A program made the position numbers and the translations under genes. A stretch of 64,000 nucleotides of DNA from Rhodosorus marinus CCMP1338. Lineage: Eukaryota > Plantae > Rhodophyta. The DNA lies in the NCBI GenBank assembly GCA_029953675.1, contig JAMWBK010000001.1, positions 2,480,001 through 2,544,000 of the forward strand, given 5' to 3'. This document shows positions 1-64,000 of the stretch, one piece after another; the first letter of the stretch is position 1, and every line of letters begins with the position of its first letter. The notes under the pieces were generated by a model. The model saw only the letters and a program-made list of their open reading frames with translations. It searched no databases and was not told where the DNA came from.

Positions 1-655
1 GCCTTCTTGTCGTTTCTTTCCGGGAGCACCGTCCGCCCCTGTTGTAGACGTATTTGGGGAACTTCCAGTCTAACGCCGGTGCCTGCGTCCACTCCCTTGC
101 CGATACTCCGGCGGGGAGCTCTGTCCCGCGCCTTTCTGCTGCTCGCGCGGAACATGCCGCCCCGACAATTCCTGATCCCACTGTGCCTCCCCTGGATGTT
201 GGCCAACCCGCCCATGGTCCGTCTTTGGAGCCGAATCCTGCGCCTACAGGTTTCTCGATTCTCCCTCCCCTCGGATTCCCAGGTCCTTCGGTTTCCAGGT
301 CCTTCGGCGTGATTCCTCTGAACAACGCACGACGGCCATACTGCGCGTGATGACCTCTCCTGTGACCACTCCTGCGTCCTCTCGCCAGTTTTCGCCGATT
401 GCTCTCGCCTGGATGACGAACGTGCGCTCGCAGACCCCTCCCGATGTCTGGGCCGCACTCTCGTGCACAACCGTGATTTCCGTGGGACCATAGCTTCCTC
501 ACTTGGAGTCCCTCCATCAGAGTTCCTTTTCGTGGATTTCACTGGGCCTCATGTCTGGTTTCTCGTCACCAAGAATGCCTATCAATTCTTTACCTCGCTT
601 CTCGCCACTCGTCAGCCTCAGCGCTCTGCCCTCGCGAACATGATCCCAACTCGCC
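1..655 (+). pseudogene. Truncated ORF1 of a family-B-like CRE retrotransposon (diverged subfamily)
   Basis: The translation RDFRGTIASSLGVPPSEFLFVDFTGPHVWFLV...QRSALANM matches B ORF1 (RDFRDTMASSLGVAPSEFLYVDFTGPHACFLV...QRSALANM). It is frameshifted and breaks off at about 650. Confidence 0.85.
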
Positions 656-676
656 TGGGGTTACTTTAGTCTGGGG

Positions 677-1232
677 TACGTCTGCATCACTGCCGAACGT
701 CGTCAGGTATGCGAACAAAGCGACATGATGCAATAAAAATGGAGCTGAACCGATGGATACACCTTTGGAATTTTACGGACCTATAAGTGGAGCCGCAAGG
801 GTTCTTTTCTGGGTCAGGTATTCGGCCAGATATTGTAGCAAGGCATCCGACGAGCGGGCATGTGTACGTGGTGGACGTAATGGTGACGTCGCCGCTTCAA
901 CGTCATCAACGAGACAAACGAGCTGGAGAAACGGATATGCAGCGGCGAAAGGGGAGCAAAGCAAAGTAGCGCACTACCATGAGGTAATACGCGCTGAAGG
1001 CAGGGAGGTGATACTCGTACCATTCATTGTTGAGACGTACGGAAGGCTGTGACAGGCAGGACTAGAGTTTCTGCGAAAGGCCACTGCTCATCTTCATGAT
1101 CGTGGAACACACCTAACATCGGTGAGGGATCAACTAAATCGGATTCTGTGGCAGCGTAATGCTGCGCTAGTTGAGCACACGATCGAGAAAGATCGCGCGG
1201 GTAGAGCAACATTTCCCTTGAGTAGAACTTAG
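677..1232 (+). mobile_element. Family D: 5'-truncated RLE non-LTR retrotransposon 3' end (end of knuckle plus endonuclease), degenerate
   Basis: Frameshifted pieces read HHCRTSSGMRTKRHDAIK, GIRPDIVARHPTSGHVYVVDVMVTSP and VPFIVETYG, i.e. R-x-x-R-H and a canonical PD...D RLE motif. Confidence 0.8.
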
Positions 1233-1284
1233 ATGAGAGCCCTGGACAGGGGGTCCAAGTGAGTTTAGGTCGAATACATAGTAG

Positions 1285-1422
1285 TGGTATTGCGCTGCGG
1301 TAGGTAGCTGCCGAATAAAGGCTACGGGGTTAGCTTACGGTTACGTTAGTCTGGGGTGTAGCACTAGTATACGCTGCAGTAGGCAGCTGCCCAGTAAAGT
1401 TTACGGTTACGTTAGTCTGGGG
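1285..1422 (+). repeat. Two-unit imperfect tandem repeat (about 75 bp), each unit ending TTACGGTTACGTTAGTCTGGGGT
   Basis: cgctgcggtaggtagctgccgaataaag (about 1293) corresponds to cgctgcagtaggcagctgcccagtaaag (about 1372). Both are followed by ttacggttacgttagtctggggt. Confidence 0.8.
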
Positions 1423-1595
1423 TTGTCTGGAGTTTTTGGGAGGCGTTTCTGGTGATTTTCGCTGCGCTAGGTGTCTCGTGTTGCTTTTTAGAGGCAGTGA
1501 CACTCCTGGGCCACCGCGCTTCGTACCTTGGCGAGCTTTCGGTTAAGCTCTGTGGTTGGCGTGGAGCGAAGTTGGAATTCGGAAACCAGAAGAAT

Positions 1596-3017
1596 ATGAT
1601 AGTGCGGGAGGTGCGGGGGCCGTACCCAGAGCCAATTCTCATCCCCGGTTCACCGGCACCGGGTCCCGTGGAAGTGTTACATGCACTGCAGCACCGCGCT
1701 GTGTGAGCAGAGCAGCAACCAAGGACATCGACACCAGCAGAAGACGTTACGCAGGCGGGAAGCAGGAATGAGACTGATGCCACTAATGGTCCAGCCGCCT
1801 CTTTCATGCAACAGCTGCGCACCTGTGACCAGTTTTGTCATGGTGTGGGCATTGGGGAAGCAGCCGTCCAGGAGTTCTACAAGGCGATCTTTAAGTTGTA
1901 CTCCCGCATTGGGAGCACCAACGACCTCACTGGCGTCACTCGATGCCTCTACCAGCTAGCAGACTCACCCCAGACGTGGACTTGGGGCCAGGGAAGCGAG
2001 AATTCTCCCTCCCCACAGGGACCGCAACAGGAGATCAACAGGGCCGTTACGCAACGACAGCAGCAAATTCAAATCTCGGACGGGACCGGAGATCTGGGGA
2101 CGGGGATACCCAGATATAACCAGACAAGGACAGGCGCCCAAGATTTAGGAGCCCGCCTCTATGCGCCCAAGGGAGAGACAGGTGTCCTCGATCCAGTGCA
2201 ATATGCAGAGGCTTTCCCAGCCATTGGGAACGGCAATGCCAGGCCAACGTATGCCGATTTCGCAGCTCAGAGCGCCCCAGGAAGAGGAGATGCACGATCC
2301 CGAACTGTTTCACGCCCAGGACCGCAGACCCAGCAGGCAGCTCTGCGGCAATTGCATGCAACGGTCGGGGGGTCAGCCTGGGGACCCGACGTCAAACCGG
2401 CCCTTGTGACCCTACGGAACGTGCGACCTCCCAGGATGGATGAGGTGGCCCACGCGGACTTTGCAACGGCTCTTTGCAGAGCACTGGGGATCCCCAGCTC
2501 CTACGTGGCGCATGTGGACTTCATTTCATCCCATGCCTGCTTGCTCTACCATCCAGGTGCGATCCCGATTCTACAAAGCGCGATTTCTCGGGGAGTTCCC
2601 CGAACAGGGATTTTCGGATCTTTTACCCAGCGAAACGCGTCAAGTGAGCCTGTAAACTGGCGAAACTCTTGAGCCTAACAACCTCTGGGCTACCTAGAAC
2701 GCCAAGGTATTGCCCCCGCAGATATTGCGGCCCAGACTCTGAAGCGGGCCATCGAACAGCTTATCCGGATTCGTTCGAGGATCCGCAGGCGGCATCTGTC
2801 CTTCAATACTCTCGCAGCGCTCCACGATTATCTTGAGACACGACTGGAACTCCTCAAAGCAAGACAATCTCCGCCCGCGGTACCCAGGGAGAGCGCGGAA
2901 CCCCCAGAGCCTGCAGCCGCAACGAGCTCAGACGCTGAAGCCTCGTCTCCTCAGGGTGACGCACAGGCAGCCCGTGGGATTGTTGACACTCAGGGTGATT
3001 CCGGGGCAACATCCTAA
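1596..3017 (+). pseudogene. Family C ORF1 homolog (in-frame TGA at 1704-1706, frameshift near 2670)
   Basis: LRNVRP...HADF...LG...HVDF..SHACLL aligns with the A/B ORF1 core. A shifted frame after about 2685 (LIRIRSRIRRR...YLETRLELL) matches the A/B ORF1 C-terminal helix. Confidence 0.65.
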
Positions 3018-3619
3018 GTACCGGCGGAGACTGACCGCGAGGACAATCCCCACGCAGAACTCCCCTGCAACCTTCCGGAGCCACCTCAACAGAAGTGACA
3101 GCGAGTAACCGCTGCTGGCCCCGGATCAGATACAGAGATGACCCCGGTATCACTGGAGACCCCGCAGAATACGAATGTGAGTCAGGCGGATACTCATGCC
3201 AACCAACACGCAATGGACACGCAGAATCGCCAGGAAAACACATCGCAATAATGCCAAGCAGAAGTAGGGGAATCAAACGACGCCGCGATGAGCCTCGGTT
3301 CTTCTCGGATCGTCAAGACTGGATTAAACGGTAGAGCGACTTCGTCGACGACGTGACGGAAGGAGGCAGGCAGTGGACGCGTCTTACACTCTGCCCGGTG
3401 CCCACACGGCGATTCGTGCCACGCGCCCAAGTCAATACGTGGAGCCGCCTTCTCCGTCCGGCACTAGAGCTTGCCATGGACAGCACCGCACCACCGAACG
3501 CCAGCCTGCTTCTTGTAGGACTTCCCGGCCTCGTGCTTGGACACTCTGCACTTGATCCTGGCACCTAGGCAGCGCAAGTACTTGAAGGAGAATTCTCTAC
3601 GGTATGGAGTGCGCTAGAA

Positions 3620-5021
3620 ATGACCCTGCAACACTGGGGAACGCTCTTGGATGAGCCCCTCGATCTTGAAGCTGCTCCCGACAGGGACTTTATTCGAGCA
3701 CAGATCGCTCTACCGTTGCGATTAGGGGGATTCGGCGTCGCAGACCGTGGGCTGGTATGCTCGCCAGCGGCGGTTGCCTCCTGGGCTACCGCGCTGCGAA
3801 CGTTGGTGACCTTCCAGATGCGAAGTGCCCGCCTCTTGGCTCGAGCTTTGACCAACGAGGATCCAGTGACCCTGCCGCCCCCGCTTTTGACAATTTATGA
3901 TGGTCTTCAACACGCGTTCAGGAGGTGCAACGCCGTGCCGGACGCAAATCGGTCCCGCTTTCGTTCCTGGAGGGAGCTGTTATGGGGACGAGCTGAAGCG
4001 ATTGAGGATTGTCCCCTCGACCGAGTTCTTGCCGATGACGGAGAGGCTAGCCCCGGGTCCCCTGTTGCAGACTACCCGGGTTTGAGCCGATTGTGGAGCT
4101 CCCGCACTGATGTGATTCAACATAGCCTCACCTGGGGCCAACACAGTGCCGCTCACACAGTCATGCTCAATTCTCCTCTCACGCCGCCTACCACTGCCGC
4201 TCGTCTCCGCGGCATGGGAGGCCACCTCTCGCACTTGTGGTTAACCACTCTACCGTCGTCATTGAGTCATCGTCTCGATGCTTTCCAATTCCGTTCTGCC
4301 GCACGGATCTATCTCGGTTTGCCACAGGCTCCGTGGCACTCTAATCGGCCGTCTTTCTGTCAGGGATGTGAGAGCCGGATTGACGCTTGTGGCTACCACT
4401 TCCTGGGTTCCTGCGGACTGTTGCGAGGTCTCCGTACGAGGCGTCACACTCGCCTCAAGTACATCCTCAGCGAATTTTTGACTCGAATAGGGCATACGGT
4501 TGAGGTTGAGTCGGAACTGCCCAGATCCATCTCGGACTCTGCACCGCCCCGTTGTATAGCCGATCTCCTCGTCTCCGACGCTGCTGCCAGACGCTCAACA
4601 TATGTGGACCTTGCGATTACCTGCCCCGTGGCCAGCGCCCACCTCACCGCAGCCGCCCGCCGCCGGGGGGCCGCGGCTTCAGCCCTTCGAAGAGTTAAGG
4701 AACGACGGTATGCTGAGAGCATGGCCAGTCTGCCTTGCGCTGAGGGTCGCTCTCACCGGTTCCAGCCATTCATTGTGGAAAGCTTTGGTCACGTGGATAA
4801 GTCGGGTTTAGAGTGGTTGCGGAAATGTTTTGCTGAGCATCCTACTGAATATTTGGCGCTCTTGAGGCGTTTAAGTGTCTCCCTTTGGCGATATTCCAGC
4901 GACATGCTTTCCGAGGCGCGCCATCGGCGCCTGGGGTTGCATGCTTCCCTCCCTAGTTATTAGTTCATCTTCACGCCTTGCGTAGCGCTTCAGGCTATGC
5001 TAGTAAAGTCCAGTAAAGTCC
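3620..5021 (+). mobile_element. Family A1, 5'-truncated copy inserted in the family C ORF2
   Basis: Near-identical to the 3' part of 17861-20932 and ends in (AGTAAAGTCC)2. It is flanked by AGAA (3616-3619, 5022-5025); removing it restores the C frame ...SALE-DMESK.... Confidence 0.92.
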
Positions 5022-6629
5022 AGAAGACATGGAGTCTAAGCTGCCACATACAATCGAACTGGAAGGAGCCGACGCCGTTCGACATCAAATTCTGGGGCGC
5101 CACAAGCAAGCTTTGAAGCTAGCACATTTGGGGCGGCTCTCATATGCTGCCCGTCGACTACGGGCCACCGAGATGGCACCTTTTACCGAGGCTACCTGAC
5201 GCCAACTCAAAGCGCTCTTTCCCGACCCGGCCGGGGGGGATCTACCTGACGAGATCGCACAAGAGCTGAACTCCTTGCTCAACCTGGATACCGACGCCCT
5301 TAAGCACAGGTGGGATCCAACAAAGGCAGCTGACGAGGGCCTCCTGTCAATTGTGGCGCGTCTCCCTCAGGGCAAGAGCCCAGGCCCTAGCACATACAAG
5401 GGGCAACTGAACATACACAAGTGGCATTTTTGATTCGAGTGCTGCGACAACTCGCAACCGCTCCGGAGAAATTCTCCCCGACTCTGACTCGCGCCCTTCG
5501 AGCAGCAGACTCCTACCATTCGCGAAGCCAAAGCAAGGATCAGCACCCCAGGAAAACCCCGGCGTTCGGCCCATCGGCGTACCAGAGGTTCTACGAAAGA
5601 TAGCGACGCAGTGGGCCCTTCGCGCTGTAGTCGACCTGGTGCGTGAGCTCCTGGTGCCACTACAACTCGGTATTGGCGTCAGCGGCGGGTGTGAACGCTC
5701 GCTACATGCGATCCAGGCCCACTTGTCATGCGAACCTGATTCAGCGGTCCTCAGGCTTGACCTGAAGAATGCATTTAACCGAATTGATCGACGCGTGGCC
5801 AGGAAACTTGTCGACAAACACTTCCCAGAGCTGGCGGCAGCCTATCGACTCGGTTACGGAAGCGACGACATGGATACACCCACGCTCTGTGGTTGGCGAA
5901 CTCCGCATGGGCAGACCCAAACTTCCCGCCTTACGCTACAAGCAGCAACGGGAGTTCAACAGGGTGACCCACTGGGCCCGGTTCTGCATGCCCTATCCCT
6001 GGCGCCTTTCCTAAGGGCGATGCGCACCAAGTTCCCCAACGAAACCATCGTCGCTATTCACGATGATATCACCATTGTGGGGCCGCTACAAGCCTTAAAA
6101 GAATCCCTAGCATGGGGGGAAACCATCCTTCCTGCACTCGGAGCAAGGCTGCAACTCGGCAAGTGCACAGTGTACGGTCGAACACTGACTACAACGCGAG
6201 TAGTCAATCGTGAGATTCCCGGAGTTCACGTGACCAGAGAAGGAGTAACTATACATTCAATCCCGATAGGCAGCTGACACTACATCCGACAGGAGTGCAG
6301 GGCGCTACAAAATAAGCACGAGAAACTGTTCGAAGAAATTGCGAAACTACACCAACAGGAGCTCAATACACAAGTCGCCCCGTTCAGGTTCTGCGCGGAA
6401 ACACGGCTCGACTACGCTCTAAGATGTTTAGCCTACCAGTTCGGAAGAATGCTTGCGCGAGAGGCGGACACGACCAGATATCATCTGGAAATTCTATTCG
6501 GAGGCCTCGCTACTACGGCCACAGAGGACGACGAGTACGTGCAAATGATTTCGGACCAGAATGCACTGCCCTGCCAATGGGGGGGGGCTGGGATTTGCTA
6601 CCCGAACGCGTGTCCAACCTATCGCGTTC

Positions 6630-9372
6630 TACTGACTGACTTTACTGGCTTGGCTGGCTTTACTGGCTTTACTAGCGGTAGGGAAGCGTGCAAACCCAGG
6701 CGCCGATGGCATGCCTCGGCAAGCATGCTGCTTGAATATCGCCACAGAGAGACACTTAAACGCCGCAAAAGTTCCAAGTATTCAACAGGATGCTCAGTGA
6801 AACATTTCCGCAACCACGCAAAACTCGACTTCTCCACGTGACCAAAGCTTTCCACAATGAAAGGCTGGAACCAGTGGGAGCGACCCTCAGCGCGAGGTAG
6901 ATTGGCCATACTCTCAGCATACCGTCGTTCCTTCACGCGGCGAAGGAAGGGCTCGAAGCCGCTGCTCCCCGGCGGCGGGCATGGAGAAACACTGATAGGA
7001 ACGGCCACGCCTCCCCGCGAATCACGTCCAAAGCATGCGTCCGCGAGACGCTGTTGAACGCGTTGCGGAAGTCAACTACCAAAACGCCCCAATCAGGCCT
7101 ACTGGATCGCTCGAGCTCGATCGTATGGGTGATTAGTTCGCAACCCCCGGAAAATCCCACCCCTACCTGCCAAGGCGCCATAAAGGCGGTGGCTCGCTGG
7201 CGCTGGCATAGCCACCTCCCGGCGAGTTTCCGTAGACTCTCAACCATGCCGATCGGCCGGAGACGCGGGTGTGCCGGCTCGTGGTCGGGTTTCGTTAACA
7301 AGCAAAGCTGTGCCCGTCGCAGATGGTCCCAAGGGGCTGACGCACCCCCTGCACCCTGGAACAGCGTATTCAGGATCTTCACCAGGGCGCTATGGTCAGG
7401 TTTGCTCAAGGCCTGCAGTAATTCCGTTCGTAGCCCAGAGGGTCCAGGGCAGCGTCCACGACGGGAGGTCCGGAGCAAATCCTCCAGATCGGACTCACGG
7501 AGCGTCAGGTCGATGCGGAACCTGGCCAACTCTGGACGGTCTAAAAATGCCTCGAATTCGGGGAGAAAGTCTACGTCGGACGAGGGAACCAACGCCGACA
7601 CAGCCTGGTCGAGTCTCTCGTCGTACGGGTGTACAGGTACCTGACCCGCCAAGACCCGTGCCGCTCGGCTCAGGTCGCCAGCCACCACCAACTTCTGCAC
7701 TCGAGTCGTCCTAGGCGAGGCTGTCCCAGCACGAGTCCTCCGGCCGGATGCCCGGATGACGCCAAGTAGCTCTGTTGCAACACCTCAAATTTCCCCTTCA
7801 GGAACATGGCCAGTCGTTCCCGGACGCGCCATCTGCGCTCCGATGTGTGAGTAGGTGCCAAAATTAGGCGCGGCATGACCCCCAAAAATTCCCACATAGC
7901 GACGTCCCATTTATTACGCGCCAGACTCTGGAAAATAAAATCCAGGATTGTCCCAGCCATGGAGAGCTCTCCTCGAGGGAGGACAAGAGGCGGAATCCTG
8001 CCCGGGAGGGGTAGGGAGCCTCCTTCCAATCAAAATCCATCTCCGCAGGCGCGTGCGCCAGATGCCCCAGTCTCCGCCCTCCTTGAGGACATAAGCCTGC
8101 AAGTCCATTGGCTGCGACCTCGCAGCCGTGCCCGGGGAGCTAATCGTGCTTCTCCCCCTTAGACCCGGGGGAGTCGGTCCTCGCAGGTTTGCCTCCTAAC
8201 CTCACCAAACTAGTCAACCGGCCACTCCGCGAGGCTCGCGGGATGGCTCCCCCGGGATTCAACAAAGTAATAGGGGCGTTCTCGACCGACATGACCTCCG
8301 GCTCCCCTTCCTCGCCACTCGCACTGGACGTGGTGCTTGGAGGGAAGCCCTCTAATACTCCCAAACGCTGTAGCTCTGCCTTGTGACTTGAGGTCAGCAA
8401 AAGGTGCCTCTCAAGGACTTTACTAGCATAGCCTGAAGCGCTACGCAAGCGGTGAAGATGAACTAATAACTAGGGAGGGAAGCATGCAACCCCAGGCGCC
8501 GATGGCGCGCCTCGGAAAGCATGTCGCTGGAATATCGCCAAAGGGAGACACTTAAACGCCTCAAGAGCGCCAAATATTCAGTAGGATGCTCAGCAAAACA
8601 TTTCCGCAACCACTCTAAACCCGACTTATCGACGTGACCAAAGCTTTCCACAATGAATGGCTGGAACCGGTGAGAGCGACCCTCAGCGCAAGGCAGACTG
8701 GTCATGCTCTCATGAGAGATGAAAGGTAGAGGCGGCTGCGCGCAGATGGCGTGGACCCGACGCAAAACGCTCCAAAAGTATCCGCTCCATGCGATGAATG
8801 CGAAGCCAATGGATCGCTGCAAGCTTTCACACTGGTCTCGTGCTCAGATAGCCCTGCTGTTTCTCCGGGAGAGAGGAAAGTGCCGGAAAAACGGTTGAAC
8901 CCGAAAAGCAATACGACCTGGGGTTGAGAACGGAACCAGCGAGCGCTCTCAGGCCACTGCTCGGTAGGCTTCTCCAACAGGGCCTGCAGGTACGTGGCCG
9001 CGGTCGACGTGACCACAAGGAGAACATCGCGACCCTCATAATTTGCGAAGATGAAGTATTCGCGGCTACACCCCAAAGACTCCGCAAAAGTATCCCGAAA
9101 ATCTCGCATGGACGGGACCTGGCCCCGTGTAGTCTGGGGCGGGACGTTGCGCACCCAGAGGAATTCCAAAGTAGTCTCCGTAGGTCCGCCCTGCTGCTCG
9201 CGAGAGGGTTAAAATCTTAACATAGCCGCCGTTCGTGCGGCTGTGGTACCCTTCCGCAAAGCAGAGCCGTACGACGGGGCCCCCTTGGGACCACCAACGT
9301 GCCCCCGCCTTGGCTTTGAGCTGTCGCCCACCTGAGCGCTGGCCCAGGACGGGAAAGTCTGCTCCCGCTGAG
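6630..9372 (-). mobile_element. Family A2 copy, 5'-truncated, with an about 1.6 kb internal ORF2 deletion and a nested A1 3' end
   Basis: It carries the ORF1 C-terminal half, the ORF2 N-terminus, RT fused to RLE at 6980/6981 and tail repeats at 6630-6675. Confidence 0.85.
8414..8706 (-). mobile_element. Family A1 3' end nested in the A2 ORF1
   Basis: A1-type 3' UTR and tail, flanked by CTCTCA (8408-8413, 8707-8712). Removing it restores PFISHE-RHLLLTS. Confidence 0.85.
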
Positions 9373-9380
9373 GGAACATT

Positions 9381-11480
9381 CGCATCGCAGACCTGCTAGT
9401 GAGGGACGCAGCCACCGGACGCTCACCATATGTTGACCTCGCTGTCAGTTGCACCGTATCCGGTACATATCACGCTTCTGCCGCTCTCCACAGGGGGGGC
9501 AGCAGCTTCTGTACTTTGCATCGTGAAGGAACGACGGTAGGCTGAGAGCATGGCCAGTATTCCCCAGTAAGAAGGCCGGTTTTACAGGTTCCAGCCTTTC
9601 ATTGTGCGAACCTTTGGGCATCTGGGGTATTCAAGCTTGGAGTGGCTAAGTCAGTGCTTTACCGAACATCCTGAAGAATATCTGGTGCTCCTCCGCCGTT
9701 TAAGTATCGCACTCTGGCGGTATTCTAGCAACATGCTGGCCGAGGCGCGCCACCATCGCCTGGGCTTCCATGTTCTTCTTCCTAGCCCCTAGTTTCCCTT
9801 TATGTTTATCGTACCGCATCAGGCTATGCCTCGCCGGGGAGCAGCGGCTTCGGCCCTTCGCCGCGTGAAGAAACGACGGTATGCTGAGAGTATGGCCAGT
9901 CCGTCTCGCGCTGAGGGTCGCTCCCACCGGTTCCAGCCTTTCATTGTGGAAAGCGTTTGTCGCGTGGAGAAGTCGGGATTGGAGTAGTTGCGAAAATGTT
10001 TTACTGAGCATCCTGTTGAATACTTGGAACTATTGCGGCGTTTAAGTGTCTCCCTGTGGCGATATTCGAGTAGCATGCTTGTCGAAGCGTGCCATAGGCA
10101 CCTGGGTTTGCACGCTTCCCTATCTAGTTCTTAGTTCCTTTTCACGCCTTGCGTAGCGCTTCAGGCTATGCAAATCCAGTCCAGGTCCAAGAAAGCCACA
10201 CTTCTCACGGCTGCCGCCCGCCGCCGGGGAGCAGCTGCTTCGGCCCTTCGCCGCGCGAAAGAACGACGGTATGCTGAGAGTATGGACAATCTGAGTCGCG
10301 CTGAGCGTCGCTCCCACCGGTTCCAGCCTTTCATGTGGAAAGCTTTGGTCACGTGGAGAAATCGGGTTTGGAATGGTCGAGGAAATGCTTCACTGAGCAT
10401 CCTGTTGAATTCTTGGAACTTTTGCGGCTTCTAAGTGTCTCCCTGTGGCGATATTCGAGCAGCATGCTTGCCGAGGGGCGCCATCGGCGCCCGGGTTTGC
10501 ACGCTTCCCTACCTAGTTCAAAGTTCCTTTTCACGGTTTGCGTATCGCTCACGCAGTCTTGCTCAACTCTCCCCTCACACCGCCTACCACCGCCGCTCAC
10601 CTCCGCGGCATGGGAGGCCACCTATCACATTTGTGGTTAACGACCCTGCCGTCATCGCTGGTTCACCGTCTGGCTGCCTTCCAGTTTCGCTCTGTCGCAC
10701 TGATTTACCTGGGTTTGCCACAAACTCCGTGGCACTCTAATCGGCCGTCTTTCTGTCAGGGATGTGAGAGTCGGATCGATGCTTGTGGTTACCACTTTTT
10801 AGTTTCATGCGGACTGTTGACAGGTCTTTGTGCAAGGCGTCACACTCGCTTCAAGTACATTCGCAGCCAATGTTTGACTCGGGTAGGCATACAGTTGAGT
10901 TGGAATCGGAACTACCCAGATCGGTCTCGGATATGGCACCGCCCCGCTGTATCGCAGATCTCCTCGTCTCCGATGCTGCCTCCAGACGTTCAGCAGATGT
11001 TAACCTCTCGATTACATGCGCTGTGGCAAGCGTCCATCTCACGGCTGCCGCCCGCTGCCGGGGAACAGCTGCTTCGGCCCTTCGCCGCGTGAAGGAACGA
11101 CGGTATGCTGAGAGTATGGCCAGCCTACCTCGCGCTGAGGGTCGCTCCCACCGGTTCCAGCCTTTCATTGTGAAAAGCTTTGGTCACGTGGAGAAGTCGG
11201 GTTTAGAGTGGTTGCGGAAATGTTTCACTGAGCATCCTGTTGAGTACTTGGAACTTTTGGGGCGTTTAAGTGTCTCTCTGTGGCGATATTCGAGCAGCAT
11301 GCTTGCCGAGGCGCGCCATCGGCGCCTGGGTTTGCACGCTTCCCTACCTAGTTCTCAGTTCCTTTTCACGGTCTGCGTAGCGCTTTAGGCTATGCTAAAA
11401 AAATGCTAAAGCCCAATAAAACCAAACCAATAAAGCCAGCCAATAAAACCCAGTAAGAACCAGTAAAACCAGTAAAACCA
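9381..11480 (+). mobile_element. Head-to-tail stack of four 5'-truncated A2-type 3' ends (about 9381-9815, 9823-10170, 10196-10545, 10546-11480)
   Basis: Each unit encodes part of the RLE (KERRYAES...FQPFIVESFG...HASLPS) plus the 3' UTR. A long degenerate (A[G/A]TAAAACC)n tail lies at about 11395-11480. Confidence 0.85.
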
Positions 11481-12309
11481 GGAAATCCATCAATCGTTCA
11501 TACCCATCAATTCTATTCTGCCCTACATCAGTTTGCGCTTAGTCTTTTTTTCCCCTCGGGGTTTTTTTTTCAGCCTCCGATTAAACCATTCATTCATTCA
11601 TTCACATCAGTACCGAGGTCTAATTCTAAACAGCAATACACTGTTTTGGCCGGATTCTATTTATCCAATTATAATTCTTTCTCTTTTAGACTCCGGTGCG
11701 GCAAAAATATTCATAATGCATGCATCCGATTAAACCATTCGTTCGTTCATTATAATCTGGGTTGGTTCCTTAACCAATCAATATTCATTCAATAAGTACC
11801 CAAGCTTTGAGCGTTTTTTCATACAAGAACATGAACAAATGTCAATCATGAATCAATGAATTTGGTTAATCGTTCAATCATAGTCCTATTGCAACACCTT
11901 GGTTGTTGTGATTCGTTCGTTCGGTTGTTGTGATTAGGCGAGACCAAGAGCTCTTCTTGCGGGGTGAACAGGTAGGCAGAGAATACTCCCAAAATCACTG
12001 AACGATCTTCACTACTTGACAGCGCTACCCTTTTGTTGCTTAGTAAAACCACCACTGTCTAGAACTATATACTTATTTTAAGAAATGAAAGAATTTGATT
12101 TTTAATTCTTTTTGAAAGTTATATTCGTTAATTTCAGCGCAGTTAAACAAATTAAACCAATCCTGTCCTTAGAGAAATTCACTCATTGGCTCTCAACATG
12201 AAACTTGAGCTTATCAACTTCATGGATGGAGAATCCCAATAGATTAATTCGAACGAATGGTTTAATTTGGGGTACAAGTCCAGCAAAGTGTTCAAAGACT
12301 AAACGACCA

Positions 12310-12830
12310 ATTAATTTGTTAATTTCAAGTATTTCCGGAGTCTAGTGTTTGGGGATCATTACACGGACTTTACTAGCATTACATAGGAACATGAGGCTGA
12401 AGCTTATCAACTTCACCGAATCGGGAATCCCCCATGGCCATCCAGCTTCCTCTTTTGGAATTCTTTTACTTCCTTCCATGTTTCTCTGGGGATTAGCTGA
12501 CGTACTCCATTGTCTATCTGCTAAGCATTCAATGGTGGTTTTACCAACATAGCCTGATGCGCTAAGCAAGACGTACAAAACTAAGCAACGAATTAATGTG
12601 TTAATTTCAAGTATTTCCGAAGTCTGGTGTTCTGAGATGGTTACATAGGAACATGAGGCTGAGCTTATCAACTTCACCTAACGGGAATCTCACATGGCCA
12701 TCCACCTTCCTCGTTTTGAATTCTTTTGCTTCCTTTCGTGTATTTCTGGTCTGGGGATAGCTGACGTACTTCATCGTCTATCTGCTAAGCGCGCAATGCA
12801 ATAGTGGTTCTTACTGGTTTTTACTGGACT
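12310..12830 (+). repeat. Old internal tandem duplication (about 280 bp unit, plus a partial unit at about 12195); also present at 37080-37700
   Basis: The blocks ttaatttcaagtatttcc...gagcttatcaacttcacc...ctggggattagctgacgtact...tctatctgctaagc are repeated. Confidence 0.8.
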
Positions 12831-13822
12831 TTACTAGCATAGCCTGAAGCGCTACGCAAGGCGTGAAGATGAACTAATAACTAGGGAGGGAAGCATGCAA
12901 CCCCAGGCGCCGATGGCGCGCCTCGGAAAGCATGTCGCTGGAATATCGCCAACTGGTTTTTACTAGTAGCATAGCCTGATCCAAACCACCACTAGCATAG
13001 ACTGATGCATTCAATGAACTTGTTTGTTTGAGTGTTCCAGGTGATAGGAGTGGTTTGTATACAATCCACCAGATTCCCTCTGGGTGCTTTCCCTGCAGCA
13101 GTACGGATCATTTTCAGAACATGTTTTTTCTAAATTCTCTCCGCAGAGCCTATTCCTCGTCGTGTTCATCCGATGCTGTCTATGAAGTTGATATCAGATT
13201 TTAATCAGAGGCTAAGTACCCTGATTATCCCATTATGTAAGGTGGTATCCGCGTTGAATGGCATAAAAATCCACCAACCGCTTTCGTGGAGACCAACTTA
13301 ACTAAGTTTTCTGGTTGATTTGTGACGTCCTTCATCATTGAATATTTTCCCTAACTATTCGTTCAGTTTAATCATAGTGCAATTGCACATAACCCCGGTG
13401 CTATGTGGGCTCTAGGCGTGGAGGTATTTAGTTTTTGGATTGGTAGGTATCGGTTTCGTTGGTTTCCGGAAGCATTTTCGGAAGTGGTCATGGTGTGCCG
13501 TGGTCATCGGTGCGTACACATAGATATGGCTTAGAGATTCGCTACGCACGAGGAAGTTGTTTTGTTTGCTAAGCTCAATTCATGTTCCTGTTGGTTTCGG
13601 CGCTAGCTTTCGAAAAGGTCAATAGGCGTATCGTGCGTGGAATGTGGATTTCGAGAGTGGGCCCGAAAGGGTATAAAAGAGCGAGTTCTAGAGAAACCTG
13701 TTGGGAGCAGACGACGATGACTACAAATAAGACAGGACGAAGAGAGACACGAAGACAAATACGATTACGGTATACTCGATTGGTCTGTTTGGTCGGAGTG
13801 ACTGAGGGTGACAGGAACAACG

Positions 13823-15400
13823 ATGGAGAAGCGCGTGGCACTAGCGTTTATTCTAGGATGCATTTTCATGGCTGGACTAGCGTCCGGAGTTCGTCTAAAG
13901 AAGGTGAGCAGGTTGCCGCAATCAACATGCGAAAGTAAGCTGCTGCGCAGGCAGTCCGCGAGATACTTTGGGAAGCGTTGCTTTACGATCAATGACGGTG
14001 TCTACTGGCCCGGAGGTACTCTTCGTGGTACTGTATGTTCATCGACAAGGAAGGTTAACGGTAAATCGTGCCTCAAACTCACCTACAACCTTTCACGAGG
14101 AACCCTATCCCGAATTCGACTTGGAATTTTCGGCGACTGCCAGATCCCTTTACGAAGCGAGGTCTATACCCAAGACTATCACATCCCGAACAACCCTAAC
14201 AACTACGAAGTTACTGTGTGCCTCAATGACATGGTCGCTGCTAAGAACTGCTGCGATGACAAGGTCTGCATGTACCACGAAGTTCAGGGCAAAGATGGAT
14301 CAAGTAGCTGGACTGGAAGATCGTTCTTCGATGACACTGGAGCATCTACTGGGCACCATGCAGTTCCAGAGGGAACCAACGGACGGTACATCATCGCACG
14401 TACCATGGACATCAAGTTGAACTGCGTGAATATTATCAGAGGAACCAGTGGCGACGATAATATAATCGGAACCAAGTTTGTCGACTGGATCTACGGTTTC
14501 GGGGGCGACGACCTCTTGATCGGAGGCGGCAAGGGTGACAAAATCTGGGGAGGCAGTGGAAACGATCGTGTTCTCGGCGGAGACGGTGATGACAAGATCT
14601 TCCTGGGTAGCGGGAAGGACAAGGGAAGCGGAGAAGCTGGGAACGATCTGATCTTCGGAGAGAGTGGAAGGGATAAGATTTTCGGAAACTCAGGAGATGA
14701 CACTATTGATGGAGGCTCTGACCGTGATAGAATTTACGGTGGTGATGGAAATGACACGCTAACCGCTGGGGCTGGGGATGATTTTGTGGAAGGTGGATCT
14801 GGAACCGATGTGATTGTCGGAAACGAGGGAAGGAACCGATTGAGCGGAGGCCTTGACACCGATGTGATTCACGGTGGAAGTGGTGACGAAGTCATTTCAG
14901 GAGGTGCCGGTCACGACGAAATCAGAGGCGGAGCGGGTGATGACGAGATAACCGGTGGGGAAGGAAACGACCGGATTGACGGTGATGATGGCGATGACAT
15001 CCTGTACGGAAACGAAGGACACGATATCATCAACGGAAGGGCTGGCAACGACCATATCATTGGTGGAATTGGAGAGGACGAACTCTCCGGCTACAGCAAC
15101 GAAAGCAACGGAAATAGTTTCAACGACGGGAACGACTATATTGAAGGAGGCGAAGGAAACGACCGTATTCGGGGCAACAATGGAGATGACTACGTGATGG
15201 ATCTGTACGGAGACAACATTGTGGGTGGAGATGCGGGAAATGACAGGCTCGTTTTAGGCGATGGAGAAGACAATATCAATGGGGGTACTGGAGATGATAC
15301 AATCATAAGTGGAGATGGTTTTGATGAAATCGAGCCCGCCAGCGGAAACGATATTGTCGACGGCGTGTTAATGAGCCAATTCGTTTTGGGTGCTCCCTGA
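13823..15400 (+). CDS. Secreted protein (525 aa): signal peptide, Cys-rich domain, more than 25 RTX/hemolysin-type Ca-binding nonapeptide repeats; copy 1
   Basis: The first true ATG is at 13823 (MEKRVALAFILGCIFMAGLASG, a hydrophobic leader); the ORF-track start at 13808 is GTG. GGxGxDxL/I repeats fill the C-terminal two thirds. The ORF is intronless and intact. Confidence 0.9.
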   Translation: MEKRVALAFILGCIFMAGLASGVRLKKVSRLPQSTCESKLLRRQSARYFGKRCFTINDGVYWPGGTLRGTVCSSTRKVNGKSCLKLTYNLSRGTLSRIRLGIFGDCQIPLRSEVYTQDYHIPNNPNNYEVTVCLNDMVAAKNCCDDKVCMYHEVQGKDGSSSWTGRSFFDDTGASTGHHAVPEGTNGRYIIARTMDIKLNCVNIIRGTSGDDNIIGTKFVDWIYGFGGDDLLIGGGKGDKIWGGSGNDRVLGGDGDDKIFLGSGKDKGSGEAGNDLIFGESGRDKIFGNSGDDTIDGGSDRDRIYGGDGNDTLTAGAGDDFVEGGSGTDVIVGNEGRNRLSGGLDTDVIHGGSGDEVISGGAGHDEIRGGAGDDEITGGEGNDRIDGDDGDDILYGNEGHDIINGRAGNDHIIGGIGEDELSGYSNESNGNSFNDGNDYIEGGEGNDRIRGNNGDDYVMDLYGDNIVGGDAGNDRLVLGDGEDNINGGTGDDTIISGDGFDEIEPASGNDIVDGVLMSQFVLGAP

Positions 15401-15942
15401 GCAGTACCCTAAGAGCTCCTTCTTTGTTTCAGTAGACGAAAGCCTTCTTTACGAAAGCACAATAAACAGTATTCTGGACTACTCTCCAGAGTCTTCTAGA
15501 CCCCCTCTTACTATCTGGGCTTTACAAGCATAGCCTTACCCTCTAGTAGCCCTATTGCTACGCAATGGACTTTGCGGCGACCACCTCTCGCCTCCACGAC
15601 CTTTTATTTCCTTAACAGCTTGGACTATCCGTGATCGGGGCTTGTCAATATGATCCTCAGCGGAGTCACCTTGGAGCCTTCGAGGAGATGCTAGAGAACG
15701 CTGACATTGCGGAAAATCACCCCTGTTCTTTCGTAACCTTACCCTTCCTAAACAGCTTGGAATTGATGTAAAATCCTGTCCTCGGTGTATCGTAAGCCGT
15801 CAGATTCAATGAAGCTTCTTCCTCTCTATTCAAAGCCAGATCAACAAGCACACACAGGCTAGTCGACCCGTATTTAGCTCCTTGTAGAAACGTTCAGGTA
15901 CTAGCTACCCGCGTGCAAACCCACAATTGCTAGCTGTACACT

Positions 15943-16107
15943 GGACTTTACTAGCATAGCCTGAAGCGCTACGCAAGGCGTGAAGATGAACTAATAACTA
16001 GGGAGGGAAGCATGCAACCCCAGGCGCCGATGGCGCGCCTCGGAAAGCATGTCGCTGGAATATCGCCAAAGGGAGACACTTAAACGCCTCAAGAGCGCCA
16101 AATATTC
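15943..16107 (-). mobile_element. 165 bp A1 3' end with an 11 bp TSD
   Basis: AGCTGTACACT occurs at 15932-15942 and 16108-16118. Confidence 0.9.
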
Positions 16108-16124
16108 AGCTGTACACTAGCAAT

Positions 16125-16245
16125 TGTTTGGCTATGCTAGCAGCATGCTCGCCGAGGCGCGCCATCGGCGCCTGGGTTTGCACGGTTCCCTACCTAGTTC
16201 TTAGTTCCTTTTCACGCAGCGCTTTAGGCTATGCTAATAAGCACT
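16125..16245 (+). mobile_element. Short A2-type 3' end directly preceding the full-length A1 copy
   Basis: gccgaggcgcgccatcggcgcctggg...ttagttccttttcacg...ggctatgctaataag. Confidence 0.8.
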
Positions 16246-16419
16246 CTGGTACGCCTTCCCCTCGATTTTCCGCGGGGCGTCGTTTGCATTTGCAACTACT
16301 TCTGTCTTCCGGGTGGGTGAGTTGCGGGGCCTTTCCTATTTGGGTTGGGTTTGGTCGATTATTCTCTCGGTGCGGTTTCATATTGGTGGTGCAACGTTTC
16401 CTTGGCGGATTCCCTCAGG

Positions 16420-17828
16420 ATGGTAGGGATATCTCCGCACTCCACGGAGCCTCCTCCCAAGGAGGCACTGCCAGGTGGGGGACTCCGTGTTCGCCTCAGC
16501 TGCGGCACGTTTTCTTCCGAGGTTGACTTGGAAGGCGCTTCTGGCACCCAGGCGCGTTCACTTATCTCCGCTGTCACCAGCCTGATCACGGCTGCGAGTG
16601 ATCGTGGAGTGCTCCCTCAGCTCACCCAGAAGCTAGGTGGGCTGGAATCGGGATTGCTGGCCAGGTCAAATTCAAATTCGGACGAGAATTTGAATTGCCC
16701 CAGAGTGGCAGCGTTGGCTGAAGGCAGTCAACATCCGGTCAATCAACATGAACCTGTCCCGGGACAGGCGAGGGCTGTTGCTTCTGCGCGGGACAGTACG
16801 ACGTTGGGGAGCGGCAGGCCGGGCCAAAACGCGCTTCAGCGCTCGGGGACTCGAGGCAATGGTGGTGGTGACTGTGCGGCAACCGGTGTGGAGGAGACTG
16901 CAGCTGTGGACTTCCCTCTCTTGGACCAGCCCTCAGGTCGTCACCAGCTCCCGGCTACTTCGGGGGCACGTGGTGGCCGCAAGGGGGCGCTTCGTACGCA
17001 TCAGTCTTGCGGAAGGGCACCACTGCCACACGTACGGCGGCTATGCTCCGTTTCATACCATCTCGCGAGCCTCAGGATGGACCTGTGGAGACCACTCTCC
17101 AATTTCTGTGGGTGCGAAATGTCCGGCCCCAGACTACACGAGGACAGGTTCCGTCTATGCGAGACTTCCGGGACACTTTTGCGGAATCGTTAGGGTGCAG
17201 CCGGGGTGATTTCTTCTTCGCAAACTATGAGGGCCGCGATGTGCTGTTTTTGGTCTCCGCAACCGCCGCCAAGTACCTGGAGGCCTTGCTGGCGAAGCCT
17301 ACCGAGCAGTGGCCTGAGAGCGCCCGGTGGCTGCGCTGCAACCCGCAGGTGGTTTTGCACTTCGATTTTGACCGTTTCTCGGGCAATTTCCTGTCTCCGG
17401 GAGAAACGGCAGGGCTCTCTGAGCATGAGAGCAGCGTGAAGGCGGCAGCGATCCATTGGCTACGGATTCAGCGCCTTGAGAGGATCTTGTTGGCGCGGTT
17501 CCGGTCGGGCCCTCGTCACCCGCGCATGGCGGTTTCCAGTTTCTTCGATCTGGAGAGGCGACTTGTGCTGACTTCGCGCTACAAGACAGAGCTGCAGCGG
17601 GTGGGGATTTTGGAGGGCTCTGCTTCCAGCACTACTTCCAGCGAGAGTGGTGAGGCAGGGGAGCAGACTGAGGGCATGGCGGTGAAGGACGCCCAGGTTA
17701 CTTTGCTGAAGCCCGCGGGATCCGTTCCGCGAGCCTCGCGGAGTGGGAGGCTCACGACTTTGGTGCGGATAGGAGGTAAGAGAGCGAGGACCGACTCCCC
17801 CGGGTCTAAGGGGGAGAAGCACGATTAG
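16420..17828 (+). pseudogene. Family A ORF1 (about 469 aa; single 1-bp deletion near 16990 in this copy)
   Basis: The ATG (MVGISP) is conserved in the A2 copy (MVGVSP). The track ORFs 16345..17193 and 17007..17828 join if one base is restored, and the A2 copy at about 27200 is in frame across this point. Confidence 0.75.
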
Positions 17829-17841
17829 CGTTTCCAGGCAC

Positions 17842-17859
17842 GGCTGCGAGGTCGCAGCC
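17842..17859 (+). promoter_or_regulatory. Conserved hairpin GGCTGCGA-NN-TCGCAGCC one base before the family A ORF2 ATG
   Basis: The stem is identical in all four A copies that span the junction (17842, 28090, 50377, and 8110-8127 on the minus strand), while the loop varies (GG, TA, GA, GG). Function is inferred. Confidence 0.7.
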
Positions 17860-17860
17860 T

Positions 17861-20800
17861 ATGGATCTACAGTCTTATGTCCTGAAGGAGGGCGGAGACT
17901 GGGGCATTTGGCGTACGCGTTTTCGGAGTTGGCTCCGGCGGTGGATTTCTTTGGAAGGAGGCTCGCTTCCCCTCCGTGGGGGCATTCCCCCAGTCGTCCT
18001 TCCTCGTGGAGACCTTCTGGTAGCTGGAACCATTCTCGATTTCATCTTCACGAGCCTGGCTCGCAACATTCGGGACACAGTCATTTGGGTTTTTCTGGGG
18101 GTCATGCCGCGCCTGATTCTGGCCCCCATTCACACATCGGAGCGCAGCTGGCGAGTACGAGACCGACTGGCCCTGTTCTTGAAGGGAGACTTCGAAGTAC
18201 TACAGCGCAGCTATTTGGCGTCGTCAGCACCATCCGCCCGTCGGACTCGGCATGGCACAGTGTCGCCCGTGCCAGCTCGAGTACAGAAATTGGTAGCAGT
18301 GGGCGATTTAAGTCGAGCGGCGCGGGTTTTGGAGGGCCAGGCGCCTGTCCTCCCCTACGATGATAGTCTCGCCCAGACGGTGTCGTCTTTGTTCCCTGAG
18401 TCCGACGTGGATTTGTCCCCTGAATTCGAGGTATTCTTGGACCGTCCGGAGTTGGCCAGGTTTCGCATCGATCTGACGCTCAGTGAGTCTGACCTGGAGG
18501 ATTTGCTTCGTACCTCGCGTCGGGGACGCTGTCCTGGACCCTCCGGACTAAGAACAGAGCTATTGCAGGCCCTGAGCCAGCCTGGCCAGAGCGCGCTTCT
18601 GAGGATCCTTAACAAGTTGTTCCAGGGCGTATCGGGTGCGTCCGCGCCATGGGAACATCTCCGGCAGGCACAGCTTTGCTTGCTCACGAAACCTGACCAC
18701 CAGCCGGCCCACCCGCGTCTCCGGCCGATCGGGATGGTGGAGAGCCTACGGAAGTTAGCCGGGAGGTGGCTGTGCCAGCGCCTTCGCCAGCGCGTCACAG
18801 CTTTTATGGCGCCCTTGCAAGTAGGGGTGGGATTTTCTGGGGGTTGCGAACTGATCACCCATGGGATCGAGCTAGAACGCGCCAGTAGGCCGGAGTGGGG
18901 AGTCTTGGTGGTTGATTTCCGGAACGCATTCAACAGCGTGTCGCGGACGCATGCGCTAGAGGTGCTCCGACGTGTGTTTCCGGAGGCGTGGCCGTTTCTA
19001 TCGGGTATTTACGGAGGGGAGAGCCTCCCCTACTTGACAACGGAGGGTACTGTTTTTCAAGCACATACTGGCGTCCAACAAGGCGACCCTTGCGGACCTC
19101 TTCTTCATGCCTGTGCCCTACAGCTCGTACTTTTACGTCTTTCGACTGAGGTCTCGGATCTTCGAATCTGCGCGTACCACGATGACGTAACATTGCTGGG
19201 CACCCCTGACACCCTGGCTAGGGGACTGACCGCGATCGAAGCGATTGCACGTCGCGTCGGTTTGACTGTGGAAACAGAAAAATGTCGCTTTCTCCCCGCG
19301 AGGGACGTGTCGCTGAACTCTCTGCCACCCACTCTGCGACTAATCAGCGAACGTGAAGGGTTCGAACACCACGGCGTCGGATTGGGGACTGACAACTTTG
19401 TCCAAGCATCCTGCGAGCGAGTTTTGGCACGGCACAAGCAACTCACCGACGCCATTCAGCACCTACCCGACAGCATGCTGCAATCGGCCTGCTTGCTTTC
19501 CCGCTTTTGTGCCGGTCCCAGACTCAACTACTGGTTGCGCAGCCTGCCTCCAGCTTGGGGCTCGTGGATCGCGGCTAAAGCCGACGAAATGACCCTGCAA
19601 CACTGGGGAACGCTCTTGGATGAGCCCCTCGATCTTGAAGCTGCTCCCGACAGGGACTTTATTCGTGCACAGATCGCTCTACCGTTGCGATTAGGGGGAT
19701 TCGGCGTCGCAGACCGTGGGCTGGTATGCTCGCCAGCGGCGGTTGCCTCCTGGGCTACCGCGCTGCGAACGTTGGTGACCTTCCGGATGCGAAGTGCCTG
19801 CCTCTTGGCTCGAGCTTTGACCAACGAGGATCCAGTGACCCTGCAGCCCCCGCTTTTGACAATTTATGATGGTCTTCAACACGCGTTCAGGAGGTGCAAC
19901 GCCGTGCCGGACGCAAATCGGTCCCGCTTTCGTTCCTGGAGGGAGCTGTTATGGGGACGAGCTGAAGCGATTGAGGATTCTCCCCTCGACCGAGTTCTTG
20001 CCGATGACGGAGAGGCTAGCCCCGGGTTACCTATTGCAGACTACCCGGGTTTGAGCCGATTGTGTAGCTCCCGCACTGATGTGATTCAACATAGCCTCAC
20101 CTGGGGCCAACACAGTGCCGCTCACACAGTCATGCTCAATTCTCCTCTCACGCCGCCTACCACTGCCGCTCGTCTCCGCGGCATGGGAGGCCACCTCTCG
20201 CACTTGTGGTTAACCACTCTACCGTCGTCATTGAGTCATCGTCTCGATGCTTTCCAGTTCCGTTCTGCCGCACGGATCTATCTCGGTTTGCCACAGCCTC
20301 CGTGGCACTCTAATCGGCCGTCTTTCTGTCAGGGATGTGAGAGCCGGATTGACGCTTGTGGCTACCACTTCCTGGGTTCCTGCGGACTGTTGCGAGGTCT
20401 CCGTACGAGGCGTCACACTCGCCTCAAGTACATCCTCAGCGAATCTTTGACTCGGATAGGGCATACGGTTGAGGTTGAGTCGGAACTGCCCAGATCCACC
20501 TCGGACTCTGCACCGCCCCGTTGTATAGCCGATCTCCTCGTCTCCGACGCTGCTGCCAGACGCTCAACATATGTGGACCTTGCGATTACCTGCCCCGTGG
20601 CCAGCGCCCACCTCACCGCAGCCGCCCGCCGCCGGGGGGCCGCGGCTTCAGCCCTTCGAAGAGTTAAGGAACGACGGTATGCTGAGAGCATGGCCAGTCT
20701 GCCTTGCGCTGAGGGTCGCTCTCACCGGTTCCAGCCATTTATTGTGGAAAGCTTTGGTCACGTCGATAAGTCGGGTTTAGAGTGGTTGCGGAAATGTTTT

Positions 20801-20932
20801 GCTGAGCATCCTACTGAATATTTGGCGCTCTTCAGGCGTTTAAGTGTCTCCCTTTGGCGATATTCCAGCGACATGCTTTCCGAGGCGCGCCATCGGCGCC
20901 TGGGGTTGCATGCTTCCCTCCCTAGTTATTAG
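17861..20932 (+). CDS. Family A ORF2: reverse transcriptase + CCHC knuckle + RLE (1023 aa, intact)
   Basis: Motifs: GRCPGPSG, RPIG, QVGVG...GGCE, VDFRNAFN, GVQQGDPCGP, YHDD, LPLRLGGFG, C-x2-C-x9-H-x4-C, RTRRH, IADLLV...YVDLAIT, KERRY, PFIVESFG. Confidence 0.95.
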   Translation: MDLQSYVLKEGGDWGIWRTRFRSWLRRWISLEGGSLPLRGGIPPVVLPRGDLLVAGTILDFIFTSLARNIRDTVIWVFLGVMPRLILAPIHTSERSWRVRDRLALFLKGDFEVLQRSYLASSAPSARRTRHGTVSPVPARVQKLVAVGDLSRAARVLEGQAPVLPYDDSLAQTVSSLFPESDVDLSPEFEVFLDRPELARFRIDLTLSESDLEDLLRTSRRGRCPGPSGLRTELLQALSQPGQSALLRILNKLFQGVSGASAPWEHLRQAQLCLLTKPDHQPAHPRLRPIGMVESLRKLAGRWLCQRLRQRVTAFMAPLQVGVGFSGGCELITHGIELERASRPEWGVLVVDFRNAFNSVSRTHALEVLRRVFPEAWPFLSGIYGGESLPYLTTEGTVFQAHTGVQQGDPCGPLLHACALQLVLLRLSTEVSDLRICAYHDDVTLLGTPDTLARGLTAIEAIARRVGLTVETEKCRFLPARDVSLNSLPPTLRLISEREGFEHHGVGLGTDNFVQASCERVLARHKQLTDAIQHLPDSMLQSACLLSRFCAGPRLNYWLRSLPPAWGSWIAAKADEMTLQHWGTLLDEPLDLEAAPDRDFIRAQIALPLRLGGFGVADRGLVCSPAAVASWATALRTLVTFRMRSACLLARALTNEDPVTLQPPLLTIYDGLQHAFRRCNAVPDANRSRFRSWRELLWGRAEAIEDSPLDRVLADDGEASPGLPIADYPGLSRLCSSRTDVIQHSLTWGQHSAAHTVMLNSPLTPPTTAARLRGMGGHLSHLWLTTLPSSLSHRLDAFQFRSAARIYLGLPQPPWHSNRPSFCQGCESRIDACGYHFLGSCGLLRGLRTRRHTRLKYILSESLTRIGHTVEVESELPRSTSDSAPPRCIADLLVSDAAARRSTYVDLAITCPVASAHLTAAARRRGAAASALRRVKERRYAESMASLPCAEGRSHRFQPFIVESFGHVDKSGLEWLRKCFAEHPTEYLALFRRLSVSLWRYSSDMLSEARHRRLGLHASLPSY

Positions 20933-21519
20933 TTCATCTTCACGCCTTGCGTAGCGCTTCAGGCTATGCTAGTAAAGTCCAATAAAGCCAGTAAAAACCC
21001 GTCCTTCCCCCCGCTTTTCCCCAGCGTGTCGCTTGAAACTACAACATTTCTCTCTCTCGTAGGGGTGTGTTGAGAGGCTTTCCCTATTCGGGTTGGGTGT
21101 GGTCAATTATTCCCTCGGCGAAGTTTTATTTTGGTGGTGTAACGTTTCCTTTGAAAATCCTCTCAGGATGGTAGGGGTATCTCCGAGCTCGACGGAACCC
21201 CATAAAAAGGACGCACTGCCAGGTGGTGGACTCAGTATTCGCCTCAGCTGCTGAACCTTCTCTTCAGAGGTTGACTGGACTTTACTAGCATAGCCTGAGG
21301 TTGACTTGGAGGGTGCTTCTGGCACCCAGGTGCGTGCACTTATCTCAGCTGTCACCAGCAAGATCACGGCTGCGGGTGATCGAGGCGTGCTACCCCAGCT
21401 AACCCAGCGGCTCGGTTCGCAAACCCGGTTAGTAGTTTGAATCCCAGAGTGTCAACTGTCGCTTAAGGCAGTCAAAATATACCAGTCAGTCAAAATCAAC
21501 CTGTCCCTGGATAGACGAG

Positions 21520-22289
21520 CTGCATATGGCCGACTCCTCGCGCAGATGGTCTCATCTTCTCGCGCTCGCGCCCGCCTACGTAGTCTTGGAGGGGTTCTTA
21601 GCTCTCAGTGGCTCATGACCGTACCAGCCTTTCCGCCACTCACACTGTCGGATTTCGAAGTGCGTACCTCACTGCGCTTATACCTCGGCTTACATCAGCC
21701 CCCTTGGCCGTACGAGATGGGTTCGTCGTGCCCTCTCTGCTCTCAGACTGAAGACAACGCAGATTTTGGCGCCCACCTGCTCGCTAGTTGCCCGGCGGTG
21801 AAAGGTGCTCGAACCCGCCGCCACACACGGATCTTGAACCTGTTATACCGGGAACTTCGGCCTATAGTCCGGCAAGCCGGTCTGGAAATCGAACGTGAGA
21901 AACCTTTACCCGTCGCGGACTTTCAAAATGATGAACGCCGTGTAGCCGACCTGGTGATCACCTGTGACGACAGCCGCCGTACCACATACGTTGATCTGGA
22001 CTTTGATCTTGCTGTTCCTAACCCTCAAGCTAGTCGTTACGGCATTAGCACATCGCTTGGTACCCCTGATCATTGAGTGCTTTGGGTTCATGGACTCTGT
22101 TGGTTCTCGCTGGCTTCGGGAGTTGTTCCGCGAACGCCCTGACCGTCTTCAATCGTTGTTTACCCGCTTAAGTTTCCTGCTGTGGCGCATGAATGCCGCT
22201 TTGATGTTGGAGGCGCGAGTACTTCGCCGCGCTTAGTCTTTTTTTCCCCTCGGGGTTTTTTTTTCAGCCTCCGATTAAACCATTCGTTC
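21520..22289 (+). mobile_element. Family B 5'-truncated copy with a 10 bp TSD
   Basis: GATAGACGAG occurs at 21510-21519 and 22290-22299. There is an internal deletion of about 110 bp near 22040. Confidence 0.9.
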
Positions 22290-22638
22290 GATAGACGAGG
22301 GCGGCTGGCCTGTGCGCGGCAGTGCAGCGTTGGGCAGTGGAAGGCGGGGCCAAAACGAGCTTCTGCGCTCGGGGACTGGACGCAACGGCGGTGTTGATGG
22401 TTTCGTGAGGGTGTATGGTGCTGGCTTTTGGTGGTTTTGAGTCGCAATTGTGTTCTTCGGTGGGAGGCGCTTCTTTCTGCAGCCTTTCCCCCGCATCTTC
22501 TAGTGGTGTGGTGCGTGCTGGGGGTTGCTAGCGCCCCTTGGAGGTCGTGGTGGTTTTTCTTTGGTTGCAAACGTTGGGAACAAGTTCTCTTTTTGGGGGT
22601 TTCGTGGGGGAATCGGTTTTTCACACCTTCCAATCGTT

Positions 22639-23937
22639 ATGGTTGGGGTTTCCCCACCCATTCCGGCGGACGGAGCCGTTCTCTCAGCGCGCGTGGAGCT
22701 CTGCGTGGGCGGGTTTAGTACCGCGGCCACCCTCACGGACTGCGCTGACGAGTTAGCCCATGGGATCTGCTCGAAACTGACGAGTCTTCTTGTGAATGCT
22801 TCCTAGGAACACCGCCTGCCCCTGCTGATCGCCTATTTGGAGCGCTTCTCCGCCTCCGCGCCTGCCCCATACCCCCCGGTGCCCGTCCCCGCGGATCCGC
22901 ACGGTACAGCGGGGCCTGCCTCCACCCGACCCGAGCGCTCCGCTCCGGTCATTCCTGATTCCGACTGGCCTACCCCTATTCAAGGACAGACGCCTCCTGG
23001 GCCCGCGTCGGGCCCGAATCCTGCTCCCTCCAGTGCCCCACGTGCGACCTATTCGCAGGTCCTACGCAGGGGCTCTTCTGAACAACGCACGACGGCAATG
23101 GTGCGTATGATGCCACAACACATCCCTATTGACTCTTCTCGCCAACTATCTCCGTTCCACTTTGTTTGGATGACGAACGTGCGTCCCCAGACCCCCTCTC
23201 GTGGTCGGGGCCGCGCGCCCGTCCACTACCGCGATTTTCGCGACACCATGGCTTCCTCCCTTGGGGTCGCCCCGTCTGAATTCCTATATGTGGACTTCAC
23301 GGGCCCTCATGCCTGTTTTCTTGTTACTGACTCGGCTTACCAGTTCCTTCAATCGCTTGTAACCACCCCCGCGCCCCAGCGCTCTGCTCTGGCCAACATG
23401 ATACTGACTCGTCCTCATGTCTCTTTGTTTGTCGAGTTCGATCGTTTTGACGCCGGCTGGGTTCCTCCGTCGGCCTTGCAAAACCTGGATGCCTCGCAGG
23501 CTTCGGTTGTCGCGCTACACACTCATGCGGCGCGGCTCTCGCGCATACAGGCCAGCCTCTTCGCGCGTTTTCCTCCTCGCGGGGTCCTCCGCACCGCGCT
23601 AGAGGCCTTCCTCTCCACTGAGGCCACCCTGCTGGAAGCCCACCCTGCGTTTGACCTTCTGCCGCCGACTCTTGAGCACCCTTCCTCCCCTCGCCCTGCC
23701 TCCGAGGCTCGTGACACCGACATGGCAGAAGCACCATCGGCCTCTCCGAATCCGCTGGCTCTGGACACCCTCAGTCAAGACTCCGCTGCTGAAAACCCTG
23801 TGTCTACTTTCTTCAGGTCTTTTAGTTCCTTCGTGCGCCCTCCACGTAAGCGTCGTGCGGCTGCTGAGCCTCCCTCCGAGGCACCTCCTCCGGATATTCG
23901 ATCTGCCTTCCCGACTGAGGGGAGGCCCGATGTCTGA
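22639..23937 (+). pseudogene. Family B ORF1 (432 codons; in-frame TAG at 22804-22806 in this copy)
   Basis: The ATG gives MVGVSP, like family A. The same codon is CAG in the copy at 42325. It has an RRM-like core and a C-terminal basic patch (PPRKRR). Confidence 0.78.
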
Positions 23938-26900
23938 GTCTTCCTCCTCCGCGTGCGTGTCGTCCCGGTTACCCCTGTTTACCAGTGACCGCTCAGCCTG
24001 GCATGAGCGTGTTCTCTCGTGGTTTTCGCACCTTGTCGCCTCCTACCCGGACGGTTCCCTTCCCCTTTGTCGTCAGAGCACGGCCGTACGGCTCCCTCGT
24101 CGACTTCATAAGCCCCTAGGATTGGTGTTGGATTTTCTCTGGCAGCAGGTCGCCGCGAAGCCTCACTGCTCTGTTCGCTGGGAACTCTTGTTCTTTTTTC
24201 CCCGCCTCGTGCTCACCTCCTCTACCGTCCCCCTCAACCCACATCCTCGCCGGGTCCACCCTCGCCGAAAACTGCAAATGTTCCTTTCCGGCGACTTTGA
24301 GGACCTCGAACGTCTTTATTTCGCTTCTCTCTCTTTCTTTTCTCCTAGTGCTCCCTCAGCTTTTAGGTCTTCTCGACAGAATCGGGCGCGTCACGCGGTG
24401 GCAGGCGGTGATCTGCGGCGGGCAGCCGGGATCCTCCAGCAGCGGCAACCTGTGGTTCCATACTCCGATGATCTTTCTTCACCGCTCCGTTTGCTCTTTC
24501 CCTCGGAGGGCTCCCCTTGGGACTCCTCGTTTGAATCAGTGTTGGAAGAGTACCGCGCCGCGCCACATCCCAGTGCGCGGTTAGTGGTCAATCTGGAGGC
24601 GGTGCGTGAGTTGGTTCATGATGCTCCGAAGGGCCGTTCCCCAGGGCCCTCGGGGCTGCGGGTGGAATATCTCCGTTTCTTAAGTGATGAAGGTTTGAAG
24701 GCGTTGGCGTGGGTGGTCGAAGCGCTTGTGAATGGTGATCCCCTGTGTGAGTGTGCGTGGTTCTTGGTCGGGCGTTCTCAGTTGTGTCTGCTTTCGAAGC
24801 CCGGCCACACGGCCTCGAGCCCTGCTATTCGCCCTATTGGCCTGGTTGAGGTGGTCCGCAAATTGGCGGCGCGATGGTTAGTGAAAATCCTGGTTCCCGA
24901 ATCCCGCCGTTTCTTTGGGCACGTGCAGTTAGGCGTGGGCTATCGTGGTGGCTGTGAGTTGTTGTCTGTTTTACTCCGTTCGGAAATGGCGTACTCCCCA
25001 GATTCTGGGCTCCTCTCTGTAGATTTTACCAATGCGTTCAACCGCGTCTCTCGTCCGGCTCTCATGCACGTGGTGCGCGAAGTCTTCCCTGTAGGCTTTC
25101 CCTTTGTTAGTAGACTTTATTCTCCGCTTGGTCGTGGGGCTACCTATGACACCCTTGGCGCTTCCTCACACACGTTTGCGGCGCGCACAGGGGTACAACA
25201 GGGTGATCCCTTGTCCCCTTTCCTACATGCCTGTGGACTACAACTCGTCTTGCATTGTCTTCGCTCCGAATTCCCGCAGGTTCGTACGGTTGCATACCAC
25301 GACGACGTGTGCCTCCTGGGGCCCCCTGATACTCTAGCACTCGCCTATGATCGTCTCCGCTCCTTGGCTTCGCGGGTTGACCTGGAGGTTAATCATCACA
25401 AATCGTTCTACTGGGGAGGTGTAGCTGCACAAGAGCAGCAGGTACCTGCGTCGTTCCAGGATATTTGGAGACCGGATGGTTTTGTCCACTTAGGCATCCC
25501 CTACGGGTCGCCGTCCTTCGTTGAAGGCGAGTTGCTGCAGCTCCTCGGTAAGCACAGACAGCTGGTTGCAGAGCTTCGACGGCTACCTCCGGGCTTTCTC
25601 CAGTGCTCGTTGTTGCTGTTTCGGTATTGTTGCAGTCAGCGGTTAACCTATTGGCTTCGCTCACTTCCAACTCATTGGGGCCGGTGGTTGGCCACTCGTG
25701 CGGATGCTGAAAGTTTCCGTGACCTGGGGTATTTTCTCGATGAAGAGCTGAGCGCTCTGCCGCGACCCACCTGTGATGTTGTGCGCGCCCAGGTAGGCCT
25801 CCCATTGCGATTGGGGGGACTGGGCCTCTGCAATCGTGTTGTGGTCCAACCTGCAGCCGCAGTAGGGGCCTGGGGAACCGCACTTCCCACTTTGAGCAGC
25901 TTGGGTATCTCGAAGTTCCGCAATTTGATGGCGAGCCTCTCGCGGGGTGTCTTGCTTCCCAGCGTACCGGAAAGCGCCCAAGACTTGTTTCTGGAGCTCC
26001 AAACCGCCCTGAATTCCTGTACTAGTCTCCCCGAAACCGTTCAACCCCGTCTTCTTGACTGGCGAGCTGTATTTGACCGCTCTCGAGGCTCCGCCCCGGG
26101 GATTCGTCCTGCGCCTGAACCTGTTCTAGGGGAGATTGACCCAGTGGTTGCCGCAGAAGAAGAAGTTCCAGTTGATCCTCCTGATGATTCCCAGCGCGCT
26201 GGGAGCCGAGCTCAAGCACGCACGGATGCGCTGCAAAATATCCTTTCTTGGGACTTGCACCGTGCTGCATATGGCCGACTCCTCGCGCAGATGGTCTCAT
26301 CTTCTCGCGCTCGCGCCCGCCTACGTAGTCTTGGAGGGGTTATTAGCTCTCAGTGGCTCATGACCGTACCAGCCTTTCCGCCACTCACACTGTCGGATTT
26401 CGAAGTGCGTACTTCACTGTGCTTATACCTCGGCTTACATCAGCCCCCCTGGCCGTACGAGATGGGTTCGTCGTGCCCTCTCTGCTCTCAGACTGAAGAC
26501 AACGCAGATTTTGGCGCCCACCTGCTCGCTAGTTGCCCGGCGGTGAAAGGTGCTCGAACCCGCCGCCACACACGGATCTTGAACCTGTTATACCGGGAAC
26601 TTCGGCCTATAGTCCGGCAAGCCGGTCTGGAAATCGAACGTGAGAAACCTTTACCCGTCGCGGACTTTCAAAATGATGAACGCCGTGTAGCCGACCTGGT
26701 GATCACCTGTGACGACAGCCGCCGTACCACATACGTTGATCTTGCTGTTCCTAACCCTCAAGCTAGTCGTTATCTCCCGGCTGCGGGGGAGCGCCGTGGA
26801 TCTGCCGCCGCCAGCATGAGACGCCGCAAAGAGATCAAATACGCGGGGGCTTTGTCTTCCCCTGGTGTTCGTGCTTCGGCACTAGCACATCGCTTGGTAC

Positions 26901-27073
26901 CCCTGATCATTGAGTGCTTTGGGTTCATGGACTCTGTTGGTTCTCGCTGGCTTCGGGAGTTGTTCCGCGAACGCCCTGACCGTCTTCAATCGTTGTTTAC
27001 CCGCTTAAGTTTCCTGCTGTGGCGCATGAATGCCGCTTTGATGTTGGAGGCGCGAGTACTTCGCCGCGCTTAG
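23930..27073 (+). CDS. Family B ORF2: reverse transcriptase + CCHC knuckle + RLE (1047 aa, intact)
   Basis: The ATG at 23930 overlaps the ORF1 stop (ATGTCTGA). Motifs: GRSPGPSG, VDFTNAFN, GVQQGDPLSP, YHDD, LPLRLGGLG, C-x2-C-x11-H-x4-C, RTRRH, VADLVI...YVDLAV, KEIKY. Confidence 0.93.
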   Translation: MSESSSSACVSSRLPLFTSDRSAWHERVLSWFSHLVASYPDGSLPLCRQSTAVRLPRRLHKPLGLVLDFLWQQVAAKPHCSVRWELLFFFPRLVLTSSTVPLNPHPRRVHPRRKLQMFLSGDFEDLERLYFASLSFFSPSAPSAFRSSRQNRARHAVAGGDLRRAAGILQQRQPVVPYSDDLSSPLRLLFPSEGSPWDSSFESVLEEYRAAPHPSARLVVNLEAVRELVHDAPKGRSPGPSGLRVEYLRFLSDEGLKALAWVVEALVNGDPLCECAWFLVGRSQLCLLSKPGHTASSPAIRPIGLVEVVRKLAARWLVKILVPESRRFFGHVQLGVGYRGGCELLSVLLRSEMAYSPDSGLLSVDFTNAFNRVSRPALMHVVREVFPVGFPFVSRLYSPLGRGATYDTLGASSHTFAARTGVQQGDPLSPFLHACGLQLVLHCLRSEFPQVRTVAYHDDVCLLGPPDTLALAYDRLRSLASRVDLEVNHHKSFYWGGVAAQEQQVPASFQDIWRPDGFVHLGIPYGSPSFVEGELLQLLGKHRQLVAELRRLPPGFLQCSLLLFRYCCSQRLTYWLRSLPTHWGRWLATRADAESFRDLGYFLDEELSALPRPTCDVVRAQVGLPLRLGGLGLCNRVVVQPAAAVGAWGTALPTLSSLGISKFRNLMASLSRGVLLPSVPESAQDLFLELQTALNSCTSLPETVQPRLLDWRAVFDRSRGSAPGIRPAPEPVLGEIDPVVAAEEEVPVDPPDDSQRAGSRAQARTDALQNILSWDLHRAAYGRLLAQMVSSSRARARLRSLGGVISSQWLMTVPAFPPLTLSDFEVRTSLCLYLGLHQPPWPYEMGSSCPLCSQTEDNADFGAHLLASCPAVKGARTRRHTRILNLLYRELRPIVRQAGLEIEREKPLPVADFQNDERRVADLVITCDDSRRTTYVDLAVPNPQASRYLPAAGERRGSAAASMRRRKEIKYAGALSSPGVRASALAHRLVPLIIECFGFMDSVGSRWLRELFRERPDRLQSLFTRLSFLLWRMNAALMLEARVLRRA

Positions 27074-30000
27074 TCTTTTTTTCCCCTCGGGGTTTTTTTT
27101 TCAGCCTCCGATTAAACCATTCGTTCGTTGATTGTGAGGCAACTGGTTTGGTGACTAATGAAGCTGTGTCTCCAGGTTTAGCACCTCTCTCATCTGGAGC
27201 GGACTTCCCGGTCCTCGGCAGGCGTAGTGATCGCCCCAAGGCGGGGCCATCGTACATTTCGGCGCTGCGGAGAGGTACCACTGACGCCCGTACGGCGGCA
27301 ATGATACACGATTTGCCTCATAGCGAGCCTCAGCTTAGAACCGCGGAAACCACTTTGCAATTTGTCTGAGTGCGGAACGTTCGGCCGCAGACAACCCGGG
27401 CCCAGGTGCCGAACATGCGCGTTTTTCGCAACGTTTTCGCGAAATCCTTGGGCTGTAGTCGGGAACACTTTATCTTTGCCAACTACGAGGGTCGGGACTT
27501 TCTTTTCTTGGTCACAGCGAACGCGCCCACGTACCTCCAGGCTTTGCTGGCCGAGCCCACCGAACAGTGGCCTGAGAGCGCCCGCTGGTTACATTCTCAC
27601 CCCCCAAGTCGCCCTGTATCTCGCGTTCGACCGTTTGCCGGGTAATTTCTGTCCCCGGGGCAGACTGAAGGGCTCTCGTAGCAGGAGAGCAGCGTGAAGG
27701 CGGCAGTCATTGGCTGCGCATTCATCGCATAAAGAGAAATATATTGGAACGTTTGCTGTAAGGTCCGCGTCACCTGCGCACAGCCGTCTCCACCTTTGAT
27801 CGGGAGAGGCGTCTTCTGGTGACCTCGGGCCACAAGGTAGAGCTATAGCGGCTCGGGGTGTTGGAGGGATCTGCCCCTAGTGCCAGTTACATTGAAAGTG
27901 GCGAGACTGGAGCGCCGGAAGGCATGTCGCTTGAGAGAGTCCCGATCGATTCGTCGAATCCCGAAGGCAACGTGCTGCGATCCTCGCGGAGTGAGCGGCT
28001 GACAACTTTACGGTAGCCATGCAGCAAACGCGTTAGGACCGACTCCCCCGGGTCTAAGAGGGGAGAAAAACGATTAGTTCCTCGGGTTTGGCTGCGATAT
28101 CGCAGCCAATGGACCTGAAGGCCTACGTCCTGAAAGAGGGCGGAGACTGTGGCATATGGAGGACGCGTTTTCGGAGTTGGCTCAGAAGGTGGAAATCTTT
28201 GAAAGGCGGCTCCCTACCCCTCCGGGGCTAGGATCCCACCTCCCATGCTACCTCGAGGAGAGCTCTCAATATCTGGGACCATTCTCAACTTCCTCTTCGC
28301 GAGCTTGGCTCGCAACTCCCGAGACACGGTCATGTGGGAATTTTTAGGCGTGATGCCGCGCTTGCTTCTGGCCCCTGTAAACACAGCAGAACGCCGATGG
28401 AGAGTCCAGGATCGCGCTCTTCCTCTAGGGGGAATTTTTTGAGGCGTTCCAACAAAGTTGTTTGGCGTCCTCGGAGCCATCCGCCCGTAGGGCTCGGGGA
28501 GGAACAGTTTCACCCCAGAAGTCCAGAAATTGGTGGGAGTTGGTGACCTGAGTCGAGCGGCGCGGGTTTTGGAGGGCCAGGCGCCTGTCCTCTCCTACGA
28601 TGAAAGTCTCTAACAGCCGGTATCGTCTTTTTTCAACTCGTCTGAAGTGGATTTTCTCCCTGAATTCGCGTCAATTTCGGACGTTCCGGAGTTGGCCAGT
28701 TCCACATCCACCTGACGCTCCGAGAATCTGATTTGTAGGATTCGCTCCGGACCTCCCTTCGTGGACGTTAGTGTGGACCCTCCGGGCTACGAACGGAATT
28801 ATAACAGGCCTTGAGCAAGGCTGACCAGAGCGCACTGGTGAAGATCCTCAATACGCTGCTCCAGGGCGCAGGGGGTGCGTCTGCCCCCTGGGACCATCTG
28901 CGACGGGCCCAGCTTTGTTTGCACACGAAACCCGACCAGAAGCCGGCACACCCGCGTCTCCGGCCGATCGGTATGGGCGAGATTCTGCAGAAATTAGCCG
29001 GGAGGTGGCTATGCCAGCGCCTTCGCCAGAGGGTCACAGCTTTTATGGCACGTTTGCAAGTGGGGGTGGGATTTTCGGGGGGCTGCGAGCTGATCACCCA
29101 TGCGATCGAGCTGGAGCGAGCCAGTAGGCCGGACTGGGGAGTTATTGGTGGTTGACTTTCGGAACACATTTAACAGCGTCTCGCGGAGGTATGTATTAGA
29201 GGTGATTCGCTGCGTTTTCCCGGAGGCGTGGCCTTTTCTATCCGGTCTTTACGGATTGGGGAGCCTTCCCTACTTTACAACGACGGGCACCGTTTTTGAC
29301 GCACATACGGGAGTCCAACAAGGCGATCCTTGTGGGCCTGTCCTGCACGCCGTTCTCCTGCGTCTAGCGACTGAGGTGCCGGATCTTCGTATCTGCGCCT
29401 ATCACGACGACGTGACTTGGCTGGGCACCCCTGAGACCCTACCTCGGGGGTTGACCCATATCGAAGCAATTGCACGTGGAGTAGGTCTGACAGTGGAACC
29501 AGGAAAATGTCGTTTGATTACTCGAATGAAGTTACGCTGGCCTCTCTGCCATCTGCTCTCCAACTCATCGGCGAACGTGAAGGGCTCGAGCACCACGGCG
29601 TCGGTTTGGGGAGTGACATATTTGTCCAAGAATCTTGCGAACGCGCTTTGGCACGACATAAACAGCTCACCGACGCCATTGAGCGCCTACCAGACAGAAT
29701 GCTGCAATCGGCATGCCTGATTTCCCGGTTTTGTGCTGGTCCCCGGCTGAATTACTGGCTGCGCAGTCTTCCACCACGTTGGGGCTTGTGGATCGCAGCC
29801 AAGACCGATGAGAACATGCTAAAATACTGGGGAACGCTCTTGGATGAACCCCTGGTGTCCCGACAGGGATTTAATTCGTGCCCAGATCGCTCTACCGTTG
29901 CGATTATGCGGATTTGGCACGGCAGACCGTGGCCTAGTATGCTCGCCTGCAGCGGTCGCAGTCTGGGCCACCGCGCTTCCTACCTTGGTGACTTTCCGGA

Positions 30001-31458
30001 TACAAAGTGTGCATTTTGGCTCGAGCACTGCCTAGCGAGGACCCCGTGACCCTTCCGCCCGCGCTTTTGAGTATCTATGATGCTCTGTAACATGTATTCA
30101 GTAGCTCTGCAACAAGTGTTAAGTAGGTACAACGCCGTGCCGGACGAGAATCGATTGAGGTTTCGCTCCTGGAGCGAGCTTGTATGAGGACGTACTGAGG
30201 CAATCGAGGACTCTCCCTTCGACAGAGTATTCGCGAACGAAGGGGAAGCCAGCCCCGGATCACCTGTTCCAGATTACCCGGGTCTCAGCCGATTGTGGTG
30301 CTCGCGCACTGCTGTGATTCAATATAGCCTCACCTGGGGCCAAAACAGTGCCGCTCACGCAATTTTGCTCAACTCTCTCCTCACACCGCCTACCACCGCC
30401 GCTCGCCTCCGCGACATGGGAGGCCATCTATCGCACTTGTGGTTAACAACTCTACCTTCGTCACTGGGTCACAACGTCTCGATGCCTTCCAGTTTCGCTC
30501 TGCAGCCGGATCTATCTGGGTTTGCGAAGCTCCGTGGCACTCTAATCGGTCGTCTTTCCGTCAGGAATGTGAGAGTCGGATTGATTCTTGTGGCTACCAC
30601 TTCTTGGTTTATACGGACTGCTGAGAGGTCTTCGTACGAGGCGTCACACTCGCTTCAAGTACATCATCAGCGAATGTTTGACTAGGGTAGGGCACACGGT
30701 TGAGGTGGAATCGGAACTGCCCGAGCGGTCTCGAACACGGCACCGCCCCGCTCTATCCCAGGTCTCCTCGTGTCCGACACTGCCGTTAGACGCTTAGCAT
30801 ATGTGGACCTCGCGATCACAAGCCCTGTGCCAAGCGCCCATCTCATTGCTGCCGCACGCCGCCGGGGGGCAGCCGCTTCGGCCCTTCGTCGAGTGAAGGA
30901 ACGACGGTATGCTGAGAGTATGGCCAGTCTGCCAGGCGCAGAGGGTCGCTTCCACCGATTCCAGCCTGCCATTGTGGAAAGCTAGCTTTGGTCACGTGGA
31001 GAAGTCGAGATTGGAGTGGTTGCGGAAATGTTTCGCTGAGCATCCTACCGAATACTTGGAACTCTTACGCCGTTTGAGTGTCTCTCTGTGGCGACATTCT
31101 AGCAGCATGCTTACCGAAGCGTGCCATCGGCGCCTCTGTTTGCACGCTTCCCTGCCTAGTTAGTTCTTAGTTCCTTTTCACGCCTTGCGTAGCGCTTTAG
31201 ACTATGCTATGCTAATAAAGCCAAACAAAAACCACCAGTGAAAACCAGTAAATCCGTCAGTCGTTTATGCAGATCAATTCTATCTGCCCTAAACCATTCG
31301 TATTCGTAAATCAGTACTGAGGTCTAATTCTAAACAGCGAACGAATGGTTAACAGCAGCGAACTGTTTTAGCCGGATTCTAATTATCCAATTATAATTGT
31401 GTTTCTTTCAATCTCCGGCGAAGCAAAAAATATTCATAATGCATGTATTATGATCATT

Positions 31459-32571
31459 GAATGAATGGTTTAATCGGAGGCTGAAAAAAAAAAAAACCCC
31501 GAGGGGAAAAAAAGACTAAGCGCGGCGAAGTACTCGCGCCTCCAACATCAAAGCGGCATTCATGCGCCACAGCAGGAAACTTAAGCGGGTAAACAACGAT
31601 TGAAGACGGTCAGGGCGTTCGCGGAACAACTCCCGAAGCCAGCGAGAACCAACAGAGTCCATGAACCCAAAGCACTCAATGATCAGGGGTACCAAGCGAT
31701 GTGCTAGTGCCGAAGCACGAACACCAGGGGAAGACAAAGCCCCCGCGTATTTGATCTCTTTGCGGCGTCTCATGCTGGCGGCGGCAGATCCACGGCGCTC
31801 CCCCGCAGCCGGGAGATAACGACTAGCTTGAGGGTTGGGAACAGCAAGATCAACGTATGTGGTACGGCGGCTGTCGTCACAGGTTATCACCAGGTCGGCT
31901 ACACGGCGTTCATCATTTTGAAAGTCCGCGACGGGTAAAGGTTTCTCACGTTCGATTTCCAGACCGGCTTGCTGGACTATAGGCCGAAGTTCCCGCTATA
32001 ACAGGTTCAAGATCCGTGTGTGGCGGCGGGTCCGAGCACCTTTCACCGCCGGGCAACTAGCGAGCAGGTGGGCGCCAAAATCTGCGTTGTCTTCAGTCTG
32101 AGAGCAGAGAGGGCACGACGAACCCATCTCGTACGGCCAAGGGGGCTGCTGTAAGCCGAGGTATAAGCGCAGTGAAGTACGCACTTCGAAATCCGACAGT
32201 GTGAGTGGCGGAAAGGCTGGTACGGTCATGAGCCACTGAGAGCTAAGAACCCCTCCAAGACTACGTAGGCGGGCGCGAGCGCGAGAAGATGAGACCATCT
32301 GCGCGAGGAGTCGGCCATATGCAGCACGGTGCAAGTCCCAAGAAAGGATATTTTGCAGCGCATCCGTGCGTGCTTGAGCTCGGCTCCCAGCGCGCTGGGA
32401 ATCATCAGGAGGATCAACTGGAACTTCTTCTTCTGCGGCAACCACTGGGTCAATCTCCCCTAGAACAGGTTCAGGCGCAGGACGAATCCCCGGGGCGGAG
32501 CCTCGAGAGCGGTCAAATACAGCTCGCCAGTCAAGAAGACGGGGTTGAACGGTTTCGGGGAGACTAGTACA
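31459..32571 (-). mobile_element. Family B 5'-truncated copy with a 9 bp TSD
   Basis: ATGATCATT occurs at 31450-31458 and 32572-32580. Confidence 0.88.
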
Positions 32572-32580
32572 ATGATCATT

Positions 32581-32796
32581 GAGTGCTTTGGGTTCATGGA
32601 CTCTGCTGGTTCTCGCTGGCTTCGGGAGTTGTTCCGCGAACGCCCTGACCGTCTTCAATCGTTGTTTACCCGCTTAAGTTTCCTGCTGTGGCGCATGAAT
32701 GCCGCTTTGATGTTGGAGGCGCGAGTACTTCGCCGCGCTTAGTCTTTTTTTCCCCTCGGGGTTTTTTTTTTCAGCCTCCGATTAAACCATTCATTC
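32581..32796 (+). mobile_element. Family B 3' end (left arm of a micro-inversion)
   Basis: End of B ORF2, the 3' UTR and an ATTCATTC tail. Confidence 0.88.
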
Positions 32797-32894
32797 ATTG
32801 TTCATGTTTTTGTATGAAAAAAAAAAAAAGCTCAAAAACGGGGTTATTATTAAACCAATATTGATTGGTTAAGGAAACTACCGAGATCATAATA

Positions 32895-33292
32895 CGAACG
32901 AATGGTTTAATCGGAGGCTGAAAAAAAAACCCCGAGGGGAAAAAAAGACTAAGCGCGGCGAAGTACTCGCGCCTCCAACATCAAAGCGGCATTCATGCGC
33001 CACAGCAGGAAACTTAAGCGGGTAAACAACGATTGAAGACGGTCAGGGCGTTCGCGGAACAACTCCCGAAGCCAGCGAGAACCAACAGAGTCCATGAACC
33101 CAAAGCACTCAATGATCAGGGGTACCAAGCGATGTGCTAGTGCCGAAGCACGAACACCAGGGGAAGACAAAGCCCCCGCGTATTTGATCTCTTTGCGGCG
33201 TCTCATGCTGGCGGCGGCAGATCCACGGCGCTCCCCCGCAGCCGGGAGATAACGACTAGCTTGAGGGTTAGGAACAGCAAGATCAACGTATG
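32895..33292 (-). mobile_element. Family B 3' end (right arm of a micro-inversion)
   Basis: Reverse complement of the last about 400 bp of B. Confidence 0.88.
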
Positions 33293-33690
33293 CGATTACC
33301 TGCCCCGTGGCCAGCGCCCACCTCACCGCAGCCGCCCGCCGCCGGGGGGCCGCGGCTTCAGCCCTTCGAAGAGTTAAGGAACGACGGTATGCTGAGAGCA
33401 TGGCCAGTCTGCCTTGCGCTGAGGGTCGCTCTCACCGGTTCCAGCCATTCATTGTGGAAAGCTTTGGTCACGTGGATAAGTCGGGTTTAGAGTGGTTGCG
33501 GAAATGTTTTGCTGAGCATCCTACTGAATATTTGGCGCTCTTGAGGCATTTAAGTGTCTCCCTTTGGCGATATTCCAGCCACATGCTTTCCGATGCGCGC
33601 CATCGGCGCCTGGGGTTGCATGCTTCCCTCCCTAGTTATTAGTTCATCTTCACGCCTTGCGTAGCGCTTCAGGCTATGCTAGTAAAGTCC
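33293..33690 (+). mobile_element. Family A1 3' end inserted into a B fragment, 13 bp TSD
   Basis: AGATCAACGTATG occurs at 33280-33292 and 33691-33703. Confidence 0.92.
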
Positions 33691-33778
33691 AGATCAACGT
33701 ATGTGAACAAGTGTCAATCATAAATCAATGAATTTGGTAATTCGTTCAATCATAGTGCTCTTGCAACACCCTGGTTGT

Positions 33779-36397
33779 GGCTCCCTTTGGGACTCCTCGT
33801 TTGAATCAGTGTTGGAAGAGCACCGCGCCGCGCCACATCCCAGTGCGCGGTTAGTGGTCAATCTGGAGGCGGTGCGTGAGTTGGTTCATGATGCTCCGAA
33901 GGGCCGTTCCCCAGGGCCCTCGGGGCTGCGGGTAGAATATCTCCGTTTCTTAAGTGATGAAGGTTTGAAGGCGTTGCCGTGGGTGGTCGAAGCGCTTGTG
34001 AATGGTGATCCCCTGTGTGAGTGTGCGTGGTTCTTGGTCGGGCGTTCGCAGTTGTGTCTGCTTTCGAAGCCCGGCCACACGGCCTCGAGCCCTGCTATTC
34101 GCCCTATTGGCCTGGTTGAGGTGGTCCGCAAATTGGCGGCGCGATGGTTAGTGAAAATCCTGGTTCCCGAATCCCGCCGTTTCTTTGGGCACGTGCAGTT
34201 AGGCGTGGGCTATCGTGGTGGCTGTGAGTTGTTATCTGTTTTACTCCGTTCGGAAATGGCGTACTCCCCAGATTCTGGGCTCCTCTCTGTAGATTTTACC
34301 AATGCGTTCAACCGCGTCTCTCGTCCGGCTCTCATGCACGTGGTGCGCGAAGTCTTCCCTGTAGGCTTTCCCTTTGTTAGTAGACTTTATTCTCCGCTTG
34401 GTCGTGGGGCTACCTATGACACCCTTGGCGCTTCCTCACACACGTTTGCGGCGCGCACAGGGGTACAACAGGGTGATCCCTTGTCCCCTTTCCTACATGC
34501 CTGTGGACTACAACTCGTCTTGCATTGTCTTCGCTCCGAATTCCCGAAGGTTCGTACAGTTGCATACCACGACGGCGTGTGCCTCCTGGGCCCCCCCGAT
34601 ACTCTAGCGCTCGCTTATGATCGTCTACGCTCCTTGGCTTCGCGGGTTGACTTGGAGGTTAATCATCACAAATCGTTCTACTGAGGAGGTGTAGCTGCAC
34701 AAGAGCAGCAGGTACCTGCGTCGTTCCAGGATATTTGGAGACCGGGTGGTTTTGTCCACTTAGGCATCCCCTACGGGTCGCCGTCCTTCGTTGAAGGCGA
34801 GTTGCTGCAGCTCCTCGGTAAGCACAGACAGCTGGTTGCAGAGCTTCGACGGCTACCTCCGGGCTTTCTCCAGTGCTCGTTGTTGCTGTTTCGGTATTGT
34901 TGCAGTCAGCGGTTAACCTATTGGCTCCGCTCACTTCCAACTCATTGGGGCCGGTGGTTGGCCACTCGTGCGGATGCTGAAAGTTTCCGTGACCTTGCGT
35001 ATTTTCTCGATGAGGAGCTGAGCGCTCTGTCGCGACCCACCTGTGATGTTGTGCGCGCCCAGGTAGGCCTCCCATTGCGATTGGGGGGACTGGGCCTCTG
35101 CAATCGTGTTGTGGTCCAACCTGCAGCTGCAGTAGGGGCCTGGGGAACCGCACTTCCCACTTTGAGCAGCTTGGATATCTCGAAGTTCCGCAATTTGATG
35201 GCGAGCCTCTCGCGGGGTGTCTTGCTTCCCAGCGTACCGGAAAGCGCCCAAGACTTGTTTCTGGAGCTCCAAACCGCCCTGAATTCCTGTACTAGTCTCC
35301 TCGAAACCGTTCAACCCCGTCTTCTTGACTGGCGAGCTGTATTTGACCGCTCTCGAGGCTCCGCCCCGGGGATTCGTCCTGCGCCTGAACCTGTTCTAGG
35401 GGAGATTGACCCAGTGGTTGCCGCAGAAGAAGAAGTTCCAGTTGATCCTCCTGATGATTCCCAGCGCGCTGGGAGCCGAGCTCAAGCACGCACGGATGCG
35501 CTGCAAAATATCCTTTCTTGGGACTTGCACCGTGCTGCATATGGCCGACTCCTCGCGCAGATGGTCTCATCTTCTCGCGCTCGCGCCCGCCTACGTAGTC
35601 TTGGAGGGGTTATTAGCTCTCAGTGGCTCATGACCGTACCAGCCTTTCCGCCACTCACACTGTCGGATTTCGAAGTGCGTACTTCACTGTGCTTATACCT
35701 CGGCTTACATCAGCCCCCCCTGGCCGTACGAGATGGGTTCGTCGTGCCCTCTCTGCTCTCAGACTGAAGACAACGCAGATTTTGGCGCCCACCTGCTCGC
35801 TAGTTGCCCGGCGGTGAAAGGTGCTCGAACCCGCCGCCACACACGGATCTTGAACCTGTTATACCGGGAACTTCGGCCTATAGTCCGGCAAGCCGGTCTG
35901 GAAATCGAACGTGAGAAACCTTTACCCGTCGCGGACTTTCAAAATGATGAACGCCGTGTAGCCGACCTGGTGATCACCTGTGACGACAGCCGCCGTACCA
36001 CATACGTTGATCTTGCTGTTCCTAACCCTCAAGCTAGTCGTTATCTCCCGGCTGCGGGGGAGCGCCGTGGATCTGCCGCCGCCAGCATGAGACGCCGCAA
36101 AGAGATCAAATACGCGGGGGCTTATTCTTCCCCTGGTGTTCGTGCTTCGGCACTAGCACATCGCTTGGTACCCCTGATCATTGAGTGCTTTGGGTTCATG
36201 GACTCTGTTGGTTCTCGCTGGCTTCGGGAGTTGTTCCGCGAACGCCCTGACCGTCTTCAATCGTTGTTTACCCGCTTAAGTTTCCTGCTGTGGCGCATGA
36301 ATGCCGCTTTGATGTTGGAGGCGCGAGTACTTCGCCGCGCTTAGTCTTTTTTTCCCCTCGGGGTTTTTTTTTCAGCCTCCGATTAAACCATTCGTTC
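33779..36397 (+). mobile_element. Family B 5'-truncated copy (2.6 kb), inactivated
   Basis: RT with YHDG in place of YHDD, a TGA at 34682 and a frameshift near 35715. It has a B 3' end. Confidence 0.9.
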
Positions 36398-36478
36398 GGT
36401 TCTTGATTGGGCGAAACAAAGAGCTCCCGTTGCGTGGTGAAGAGGAATAGAGAATACTCGCAAAATCACTGAAGGATC

Positions 36479-36889
36479 GAACGAGTGGTTTAATCGGAGG
36501 CTGAAAAAAAAACCCCGAGGGAAGAAAAAGACTAAGCGCGGCGAAGTACTCGCGCCTCCAACATCAAAGCGGCATTCATGCGCCACAGCAGGAAACTTAA
36601 GCGGGTAAACAACGATTGAAGACGGTCAGGGCGCTCGCGGAACAACTCCCGAAGCCAGCGAGAACCAACAGAGTCCATGAATCCAAAGCACTCAATGATC
36701 AGGGGTACCAAGCGATGTGCTAGTGCCGAAGCACGAACACCAGGGGAAGACAAAGCCCCCGCGTATTTGATCTCTTTGCGGCGTCTCATGCTGGCGGCGG
36801 CAGATCCACGGCGCTCCCCCGCAGCCGGGAGATAACGACTAGCTTGAGGGTTAGGAACAGCAAGATCAACGTATGTGGTACGGCGGCTG
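36479..36889 (-). mobile_element. Family B 3' end, 9 bp TSD
   Basis: TGAAGGATC occurs at 36470-36478 and 36890-36898. Confidence 0.9.
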
Positions 36890-38020
36890 TGAAGGATCAG
36901 GAGCATCTAGACACCCGCTAACCTTGTGGCTTAGTAAAACCGCCACTGTCCAGAACTGTACTCATTTTAAGAAATAGATGAGTTTGGTTTTAATTCTTTT
37001 TAGGGGTTCTATTCTTTGATTTCAGCCCAATTAAACAAATTAAACCAATCCTTTCATTAAACAATTCATTCATTGGCGCTCAACATGAAAACTCGAGCTT
37101 ATCAGCTTCATGGATCCAGAATCCCTACAGATTACTTTGTTGCAGTCCAGCAAAGCGGTCAAAGACTGAGCGACCAATTAATGTGTTAATTTCAAGTATT
37201 TCCCAAGTCTAGTGTTCTGAGATAGTTACATAGGACCATGGGGCTGAAGCTTATCAACTTCACCGAACGAGAATCCCCCATGGCCATCCAGCTTCCTCTT
37301 TTTGAATTATTTTACTTCCTTTCGTGTTTCTCTGGGGATTTGCTGACGTACTCCATTGTCTATATCTGCCAAGCATTCAATGGTGGCTTTACCAACATAA
37401 CCTGATGCGCTAAACATTCAAACAAGACTGAAACCGTCAAGGGGGGTTTCAGTCTTGTTTAGCGCATCAAAAACTAAGCAACGAATTAATGTGTTAATTT
37501 CAAGTATTTCCGAAGTCTGGTGTTCTGAGATGGTTACGTAGGAACATGAGGCTGAGCTTATCAACTTCACCGACCGGGAATCCTACATGGCCATCCAGTC
37601 TACTCTTTTTGAATTCTTTTGCTTCCTTTCGTGTTTTTCTGGTCTGGGGATTAGCTGACGTACTCCATCGTCTATCTGCTAAGCGTTCAATGCAATAGTG
37701 GTTCTACTGGTTTTTATTAGTAACAAAGTCTGATCCAAACCACCACTGGTTTTTCTTAGCATAGCCTGATGCATTCAATGAACTTGTTTGTTTGAGTGTT
37801 CCCCCGCGATAGGAGTGGTTTGTATACAATCCACCAGATTTCAACGGGTGATTTCCCTGCTGCACTACCATTCGTTCGCTGCACTACGGATCATTTTCAG
37901 AACACCTTTTTTCTAAATTCTCTCCGCAGAGCCTATTCCTCGTTGTTTTCATCCGATTCTGTTTATGAAGTTGATATCAGATTGTTTAATCAGAGGCTAA
38001 GTACCCTGATTATCCCATTA

Positions 38021-38162
38021 CCCGCTTAAGTTTCCTGCCGTACGAACGAATGGTGGCGCATGAATGCCGTTTTGATGTTGGAGGCGCGAGTTCTTCGCCG
38101 CACTTAGTCTTTTTTTCCCCTCGGGGTTTTTTCTTTCAGCCTCCGATTAAACCATCTAAGAC
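38021..38162 (+). mobile_element. Family B short 3' end, 10 bp TSD
   Basis: TATCCCATTA occurs at 38011-38020 and 38163-38172; the empty site is seen in the paralog at about 13225. Confidence 0.85.
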
Positions 38163-38273
38163 TATCCCATTATGTAAGCTGGTATCCGCGTTGAATGACA
38201 TAAAAATCCACCAACCGCTTTCGTGGAGACCAACTTAACTGAGTTTTCTGGTTGGTTTGAGATGCCCTTCATC

Positions 38274-38432
38274 GAACGCCCTGACCGTCTTCAATCGTTG
38301 TTTACCCGCTTAAGTTTCGTGCTGTGGTGCATGAATGCCGCTTTGATGTTGGAGGCGCGAGTACTTCGCCGCGCTTAGTCTTTTTTTCCCCTCGGGGTTT
38401 TTTTTTCAGCCTCCGATTAAACCATTCGTTCG
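38274..38432 (+). mobile_element. Family B short 3' end, 6 bp TSD
   Basis: TTCATC occurs at 38268-38273 and 38433-38438; the empty site is seen in the paralog at about 13331. Confidence 0.85.
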
Positions 38433-38615
38433 TTCATCATTGAATATTTTCCCCAGTTTAATCATATAAAGCCAAACATAGTGCAATTTCACATAACCCC
38501 AGTGCTCTGTGGGCTCTAGGCGTGGAGGTATTTTTTTTTGGATTGGTAGGTATCGGTTTCGTTGGTTTCCGGAAGCATTTTCAGAAGTGGCCATGATGTG
38601 CCTTGGTCATCGGTG

Positions 38616-39067
38616 ATGAACGCCGTGTAGCCGACCTGGTGATCACCTGTGACGACAGCCGCCGTACCACATACGTTGATCTTGCTGTTCCTAACCCTCA
38701 AGCTAGTCGTTATCTCCCGGCTGCGGGGGAGCGCCGTGGATCTGCCGCCGCCAGCATGAGACGCCGCAAAGAGATCAAATACGCGGGGGCTTTGTCTTCC
38801 CCTGGTGTTCGTGCTTCGGCACTAGCACATCGCTTGGTACCCCTGATCATTGAGTGCTTTGGGTTCATGGACTCTGTTGGTTCTCGCTGGCTTCGGGAGT
38901 TGTTCCGCGAACGCCCTGACCGTCTTCAATCGTTGTTTACCCGCTTAAGTTTCCTGCTGTGGCGCATGAATGCCGCTTTGATGTTGGAGGCGCGAGTACT
39001 TCGCCGCGCTTAGTCTTTTTTTCCCCTCGGGGTTTTTTTTTTCAGCCTCCGATTAAACCATTCGTTC
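38616..39067 (+). mobile_element. Family B 3' end, 11 bp TSD
   Basis: GGTCATCGGTG occurs at 38605-38615 and 39068-39078; the empty site is seen in the paralog at about 13502. Confidence 0.92.
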
Positions 39068-39389
39068 GGTCATCGGTGCGTACACTTAGATATGGCTTAG
39101 AGATTCGCTACGCACGAGGAAGTTGTTTTGTTTGCTAAACTCAATTCATGTCCCTGTTGGTTTCGGCGCTAGCTTTCGAAAAGGTCAATAGGCGTATCGT
39201 GCGTGAGAATGTGGATTTCGAGAGTGGGCCCGAAAGGGTATAAAAGAGCGAGTTCTAGAGAAACCTGTTGGGAGCAGACGAGGATGACTACAAATAATAC
39301 AGGACGAAGAGAGATACGAAGACAAATACGATTACGGTATAATCGATTGATCTGTGTGGTCGGAGTGACTGAGGGTGACAGAAACAACG

Positions 39390-40967
39390 ATGGAGAAGCG
39401 CGTGGCACTAGCGTTTGTTCTAGGATGCATTTTCATGGCTGGACTAGCGTCCGGAGTTCGTCTAAAGAAGGTGAGCAGGTTACCGCAATCAACATGCGAA
39501 AGTAAGCTGCTGCGCAGGCAGTCCGCGAGATACTTTGGGAAGCGTTGCTTTACGATCAATGACGGTGTCTACTGGCCCGGAGGTACTCTTCGTGGTACTG
39601 TATGTTCATCGACAAGGAAGGTTAACGGTAAATCGTGCCTCAAACTCACCTACAACCTTTCACGAGGAACCCTATCCCGAATTCGACTTGGAGTTTTCGG
39701 CGACTGCCAGATCCCTTTACGAAGCGAGGTCTATACCCAAGACTATCACATCCCGAACAACCCTAACAACTACGAAGTTACTGTGTGCCTCAATGACATG
39801 GTCGCTGCTAAGAACTGCTGCGATGATAAGGTCTGCATGTACCACGAAGTTCAGGGCAAAGATGGATCAAGTAGCTGGACTGGAAGGTCGTTCTTCGATG
39901 ACACTGGAGCATCTACTGGGCACCATGCAGTTCCAGAGGGAACCAACGGACGGTACATCATCGCACGTACCATGGACATCAAGTTGAACTGCGTGAATAT
40001 TATCAGAGGAACCAGTGGCGACGATAATATAATCGGAACCAAGTTTGTCGACTGGATCTACGGTTTCGGGGGCGACGACCTCTTGATCGGAGGCGGCAAG
40101 GGTGACAAAATCTGGGGAGGCAGTGGAAACGATCGTGTTCTCGGCGGAGACGGTGATGACAAGATCTTCCTGGGTAGCGGGAAGGACAAGGGAAGCGGAG
40201 AAGCTGGGAACGATCTGATCTTCGGAGAGAGTGGAAAGGATAAGATTTTCGGAAACTCAGGAGATGACACTATTAATGGAGGCTCTGACCGTGATAGAAT
40301 TTACGGTGGTGATGGCAATGACACGCTGACCGCTGGGGCTGGGGATGATTTTGTGGAAGGTGGATCTGGAACCGATGTGATTGTCGGAAACGAGGGAAGG
40401 AACCGATTGAGCGGAGGCCTTGACACCGATGTGATTCACGGTGGAAGTGGTGACGAAGTCATTTCAGGAGGTGCCGGTCACGACGAAATCAGAGGCGGAG
40501 CGGGTGATGACGAGATAACCGGTGGGGAAGGAAACGACCGGATTGACGGTGATGATGGCGATGACATCCTGTACGGAAACGAAGGACACGATATCATCAA
40601 CGGAAGGGCTGGCAACGACCATATCATTGGTGGAATTGGAGAGGACGAACTCTCCGGCTACAGCAACGAAAGCAACGGAAATAGTTTCAACGACGGGAAT
40701 GACTATATTGAAGGAGGCGAAGGAAACGACCGTATTCGGGGCAACAATGGAGATGACTACGTGATGGATCTGTACGGAGACAACATTGTGGGTGGAGATG
40801 CGGGAAATGACAGGCTCGTTTTAGGCGATGGAGAAGACAATATCAATGGGGGTACTGGAGATGATACAATCATAAGTGGAGATGGTTTTGATGAAATCGA
40901 GCCCGCCAGCGGAGACGATGTTGTAGACGGCGTGTTAATGAGCCAATTCGTTTTGGGTGCTCCCTAA
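39390..40967 (+). CDS. Secreted Cys-rich + RTX-repeat protein (525 aa), copy 2
   Basis: Intact ORF differing from copy 1 at about six residues (for example FILG/FVLG, GIFG/GVFG, SGRD/SGKD, TIDG/TING, GNDIV/GDDVV). Confidence 0.9.
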   Translation: MEKRVALAFVLGCIFMAGLASGVRLKKVSRLPQSTCESKLLRRQSARYFGKRCFTINDGVYWPGGTLRGTVCSSTRKVNGKSCLKLTYNLSRGTLSRIRLGVFGDCQIPLRSEVYTQDYHIPNNPNNYEVTVCLNDMVAAKNCCDDKVCMYHEVQGKDGSSSWTGRSFFDDTGASTGHHAVPEGTNGRYIIARTMDIKLNCVNIIRGTSGDDNIIGTKFVDWIYGFGGDDLLIGGGKGDKIWGGSGNDRVLGGDGDDKIFLGSGKDKGSGEAGNDLIFGESGKDKIFGNSGDDTINGGSDRDRIYGGDGNDTLTAGAGDDFVEGGSGTDVIVGNEGRNRLSGGLDTDVIHGGSGDEVISGGAGHDEIRGGAGDDEITGGEGNDRIDGDDGDDILYGNEGHDIINGRAGNDHIIGGIGEDELSGYSNESNGNSFNDGNDYIEGGEGNDRIRGNNGDDYVMDLYGDNIVGGDAGNDRLVLGDGEDNINGGTGDDTIISGDGFDEIEPASGDDVVDGVLMSQFVLGAP

Positions 40968-41139
40968 ACAGTACCCTAAGAGCTTTTTTTTTGTTTCAGT
41001 AGACGGTAGAAGTCGAGTAAACATACATTTGGAATTGAATTCGGAGCATTTTCACACCAACACACCTTCTTTACGAAAGCACAATAAACAGTATTCTGGA
41101 CTGCTCCCCAGAGTTTTCTAGACCCGCCCTTACTCTCTG

Positions 41140-41612
41140 GGCTTTACTGGGCTTTATTGGCCGGGATTTATTAGCATAGCCTGAAGCGCTACGCAAGGCG
41201 TAAAAAGGAGCTAAGAACTGGACTTTACTAGCATAGAACTAAGAACTAGGGAGGGAAGCGTGCAAAACCAGGCGCCGATGGCGCGCCTCGGCAAGCATGC
41301 TGCTAGAATATCGCCACAGCGCGGCACTCAAACGCCGTAAAAGCGCCAAGTACTCAGTAGGATGCTCAGCGAAACATTTCCGCAACCATTCTAAAACCGA
41401 CTTATCCACGTGATCAAAGCTTTCCACAATGCAAGGCTGGAACCGGTGGGAGCGACCCTCGACGTAGGGCAGACTGGCCATGCTCTCAGCATACCGTCGT
41501 TCCTTCACTCGTCGAAGAGCCGAAGCGGCTGCCCCTCGGCGGCGGGCGGCGGCCGTGAGGTGGGCGCTCGCCACAGGGCATGACCTCGCGATTACCTCGC
41601 GCATGACCTTGC
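41140..41612 (-). mobile_element. Family A2-type 3' end containing a 19 bp A1-tail micro-insertion
   Basis: It encodes the RLE C-terminus on the minus strand. CTAAGAACT is duplicated at 41211-41219 and 41239-41247. Confidence 0.85.
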
Positions 41613-41629
41613 GATTACATTAGTCTGGG

Positions 41630-42076
41630 GTTCTTGGTCGGGCGTTCGCAGTTGTGTCTGCTTTCGAAGCCCGGTCACACGGCCTCGAGCCCTGCTATTC
41701 GCCCTATTGGCCTGGTTGAGGTGGTCCGCAAATTGGCGGCGCGATGGTTAGTGAAAATCCTGGTTCCCGGATCCCGCCGTTTCTTTGGGCACGTGCAGTT
41801 AGGCGTGGGCTATGGTGGTGGCTGTGAGTTGTTGTCTGTTTTACTCCGCTCGGAAATGGCGTACTCCCCAGATTCTGGGCTCCTCTCTGTAGATTTTACC
41901 AATGCGTTCAACCGCGTCTCTCGTCCGGCTCTCATGCATTTTGATGTTGGAGGCGCGAGTACTTCGCCGCGCTTAGTCTTTTTTTCCCCTCGGGGTTTTT
42001 TTTTTCAGCCTCCGATTAAACCATTCGTTCATGCACGTGGTGCGCGAAGTCTTCTCTGTAGGCTTTCCCTTTGTTA
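41630..42076 (+). mobile_element. Family B internal RT fragment with an about 90 bp B 3' end inserted into it
   Basis: GRSQLCLLSK...RPALMH; (TC)ATGCA is duplicated around 41939-42030. Confidence 0.82.
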
Positions 42077-42084
42077 CGGGTTTT

Positions 42085-45000
42085 GGTTTCGTGAGGGTGT
42101 ATGGTGCTGGCTTTTGGTGGTTTTGAGTCGCAATTGTGTTCTTCGGTGGGAGGCGCTTCTTTCTGCAGCCTTTCCCCCGCATCTTCTAGTGGTGTGGTGC
42201 GTGCTGGGGGTTGCTAGCGCCCCTTGGAGGTCGTGGTGGTTTTTCTTTGGTTGCAAACGTTGGGAACAAGTTCTCTTTTTGGGGGCTTCGTGGAGGAATC
42301 GGTTTTTCACACCTTCCAATCGTTATGGTTGGGGTTTCCCCACCCATTCCGGCGGACGGAGCCGTTCTCTCAGCGCGCGTGGAGCTCTGCGTGGGCGGGT
42401 TTAGTACCGCGGCCACCCTCACGGACTGCGCTGACGAGTTAGCCCATGGGATCTGCTCGAAACTGACGAGTCTTCTTGTGACTGCTTCCCAGGAATACCG
42501 CCTGCCCCTGCTGATCGCCTATTTGGAGCGCTTCTCCGCCTCCGCGCCTGCCCCATACCCCCCGGTGCCCGTCCCCGCGGATCCGCACGGTACAGCGGGG
42601 CCTGCCTCCACCCGACCCGAGCGCTCCGCTCCGGTCATTCCTGATTCCGACTGGCCTACCCCTATTCAAGGACAGACGCCTCCTTGGCCCGCGTCGGGCC
42701 CGAATCCTGCTCCCTCCAGTGCCCCACGTGCGACCTATTCGCAGGTCCTACGCAGGGGCTCTTCTGAACAACGCACGACGGCAATGGTGCGTATGATGCC
42801 ACAACACATCCCTATTGACTCTTCTCGCCAACTATCTCCGTTCCACTTTGTTTGGATGACGAACGTGCGTCCCCAGACCCCCTCTCGTGGTCGGGGCCGC
42901 GCGCCCGTCCACTACCGCGATTTTCGCGACACCATGGCTTCCTCCCTTGGGGTCGCCCCGTCTGAATTCCTATATGTGGACTTCACGGGCCCTCATGCCT
43001 GTTTTCTTGTTACTGACTCGGCTTACCAGTTCCTTCAATCGCTTGTAACCACCCCCGCGCCCCAGCGCTCTGCTCTGGCCAACATGATACTGACTCGTCC
43101 TCATGTCTCTTTGTTTGTCGAGTTCGATCGTTTTGACGCCGGCTGGGTTCCTCCGTCGGCCTTACAAAACCTGGATGCCTCGCAGGCTTCGGTTGTCGCG
43201 CTACACACTCATGCGGCGCGGCTCTCGCGCATACAGGCGAGCCTCTTCGCGCGTTTTCCTCCTCGCGGGGTCCTCCGCACCGCGCTAGAGGCCTTCCTCT
43301 CCACTGAGGCCACCCTGCTGGAAGCTCACCCTGCGTTTGACCTTCTGCCGCCGACTCTTGAGGCACCCTTCCTCCCCTCGCCCTGTCTCCGAGGCTCGTG
43401 ACACCGACATGGCAGAAGCACCATCGGCCTCTCCGAATCCGCTGGCTCTGGACACCCTCAGTCAAGACTCCGCTGCTGAAAACCCTGTGTCTACTTTCTT
43501 CAGGTCTTTTAGTTCCTTCGTGCGCCCTCCACGTAAGCGTCGTGCGGCTCCTGAGCCTCCCTCCGAGGCACCTCCTCCGGATATTCGATCTGCCTTCCCG
43601 ACTGAGGGGAGGCCCGATGTCTGAGTCTTCCTCCTCCGCGTGCGTGTCGTCCCGGTTACCCTTGTTCACCAGTGACCGCTCAGCCTGGCATGAGCGTGTT
43701 CTCTCGTGGTTTTCGCACCTTGTCGCCTCCTACCCGGACGGTTCCCTTCCCCTTTGTCGTCAGAGCACGGCCGTACGGCTCCCTCGTCGACTTCATAAGC
43801 CCCTAGGATTGGTGTTGGATTTTCTCTGGCAGCAGGTCGCCGCGAAGCCTCACTGATCTCTTCGCTGGGAACTCTTGTTCTTTTTTCCCCGCCTCGTGCT
43901 CACCTCCTCTACCGTCCCCCTCAACCCACATCCTCGCCGGGTCCACCCTCGCCGAAAACTGCAAATGTTCCTTTCCGGCGACTTTGAGGACCTCGAACGT
44001 CTTTATTTGGACTTTACTGGACTTTACTAGCATAGCCTGAAGCGCTACGCAACTACATAGCCTGAAGCGCTACGCAAGGCGTGAAGATGAACTAATAACT
44101 AGGGAGGGAAGCATGCAACCCCAGGCGCCGATGGTGCGCCTCGGAAAGCATGTCGCTGGAATATCGCCAAAGGGAGACACTTAAACGCCTCAAGAGCGCC
44201 AAATATTCAGTAGGATGCTCAGCAAAACAGTTCCGCAACCACTCTAAACCCGACTTATCCACGTGACCAAAGCTTTCCACAATGAATGGCTGGAACCGGT
44301 GAGAGCGACCCTCAGCGCAAGGCAGACTGGCCATGCTCTCAGCATACCGTCGTTCCTTAACTCTTCGAAGGGCTGAAGCCGCGGCCCCCCGGCGGCGGGC
44401 GGCTGCGGTGAGGTGGGCGCTGGCCACGGGGCAGGTAATCGCAAGGTCCACATATGTTGAGCGTCTGGCAGCAGCGTCGGAGACGAGGAGAACGTCTTTA
44501 TTTCGCTTCTCTCTCTTCCTTTTCTCCTAGTGCTCCCTCAGCTTTTAGGGCTTCTCGACAGAATCGGGCGCGTCACGCGGTGGCAGTCGGTGATCTGCGG
44601 CGGGCAGCCGGGATCCTCCAGCAGCGGCAACCTGTGGTTCCATACTCCGATGATCTTTCTTCACCGCTCCGTTTGCTCTTTCCCTCGGAAGGCTCCCCTT
44701 GGGACTCCTCGTTTGAATCAGTGTTGGAAGAGTACCGCGCCGCGCCACATCCCAGTGCGCGGTTAGTGGTCAATCTGGAGGCGGTGCGTGAGTTGGTTCA
44801 TGATGCTCCGAAGGGCCGTTCCCCAGGGCCCTCGGGGCTGCGGGTGGAATATCTCCGTTTCTTAAGTGATGAAGGTTTGAAGGCGTTGGCGTGGGTGGTC
44901 GAAGCGCTCGTGAATGGTGATCCCCTGTGTGAGTGTGCGTAGTTCTTGGTCGGGCGTTCGCAGTTGTGTCTGCTTTCGAAGCCCGGCCACACGGCCTCGA

Positions 45001-47305
45001 GCCCTGCTATTCGCCCTATTGGCCTGGTTGAGGTGGTCCGCAAATTGGCGGCGCGATGGTTAGTGAAAATCCTGGTTCCCGAATCCCGCCGTTTCTTTGG
45101 GCACGTGCAGTTAGGCGTGGGCTATCGTGGTGGCTGTGAGTTGTTGTCTGTTTTACTCCGTTCGGAAATGGCGTACTCCCCAGATTCTGGGCTCCTCTCT
45201 GTAAATTTTACCAATGCGTTCAACCGCGTCTCTCGTCCGGCTCTCATGCACGTGGTGCGCGAAGTCTTCCCTGTAGGCTTTCCCTTTGTTAGTAGACTTT
45301 ATTCTCCGCTTGGTCGTGGGGCTACCTATGACACCCTTGGCGCTTCCTCACACACGTTTGCGGCGCGCACAGGGGTACAACAGGGTGATCCCTTGTCCCC
45401 TTTCCTACATGCCTGTGGACTACAACTCGTCTTGCTTTGTCTTCGCTCCGAATTCCCGCAGGTTCGTACGGTTGCATACCACGACGACGTGTGCCTCCTG
45501 GGGCCCCCTGATACTCTAGCACTCGCTTATGATCGTCTCCGCTCCTTGGCTTCGCGGGTTGACCTGGAGGTTAATCATCACAAATCGTTCTACTGGGGAG
45601 GTGTAGCTGCACAAGAGCAGCAGGTACCTGCGTCGTTCCAGGATATTTTGAGACCGGATGGTTTTGTCCACTTAGGCATCCCCTACGGGTCGCCGTCCTT
45701 CGTTGAAGGCGAGTTGCTGCAGCTCCTCGGTAAGCACAGACAGCTGGTTGCAGAGCTTCGACGGCTACCTCCGGGCTTTCTCCAGTGCTCGTTGTTGCTG
45801 TTTCGGTATTGTTGCAGTCAGCGGTTAACCTATTGGCTCCGCTCACTTCCAACTCATTGGGGCCGGTGGTTGGCCACTCGTGCGGATGCTGAAAGTTTCC
45901 GTGACCTTGGGTATTTTCTCGATGAAGAGCTGAGCGCTCTGCCGCGACCCACCTGTGATGTTGTGCGCGCCCAGGTAGGCCTCCCATTGCGATTGGGGGG
46001 ACTGGGCCTCTGCAATCGTGTTGTGGTCCAACCTGCAGCTGCAGTAGGGGCCTGGGGAACCGCACTTCCCACTTTGAGCAGCTTGGATATCTCGAAGTTC
46101 CGCAATTTGATGGCGAGCCTCTCGCGGGGTGTCTTGCTTCCCAGCGTACCGGAAAGCGCCCAAGACTTGTTTCTGGAGCTCCAAACCGCCTTGAATTCCT
46201 GTACTAGTCTCCCCGAAACCGTTCAACCCCGTCTTTCTGACTGGCGAGCTGTATTTGACCGCTCTCGAGGCTCCGCCTCGGGGATTCGTCCTGCGCCTGA
46301 ACCTGTTCTAGGGGAGATTGACCCAGTGGTTGCCGCAGAAGAAGAAGTTCCAGTTGATCCTCCTGATGATTCCCAGCGCGCTGGGAGCCGAGCTCAAGCA
46401 CGCACGGATGCGCTGCAAAATATCCTTTCTTGGGACTTGCACCGTGCTGCATATGGCCGACTCCTCGCGCAGATGGTCTCATCTTCTCGCGCTCGCGCCC
46501 GCCTACGTAGTCTTGGAGGGGTTATTAGCTCTCAGTGGCTCATGACCGTACCAGCCTTTCCGCCACTCACACTGTCGGATTTCGAAGTGCGTACTTCACT
46601 GCGCTTATACCTCGGCTTACATCAGCCCCCTTGGCCGTACGAGATGGGTTCGTCGTGCCCTCTCTGCTCTCAGACTGAAGACAACGCAGATTTTGGCGCC
46701 CACCTGCTCGCTAGTTGCCCGGCGGTGAAAGGTGCTCGAACCCGCCGCCACACACGGATCTTGAACCTGTTATACCGGGAACTTCGGCCTATAGTCCGGC
46801 AAGCCGGTCTGGAAATCGAACGTGAGAAACCTTTACCCGTCGCGGACTTTCAAAATGATGAACGCCGTGTAGCCGACCTGGTGATCACCTGTGACGACAG
46901 CCGCCGTACCACATACGTTGATCTTGCTGTTCCTAACCCTCAAGCTAGTCGTTATCTCCCGGCTGCGGGGGAGCGCCGTGGATCTGCCGCCGCCAGCATG
47001 AGACGCCGCAAAGAGATCAAATACGCGGGGGCTTATTCTTCCCCTGGTGTTCGTGCTTCGGCACTAGCACATCGCTTGGTACCCCTGATCATTGAGTGCT
47101 TTGGGTTCATGGACTCTGTTGGTTCTCGCTGGCTTCGGGAGTTGTTCCGCGAACGCGCTGACCGTCTTCAATCGTTGTTTACAAGCTTAAGTTTCCTGCT
47201 GTGGCGCATGAATGCCGCTTTGATGTTGGAGGCGCGAGTTCTTCGCCGCACTTAGTCTTTTTTTCTCCTCGGGGTTTTTTCTTTCAGCCTCCGATTAAAC
47301 CATTC
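42085..47305 (+). mobile_element. Family B full-length copy, pseudogenised
   Basis: It has the same 5' end as 22399. ORF1 (42325-43624) is frameshifted near 43360. ORF2 from 43617 has TGA at 43854, an A1 insertion and TAG at about 44940. Confidence 0.9.
44009..44489 (-). mobile_element. Family A1 3' end inserted antisense in B ORF2, 14 bp TSD
   Basis: GAACGTCTTTATTT occurs at 43995-44008 and 44490-44503. Confidence 0.93.
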
Positions 47306-47454
47306 TTCTTGAGGCGTTTAAGTGTCTCCCTTTGGCGATATTCCAGCCACATGCTTTCCGAGGCGCGCCATTGGCGCCTGGGGTTGCATGCTTCCCTCCC
47401 TAGTTATTAGTTCATCTTCACGCCTTGCGTAGCGCTTCAGGCTATGCTAGTAAA
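47306..47454 (+). mobile_element. Family A1 3' end (about 150 bp) fused directly to the B tail
   Basis: ...AAACCATTC-TTCTTGAGGCGTTTAAG...GCTATGCTAGTAAAG. Confidence 0.85.
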
Positions 47455-49393
47455 GTTTTCAAGCACATACTGGCGTCCAACAAGGCGACCCTTGCGGACC
47501 TCTTCTTCATGCCTGTGCCCTACAGCTCGTACTTTTACGTCTTTCGACTGAGGTCTCGGATCTTCGAATCTGCGCGTACCACGATGACGTAACATTGCTG
47601 GGCACCCCTAACACCCTGGCTAGGGGACTGACCGCGATCGAAGCGATTGCACGTCGCGTCGGTTTGACTGTGGAAACAGAAAATTGTCGCTTTCTCCCCC
47701 CGAGGGACGTGTCGCTGAACTCTCTGCCACCCACTCTGCGACTAATCAGCGAACGTGAAGGGTTCGAACACCACGGCGTCGGATTGGGGACTGACAACTT
47801 TGTCCAAGCATCCTGCGAGCGAGTTTTGGCACGGCACAAGCAACTCACCGACGCCATTGAGCACCTACCCGACAGCATGCTGCAATCGGCCTGCTTGCTT
47901 TCCCGCTTTTGTGCCGGTCCCAGACTCAACTACTGGTTGCGCAGCCTGCCTCCAGCTTGGGGCTCGTGGATCGCGGCTAAAGCCGACGAGATGACCCTGC
48001 AACACTGGGGAACGCTCTTGGATGAGCCCCTCGATCTTGAAGCTGCTCCTGACAGGGACTTTATTCGTGCACAGATCGCTCTACCGTTGCGATTAGGGGG
48101 ATTCGGCGTCGCAGACCGTGGGCTGGTATGCTCGCCAGCGGCGGTTGCCTCCTGGGCTACCGCGCTGCGAACGTTGGTGACCTTCCGGATGCGAAGTGCC
48201 TGCCTCTTGGCTCGAGCTTTGACCAACGAGGATCCAGTGACCCTGCCGCCCCCGCTTTTGACAATTTATGATGGTCTTCAACACGCGTTCAGGAGGTGCA
48301 ACGCCGTGCCGGGCGCAAATCGGTCCCGCTTTCGTTCCTGGAGGGAGCTGTTATGGGGACGAGCTGAAGCGATTGAGGATTGTCCCCTCGACCGATGACG
48401 GAGAGGCTAGCCCCGGGTCCCCTGTTGCAGACTACCCGGGTTTGAGCCGATTGTGGAGCTCCCGCACTGATGTGATTCAACATAGCCTCACCTGGGGCCA
48501 ACACAGTGCCGCTCACACAGTCATGCTCAATTCTCCTCTCACGCCGCCTACCACTGCCGCTCGTCTCCGCGGCATGGGAGGCCACCTCTCGCACTTGTGG
48601 TTAACCACTCTACCGTCGTCATTGAGTCATCGTCTCGATGCTTTCCAGTTCCGTTCTGCCGCACGGATCTATCTCGGTTTGCCACAGGCTCCGTGGCACT
48701 CTAATCGGCCGTCTTTCTGTCAGGGATGTGAGAGCCGGATTGACGTTTGTGGCTACCACTTCCTGGGTTCCTGCGGACTGTTACGAGGTCTCCGTACGAG
48801 GCGTCACACTCGCCTCAAGTACATCCTCAGCGAATCTTTGACTCGGATAGGGCATACGGTTGAGGTTGAGTCGGAACTGCCCAGATCCACCTCGGACTCT
48901 GCACCGCCCCGTTGTATAGCCGATCTCCTCGTCTCCGACGCTGCTGCCAGACGCTCAACATATGTGGACCTTGCGATTACCTGCCCCGTGGCCAGCGCCC
49001 ACCTCACCGCAGCCGCCCGCCGCCATGGGGCCGCGGCTTCAGCCCTTCGAAGAGTTAAGGAACGACGGTATGCTGAGAGCATGGCCAGTCTGCCTTGCGC
49101 TGAGGGTCGCTCTCACCGGTTCCAGCCATTCATTGTGGAAAGCTTTGGTCACGTGGATAAGTCGGGTTTAGAGTGGTTGCGGAAATGTTTTGCTGAGCAT
49201 CCTACTGAATATTTGGCGCTCTTGAGGCGTTTAAGTGTCTCCCTTTGGCGATATTCCAGCGACATGCTTTCCGAGGCGCGCCATCGGCGCCTGGGGTTGC
49301 ATGCTTCCCTCCCTAGTTATTAGTTCATCTTCACGCCTTGCGTAGCGCTTCAGGCTATGCTAGTAAAGTCCAGTAAAGTCCAGTAAAGTCCAG
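47455..49393 (+). mobile_element. Family A1 5'-truncated copy (RT to the end), with an 11 bp deletion near 48393
   Basis: Near-identical to 19050-20970 and ends in (AGTAAAGTCC)3. Confidence 0.92.
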
Positions 49394-50200
49394 TAGATCC
49401 TTGCGGCGGAGCGGAACTGGAAGGCATCGAGACAGTGACCCGGCGACGAAGCCAGGTTAACCACAGGTGCGAGGGATGGCCTCTGATGCCGCGAAGGCGA
49501 GCGGCGGTGGTAGGCGGTGTGAGGGGATAGTTGAGCAAGATTGCGTGAACGGCACTGTGCTGGGCCCAGGTGAGGCTATGTTGAATCACATCAGTGCGGG
49601 AGCTCCATAATCGGCTCAGACCTGGGTAATCTGCAACGGGTGACCCGGGGCTAGCTTCTCCCTCATCGGCAAGAACTCTGTCAATGGGTGAGGTCTCAAT
49701 CGCCTCAGTTGGTCCCTGTGGCAGTTCCCCCCAGGAGCGAAAACGGGATCAATTGTCGCCCGGCACGGCGTTGCACTTCCGGAACGCCTGTTCCAGACCA
49801 TCATAGATCGTCAAAAACTGGGGCGAAAGGGTCACTGGGTCCTCGCTAGTCAGTGCTCGAGCCAAGATGCACACTTTGTATCCGGAAAGTCACCAAGGTA
49901 AGGAGCGCGGTTGCCCAGGAGGCGACCGCCGCAGGCGAGCAGACGAGTCCCCGATCTGCGACACCAAATCCCCCTAAGTGCAACGGTAGAGCGAGCTGGG
50001 CACAAATTAAGTCCCTGTCGGGATGCGCTTCAAGATCGAGGGGTTCATCCAAGAGCGTTCCCCAGTGGTTCAGCGTCATCTAGTCGGCCTTGGCGGCGAT
50101 GCATGAACCTCAGTCGGGTGGTAGGCTACGCAACCAGTAGTTGAGTCGGGGACCGGCACAAAAGCGGGAACGCAAGCACGCCGATTGCAGCATGCTGTCT
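49394..50200 (-). mobile_element. Internal A2 ORF2 fragment, degenerate
   Basis: The minus strand reads HWGTLLDEPLDLEA...LPLHLGGFG...IQHSLTW. Confidence 0.82.
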
Positions 50201-50204
50201 GGAA

Positions 50205-53200
50205 GGAGGGCATGTCGGTGGAGGACGCCCCTACTACTTTGCTGAAGCCCGCGAGAGCTATCCCGCGAGCCTCGCGGAGTGGGCGGCTTACCACTTTGGT
50301 GAGGTTAGGCGGAAAACGTGCGAGGACCGACTCCCCCGGGTCTAAGGGGGAGAAGCACGATTAGCTCCCCGGGCACGGCTGCGAGATCGCAGCCGATGGA
50401 TTTGACAGTCCTATGTCGTGAAGGAGGGCGGAGACTGGGGTATTTGGCGTACGCGTTTACGAAGTTGGCTCCGGCGTTGGATGTCTTTGGAAGGAGGCTT
50501 GCTTCCCCTGCATGGCAGGATTCCGCCTGTCGTCTTACCTCGCGGCGAGCTCTCAGTGGCTGGGACCATCCTGGACTTCATTTTCACGAGCCTGGCACGT
50601 AACCTTCGGGACACCGTCATGTAGGAATTTCTGGGGGTCATGCCGCGCGTGATTCTGGCCCCAACACACACGCCGGAGCGCAGATGGCGTGTCCGAGATC
50701 GGCTGGCGATGTTCCTGAAAGGGGAGTTCGAGGCGTTGCAGCAAAGCTACTTGGCGTCGTTGGACCCATCCGTTCGTCCGACTCGGGCTGGAACCGTCCT
50801 GCCCCTGACGGCTCGAGCACAGAAATTGGTAGCAGTGAGCGACTTGAGTCGAGCGGCACGGGTCCTGGAGGGCCAGGCGCCTGTCCTCCCCTAGGAAGAA
50901 AGTCTTGCCCGGACGGTGTCGTCTCTGTTCCCCTCGTCCGCCGTGGACTTGCTACCCGAGTTTGAGGCATTATTGGACCGTCCGGAGTTGGCCCGGTTTC
51001 AAATCGACCTTACACTCAACGAGTCTCACCTAGAGGAGTTGCTTCGTACCTCGCGTCGTGGACGCTGCCCTGCACCCTCAGGGCTCCGCACCGAATTATT
51101 GCAGGTCTTGGGAAAAACTGGCCAGAGCGCGTTGCTCAAGATTCTGAACAAACTGTTCAAGGGCACGTCGGGTGGGTCTGCCCCCTGGGAACACCTCCGT
51201 CGGGCACAGCTTTGCTTGCTCACGAAGCCTGACCATCAGCCGGCCCGCCCGCGTCTCCGGCCGATCGGTATGGTCGAGAGCCTACGGAAGTTGGCCGGAA
51301 GGTGGCTATGCCAGCGCCTTCGCCAGCAGGTCACAGCTTTTATGGCGCCCTTGCAAGTGGGGGTGGGATTTTCCGGTGGTTGCGAATTGATCACCTATGG
51401 GATCGAGTTGGAGCGTGCCTGTAGGCCGGAGTGGGGAATTTTGGTGGTTGATTTTCGAAACGCATTCAACAGCATCTCGCGGACGCATGCGTTGGAGGTG
51501 ATCCGACGGGTATTTCCGGAGGCGTGGCCATTTCTCTCTGGTCTTTACGGAAGGGGGAGCCTCCCCTACTGGACCAGAGAAGGCACTGTTTTCGAAGCAC
51601 ATACTGGAGTCCAACAAGGCGATCCATGCGGGCCTCTACTTCATGCCTGTGCCCTGCAGCTCGTTCTCCGGCGTCTCGCGAATGAGGTGCCGGCTCTTCG
51701 TATCTACGCCTATCACGACGACGTGACCTTGCTGGGCGACCCTGAAAACCTCGCTCGGGGGTTGACCCAGATCGAAGTGATTGGATGTGGAGTAGGTCTG
51801 ACGGTGGAACCAGAAAAGCGTCGTTTTCTCGCTCCGAGTGAAGCTTCGATGGCCTCTCTGCCATCTAATCTACGAATCATTGGCGAATGTGAAGGGTTCG
51901 AGCACCACGGCGTCGGTTTCGGGAGCAACACCTTCGTCCAAGCCTCTTGCGAACGCGTTTTGGCTCGGCACAAGCGGCTCACTGACGCCATTGAGCGCCT
52001 TCCAGACAGTATGCTGCAATCGGCCTGCTTGCGTTCCCGCTTTTGTGCCGGTCCCCGACTCAACTACTGGTTGCGTAGCCTACCCCCCGGGTGGGGTTCA
52101 TGGATCGCCGCCAAGGCCGACGAGACGACGCTGCACCACTGGGGCACGCTCTTGCTTCAAGATCGAGGGGATGAACCCCTCGATCTTGAAGCTGCGCCGG
52201 ACAGGGATTTAATTCGTGCCCAGCTCGCTCTCCCATTGCGAATAGGGGGGTTTGGCGTCGCAGACCGGGGCCTCGTCTGCTCGCCTGCGCCGGTCGCCTC
52301 CTGGGCTACCGCGCTCCGTACCCTGGTGACTTTTCGGAAGCGAAGTGCCTGCCTTTTGGCCAGAGCACTGACCAACGAAGAGCCCGTGGCCCTTCCGCCA
52401 CCGCTTTTGAGTATCTATGATGCTCTGCAACAGGCGTTCAGTAAGTGCAAAGCCGTGCCGGACGAGAGCCGATCCAGATTTCGCTCCCGGAAGGAGCTGT
52501 TATGGGGACGAACTGAGGCGATTGAGGACTCTCCCATCGACAGAGTACTCGCCGACGAGGGGGCAGCCAGCCCCGGGTCACCGGTTGCCGATTACCCGGG
52601 TCTGAGCCGATTGTGGAGCTCGCGCACTGATGTACTGATGTGATTCAACATAGCCTCACCTGGGGCCAACACAGCGCCGCTCAAGCAATCTTGCTCAACT
52701 CTCCCCTCACACCGCCTACCACCGCCGCTCGCCTCCGCGGCATGGGAGGCCATCTATCACATTTGTGGTTAACGACCCTGCCGTCATCACTGGGTCCCCG
52801 TCTGGATGCCTTCCAGTTTCGCTCCGCCGCACGGATTTACCTGGGTTTGCCACAAACCCCGTGGCACTCTAATCGGTCGTCTTTCTGTCAGGGATGTGAG
52901 AGTCGGATCGATGCTTGTGGTTACCATTTCTTAGGTTCATGCGGACTGTTGAGAGGTCTTCGTACGAGGCGTCACACTCGCTTCAAGTACATCCTCAGCG
53001 AATGTTTGACTCGGGTAGGGCATACGGTTGAGTTGGAATCGGAACTACCCAGATCGTTCTCGGATAGGGCACCGCCGCGCTGTATCGCAGATCTCCTTGT
53101 CTCCGATGCTGCCGCCAGACGCGCAGTTTATGTTGACCTCGCGATTACATGCCCTATGGCAAGCGCCCATCTCACGGCCGCCGTTCGCCGCCGGGGAGCA

Positions 53201-53550
53201 GCTGCTTCGGCCCTTCGCCGAGTGAAAGAACGACGGTATGCCGAGAGTATGGCTAGTCTGCCTCGCGCTGAGGGTCGCTCACACCGGTTCCAGCCTTTCA
53301 TTTTGGAAAGCTTTGGTCACGTGGAGAAGTCGGGTTTAGAGTGGTTGCGGAAATGTTTCAGTGAGCATCCTGTTGAATACTTGGAACTTTTGCGGCGTTT
53401 AAGTGTCTCTCTGTGGCGATATTCGAGCAGCATGCTTGCCGAGGCGCGCCATCGGCGCCTGGGTTTGCACGCTTCCCTACCTAGTTCTTAGTTCCTTTTC
53501 ACGGTTTGCGTAGCGTTTCAGGCCAGTAAAGTCCAGTAAAGCCAGTTAAA
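50205..53550 (+). mobile_element. Family A2 5'-truncated copy (ORF1 C-terminus plus ORF2 50396-53491 with stops and frameshifts)
   Basis: All RT, knuckle and RLE motifs are present. There are TAG codons at about 50622 and 50892 and an 8 bp tandem duplication at about 52626. Confidence 0.9.
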
Positions 53551-53854
53551 GACAAAGCTCAAAAACTACCATCTTCGGCAGGTGCAGAGTTTCGGCAAAG
53601 TCGTTGCGGTCAGGCCGAACCAGCTCCGCGTACCATGTCCTGCGGCCTTGAGTTTCCTTGATCATCCCTAAAAAACTTCCACTGGTTGCGTGGATCAAGT
53701 GGTGGTTTTACGTGGATCAAGTGCTCTACGATATAACGAAATAGTTCAATTTACTAAAATGCCTTGACTGCGATGTGTGAGGGGTTGCTTCAAACGGTTT
53801 GACGCAAACGCTAGAATACGATCTTCAAGTGGACGTGTCACCACACTGGACGGT

Positions 53855-55414
53855 CTAGTTCCGATACGTAAATGTGATATCTACGTATCTACCACAACTC
53901 GAAGAATCGCAAATGCGCTCGCTTCTTGTTCCAGAGAACGGTACGCCGACGTAAACTATCTTGGTGGGGAGCAACTGATCATCCCGACCGTTTAAGAATC
54001 CATCCGAGTCCATAACTTCAATTCGCATGCTGACCCACGAACGATAGCCAAAGAAGAGGTTCTGGTTCCAGTTCGGGTTGTGGTCACCACCCTTCTCTGA
54101 AGTCCTTAGAGACAGGGACTTACTGTCGATGTCGTAGGCGGTAACTCTAGCGTACGGATCAGAGTTTCCAGCTCCAAAGCCGTCCCTGTCTGGAAGGTTT
54201 CGACCTCTTATAACTTGGACTTGCAGCAGCCCAATGGCCCGCTCGCATCGTTCGCCTGTGAAACCTCGCTTGCAGAGGCAAGTGAAGTCCGCGACTTGGT
54301 CAACACACGTAGCTCCGTTGAGACAGGGATTGGGTGCGCACTCATCCCTATCTTCAATCAGCTCCGTACGGAACGTTGCGTACCTGGAACAGGAATCAGG
54401 AGTGCCACAGACGCTCCGTAGCAGGTTTCCCCCGTACAATTGAATCAGCTGTTCGTGCACTATGACATCGTCCGCGCCGGTGAAAATGGAGCCATCGCGG
54501 TCCATGACCTGAACTCGCAAGTATTGCCACTTTCCATTCCCGAAATCAATCCTTTCGTTCCACGTCGGGGAGTTGTCGTTGCTAATCACTCTTGTGGTTC
54601 GAACTATGGAGTGTCCATCTTCATCCACCGCCGTTACTCTCATGAATGGATCCGACTTGACGGAGCTGAAGCAGCAGCCATCGTGGTTGGGGAAGTGGTA
54701 GCCTTGGAGAGCGGTGACCGCAAGACGCCCTTCTCTTCCGTCATTCGGGCACTCATACATGCGGTTGACGGTGAGAATGTCGAGGAAAGTCAGGTCTGTA
54801 GAACCCCCGAGAGAGTTGCCAAAGACTCTCTGAAGCGTGTCCTGTCCGTTCTTGCTGAAGAACGCTTTGCCGTAGTGCATGATCGAAGCATAGTCGTAGT
54901 AGAGTCCCTGGTTGTCAACGTTATGCCAGGACTCCTTATCGAAATTATGTCCTTTTCCGGACTGAATGTTTTGCGAGAACACCCTGACAAATCTGTCTCT
55001 GTCTGGGCGCATCTGCTCGTGGAAGAGACCAAGAGCGTGTCCAATTTCATGAAGCGAGATTGAGGTTGTGCTGCTGAATCCATCGTTGCATGCTGGGCCC
55101 AAGTTGATCTTCTGCCGGCCTCCGCGACGTCCGATATCGGTTGAGTAGCAGGATGAGTCGTCACTCTGGAACAATATCCTGTCGTGCGCGTATCTTGACT
55201 CGATAAACCTTAGGCAAGTTGCACTTTCATATCTGTCCATTGCGTTGCGGACATTGGTCATCGTATGTAGTGGGACACCGATGTCGAACTCATAGTAAAC
55301 CCTCCGAGAAGGCCACCTCTTGCTCTTGTCACGGATGGATGCTGTTGCAGCTGCCCACCAGGTGATCGAAGCCAGGAGCAACAGGGTCAACACGAAGTTT
55401 GAGTTGGGTTGCAT
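53855..55414 (-). CDS. Secreted astacin-family (M12A) zinc metalloprotease with C2 - EGF - C2 domains (519 aa)
   Basis: ATG at 55414 (MQPNSNFVLTLLLLASITWWAAA, a signal peptide); the ORF-track start is TTG. Motifs: HEIGHALGLFHE zinc motif, SIMHY Met-turn, two C2-like blocks (SDPF/Y...NSPTWNE / NPNWNQ...V.D.D) and a six-Cys EGF (DECAPNPCLNGATCVD...CLCKRGFTGERCE). Intronless. Confidence 0.9.
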   Translation of the reverse strand: MQPNSNFVLTLLLLASITWWAAATASIRDKSKRWPSRRVYYEFDIGVPLHTMTNVRNAMDRYESATCLRFIESRYAHDRILFQSDDSSCYSTDIGRRGGRQKINLGPACNDGFSSTTSISLHEIGHALGLFHEQMRPDRDRFVRVFSQNIQSGKGHNFDKESWHNVDNQGLYYDYASIMHYGKAFFSKNGQDTLQRVFGNSLGGSTDLTFLDILTVNRMYECPNDGREGRLAVTALQGYHFPNHDGCCFSSVKSDPFMRVTAVDEDGHSIVRTTRVISNDNSPTWNERIDFGNGKWQYLRVQVMDRDGSIFTGADDVIVHEQLIQLYGGNLLRSVCGTPDSCSRYATFRTELIEDRDECAPNPCLNGATCVDQVADFTCLCKRGFTGERCERAIGLLQVQVIRGRNLPDRDGFGAGNSDPYARVTAYDIDSKSLSLRTSEKGGDHNPNWNQNLFFGYRSWVSMRIEVMDSDGFLNGRDDQLLPTKIVYVGVPFSGTRSERICDSSSCGRYVDITFTYRN

Positions 55415-57636
55415 TTTTGTCCTTGTACCAGAAAACCGAAGATATAGCGATCCTTCCTTTGCAGACTGCTTGCTCGGTGATGCAGCCTCTCTCAAAAGTC
55501 ATAGCCAACGGGTTCTTATACCCTCCGAGTTGTCTTCCTCGTCACTGGAGGAGCTGCCGCTTACGATTTGATGAGAAAACCAGCTTCCGCACAGATGAGG
55601 GCGGGGTGATGACTCAGCTGGCTAACTGCTAAGCGGGGCTCCGTATCTGGCAAGTTGGCTTGATCCTGGTAGGAAGTGACTGATTCGACGTTTTGAACTC
55701 TAGAGCAGGTTGTGCAACTCCGGAATTGTCAACAAATTGACACTGCGTATAGGCCTATGTTGCTGCAGGGCCTGATCAGCTGGTTGGAGTCCTGAGTGGA
55801 GGTGCGCCGATAGTGCAGAGCTTGGAAGACGTCTTCAACATCGAAATCATTGTTTCACGGTTGATTACGGGTGATTGCTCGCGCAACCTCTCGCGTACCC
55901 CGACTGATAAGGACCGAGCTGGCAAGCCTGTCGCTCAACCATAGACAGAATTTCACCCTACTTCAACCTAATACAAGAATTTCGAAACAATCCATCCATC
56001 CACCCATGTGGCTACTCAATCACTTGCGACGAGACCAACGAAGCGGCGCTGTCAAGGGAGGCTTGGGCGCACATCAATCTCCAGCGTCGACGGAGTTCCT
56101 TGGATAAGTTCGTGGTATGTATCTAATGGAATGAATTTGTTTAATCGGAGACTGAAAGAGAAAACCCCGATCTAATTCGTGTTCCCAAGTAGCCTTCGAG
56201 GTCCGGAAGCACACCGTCCGCCTGAATCCAAACTTAGTGGTGGTTTACTAGAACAAATATACAATTTACGATGATGTACGCAGAATTCAAACCGCCACTT
56301 CAACCATGGCGGGCATGGCCTTAGTGGCTGCGATATTCCGACTCCAACCCGGCCCAAGCACGGCGAACACAATACCTTTGCGGGATCGCTTGTTGTGAAA
56401 TTGGGGACGAGGTATTCAGTGCGGGAGGGCGACTAATGATGTACAAACAGAGGACCGTTGACCAATCTCCGTGCGTGTCAGCAGTGTTCAGAGAATCAGT
56501 CACCATCGTTAAGAGCTCACCTCAAGACCCCCCAAAATAATAAGCCACCTCAACAATTCATTCAAACCGAGCACCAAGTCATCTCCCCCCAAAACATGAA
56601 AAACAGGTTCAAATTATTTAATAAAAACAACCTCGGAAAACGATTTTGATTGAATAAATGGATAACGATTCGCTGAGAAGAAATTATTGGTGATTATGAT
56701 TGGGTTGATCATCCGAAAAGACCTCCCCCTTATGATTATTTTGGTAATATTATCACGCCCTTCTATATTTAAATGATTATTTGGGTTGGAGGGAATTGAG
56801 ATGAAATATATAATCTTGCTTTTTTTTCAAGTATGTTCTTTAATATTTTCGTTGGTAATATTCCGGTCAACTGGCGAAATATTTTTGCCACTTCGTGTTT
56901 GGGATCCTTCGGGATCTGATTGGTTTGGCTTGTCGGGGATGAGATTCTACGCAATTCAATATTCCAACGATGATTGCCTGTTTCCACTTTTTTTCGATAA
57001 AGTGCTCGAAGGGGTGGTAAACCAACGGACTCGAAATGTTCAGGTTGGCGGTTGGGAAGGGGGGGGTGTTGATCGTGGAATATGGTTTGATTGCCTCTGG
57101 GGCACAGTGTCCCAAGAAAAAATGGGACAGTTTACAAGAACAGATTTTTAAGTTTTTGGAAATCAATGTTTTCGGCCAGAAAGCTTGTTTTTTTGGCGCT
57201 ATTTGAAAATACTCTGCTGCATCGACATACACGATCTGGCTTGGGTTGTGCAAGTGGGTACGGTTTTTAGCTGTTTACGACCGAGAAGTGGTTAAGCCCG
57301 CGAAAACAGGGGGGTTTAGATGGGTATAAACAACGAAGAACCCGACCCACTTGGCACAACCCTAATCTGGCCGGAACGTTTTGGGTACTTAAATGGGGTC
57401 GAAGGAAGAGAGTCATCCCGGACGCGAAGGGATGGCGATCTGGGGTGGGTGCCGACTGCTTGCTCAACGACTTCAGGCGGAAGGCATGGACCATCCTCTA
57501 CAGTTTGTAATGAGCTGAGGATGAAACGTCTCGCGCAACACGGCTTTTTCGAACCCCAACGGACGGACACCGTCGGTCGAGTGCATCCAGGTATAAACGG
57601 CAAGTTAAAAAAAAATAAGATTGTTTTCCATGTCAG

Positions 57637-57671
57637 TTTGCGTAGCGCTTTAGGCTATACTAATAAAACCA
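57637..57671 (+). mobile_element. 35 bp A2-type 3' end, 10 bp TSD
   Basis: TCCATGTCAG occurs at 57627-57636 and 57672-57681. Confidence 0.85.
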
Positions 57672-58358
57672 TCCATGTCAGCTTATTGCGGCGCATCCAC
57701 AGCTGAGGACTTTTCTTATCCTTTTGCAGAAAATCAGATGTTGATGATTTTTTCTTGAGCGGACCGATGCACAGCACTCAGGGCAAAACAACACGAGTGT
57801 CCAATCTTTGCGCTCACAATGCAGTGGACCCCGTATGTCGAGTGCCTCCAGGTTATGAACCCCAAGTTCAAGATAGCTTACCTTGTCAGTTTACTGAGAC
57901 TCATCCCCAGGGGTGCACCGCTCTTTTTTTCTTTCAGCCTCCGATTAAACCATTCGTTCGCTGGTTCCATTCGACGACTGAAGGAGTCGCACTACCCTGA
58001 GGCGATGACGCATGTAACCTTTTGGGGGCCGGTGCTGTCTCATCCATTTGCACCGATGCTTTGATCTCCTAGACAGTGCTGTTTATCTCCGGCTTCGTCT
58101 TTTTTTTCGCAATGCCCCGGCCTTCTTGACAATCTCCTCACGGAGCCGTGTCTGGCTCTCTGGCGCTCGAATGCTGTTTTGTTGTTGGACGCGCGTCATC
58201 AGCGTCCTCGTTTCTGCTCCTACGGGTACATAGGCCCTGAATAAATTGTTGATGCTGTTGTTGTTGTAATCTAACTCCATCCAACTTTCAACCCCGTCCT
58301 ACGCCCAGTAGAATATTCCTCCATGCACATTCGCTCTTCGCTTCACGACCCTTAGACT

Positions 58359-58965
58359 GGACTTTAGTAGCATAGCCTGAAGCGCTACGCAAGGCGTGAA
58401 GATGAACTAATAACTAGGGAGGGAAGCATGCAACCCCAGGCGCCGATGGCGCGCCTCGGAAAGCATGTCGCCGGAATATCGCCAAAGGGAGACACTTAAA
58501 CGCCTCAAGAGCGCCAAATATTCAGTAGGATGCTCAGCAAAACATTTCCGCAACCACTCTAAACCCGACTTATCCACGTGACCAAAGCTTTCCACAATGA
58601 ATGGCTGGAACCGGTGAGAGCGACCCTCAGCGCAAGGCAGACTGGCCATGCTCTCAGCATACCGTCGTTCCTTAACTCTTCGAAGGGCTGAAGCCGCGGC
58701 CCCCCGGCGGCGGGCGGCTGCGGTGAGGTGGGCGCTGGCCACGGGGCAGGTAATCGCAAGGTCCACATATGTTGAGCGTCTGGCAGCAGCGTCGGAGACG
58801 AGGAGATCGGCTATACAACGGGGCGGTGCAGAGTCCGAGATTGATCTGGGCAGTTCCGACTCAACCTCAACCGTATGCCCTATCCGAGTCAAAAATTCGC
58901 TGAGGATGTACTTGAGGCGAGTGTGACGCCTCGTACGGAGACCTCGCAACAGTCCGCAGGAACCC
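58359..58965 (-). mobile_element. Family A1 5'-truncated copy, 9-10 bp TSD, with T-rich filler at the 5' junction
   Basis: CCTTAGACT(G) occurs at 58350 and 58981; the filler ctttttttttttaat lies at about 58966-58980. Confidence 0.9.
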
Positions 58966-59779
58966 CTTTTTTTTTTTAATCCTTAGACTGAAGCCCTGCA
59001 TCGGGAGAAAGACGATGAAATATACACCTCAAGTAAGAAGTTTTTAAGGACAATGAAACTGTGGCTCTTCAAAGGGATGAAAGCGCTTGAGCTAAAAAAA
59101 ACTTTCAAAGACCACAGTCCAAAGTAAACCCAGTATTTCTGAAACAGAAGCTCGTTGAAGGGATGAAACACTTGGGCCCAAAATTGAGAGCAGAGGATCG
59201 ACCCAGGAGGGTGGCATGCGAGTCCCGATGATGTCCCACGTCAGGGATTTTTGCGAAGGCGCCGGCCCCGATTGGGAAGAAGATTCCTCTGCGAACTCTC
59301 AAGGACAGTAGAGTCGTATGCAAGCAATGATATCAGCAGTGTAGCATCGAGCAACGACCCAAGACCTCTCTCCCACGAACATCTGCGGGAAGGGGCAGCC
59401 AAGATCCACACTCGGAAGCTGCACAGCTTGGACAATGCATTTTGTCCCAGTTCTTTCGCCGCGTAGTTCGGAATGTTTGATCTTCTTTCCTCCCCCTGCC
59501 TAGAAGTCTTATCACTAAACACGCGACTTCCCGACCTACCCCTTGAAGACGAGCGAATGGTGAGAGCAACTTTTCTTTCACAGCTGAAATAAATCAGAGG
59601 TACTCTATATTTCTCGTAGAATCTCAATCGGGACGAGTTTTTAACACGAACGAATGGTTTAATCACAAGAGCCATTGAGAGTGTGCTCGAGCGCCTCGAG
59701 TGCCTCTTGAGCGTGGCGACGGGGTCTGGTGGAGGGCATTACTCCGTCGATGATGGAGTTGATACCCTGAGGCGTGCTG

Positions 59780-60650
59780 ATACAAAAAAAAAAGGATAAA
59801 GCGTTCCTAACTGTTTCTGGGGTCGACGGTTTTGGCAATGGCTTATCAGTTTTCAGGAATACTTCAAAAGATGAGCCTAGTCTTCACAGGAAGTTTTTCG
59901 CATCGGTCCAACGTCCTTTGCTTTCGAATTGGCTCAAAGCTTCGCTGAGTTTGCCGAAAAGATCCTAGTAAGAGCTGCGACCAGGGATAGAGGGTCATAC
60001 TCTTTCAGGCAGGGCGGGTGCAACGCTAACGAGAGAAAGATTGCCAAAGTGATGCAGATCCATGCCTCCCACGAGATGGAAAAGGGCCCGTGGGGAGAAA
60101 CCATTTTGGTTCCAACGCTTGCGCCGCGAGAAGAGAGCCGTACTTGCGTTGTAGAGGTCGCATCCAAAATTCCACCGCGAGGACTTCGCGCTCGGAGGAC
60201 GGGACCCCTGTGGCTGGTGGTGCACTCGCGACCTTAACTACTCGCAAGAGCCAAATTCAGAATTTCCAAGTTGAATTCATTTGCTCTACCTTATCAGCCC
60301 ACCTGGCTTGCAGCGATGCGGAACTTTATCCTTCGGACGGAGCAACCACCACATAAGAAATCCAGCTAGGTCAGTTCTTTCCAATTTATCAGTTCTAGTA
60401 AAGTCCAGTAGTGTTCAGATCACCAGTCCATGCTCGTTTCATCGCAACCCGGCAGTGGACCTCATGGGGCACACCCATCTGAATGATAAAACGTTTAGCA
60501 CAACTCTGATTGGGTCGTGGATCCGCGTCTCCCTCCTAAAAGCATCCCGGGGAAGGAAAACCTTTAAGAGCAAAAAACTTGCGACGCATAGATCAGGCAG
60601 AGAGCTAGGATCTCGATGGCTTTGGTTGAGCGGACGTGCCTGAAAAACCT
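59780..60650 (+). pseudogene. Possible highly decayed Ty3/gypsy integrase relic
   Basis: Out-of-frame fragments (TVSGVDGF, GILQKMS, W...SFAEFA...AAT, KTFKSKKLA) appear in the order expected for an integrase core and C-terminus. This is a weak, by-eye match. Confidence 0.3.
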
Positions 60651-61259
60651 TTCTGCAACACCGTCTGCACGCCAATGGTCGTTCACCTAGCACAGATAGA
60701 AAGACAAAATATTAATTAATCATCATCTTTTGGCTCCGCCTTTCTCCCCCCCCTCCGCCCCCCCCTCCACTCCCTAAAAAAGTCAAATTTTTGCCATGCT
60801 TCGTGTTTTTAATGAATTGGTTTATATTTTAATACAGATGAAAACGTCAACAGCCCCTTATTTTTCTCTACGATTCGGCGATCAAGGAACAGTTTTGCCA
60901 TATGTTGGCAACCAAATACGTGATTTTCAAATAGTTTTGTAAGGAAACTGAGCAAGGTTGTTTTCTGAATGGATTTACAAAGAAAAGATTTTGATCCCTT
61001 TTTTAGCCGAATTCTCATAGATGAATTTTATATGAAAATAACTCTATTCGTATTCAGATTTGATGCTAATTAGATTAGCAAATTTGGGGTTAAATTTTTG
61101 AGTTAATTCTAACTACCCCTATGCATTTTTCTCCCAAAACATGTCAATATTGTGAAAGTATTATAGCTAAATGTACAATGGAGTTTGCTGCATATTCCCT
61201 ACCCCTCTCAATCTCTTGTTTACTCTTAAAGCTGCATTTGCCCATGGATGGATGGTGTT

Positions 61260-61800
61260 AATGGTGGCACTAGCATGGCCTGAAGCGCTCGCGTGGAAGG
61301 GAACCAGGAACTAGGAAGAAAAGCGGGGGAAACCAGGCGGCGATGCCGAGGTGAGCATATTGCCAGAATATCGCCAGAGATTGGCATTTAACCGGCGTAG
61401 AGTCCCAAATACTCAACAGGATGGCCAGTAACACATTTCCACAGCCACTCCAAGCTCGGCTTTCCCAGATGCCCAAAGCGTTCCATAATGATGGCCCCCC
61501 CGGTAGTCCACACGAGCCCAGAAAGTGATAACCACAACCGTCAATGCGACTCTCACAGCCTTGGCAGAAGGAAGGGCGACTAGAATGCCAGGGGGCGTAC
61601 AAACCCAGGCCCAACCAGTTAGTCCGGAACTGGAAGGCGTCCTGACGTTGGGCCCGGTGATGAGGAGCGCGTGGTTAATCACAGGTGAGATAGATGACCT
61701 CCGAGGCCGAGAAGACGAGCCGCCGTTGTGGGCGGTGTGAGTGGAGAAATGAGCTAGATTGCATAAGCTGCACAAAGTGTTGGCCCCCGGGTAAGACTAT
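61260..61800 (-). mobile_element. Old, degenerate A-like 3' fragment
   Basis: The minus strand reads PWHSSRPSFCQGCESRIDGCGYHFLGSC, followed by an internal deletion and an A-type 3' UTR. Confidence 0.8.
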
Positions 61801-61806
61801 GTTGAA

Positions 61807-63155
61807 CTTGCGGCGTTTAAGTGTCTCTCTGTGGCGATATTCTAGCAGCATGCTTGCCCAGGCCCGCCATCGGCGCCTGGGTTTGCACGCTTCCCTCCCT
61901 AGTTCTTAGTTCCTTTTGACGCCTTGCGTAGCGCTTCAGGCTATGCTAGTAAAGCCCGTCACACTCGCTTCAAGTACATTCTCAGCGAATGTCTGACTCG
62001 GGTAGGGCATACGGTTGAGGTGGAATCGGAGCTACCCAGATCGGTCTCGGATAGGGCACCGCCCCGCTGTATCGCAGATCTCCTCGTCTCCGATGCTGCC
62101 GCCAGACGCTCAGCATATGTTGACCTCGCGATGAATTGCCCTGTGGCAAGCGCCCATCTCACGGCTGCCGCCCGTCGCCGGGGAGCAGCTGCTTCGGCCC
62201 TTCGCCGCGTGAAGGAACGACGGTGTGCTGAGAGTATGGCCAGCCTGCCTCGCGCTGCGGGTCGCTCCCACCGGTTCCAACCTCTCATTATGGAAAGCTT
62301 TGGTCACGTGGAAAAGTCGGGTTTGGAGTGATTGCGGAAATGTTTCACTGAGCATCCTGTTGAATACTTGGAACTTTTGTGGCGCTTAAGTGTCTCTTTG
62401 TGGCGATATTCGAGCAGCATGCTTGCCGAGGCGCGCCATCGTTGCCTGGGTTTGCACGCTTCCCTCCCTAGTTCTTAGTTCCTTTTAATGGTTTGCGCAG
62501 CGCTGTAGGCTATGCTAATAAAGCCAGTAAAAACCTAGTAGGAAAGCTTTGGTCACGTGGAGAAGTCGGGTTTGGTGTGGTTGCGGAAATGTTTTACTGA
62601 GCGACCTGTTGCATACGGTTGAGGTGGAATCGGAACTACCCAGATCGGTCTCGGAAAGGGCACCGCCCCGTTGTATCGCAGATCTCCTCGTCTCCGATGC
62701 TGCCGCCAGACGCTCAGCATATGTTGACCTCGCGATCACATACCCTGTGGCAAGCGCCCATCTCACGGCTGAAGCCCGCCGCCGGGGAACAGCGGCCTCG
62801 GCCCTTCGCCGCGTGAAGGAACGACGGTATGCTGAGAGTATGGACAGTATGCCTCGTGCTGAGGGTCGTTCCCACCGGTTCCAGCCTTCATTGTGGAAGG
62901 CTTTGGTCACGTGGAGAAGTCGGGTTTGAAGTGGTTGCGGAAATGTTTCACTGAGCATCCTGTTGAATACTTGGAACTCTTGCGGCGCTTAAGTGTCTCT
63001 CTGTGGCGATATTCGAGCAGCATGCTTGCCGAGGCGCGCCATCGGCGCCTGGGTTTGCACGCTTCCCTACCTAGTTCTTAGCTCCTTTTAACGGTTTGCG
63101 TAGCGCTGTAGGCTATGTTAATAAAGCCTAGTAAAGCCAGTAAAAACCAGTAAAT
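61807..63155 (+). mobile_element. Head-to-tail stack of four A2-type 3' ends (about 61807-61955, 61956-62540, 62541-62600, 62608-63155)
   Basis: Repeated RLE-coding ends, each of the complete ones followed by the 3' UTR and an agtaaagcc/agtaaaaacc tail. Confidence 0.87.
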
Positions 63156-64000
63156 CCATCCATTGCTGAGGAGCTACTACTACTACTAGTAGTGTGGTCT
63201 CTTTAGTGGTAGTGGCTGAGTGTGCTTCAGTAAGTAGTTTACAAATAGCCCGTACAGCCTTGGCTGGCCTTGGCTGCTTGGGATAGCTGGAAGGAAAGGG
63301 AGGACCGAATTTGCGAGTGGAGGTGGTGCACGCGCAACGACTGCAAAGATTTTACCGCGCCGCAAAGTGACAAATAGAAGTTATTTTTATTGCCAACAGT
63401 GTGTTGAAAACTAGAGAGCACGCAGACGCAGTGTCCCTGCCCGCTCGGCGGTTTTGAATCAGTGGTACCATGCAGCAAACAAAGTCTTCCGTTTAGCGCT
63501 GACTGAGTTCATGCGCGTAAGCTTTGCACAAAAACTGAAAAAATCGAAGGGATCAGCAAGTGGCGCCATCCACAGAAACAATCCTGACATCGGTTGGGCA
63601 GCTGCTGGATTCTGCACGTGAGATAGATTTGACGGCGGAATCCTGGACAATATGGTTGAAACTTGCAACAGCAGCCACGCGGGTAAAGCTAATAACGACA
63701 TCGTCTGAGTGTTCCCAAAACAGTTTCTTTGGTTGATCGTGCCAGGTCCATGCAAGCTCGATCCTGCTTGGTAGTCGCGCGCCGGTAGTTTTCGCTTCAA
63801 ATTGAAACTCGCAGACCTTGGTTGCACTTCCGTCCCTTCTTCTGTGGTTCTCGATGATCTTCGTTGATATGCCATATGATTCACACGGCGCGGGGCTCTT
63901 TCTTGTTGCACGTTCTTGTCGGGATGCCCTTTTGGAGCTCTTTATCGTTGTCGCCGTTGCTTCTCTCGCTTCTCCACGAGAGCTGCATAGCATCGGGTGT

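Follow-up and report, generated by a model that had tools for sequence, protein, structure and literature searches.

A separate ORF1 of 430–470 codons lies directly 5' of the RT-RLE ORF2 in three families (A, B and C) of non-LTR retrotransposons in the red alga Rhodosorus marinus, and this ORF1 is a genuine protein-coding gene under purifying selection, present in at least three families that are deeply diverged from one another. The families occupy a stretch of 64,000 nucleotides (hereafter the window), which is densely filled with non-LTR retrotransposons. As a whole, our results are best explained, at a probability that we put at roughly 0.55, by the ORF1 of a bicistronic RLE-type element, with an RRM-type core and a chaperone-like role. 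The preliminary description of this DNA had placed ORFs of this length upstream of the RT-RLE ORF in A, B and C, and they are indeed present there, though with minor damage in the window: A has lost 1 bp, and the frames of B and C are interrupted by stops.

ORF1 as a gene in families A, B and C

The features of the window are listed in Table 1. In family A, ORF1 comprises 469 codons once the reading passes from frame 1 to frame 0 across a 1-bp deletion at about 16984–16986. This deletion is visible in the alignment with Logan contig L001, which is 83.6% identical, and an intact family A ORF1, likewise of 469 codons, lies elsewhere in the same genome (L004, 9397–10806). A conserved or programmed frameshift was considered and rejected, as L001 and the window copy shift at different places and the L004 copy is intact. 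The layout of ORF1 stop and ORF2 start is maintained between copies that are only 84% identical, the 8-bp inverted repeat of the family A spacer is readable in L001 too, and the family A leader recurs at 21000, after the 3' tail of another element. The two family B copies of ORF1 share 99% nucleotide identity. For family C, P0060 is a better ORF1 copy than that of the window and stands in the R. marinus annotation as a hypothetical protein; P0060 and P0062 are homologues of C ORF1, and the spacer between ORF1 and ORF2 of this family measures 110 nt in L004.

Table 1. Coordinates of the element features in the window
Feature	Position	Strand	Remarks
B', diverged B-like ORF1 fragment	48..654	+	
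Family C ORF1	1596..3017	+	in-frame stops at 1704-1706, 2670-2672 and 2676-2678
Family C ORF2 fragment (RT)	5555..6622	+	cut off from its ORF1 by inserted A 3' fragment 3608-4963
A3, diverged family A ORF1 copy	8143..9331	-	interrupted by 5'-truncated A insert
Family A 5' UTR	16254..16419	+	nucleotide homology with L001 begins here; 5' end approximate
Family A ORF1	16420..17828	+	ATG 16420 (MVGISP...), stop TAG 17826-17828
N-terminal block shared by A and B	16420..16640	+	MVG[IV]SP ... LSCGTFSS ... AVTSLITAAS ... LPQL; BLASTP
ORF1 core domain, 103 aa	17082..17390	+	predicted beta-alpha-beta-beta-alpha-(alpha)-beta, RRM/ferredoxin-like (AF2)
Two long helices (helical hairpin) 3' of core	17421..17573	+	aligned in A, B and C
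Basic, NLS-like C-terminal patch of A ORF1	17772..17825	+	GGKRARTDSPGSKGEKHD; translation
ORF1-ORF2 spacer of A, 32 nt	17829..17860	.	8-bp inverted repeat GGCTGCGA/TCGCAGCC adjoining ORF2 ATG
Family A ORF2, intact, 1023 aa	17861..20932	+	Pfam RVT_1; R2 proteins best in PDB
Family A 3' UTR	20933..20999	+	end ...GGCTATGCTA, then tandem tail
21-bp extreme 5'-truncated family A insert	21270..21299	-	inside 5' ORF1 fragment; read directly against intact ORF1
Family B ORF1 copy 1, 432 codons	22639..23937	+	one in-frame TAG at 22804-22806
Family B ORF2 (RT-CCHC-RLE)	23930..27073	+	ATG overlaps ORF1 stop: ATGTCTGA
A2, diverged and decayed A-like ORF1 copy	27130..28070	+	5'-truncated against end of B
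Family B ORF1 copy 2	42325..43624	+	open at copy-1 TAG, N-terminus intact; frameshifted near 3' end

The N-terminal block that had been described as common to A and B was confirmed by BLASTP (E=5e-6, 33% identical across 76 aa), and the ORF1 cores of these two families are clearly homologous (tblastn, 36% identity, E about 1e-31). The further claim of a core common to all three families holds for A and B and is much weaker for C: hhalign aligned A/B with C across the correct 68 columns at E=8.5e-4 and a probability of 24%, a C-only profile found B ORF1 at E=1e-4 in a set of 2048 sequences, and an A/B-only profile did not find C ORF1. We regard the family C ORF1 as a candidate homologue of the A and B ORF1s, with weak statistics. 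Across families, the ORF2s are 32–39% identical (A versus B, 38.6%) and the ORF1 cores about 15–37%.

The ORF1 protein begins with a short N-terminal motif that is conserved, followed by a long linker of low complexity, a further conserved segment, a core of roughly 100 aa of alpha+beta type, a helical hairpin and an acidic/Ser-rich tail. A segment S/T-Y-x-x-x-L-R-R/K-G...RT-A-A-M is conserved in A and B, and in C nothing beyond its P-[ST]-Y start can be recognised. After the tail, both A and B carry the basic, NLS-like patch noted earlier near their C-termini; in B it reads RPPRKRRAAAEPP, with RPPRKRR, and that of A is kept in L001, in A3 and in the fragment 50125–50361.

Purifying selection was read from dN/dS in comparisons with dS of 0.8–1.5. 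As measured against L001, the 202-codon core stretch of A (16986–17591, containing the 103-aa domain) gave a value of 0.09 (bootstrap 0.05–0.14), the whole ORF 0.23 and the N-terminal half 0.5, indicating weak constraint there. Similarly, the A core gave 0.12 against A3 and 0.15 against A2, the B core 0.23 against B', and the C core 0.09 against the L004 copy. The ORF1 core values are as low as those of ORF2 (0.06–0.29; 0.06 for family C ORF2 against L004). A value near 1 had been named beforehand as speaking against a functional ORF1; the within-family range of 0.09–0.23 is far from it, and the ORF1 pattern is therefore far beyond chance. Further, P0062 (a C-like ORF1) and P0065 (an ORF2) originate from MMETSP transcriptomes of R. 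marinus.

ORF2, insertion and relatives of the elements

The assignment of families A, B and C to the RLE-type non-LTR elements, as proposed in the preliminary description, is supported by ORF2 sequence. Pfam RVT_1, the only Pfam family found, matched ORF2 at E=2e-15 (A) and 2e-11 (B), Pfam gave no Exo_endo_phos match that would indicate an APE domain, and the only PDB matches were R2 and L1 ORF2 proteins, R2 being the best (E=1e-14; L1 ORF2p, 1e-7). The motif CQGCESRIDACGYHFLGSC, followed by RRHTR, ADLLV and YVDLAI, aligns with the CCHC/RHN/PD/D motifs of R2 in a second HMMER domain that is weak alone (i-E about 1). Family A ORF2 is laid out as a finger-less N-terminus, RT (aa 286–478), linker, CCHC (aa 823–841) and RLE. 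That fingers are absent from the ORF2 N-termini was confirmed, with no Cys in the first 205 aa of A and three scattered Cys in B. Protein searches with ORF2 returned no named CRE-clade member, and a search for named RLE relatives with its C-terminal part gave Rhodosorus matches only.

The elements spread by target-primed reverse transcription (TPRT), inserting at diverse sites. About 25 family A 3' junctions have unrelated flanking sequences, and many A inserts are nested within other copies, each at a different position. Many fragments are 3'-only, that is, 5'-truncated copies with intact 3' ends, and the family A tail is a variable 9–10-nt tandem repeat (AGTAAAGTCC / AATAAAGCC / AGTAAAAACC). 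The 21-bp insert at 21270–21299 consists of the A 3' terminus AGGCTATGCTAGTAAAGTCCA and has a 9-bp target-site duplication, GAGGTTGAC. TPRT follows from this combination of 5' truncation with intact 3' ends, variable 9–10-nt tandem tails and a 9-bp target duplication. The flanks are diverse and gave no sign of site-specific insertion into a repeated target, and neither of the CRE-type targets (spliced-leader genes and telomeric repeats) was found at the flanks of the Rhodosorus elements. A search for the dinoflagellate spliced leader gave 0 matches, and the window holds no telomere-like array; its tandem repeats are the 9–10-nt tails of the elements themselves, together with a small number of short, unrelated arrays of low copy number. 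A telomeric identity of the tail repeat was rejected, as the repeat differs among subfamilies and sits internally. No Rfam families or tRNA genes were found in the window. The GC content of the window is about 58%, and spurious ORFs are common, many of them in the ORF list.

In common with R2 and other RLE elements (the R2, R4, NeSL/Utopia, HERO and CRE clades), the Rhodosorus ORF2 has RT, a linker, CCHC and a C-terminal PD-(D/E)xK RLE; the absence of APE, short tandem-repeat 3' tails and 5' truncation with target duplication are likewise shared. RLE LINEs as described in textbooks are site-specific and have one ORF, with zinc-finger/Myb motifs at its N-terminus (PMC5678591, PMC4640811). The Rhodosorus elements, in contrast, have a separate ORF1 of 430–470 codons, a finger-less ORF2 and diverse insertion sites. 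The ORF1s of SLACS and CZAR carry Cys/His motifs, which are without counterpart in Rhodosorus ORF1. SLACS is of RLE type with two predicted ORFs (PMC3447711), and a two-ORF RLE element is not unprecedented because SLACS/CZAR have two predicted ORFs. Thus, of the proposed undescribed two-ORF RLE lineage, the separate and selected orphan ORF1 stands, whereas two ORFs in an RLE element are known in principle. SLACS and CZAR (CRE clade, trypanosomatids) target a single position within the spliced-leader gene (PMC5814959), whereas the Rhodosorus elements have no common target.

The nearest ORF2 relatives, at 33–37% identity, are P0005 and P0017 of Pyropia vietnamensis (loci L003 and L008) and the metagenomic RTs among P0003–P0009, and in a neighbour-joining RT tree the Pyropia and metagenomic RTs cluster with A, B and C. 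The Pyropia units are arranged in head-to-tail arrays. Unlike the ORF2s of A and B, that of Pyropia (P0005) has two N-terminal Cys/His finger-like motifs. An ORF1 profile (HMMER) gave no match on five loci with the nearest ORF2 relatives. An upstream ORF of Pyropia L003 (1181–2644), picked by eye, was aligned with ORF1 by hhalign at E=5.8e-4; it had no HMMER or BLASTP match to Rhodosorus ORF1, and about 1% of shuffles equalled its HMMER score. The Pyropia element thus possibly has an ORF1-like upstream ORF.

Fold and orphan status of the ORF1 protein

ORF1 is a sequence orphan, and no relatives are detectable outside Rhodosorus in the databases searched. When 1.84 billion representatives were searched exhaustively with an HMM, eight true matches emerged, all of A, B or C type and from Rhodosorus wherever the source is recorded. 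One further match in that search was a spurious bacterial repeat protein. The C-part of A ORF1, searched by word index against 5.8 billion proteins, returned only two close matches. Likewise, Pfam scans (E<=10) covering the ORF1 pieces and each of the 19 alignment members gave no meaningful match, a sequence-profile search of the PDB gave no match, and Foldseek with the ORF1 model against viral structures (BFVD) gave no significant match.

AlphaFold2 predicted the 103-aa core to fold as beta-alpha-beta-beta-alpha-(alpha)-beta (pLDDT 79.9, pTM 0.71), with elements at E4-12, H26-36, E44-50, E53-59, H60-71, (H79-86) and E91-101, and this predicted order matches the RRM topology beta1-alpha1-beta2-beta3-alpha2-beta4. 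The model was built on a shallow alignment of 15 rows, which represent about five independent lineages of one genus. A longer model repeated the core elements and placed two long helices after them (residues 146–171 and 177–196 of the C-part model, pLDDT 64–85, mean 75); the region preceding the core is low-complexity and was modelled at low confidence.

In Foldseek searches, the matches of highest probability (0.91–0.99) were all of RRM type, namely RRM1 and RRM2 of RBM30/RBM4, the RNA-binding domain of DbpA, the GUCT domain of DDX21 and the ACF RRM, with the Mex67 and Nab3 RRMs at 0.72–0.84. These RRM-type matches had E=0.016–0.2, TM 0.43–0.50 and rmsd 5–6 A, no match of any kind reaching E<=0.001, and other ferredoxin-like folds (IS200 transposase, NIPSNAP and ACT) were interleaved in the list, the non-RRM matches having probabilities of 0.2–0.66. 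At the sequence level, Pfam RRM_1 matched none of 19 ORF1 members at E<=10, the only RRM hit being xRRM at 0.24 in one member, and hhalign of ORF1 against a small canonical RRM profile (U1A, hnRNP A1, PABP, SRSF1 and RBM4) was null at E=0.21. Strand 1 carries a hydrophobic-aromatic-hydrophobic-x-N-V motif in all families (LWVRNV, VWMTNV, VTLRNV and FVLQNV), and we take its resemblance to RNP2 as a lead only; beyond this motif, the core does not show the RNP1/RNP2 consensus. The RRM fold suggested in the preliminary description therefore agrees with the predicted topology and with the top-probability Foldseek matches, and it was not borne out by any significant match or by RRM profiles. An RRM-like core is plausible, not proven.

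Proposed role of ORF1 and alternative explanations

In the explanation that we prefer, the core would be an RRM-type (ferredoxin-like) domain, and the ORF1 protein would by analogy play the part that ORF1 proteins have in APE-type LINEs. It may bind the element's own RNA during translation, multimerise via the helical hairpin and, within an RNP that also holds the ORF2 protein, protect the RNA or chaperone it, and its basic patch might help carry the RNA to the nucleus. The same RNA would also serve for translation of ORF2, through reinitiation or coupling, because the spacer in A is 32 nt long with a hairpin and the two ORFs of B overlap at ATGTCTGA.

The analogy rests on several likenesses to the ORF1 of APE-type LINEs (types I and II of Khazina & Weichenrieder, e.g. 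L1 ORF1p). In both, ORF1 is encoded upstream of ORF2, and apart from it, on one RNA; the core, of RRM type by prediction in Rhodosorus, has helices and a basic region beside it; it is under strong selection, and the N-terminal part evolves faster; and the presumed role is that of RNA-binding chaperone or RNP protein. The partner, however, is an APE ORF2 in those LINEs and an RLE-type ORF2 in Rhodosorus. Compared with type I, Rhodosorus ORF1 is missing the CCHC knuckle (the A and B translations contain no CX2C motif, their Cys residues being isolated), and compared with type II it has no N-terminal coiled coil, CTD or Transposase_22 match, and its helices follow the core. No esterase or PHD domain was found in it either, and in the published LINE ORF1 scheme (PMC4120745) it would fall in type V, unclassified.

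Alternatively, a ferredoxin-like core might have no RNA-chaperone role and instead bind DNA or chromatin so as to select or retain the target, in place of the zinc-finger/Myb motifs, or act as a protein–protein scaffold. Such a role would suit the finger-less ORF2 N-termini of A and B, set against the two finger-like motifs of Pyropia P0005, as well as the DNA-handling ferredoxin-like folds (IS200/IS605 TnpA) at similar E-values in the Foldseek list and the lack of a sequence match between the core and RRMs. We consider it rather unlikely, however: a sequence-specific target reader seems unneeded with such diverse insertion sites, Foldseek probability is clearly lower for non-RRM (0.2–0.66) than for RRM matches (0.9–0.98), and neither an HUH nor a catalytic motif is conserved in all three families. 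Moreover, the Pyropia element, with finger-like motifs in its ORF2, may combine fingers with an ORF1-like ORF, and the earlier suggestion that ORF1 replaces the fingers was overstated.

A shared ancestry of the ORF1 domain with the RRMs of APE-type LINE ORF1s (types I and II), by which the domain would either predate the RLE/APE split or have been transferred instead of originating independently in red algae, appears improbable. Gene position, presumed role and fold class are the same, and RRMs among LINE ORF1 types themselves resemble each other at the structural level only (PMC4120745). Nevertheless, ORF1 lacks sequence or profile similarity to known families including Transposase_22, has neither CCHC knuckle nor N-terminal coiled coil, and finds no L1 ORF1p structure among the Foldseek matches listed; four of five sampled relatives have no ORF1 homologue upstream, and the fifth (Pyropia, L003) gives a weak hhalign and shuffle signal. 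It is equally doubtful that an RRM-bearing ORF1 is old in the red-algal RLE clade (A, B, C and a very diverged form in Pyropia, whose elements would have kept their ORF2 zinc fingers) and co-ancestral with those RRMs; if so, the ORF1 chaperone would be older than the exchange of the RLE for an APE endonuclease, or would have arisen independently of it, and the textbook pairing of RLE with one ORF and APE with two would be overturned. Finally, every window copy of ORF1 has a stop or frameshift and a GC content of about 58% makes spurious ORFs common, as would be expected of a non-functional ORF1, either captured DNA in the course of decay or an artefactual reading of long frames in GC-rich DNA. 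This explanation is effectively refuted by dN/dS of 0.09–0.23 across three families at dS of 0.8–1.5, and also has against it the intact copy in L004, the different places of the defects in different copies, the presence of ORF1 in transcriptomes and the confident core model.

According to the usual teaching, early-branching RLE LINEs have one multifunctional ORF, and the later APE LINEs added an ORF1 RNA chaperone (PMC5678591). An RLE lineage whose ORF1 is under strong selection and probably of RRM type, and whose ORF2 lacks fingers, is a natural test case for what an ORF1 protein is needed for, whether RNA chaperoning and target binding can move between ORFs and how often ORF1 was invented. 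It also adds a new orphan protein family, whose R. marinus members are presently labelled "hypothetical protein". The family is limited to one genus as far as detectable, and its practical impact is modest. Some element copies are 98–99% identical and transcribed, and the elements may for this reason be active. They are the dominant repeats of the compact 31 Mb R. marinus genome.

ORF1 copies and the selection acting on them

Each of the three non-LTR retrotransposon families in the window (A, B, and C) has an ORF1 upstream of the ORF2 that encodes the reverse transcriptase (RT) and the restriction-like endonuclease (RLE), and the ORF1 blocks that the preliminary description had reported as shared among them were all found in our translations and alignments. 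Alignment with L001, a Logan contig 83.6% identical to A, revealed that the A ORF1 of the window lacks one base. Because the frameshift in L001 lies elsewhere and an intact ORF1 of 469 codons is found in L004, an R. marinus locus containing both A and C, the ancestral A ORF1 was a single ORF; a programmed frameshift was therefore rejected, and the shifts represent decay. A better C copy is annotated as hypothetical protein NDN08_004843 (P0060).

Coordinates of features in the window and at related loci
Feature	Position	Remarks
A ORF1	ATG 16420 (MVGISP...) to TAG 17826-17828	one base missing near 16984-16986
A ORF1, L004	9397-10806	intact
A spacer	17829-17860	32 nt; perfect 8-bp hairpin GGCTGCGA/TCGCAGCC abuts ORF2 ATG
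A ORF2	17861-20932	intact, 1023 aa
A tandem tails	49362-49395, 11413-11489, 20972-20999	instead of poly(A)
Head-to-tail placements	16124-16260, 20933-21170	full-length element right after another copy's 3' tail
B ORF1, copy 1	22639-23937	one in-frame TAG
B ORF1, copy 2	42325-43624	open where copy 1 has TAG; shifted near its end
B ORF1-ORF2 junction	23930-23937, 43617-43624	start/stop overlap as ATGTCTGA
B ORF2	23930-27073	
C ORF1	1596-3017	three stops
C ORF1-ORF2 distance		~110 nt
Near-identical pairs	19054-20995 vs 47456-49387; 22398-27131 vs 42084-47312; 24509-27127 vs 33779-36398	
Pyropia upstream ORF	L003 1181-2644; L008 ~6260-7700, 14312-15775	same strand; ~7.9-kb unit encoding finger-bearing ORF2
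RTX gene, two copies	13808-15400, 39375-40967	98.5% identical
Duplicated RTX block	13502-15438, 39068-41005	98.5% identical
Astacin/EGF/C2 gene	53855-55495	minus strand

Diverged copies were compared within each family by the Nei-Gojobori method, the 1-bp deletion in A ORF1 being bridged computationally. In the core stretch (202 codons in A, including the domain of ~100 residues modeled below), dN/dS was 0.09 for A against L001 (bootstrap 0.05-0.14; dS 0.78), 0.12 and 0.15 for A against two older window copies, and 0.09 for C against the L004 copy. The C-terminal tail and the N-terminal half of A ORF1 gave 0.3 and 0.5, respectively, against L001, and the whole B ORF1 gave 0.23 against B', a diverged fragment in the window. 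The same pairs gave 0.06-0.29 for ORF2, and thus the ORF1 core is constrained at least as strongly as the reverse transcriptase. With ratios far below 1 in its core, ORF1, which the preliminary description had taken to be conserved, is a working gene under selection. Further, P0062 (ORF1, C-like and divergent) and P0065 (part of an ORF2) both originate from MMETSP transcriptomes of R. marinus, indicating that the elements are transcribed. Several A and B copies in the window share 98-99% identity across 2-3 kb; taken with these matches, this is a sign of retrotransposition that is recent or still under way, or of segmental duplication.

An orphan ORF1 and the predicted fold of its core

ORF1 matched no Pfam family and no PDB sequence. 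A word-indexed protein search returned two matches, and a profile search run exhaustively over 1.84 billion representatives returned eight true ones, all A-, B-, or C-like (two named as R. marinus, six from JGI or Logan contigs). A CCHC knuckle, N-terminal coiled coil, esterase, and PHD domain are all absent from ORF1, which under the published ORF1-type scheme would be type V, unclassified (PMC4120745).

The proposal that one core is common to the three families held for A and B, the N-termini of which match at E=5e-6 and the cores of which share ~36% identity (E ~1e-31), but C proved far more divergent: aligning A/B with C in hhalign gave E=8.5e-4 and a probability of 24% over the correct 68 columns, a C-only HMM picked up B ORF1 (E=1e-4), and an A/B-only HMM did not recover C ORF1. 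The link of C to A/B thus rests on weak statistics, collinearity, and identical gene position.

From a shallow alignment, AlphaFold2 modeled the C-terminal 280 residues of ORF1 with a pLDDT of 64 overall and 75-89 across the core, and the 103-residue core alone with a pLDDT of 79.9 and a pTM of 0.71. The predicted order (strand, helix, strand, strand, helix, short helix, strand) is that of an RRM/ferredoxin-like topology, and in the longer model two long helices follow the core. The best Foldseek matches in the PDB were RRM1 and RRM2 of RBM30/RBM4, the RNA-binding domains of DbpA and YxiN, the GUCT domain of DDX21, and the RRMs of ACF, Mex67, and Nab3, with E=0.016-0.2, TM 0.43-0.5, and probabilities of 0.9-0.98 (0.72-0.84 for Mex67 and Nab3). 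The RRM-like core proposed earlier is therefore favored by topology and by the top matches, but no match of any kind reached E<=0.001, and a canonical RRM profile did not match ORF1; Foldseek against a viral structure library returned nothing significant. The motif of strand 1 (LWVRNV, VWMTNV, VTLRNV, or FVLQNV) is presumably RNP2-like and would be the sole sequence-level hint of an RRM in ORF1. Overall, an RRM-type fold, although short of established, is the best single reading of the core.

Finger-less ORF2, insertion footprints, and a proposed mechanism

In A and B ORF2, Pfam recognized RVT_1 only and no APE domain, the other LINE endonuclease type. The nearest solved structures are R2 proteins (E=1e-14; 1e-7 for L1 ORF2p), and the C-terminal CCHC, RH(T/N), (P)D, and D motifs line up with the knuckle and the restriction-like endonuclease of R2, confirming the RLE type. 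The suggested absence of N-terminal fingers was likewise borne out: cysteine is absent from the first 205 residues of A ORF2, the N-terminus of B ORF2 has three scattered cysteines, and hence the canonical zinc-finger/Myb module is absent.

A neighbor-joining RT tree paired A with B (81% bootstrap) and placed A, B, and C amid metagenomic RTs and Pyropia vietnamensis elements; exclusive monophyly of the three was unsupported (3%). Protein searches returned no named CRE-clade, NeSL, R4, or HERO members, and HMMER with ORF1 found no match at five loci of the nearest ORF2 relatives. The N-terminus of a Pyropia ORF2 (P0005) carries two Cys/His finger-like motifs. An ORF upstream of such an ORF2 (ETILVSGISRDV...LIADLTGVSISKFLDIDRFGSVAAVTL...RRRLTAKLRQLAGRVGLPPHLRASLAAHV...AHPA) is collinear by eye with the Rhodosorus core and helices and may be a very diverged ORF1 homologue; hhalign gave E=5.8e-4 (probability 29%), HMMER a nonsignificant 3-4.5 bits that ~1% of shuffles equal, and BLASTP no match. 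If the homology is true, ORF1 would predate finger loss and replacement of the fingers by ORF1 would be wrong; if false, the Pyropia and Rhodosorus elements would each have just one of the two, fingers or ORF1, a contrast that would favor replacement. The whole Pyropia locus L008 is a tandem array of the related unit. The start (29-364, translating to ...MIRRPPRSTLFPYTTLFRS) of L002, the metagenomic contig with the closest non-red-algal ORF2 relative, seems to be an artefact, either technical or from assembly, which precludes an assessment of the element's 5' end.

The 3' end of A reads ...GGCTATGCTA and continues into a tail made of 0.7-3.4 copies of a 9-10-nt unit. Young copies have AGTAAAGTCC as this unit, and older copies or subfamilies have AGTAAAACC or AATAAAGCC. 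The tails vary in repeat number, and their end phase differs between insertions. The flanks of A insertions are mutually unrelated, many element copies are 5'-truncated, and one 21-bp insert carries a 9-bp target duplication. These are hallmarks of target-primed reverse transcription (TPRT) without obvious site specificity. Head-to-tail placement could possibly arise where the tail of a resident copy is preferred for priming, or through recombination. The A hairpin, conserved in L001, and the B overlap suggest coupled or reinitiated translation.

The elements are thus bicistronic RLE-type LINEs with a selected ORF1 and TPRT footprints. We propose that ORF1p would bind the element RNA via its RRM-like core, self-associate via the helical hairpin, and rely on the basic patch at its C-terminus either to enter the nucleus or to contact nucleic acid; from the resulting RNP, ORF2p, translated by reinitiation or coupling, would nick DNA with its RLE and prime reverse transcription on the repeat tail. 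We assign this mechanism as a whole a probability of roughly 0.55. Its main rival, in which a ferredoxin-like ORF1 domain would bind DNA or protein and so make up for the lost fingers, appears unlikely to us. Other ferredoxin-like structures (IS200 TnpA, NIPSNAP, ACT, and the PTPRN ectodomain) gave Foldseek E-values similar to those of the RRM-type matches, at probabilities of <=0.66.

RLE LINEs are described as having a single ORF, N-terminal fingers, and mostly site-specific insertion, and ORF1 is regarded as a feature of APE LINEs (PMC5678591, PMC4640811). In contrast, the Rhodosorus elements have a separate ORF1, a finger-less ORF2, and no obvious target specificity. SLACS also has two predicted ORFs (PMC3447711), and so the claim of an undescribed two-ORF RLE lineage stands for the orphan, selected ORF1 but not for the layout by itself. 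New are the finger-less ORF2, the lack of target specificity, and the orphan ORF1, probably of RRM type, in a lineage so far found in Rhodosorus only; it would gain in significance if the RRM fold were demonstrated along with a connection to the ORF1 proteins of APE LINEs, or if a broad distribution among red algae were.

Genomic setting

The window (GC ~57%) is eukaryotic DNA from the nuclear assembly GCA_029953675.1 of the red alga R. marinus CCMP1338 (PMC10250338), crowded with full-length, truncated, and nested non-LTR retrotransposon copies, among which host genes are interspersed. The duplicated RTX gene encodes a 530-aa protein whose signal-like N-terminus is hydrophobic and which has 11-12 matches to the RTX calcium-binding nonapeptide repeat (Pfam HemolysinCabind, E=3e-57 and 9e-66). 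Because this typically bacterial repeat lies within a red-algal TE island, its origin, possibly by horizontal transfer, merits attention. Similarly surrounded by retrotransposons is a gene for a secreted-looking astacin metalloprotease (Pfam Astacin, E=2e-50) with one EGF and two C2 domains. L004, reached via a homologue, holds a near-identical A element and a C element beside ordinary genes (V-ATPase C and a 2-oxoacid dehydrogenase E2); it spans 2,190,696-2,203,983 of the 2,212,799 nt of JAMWBK010000007.1 in the same assembly, ~20 kb or less from the contig end, and A/C elements may be enriched towards chromosome ends.
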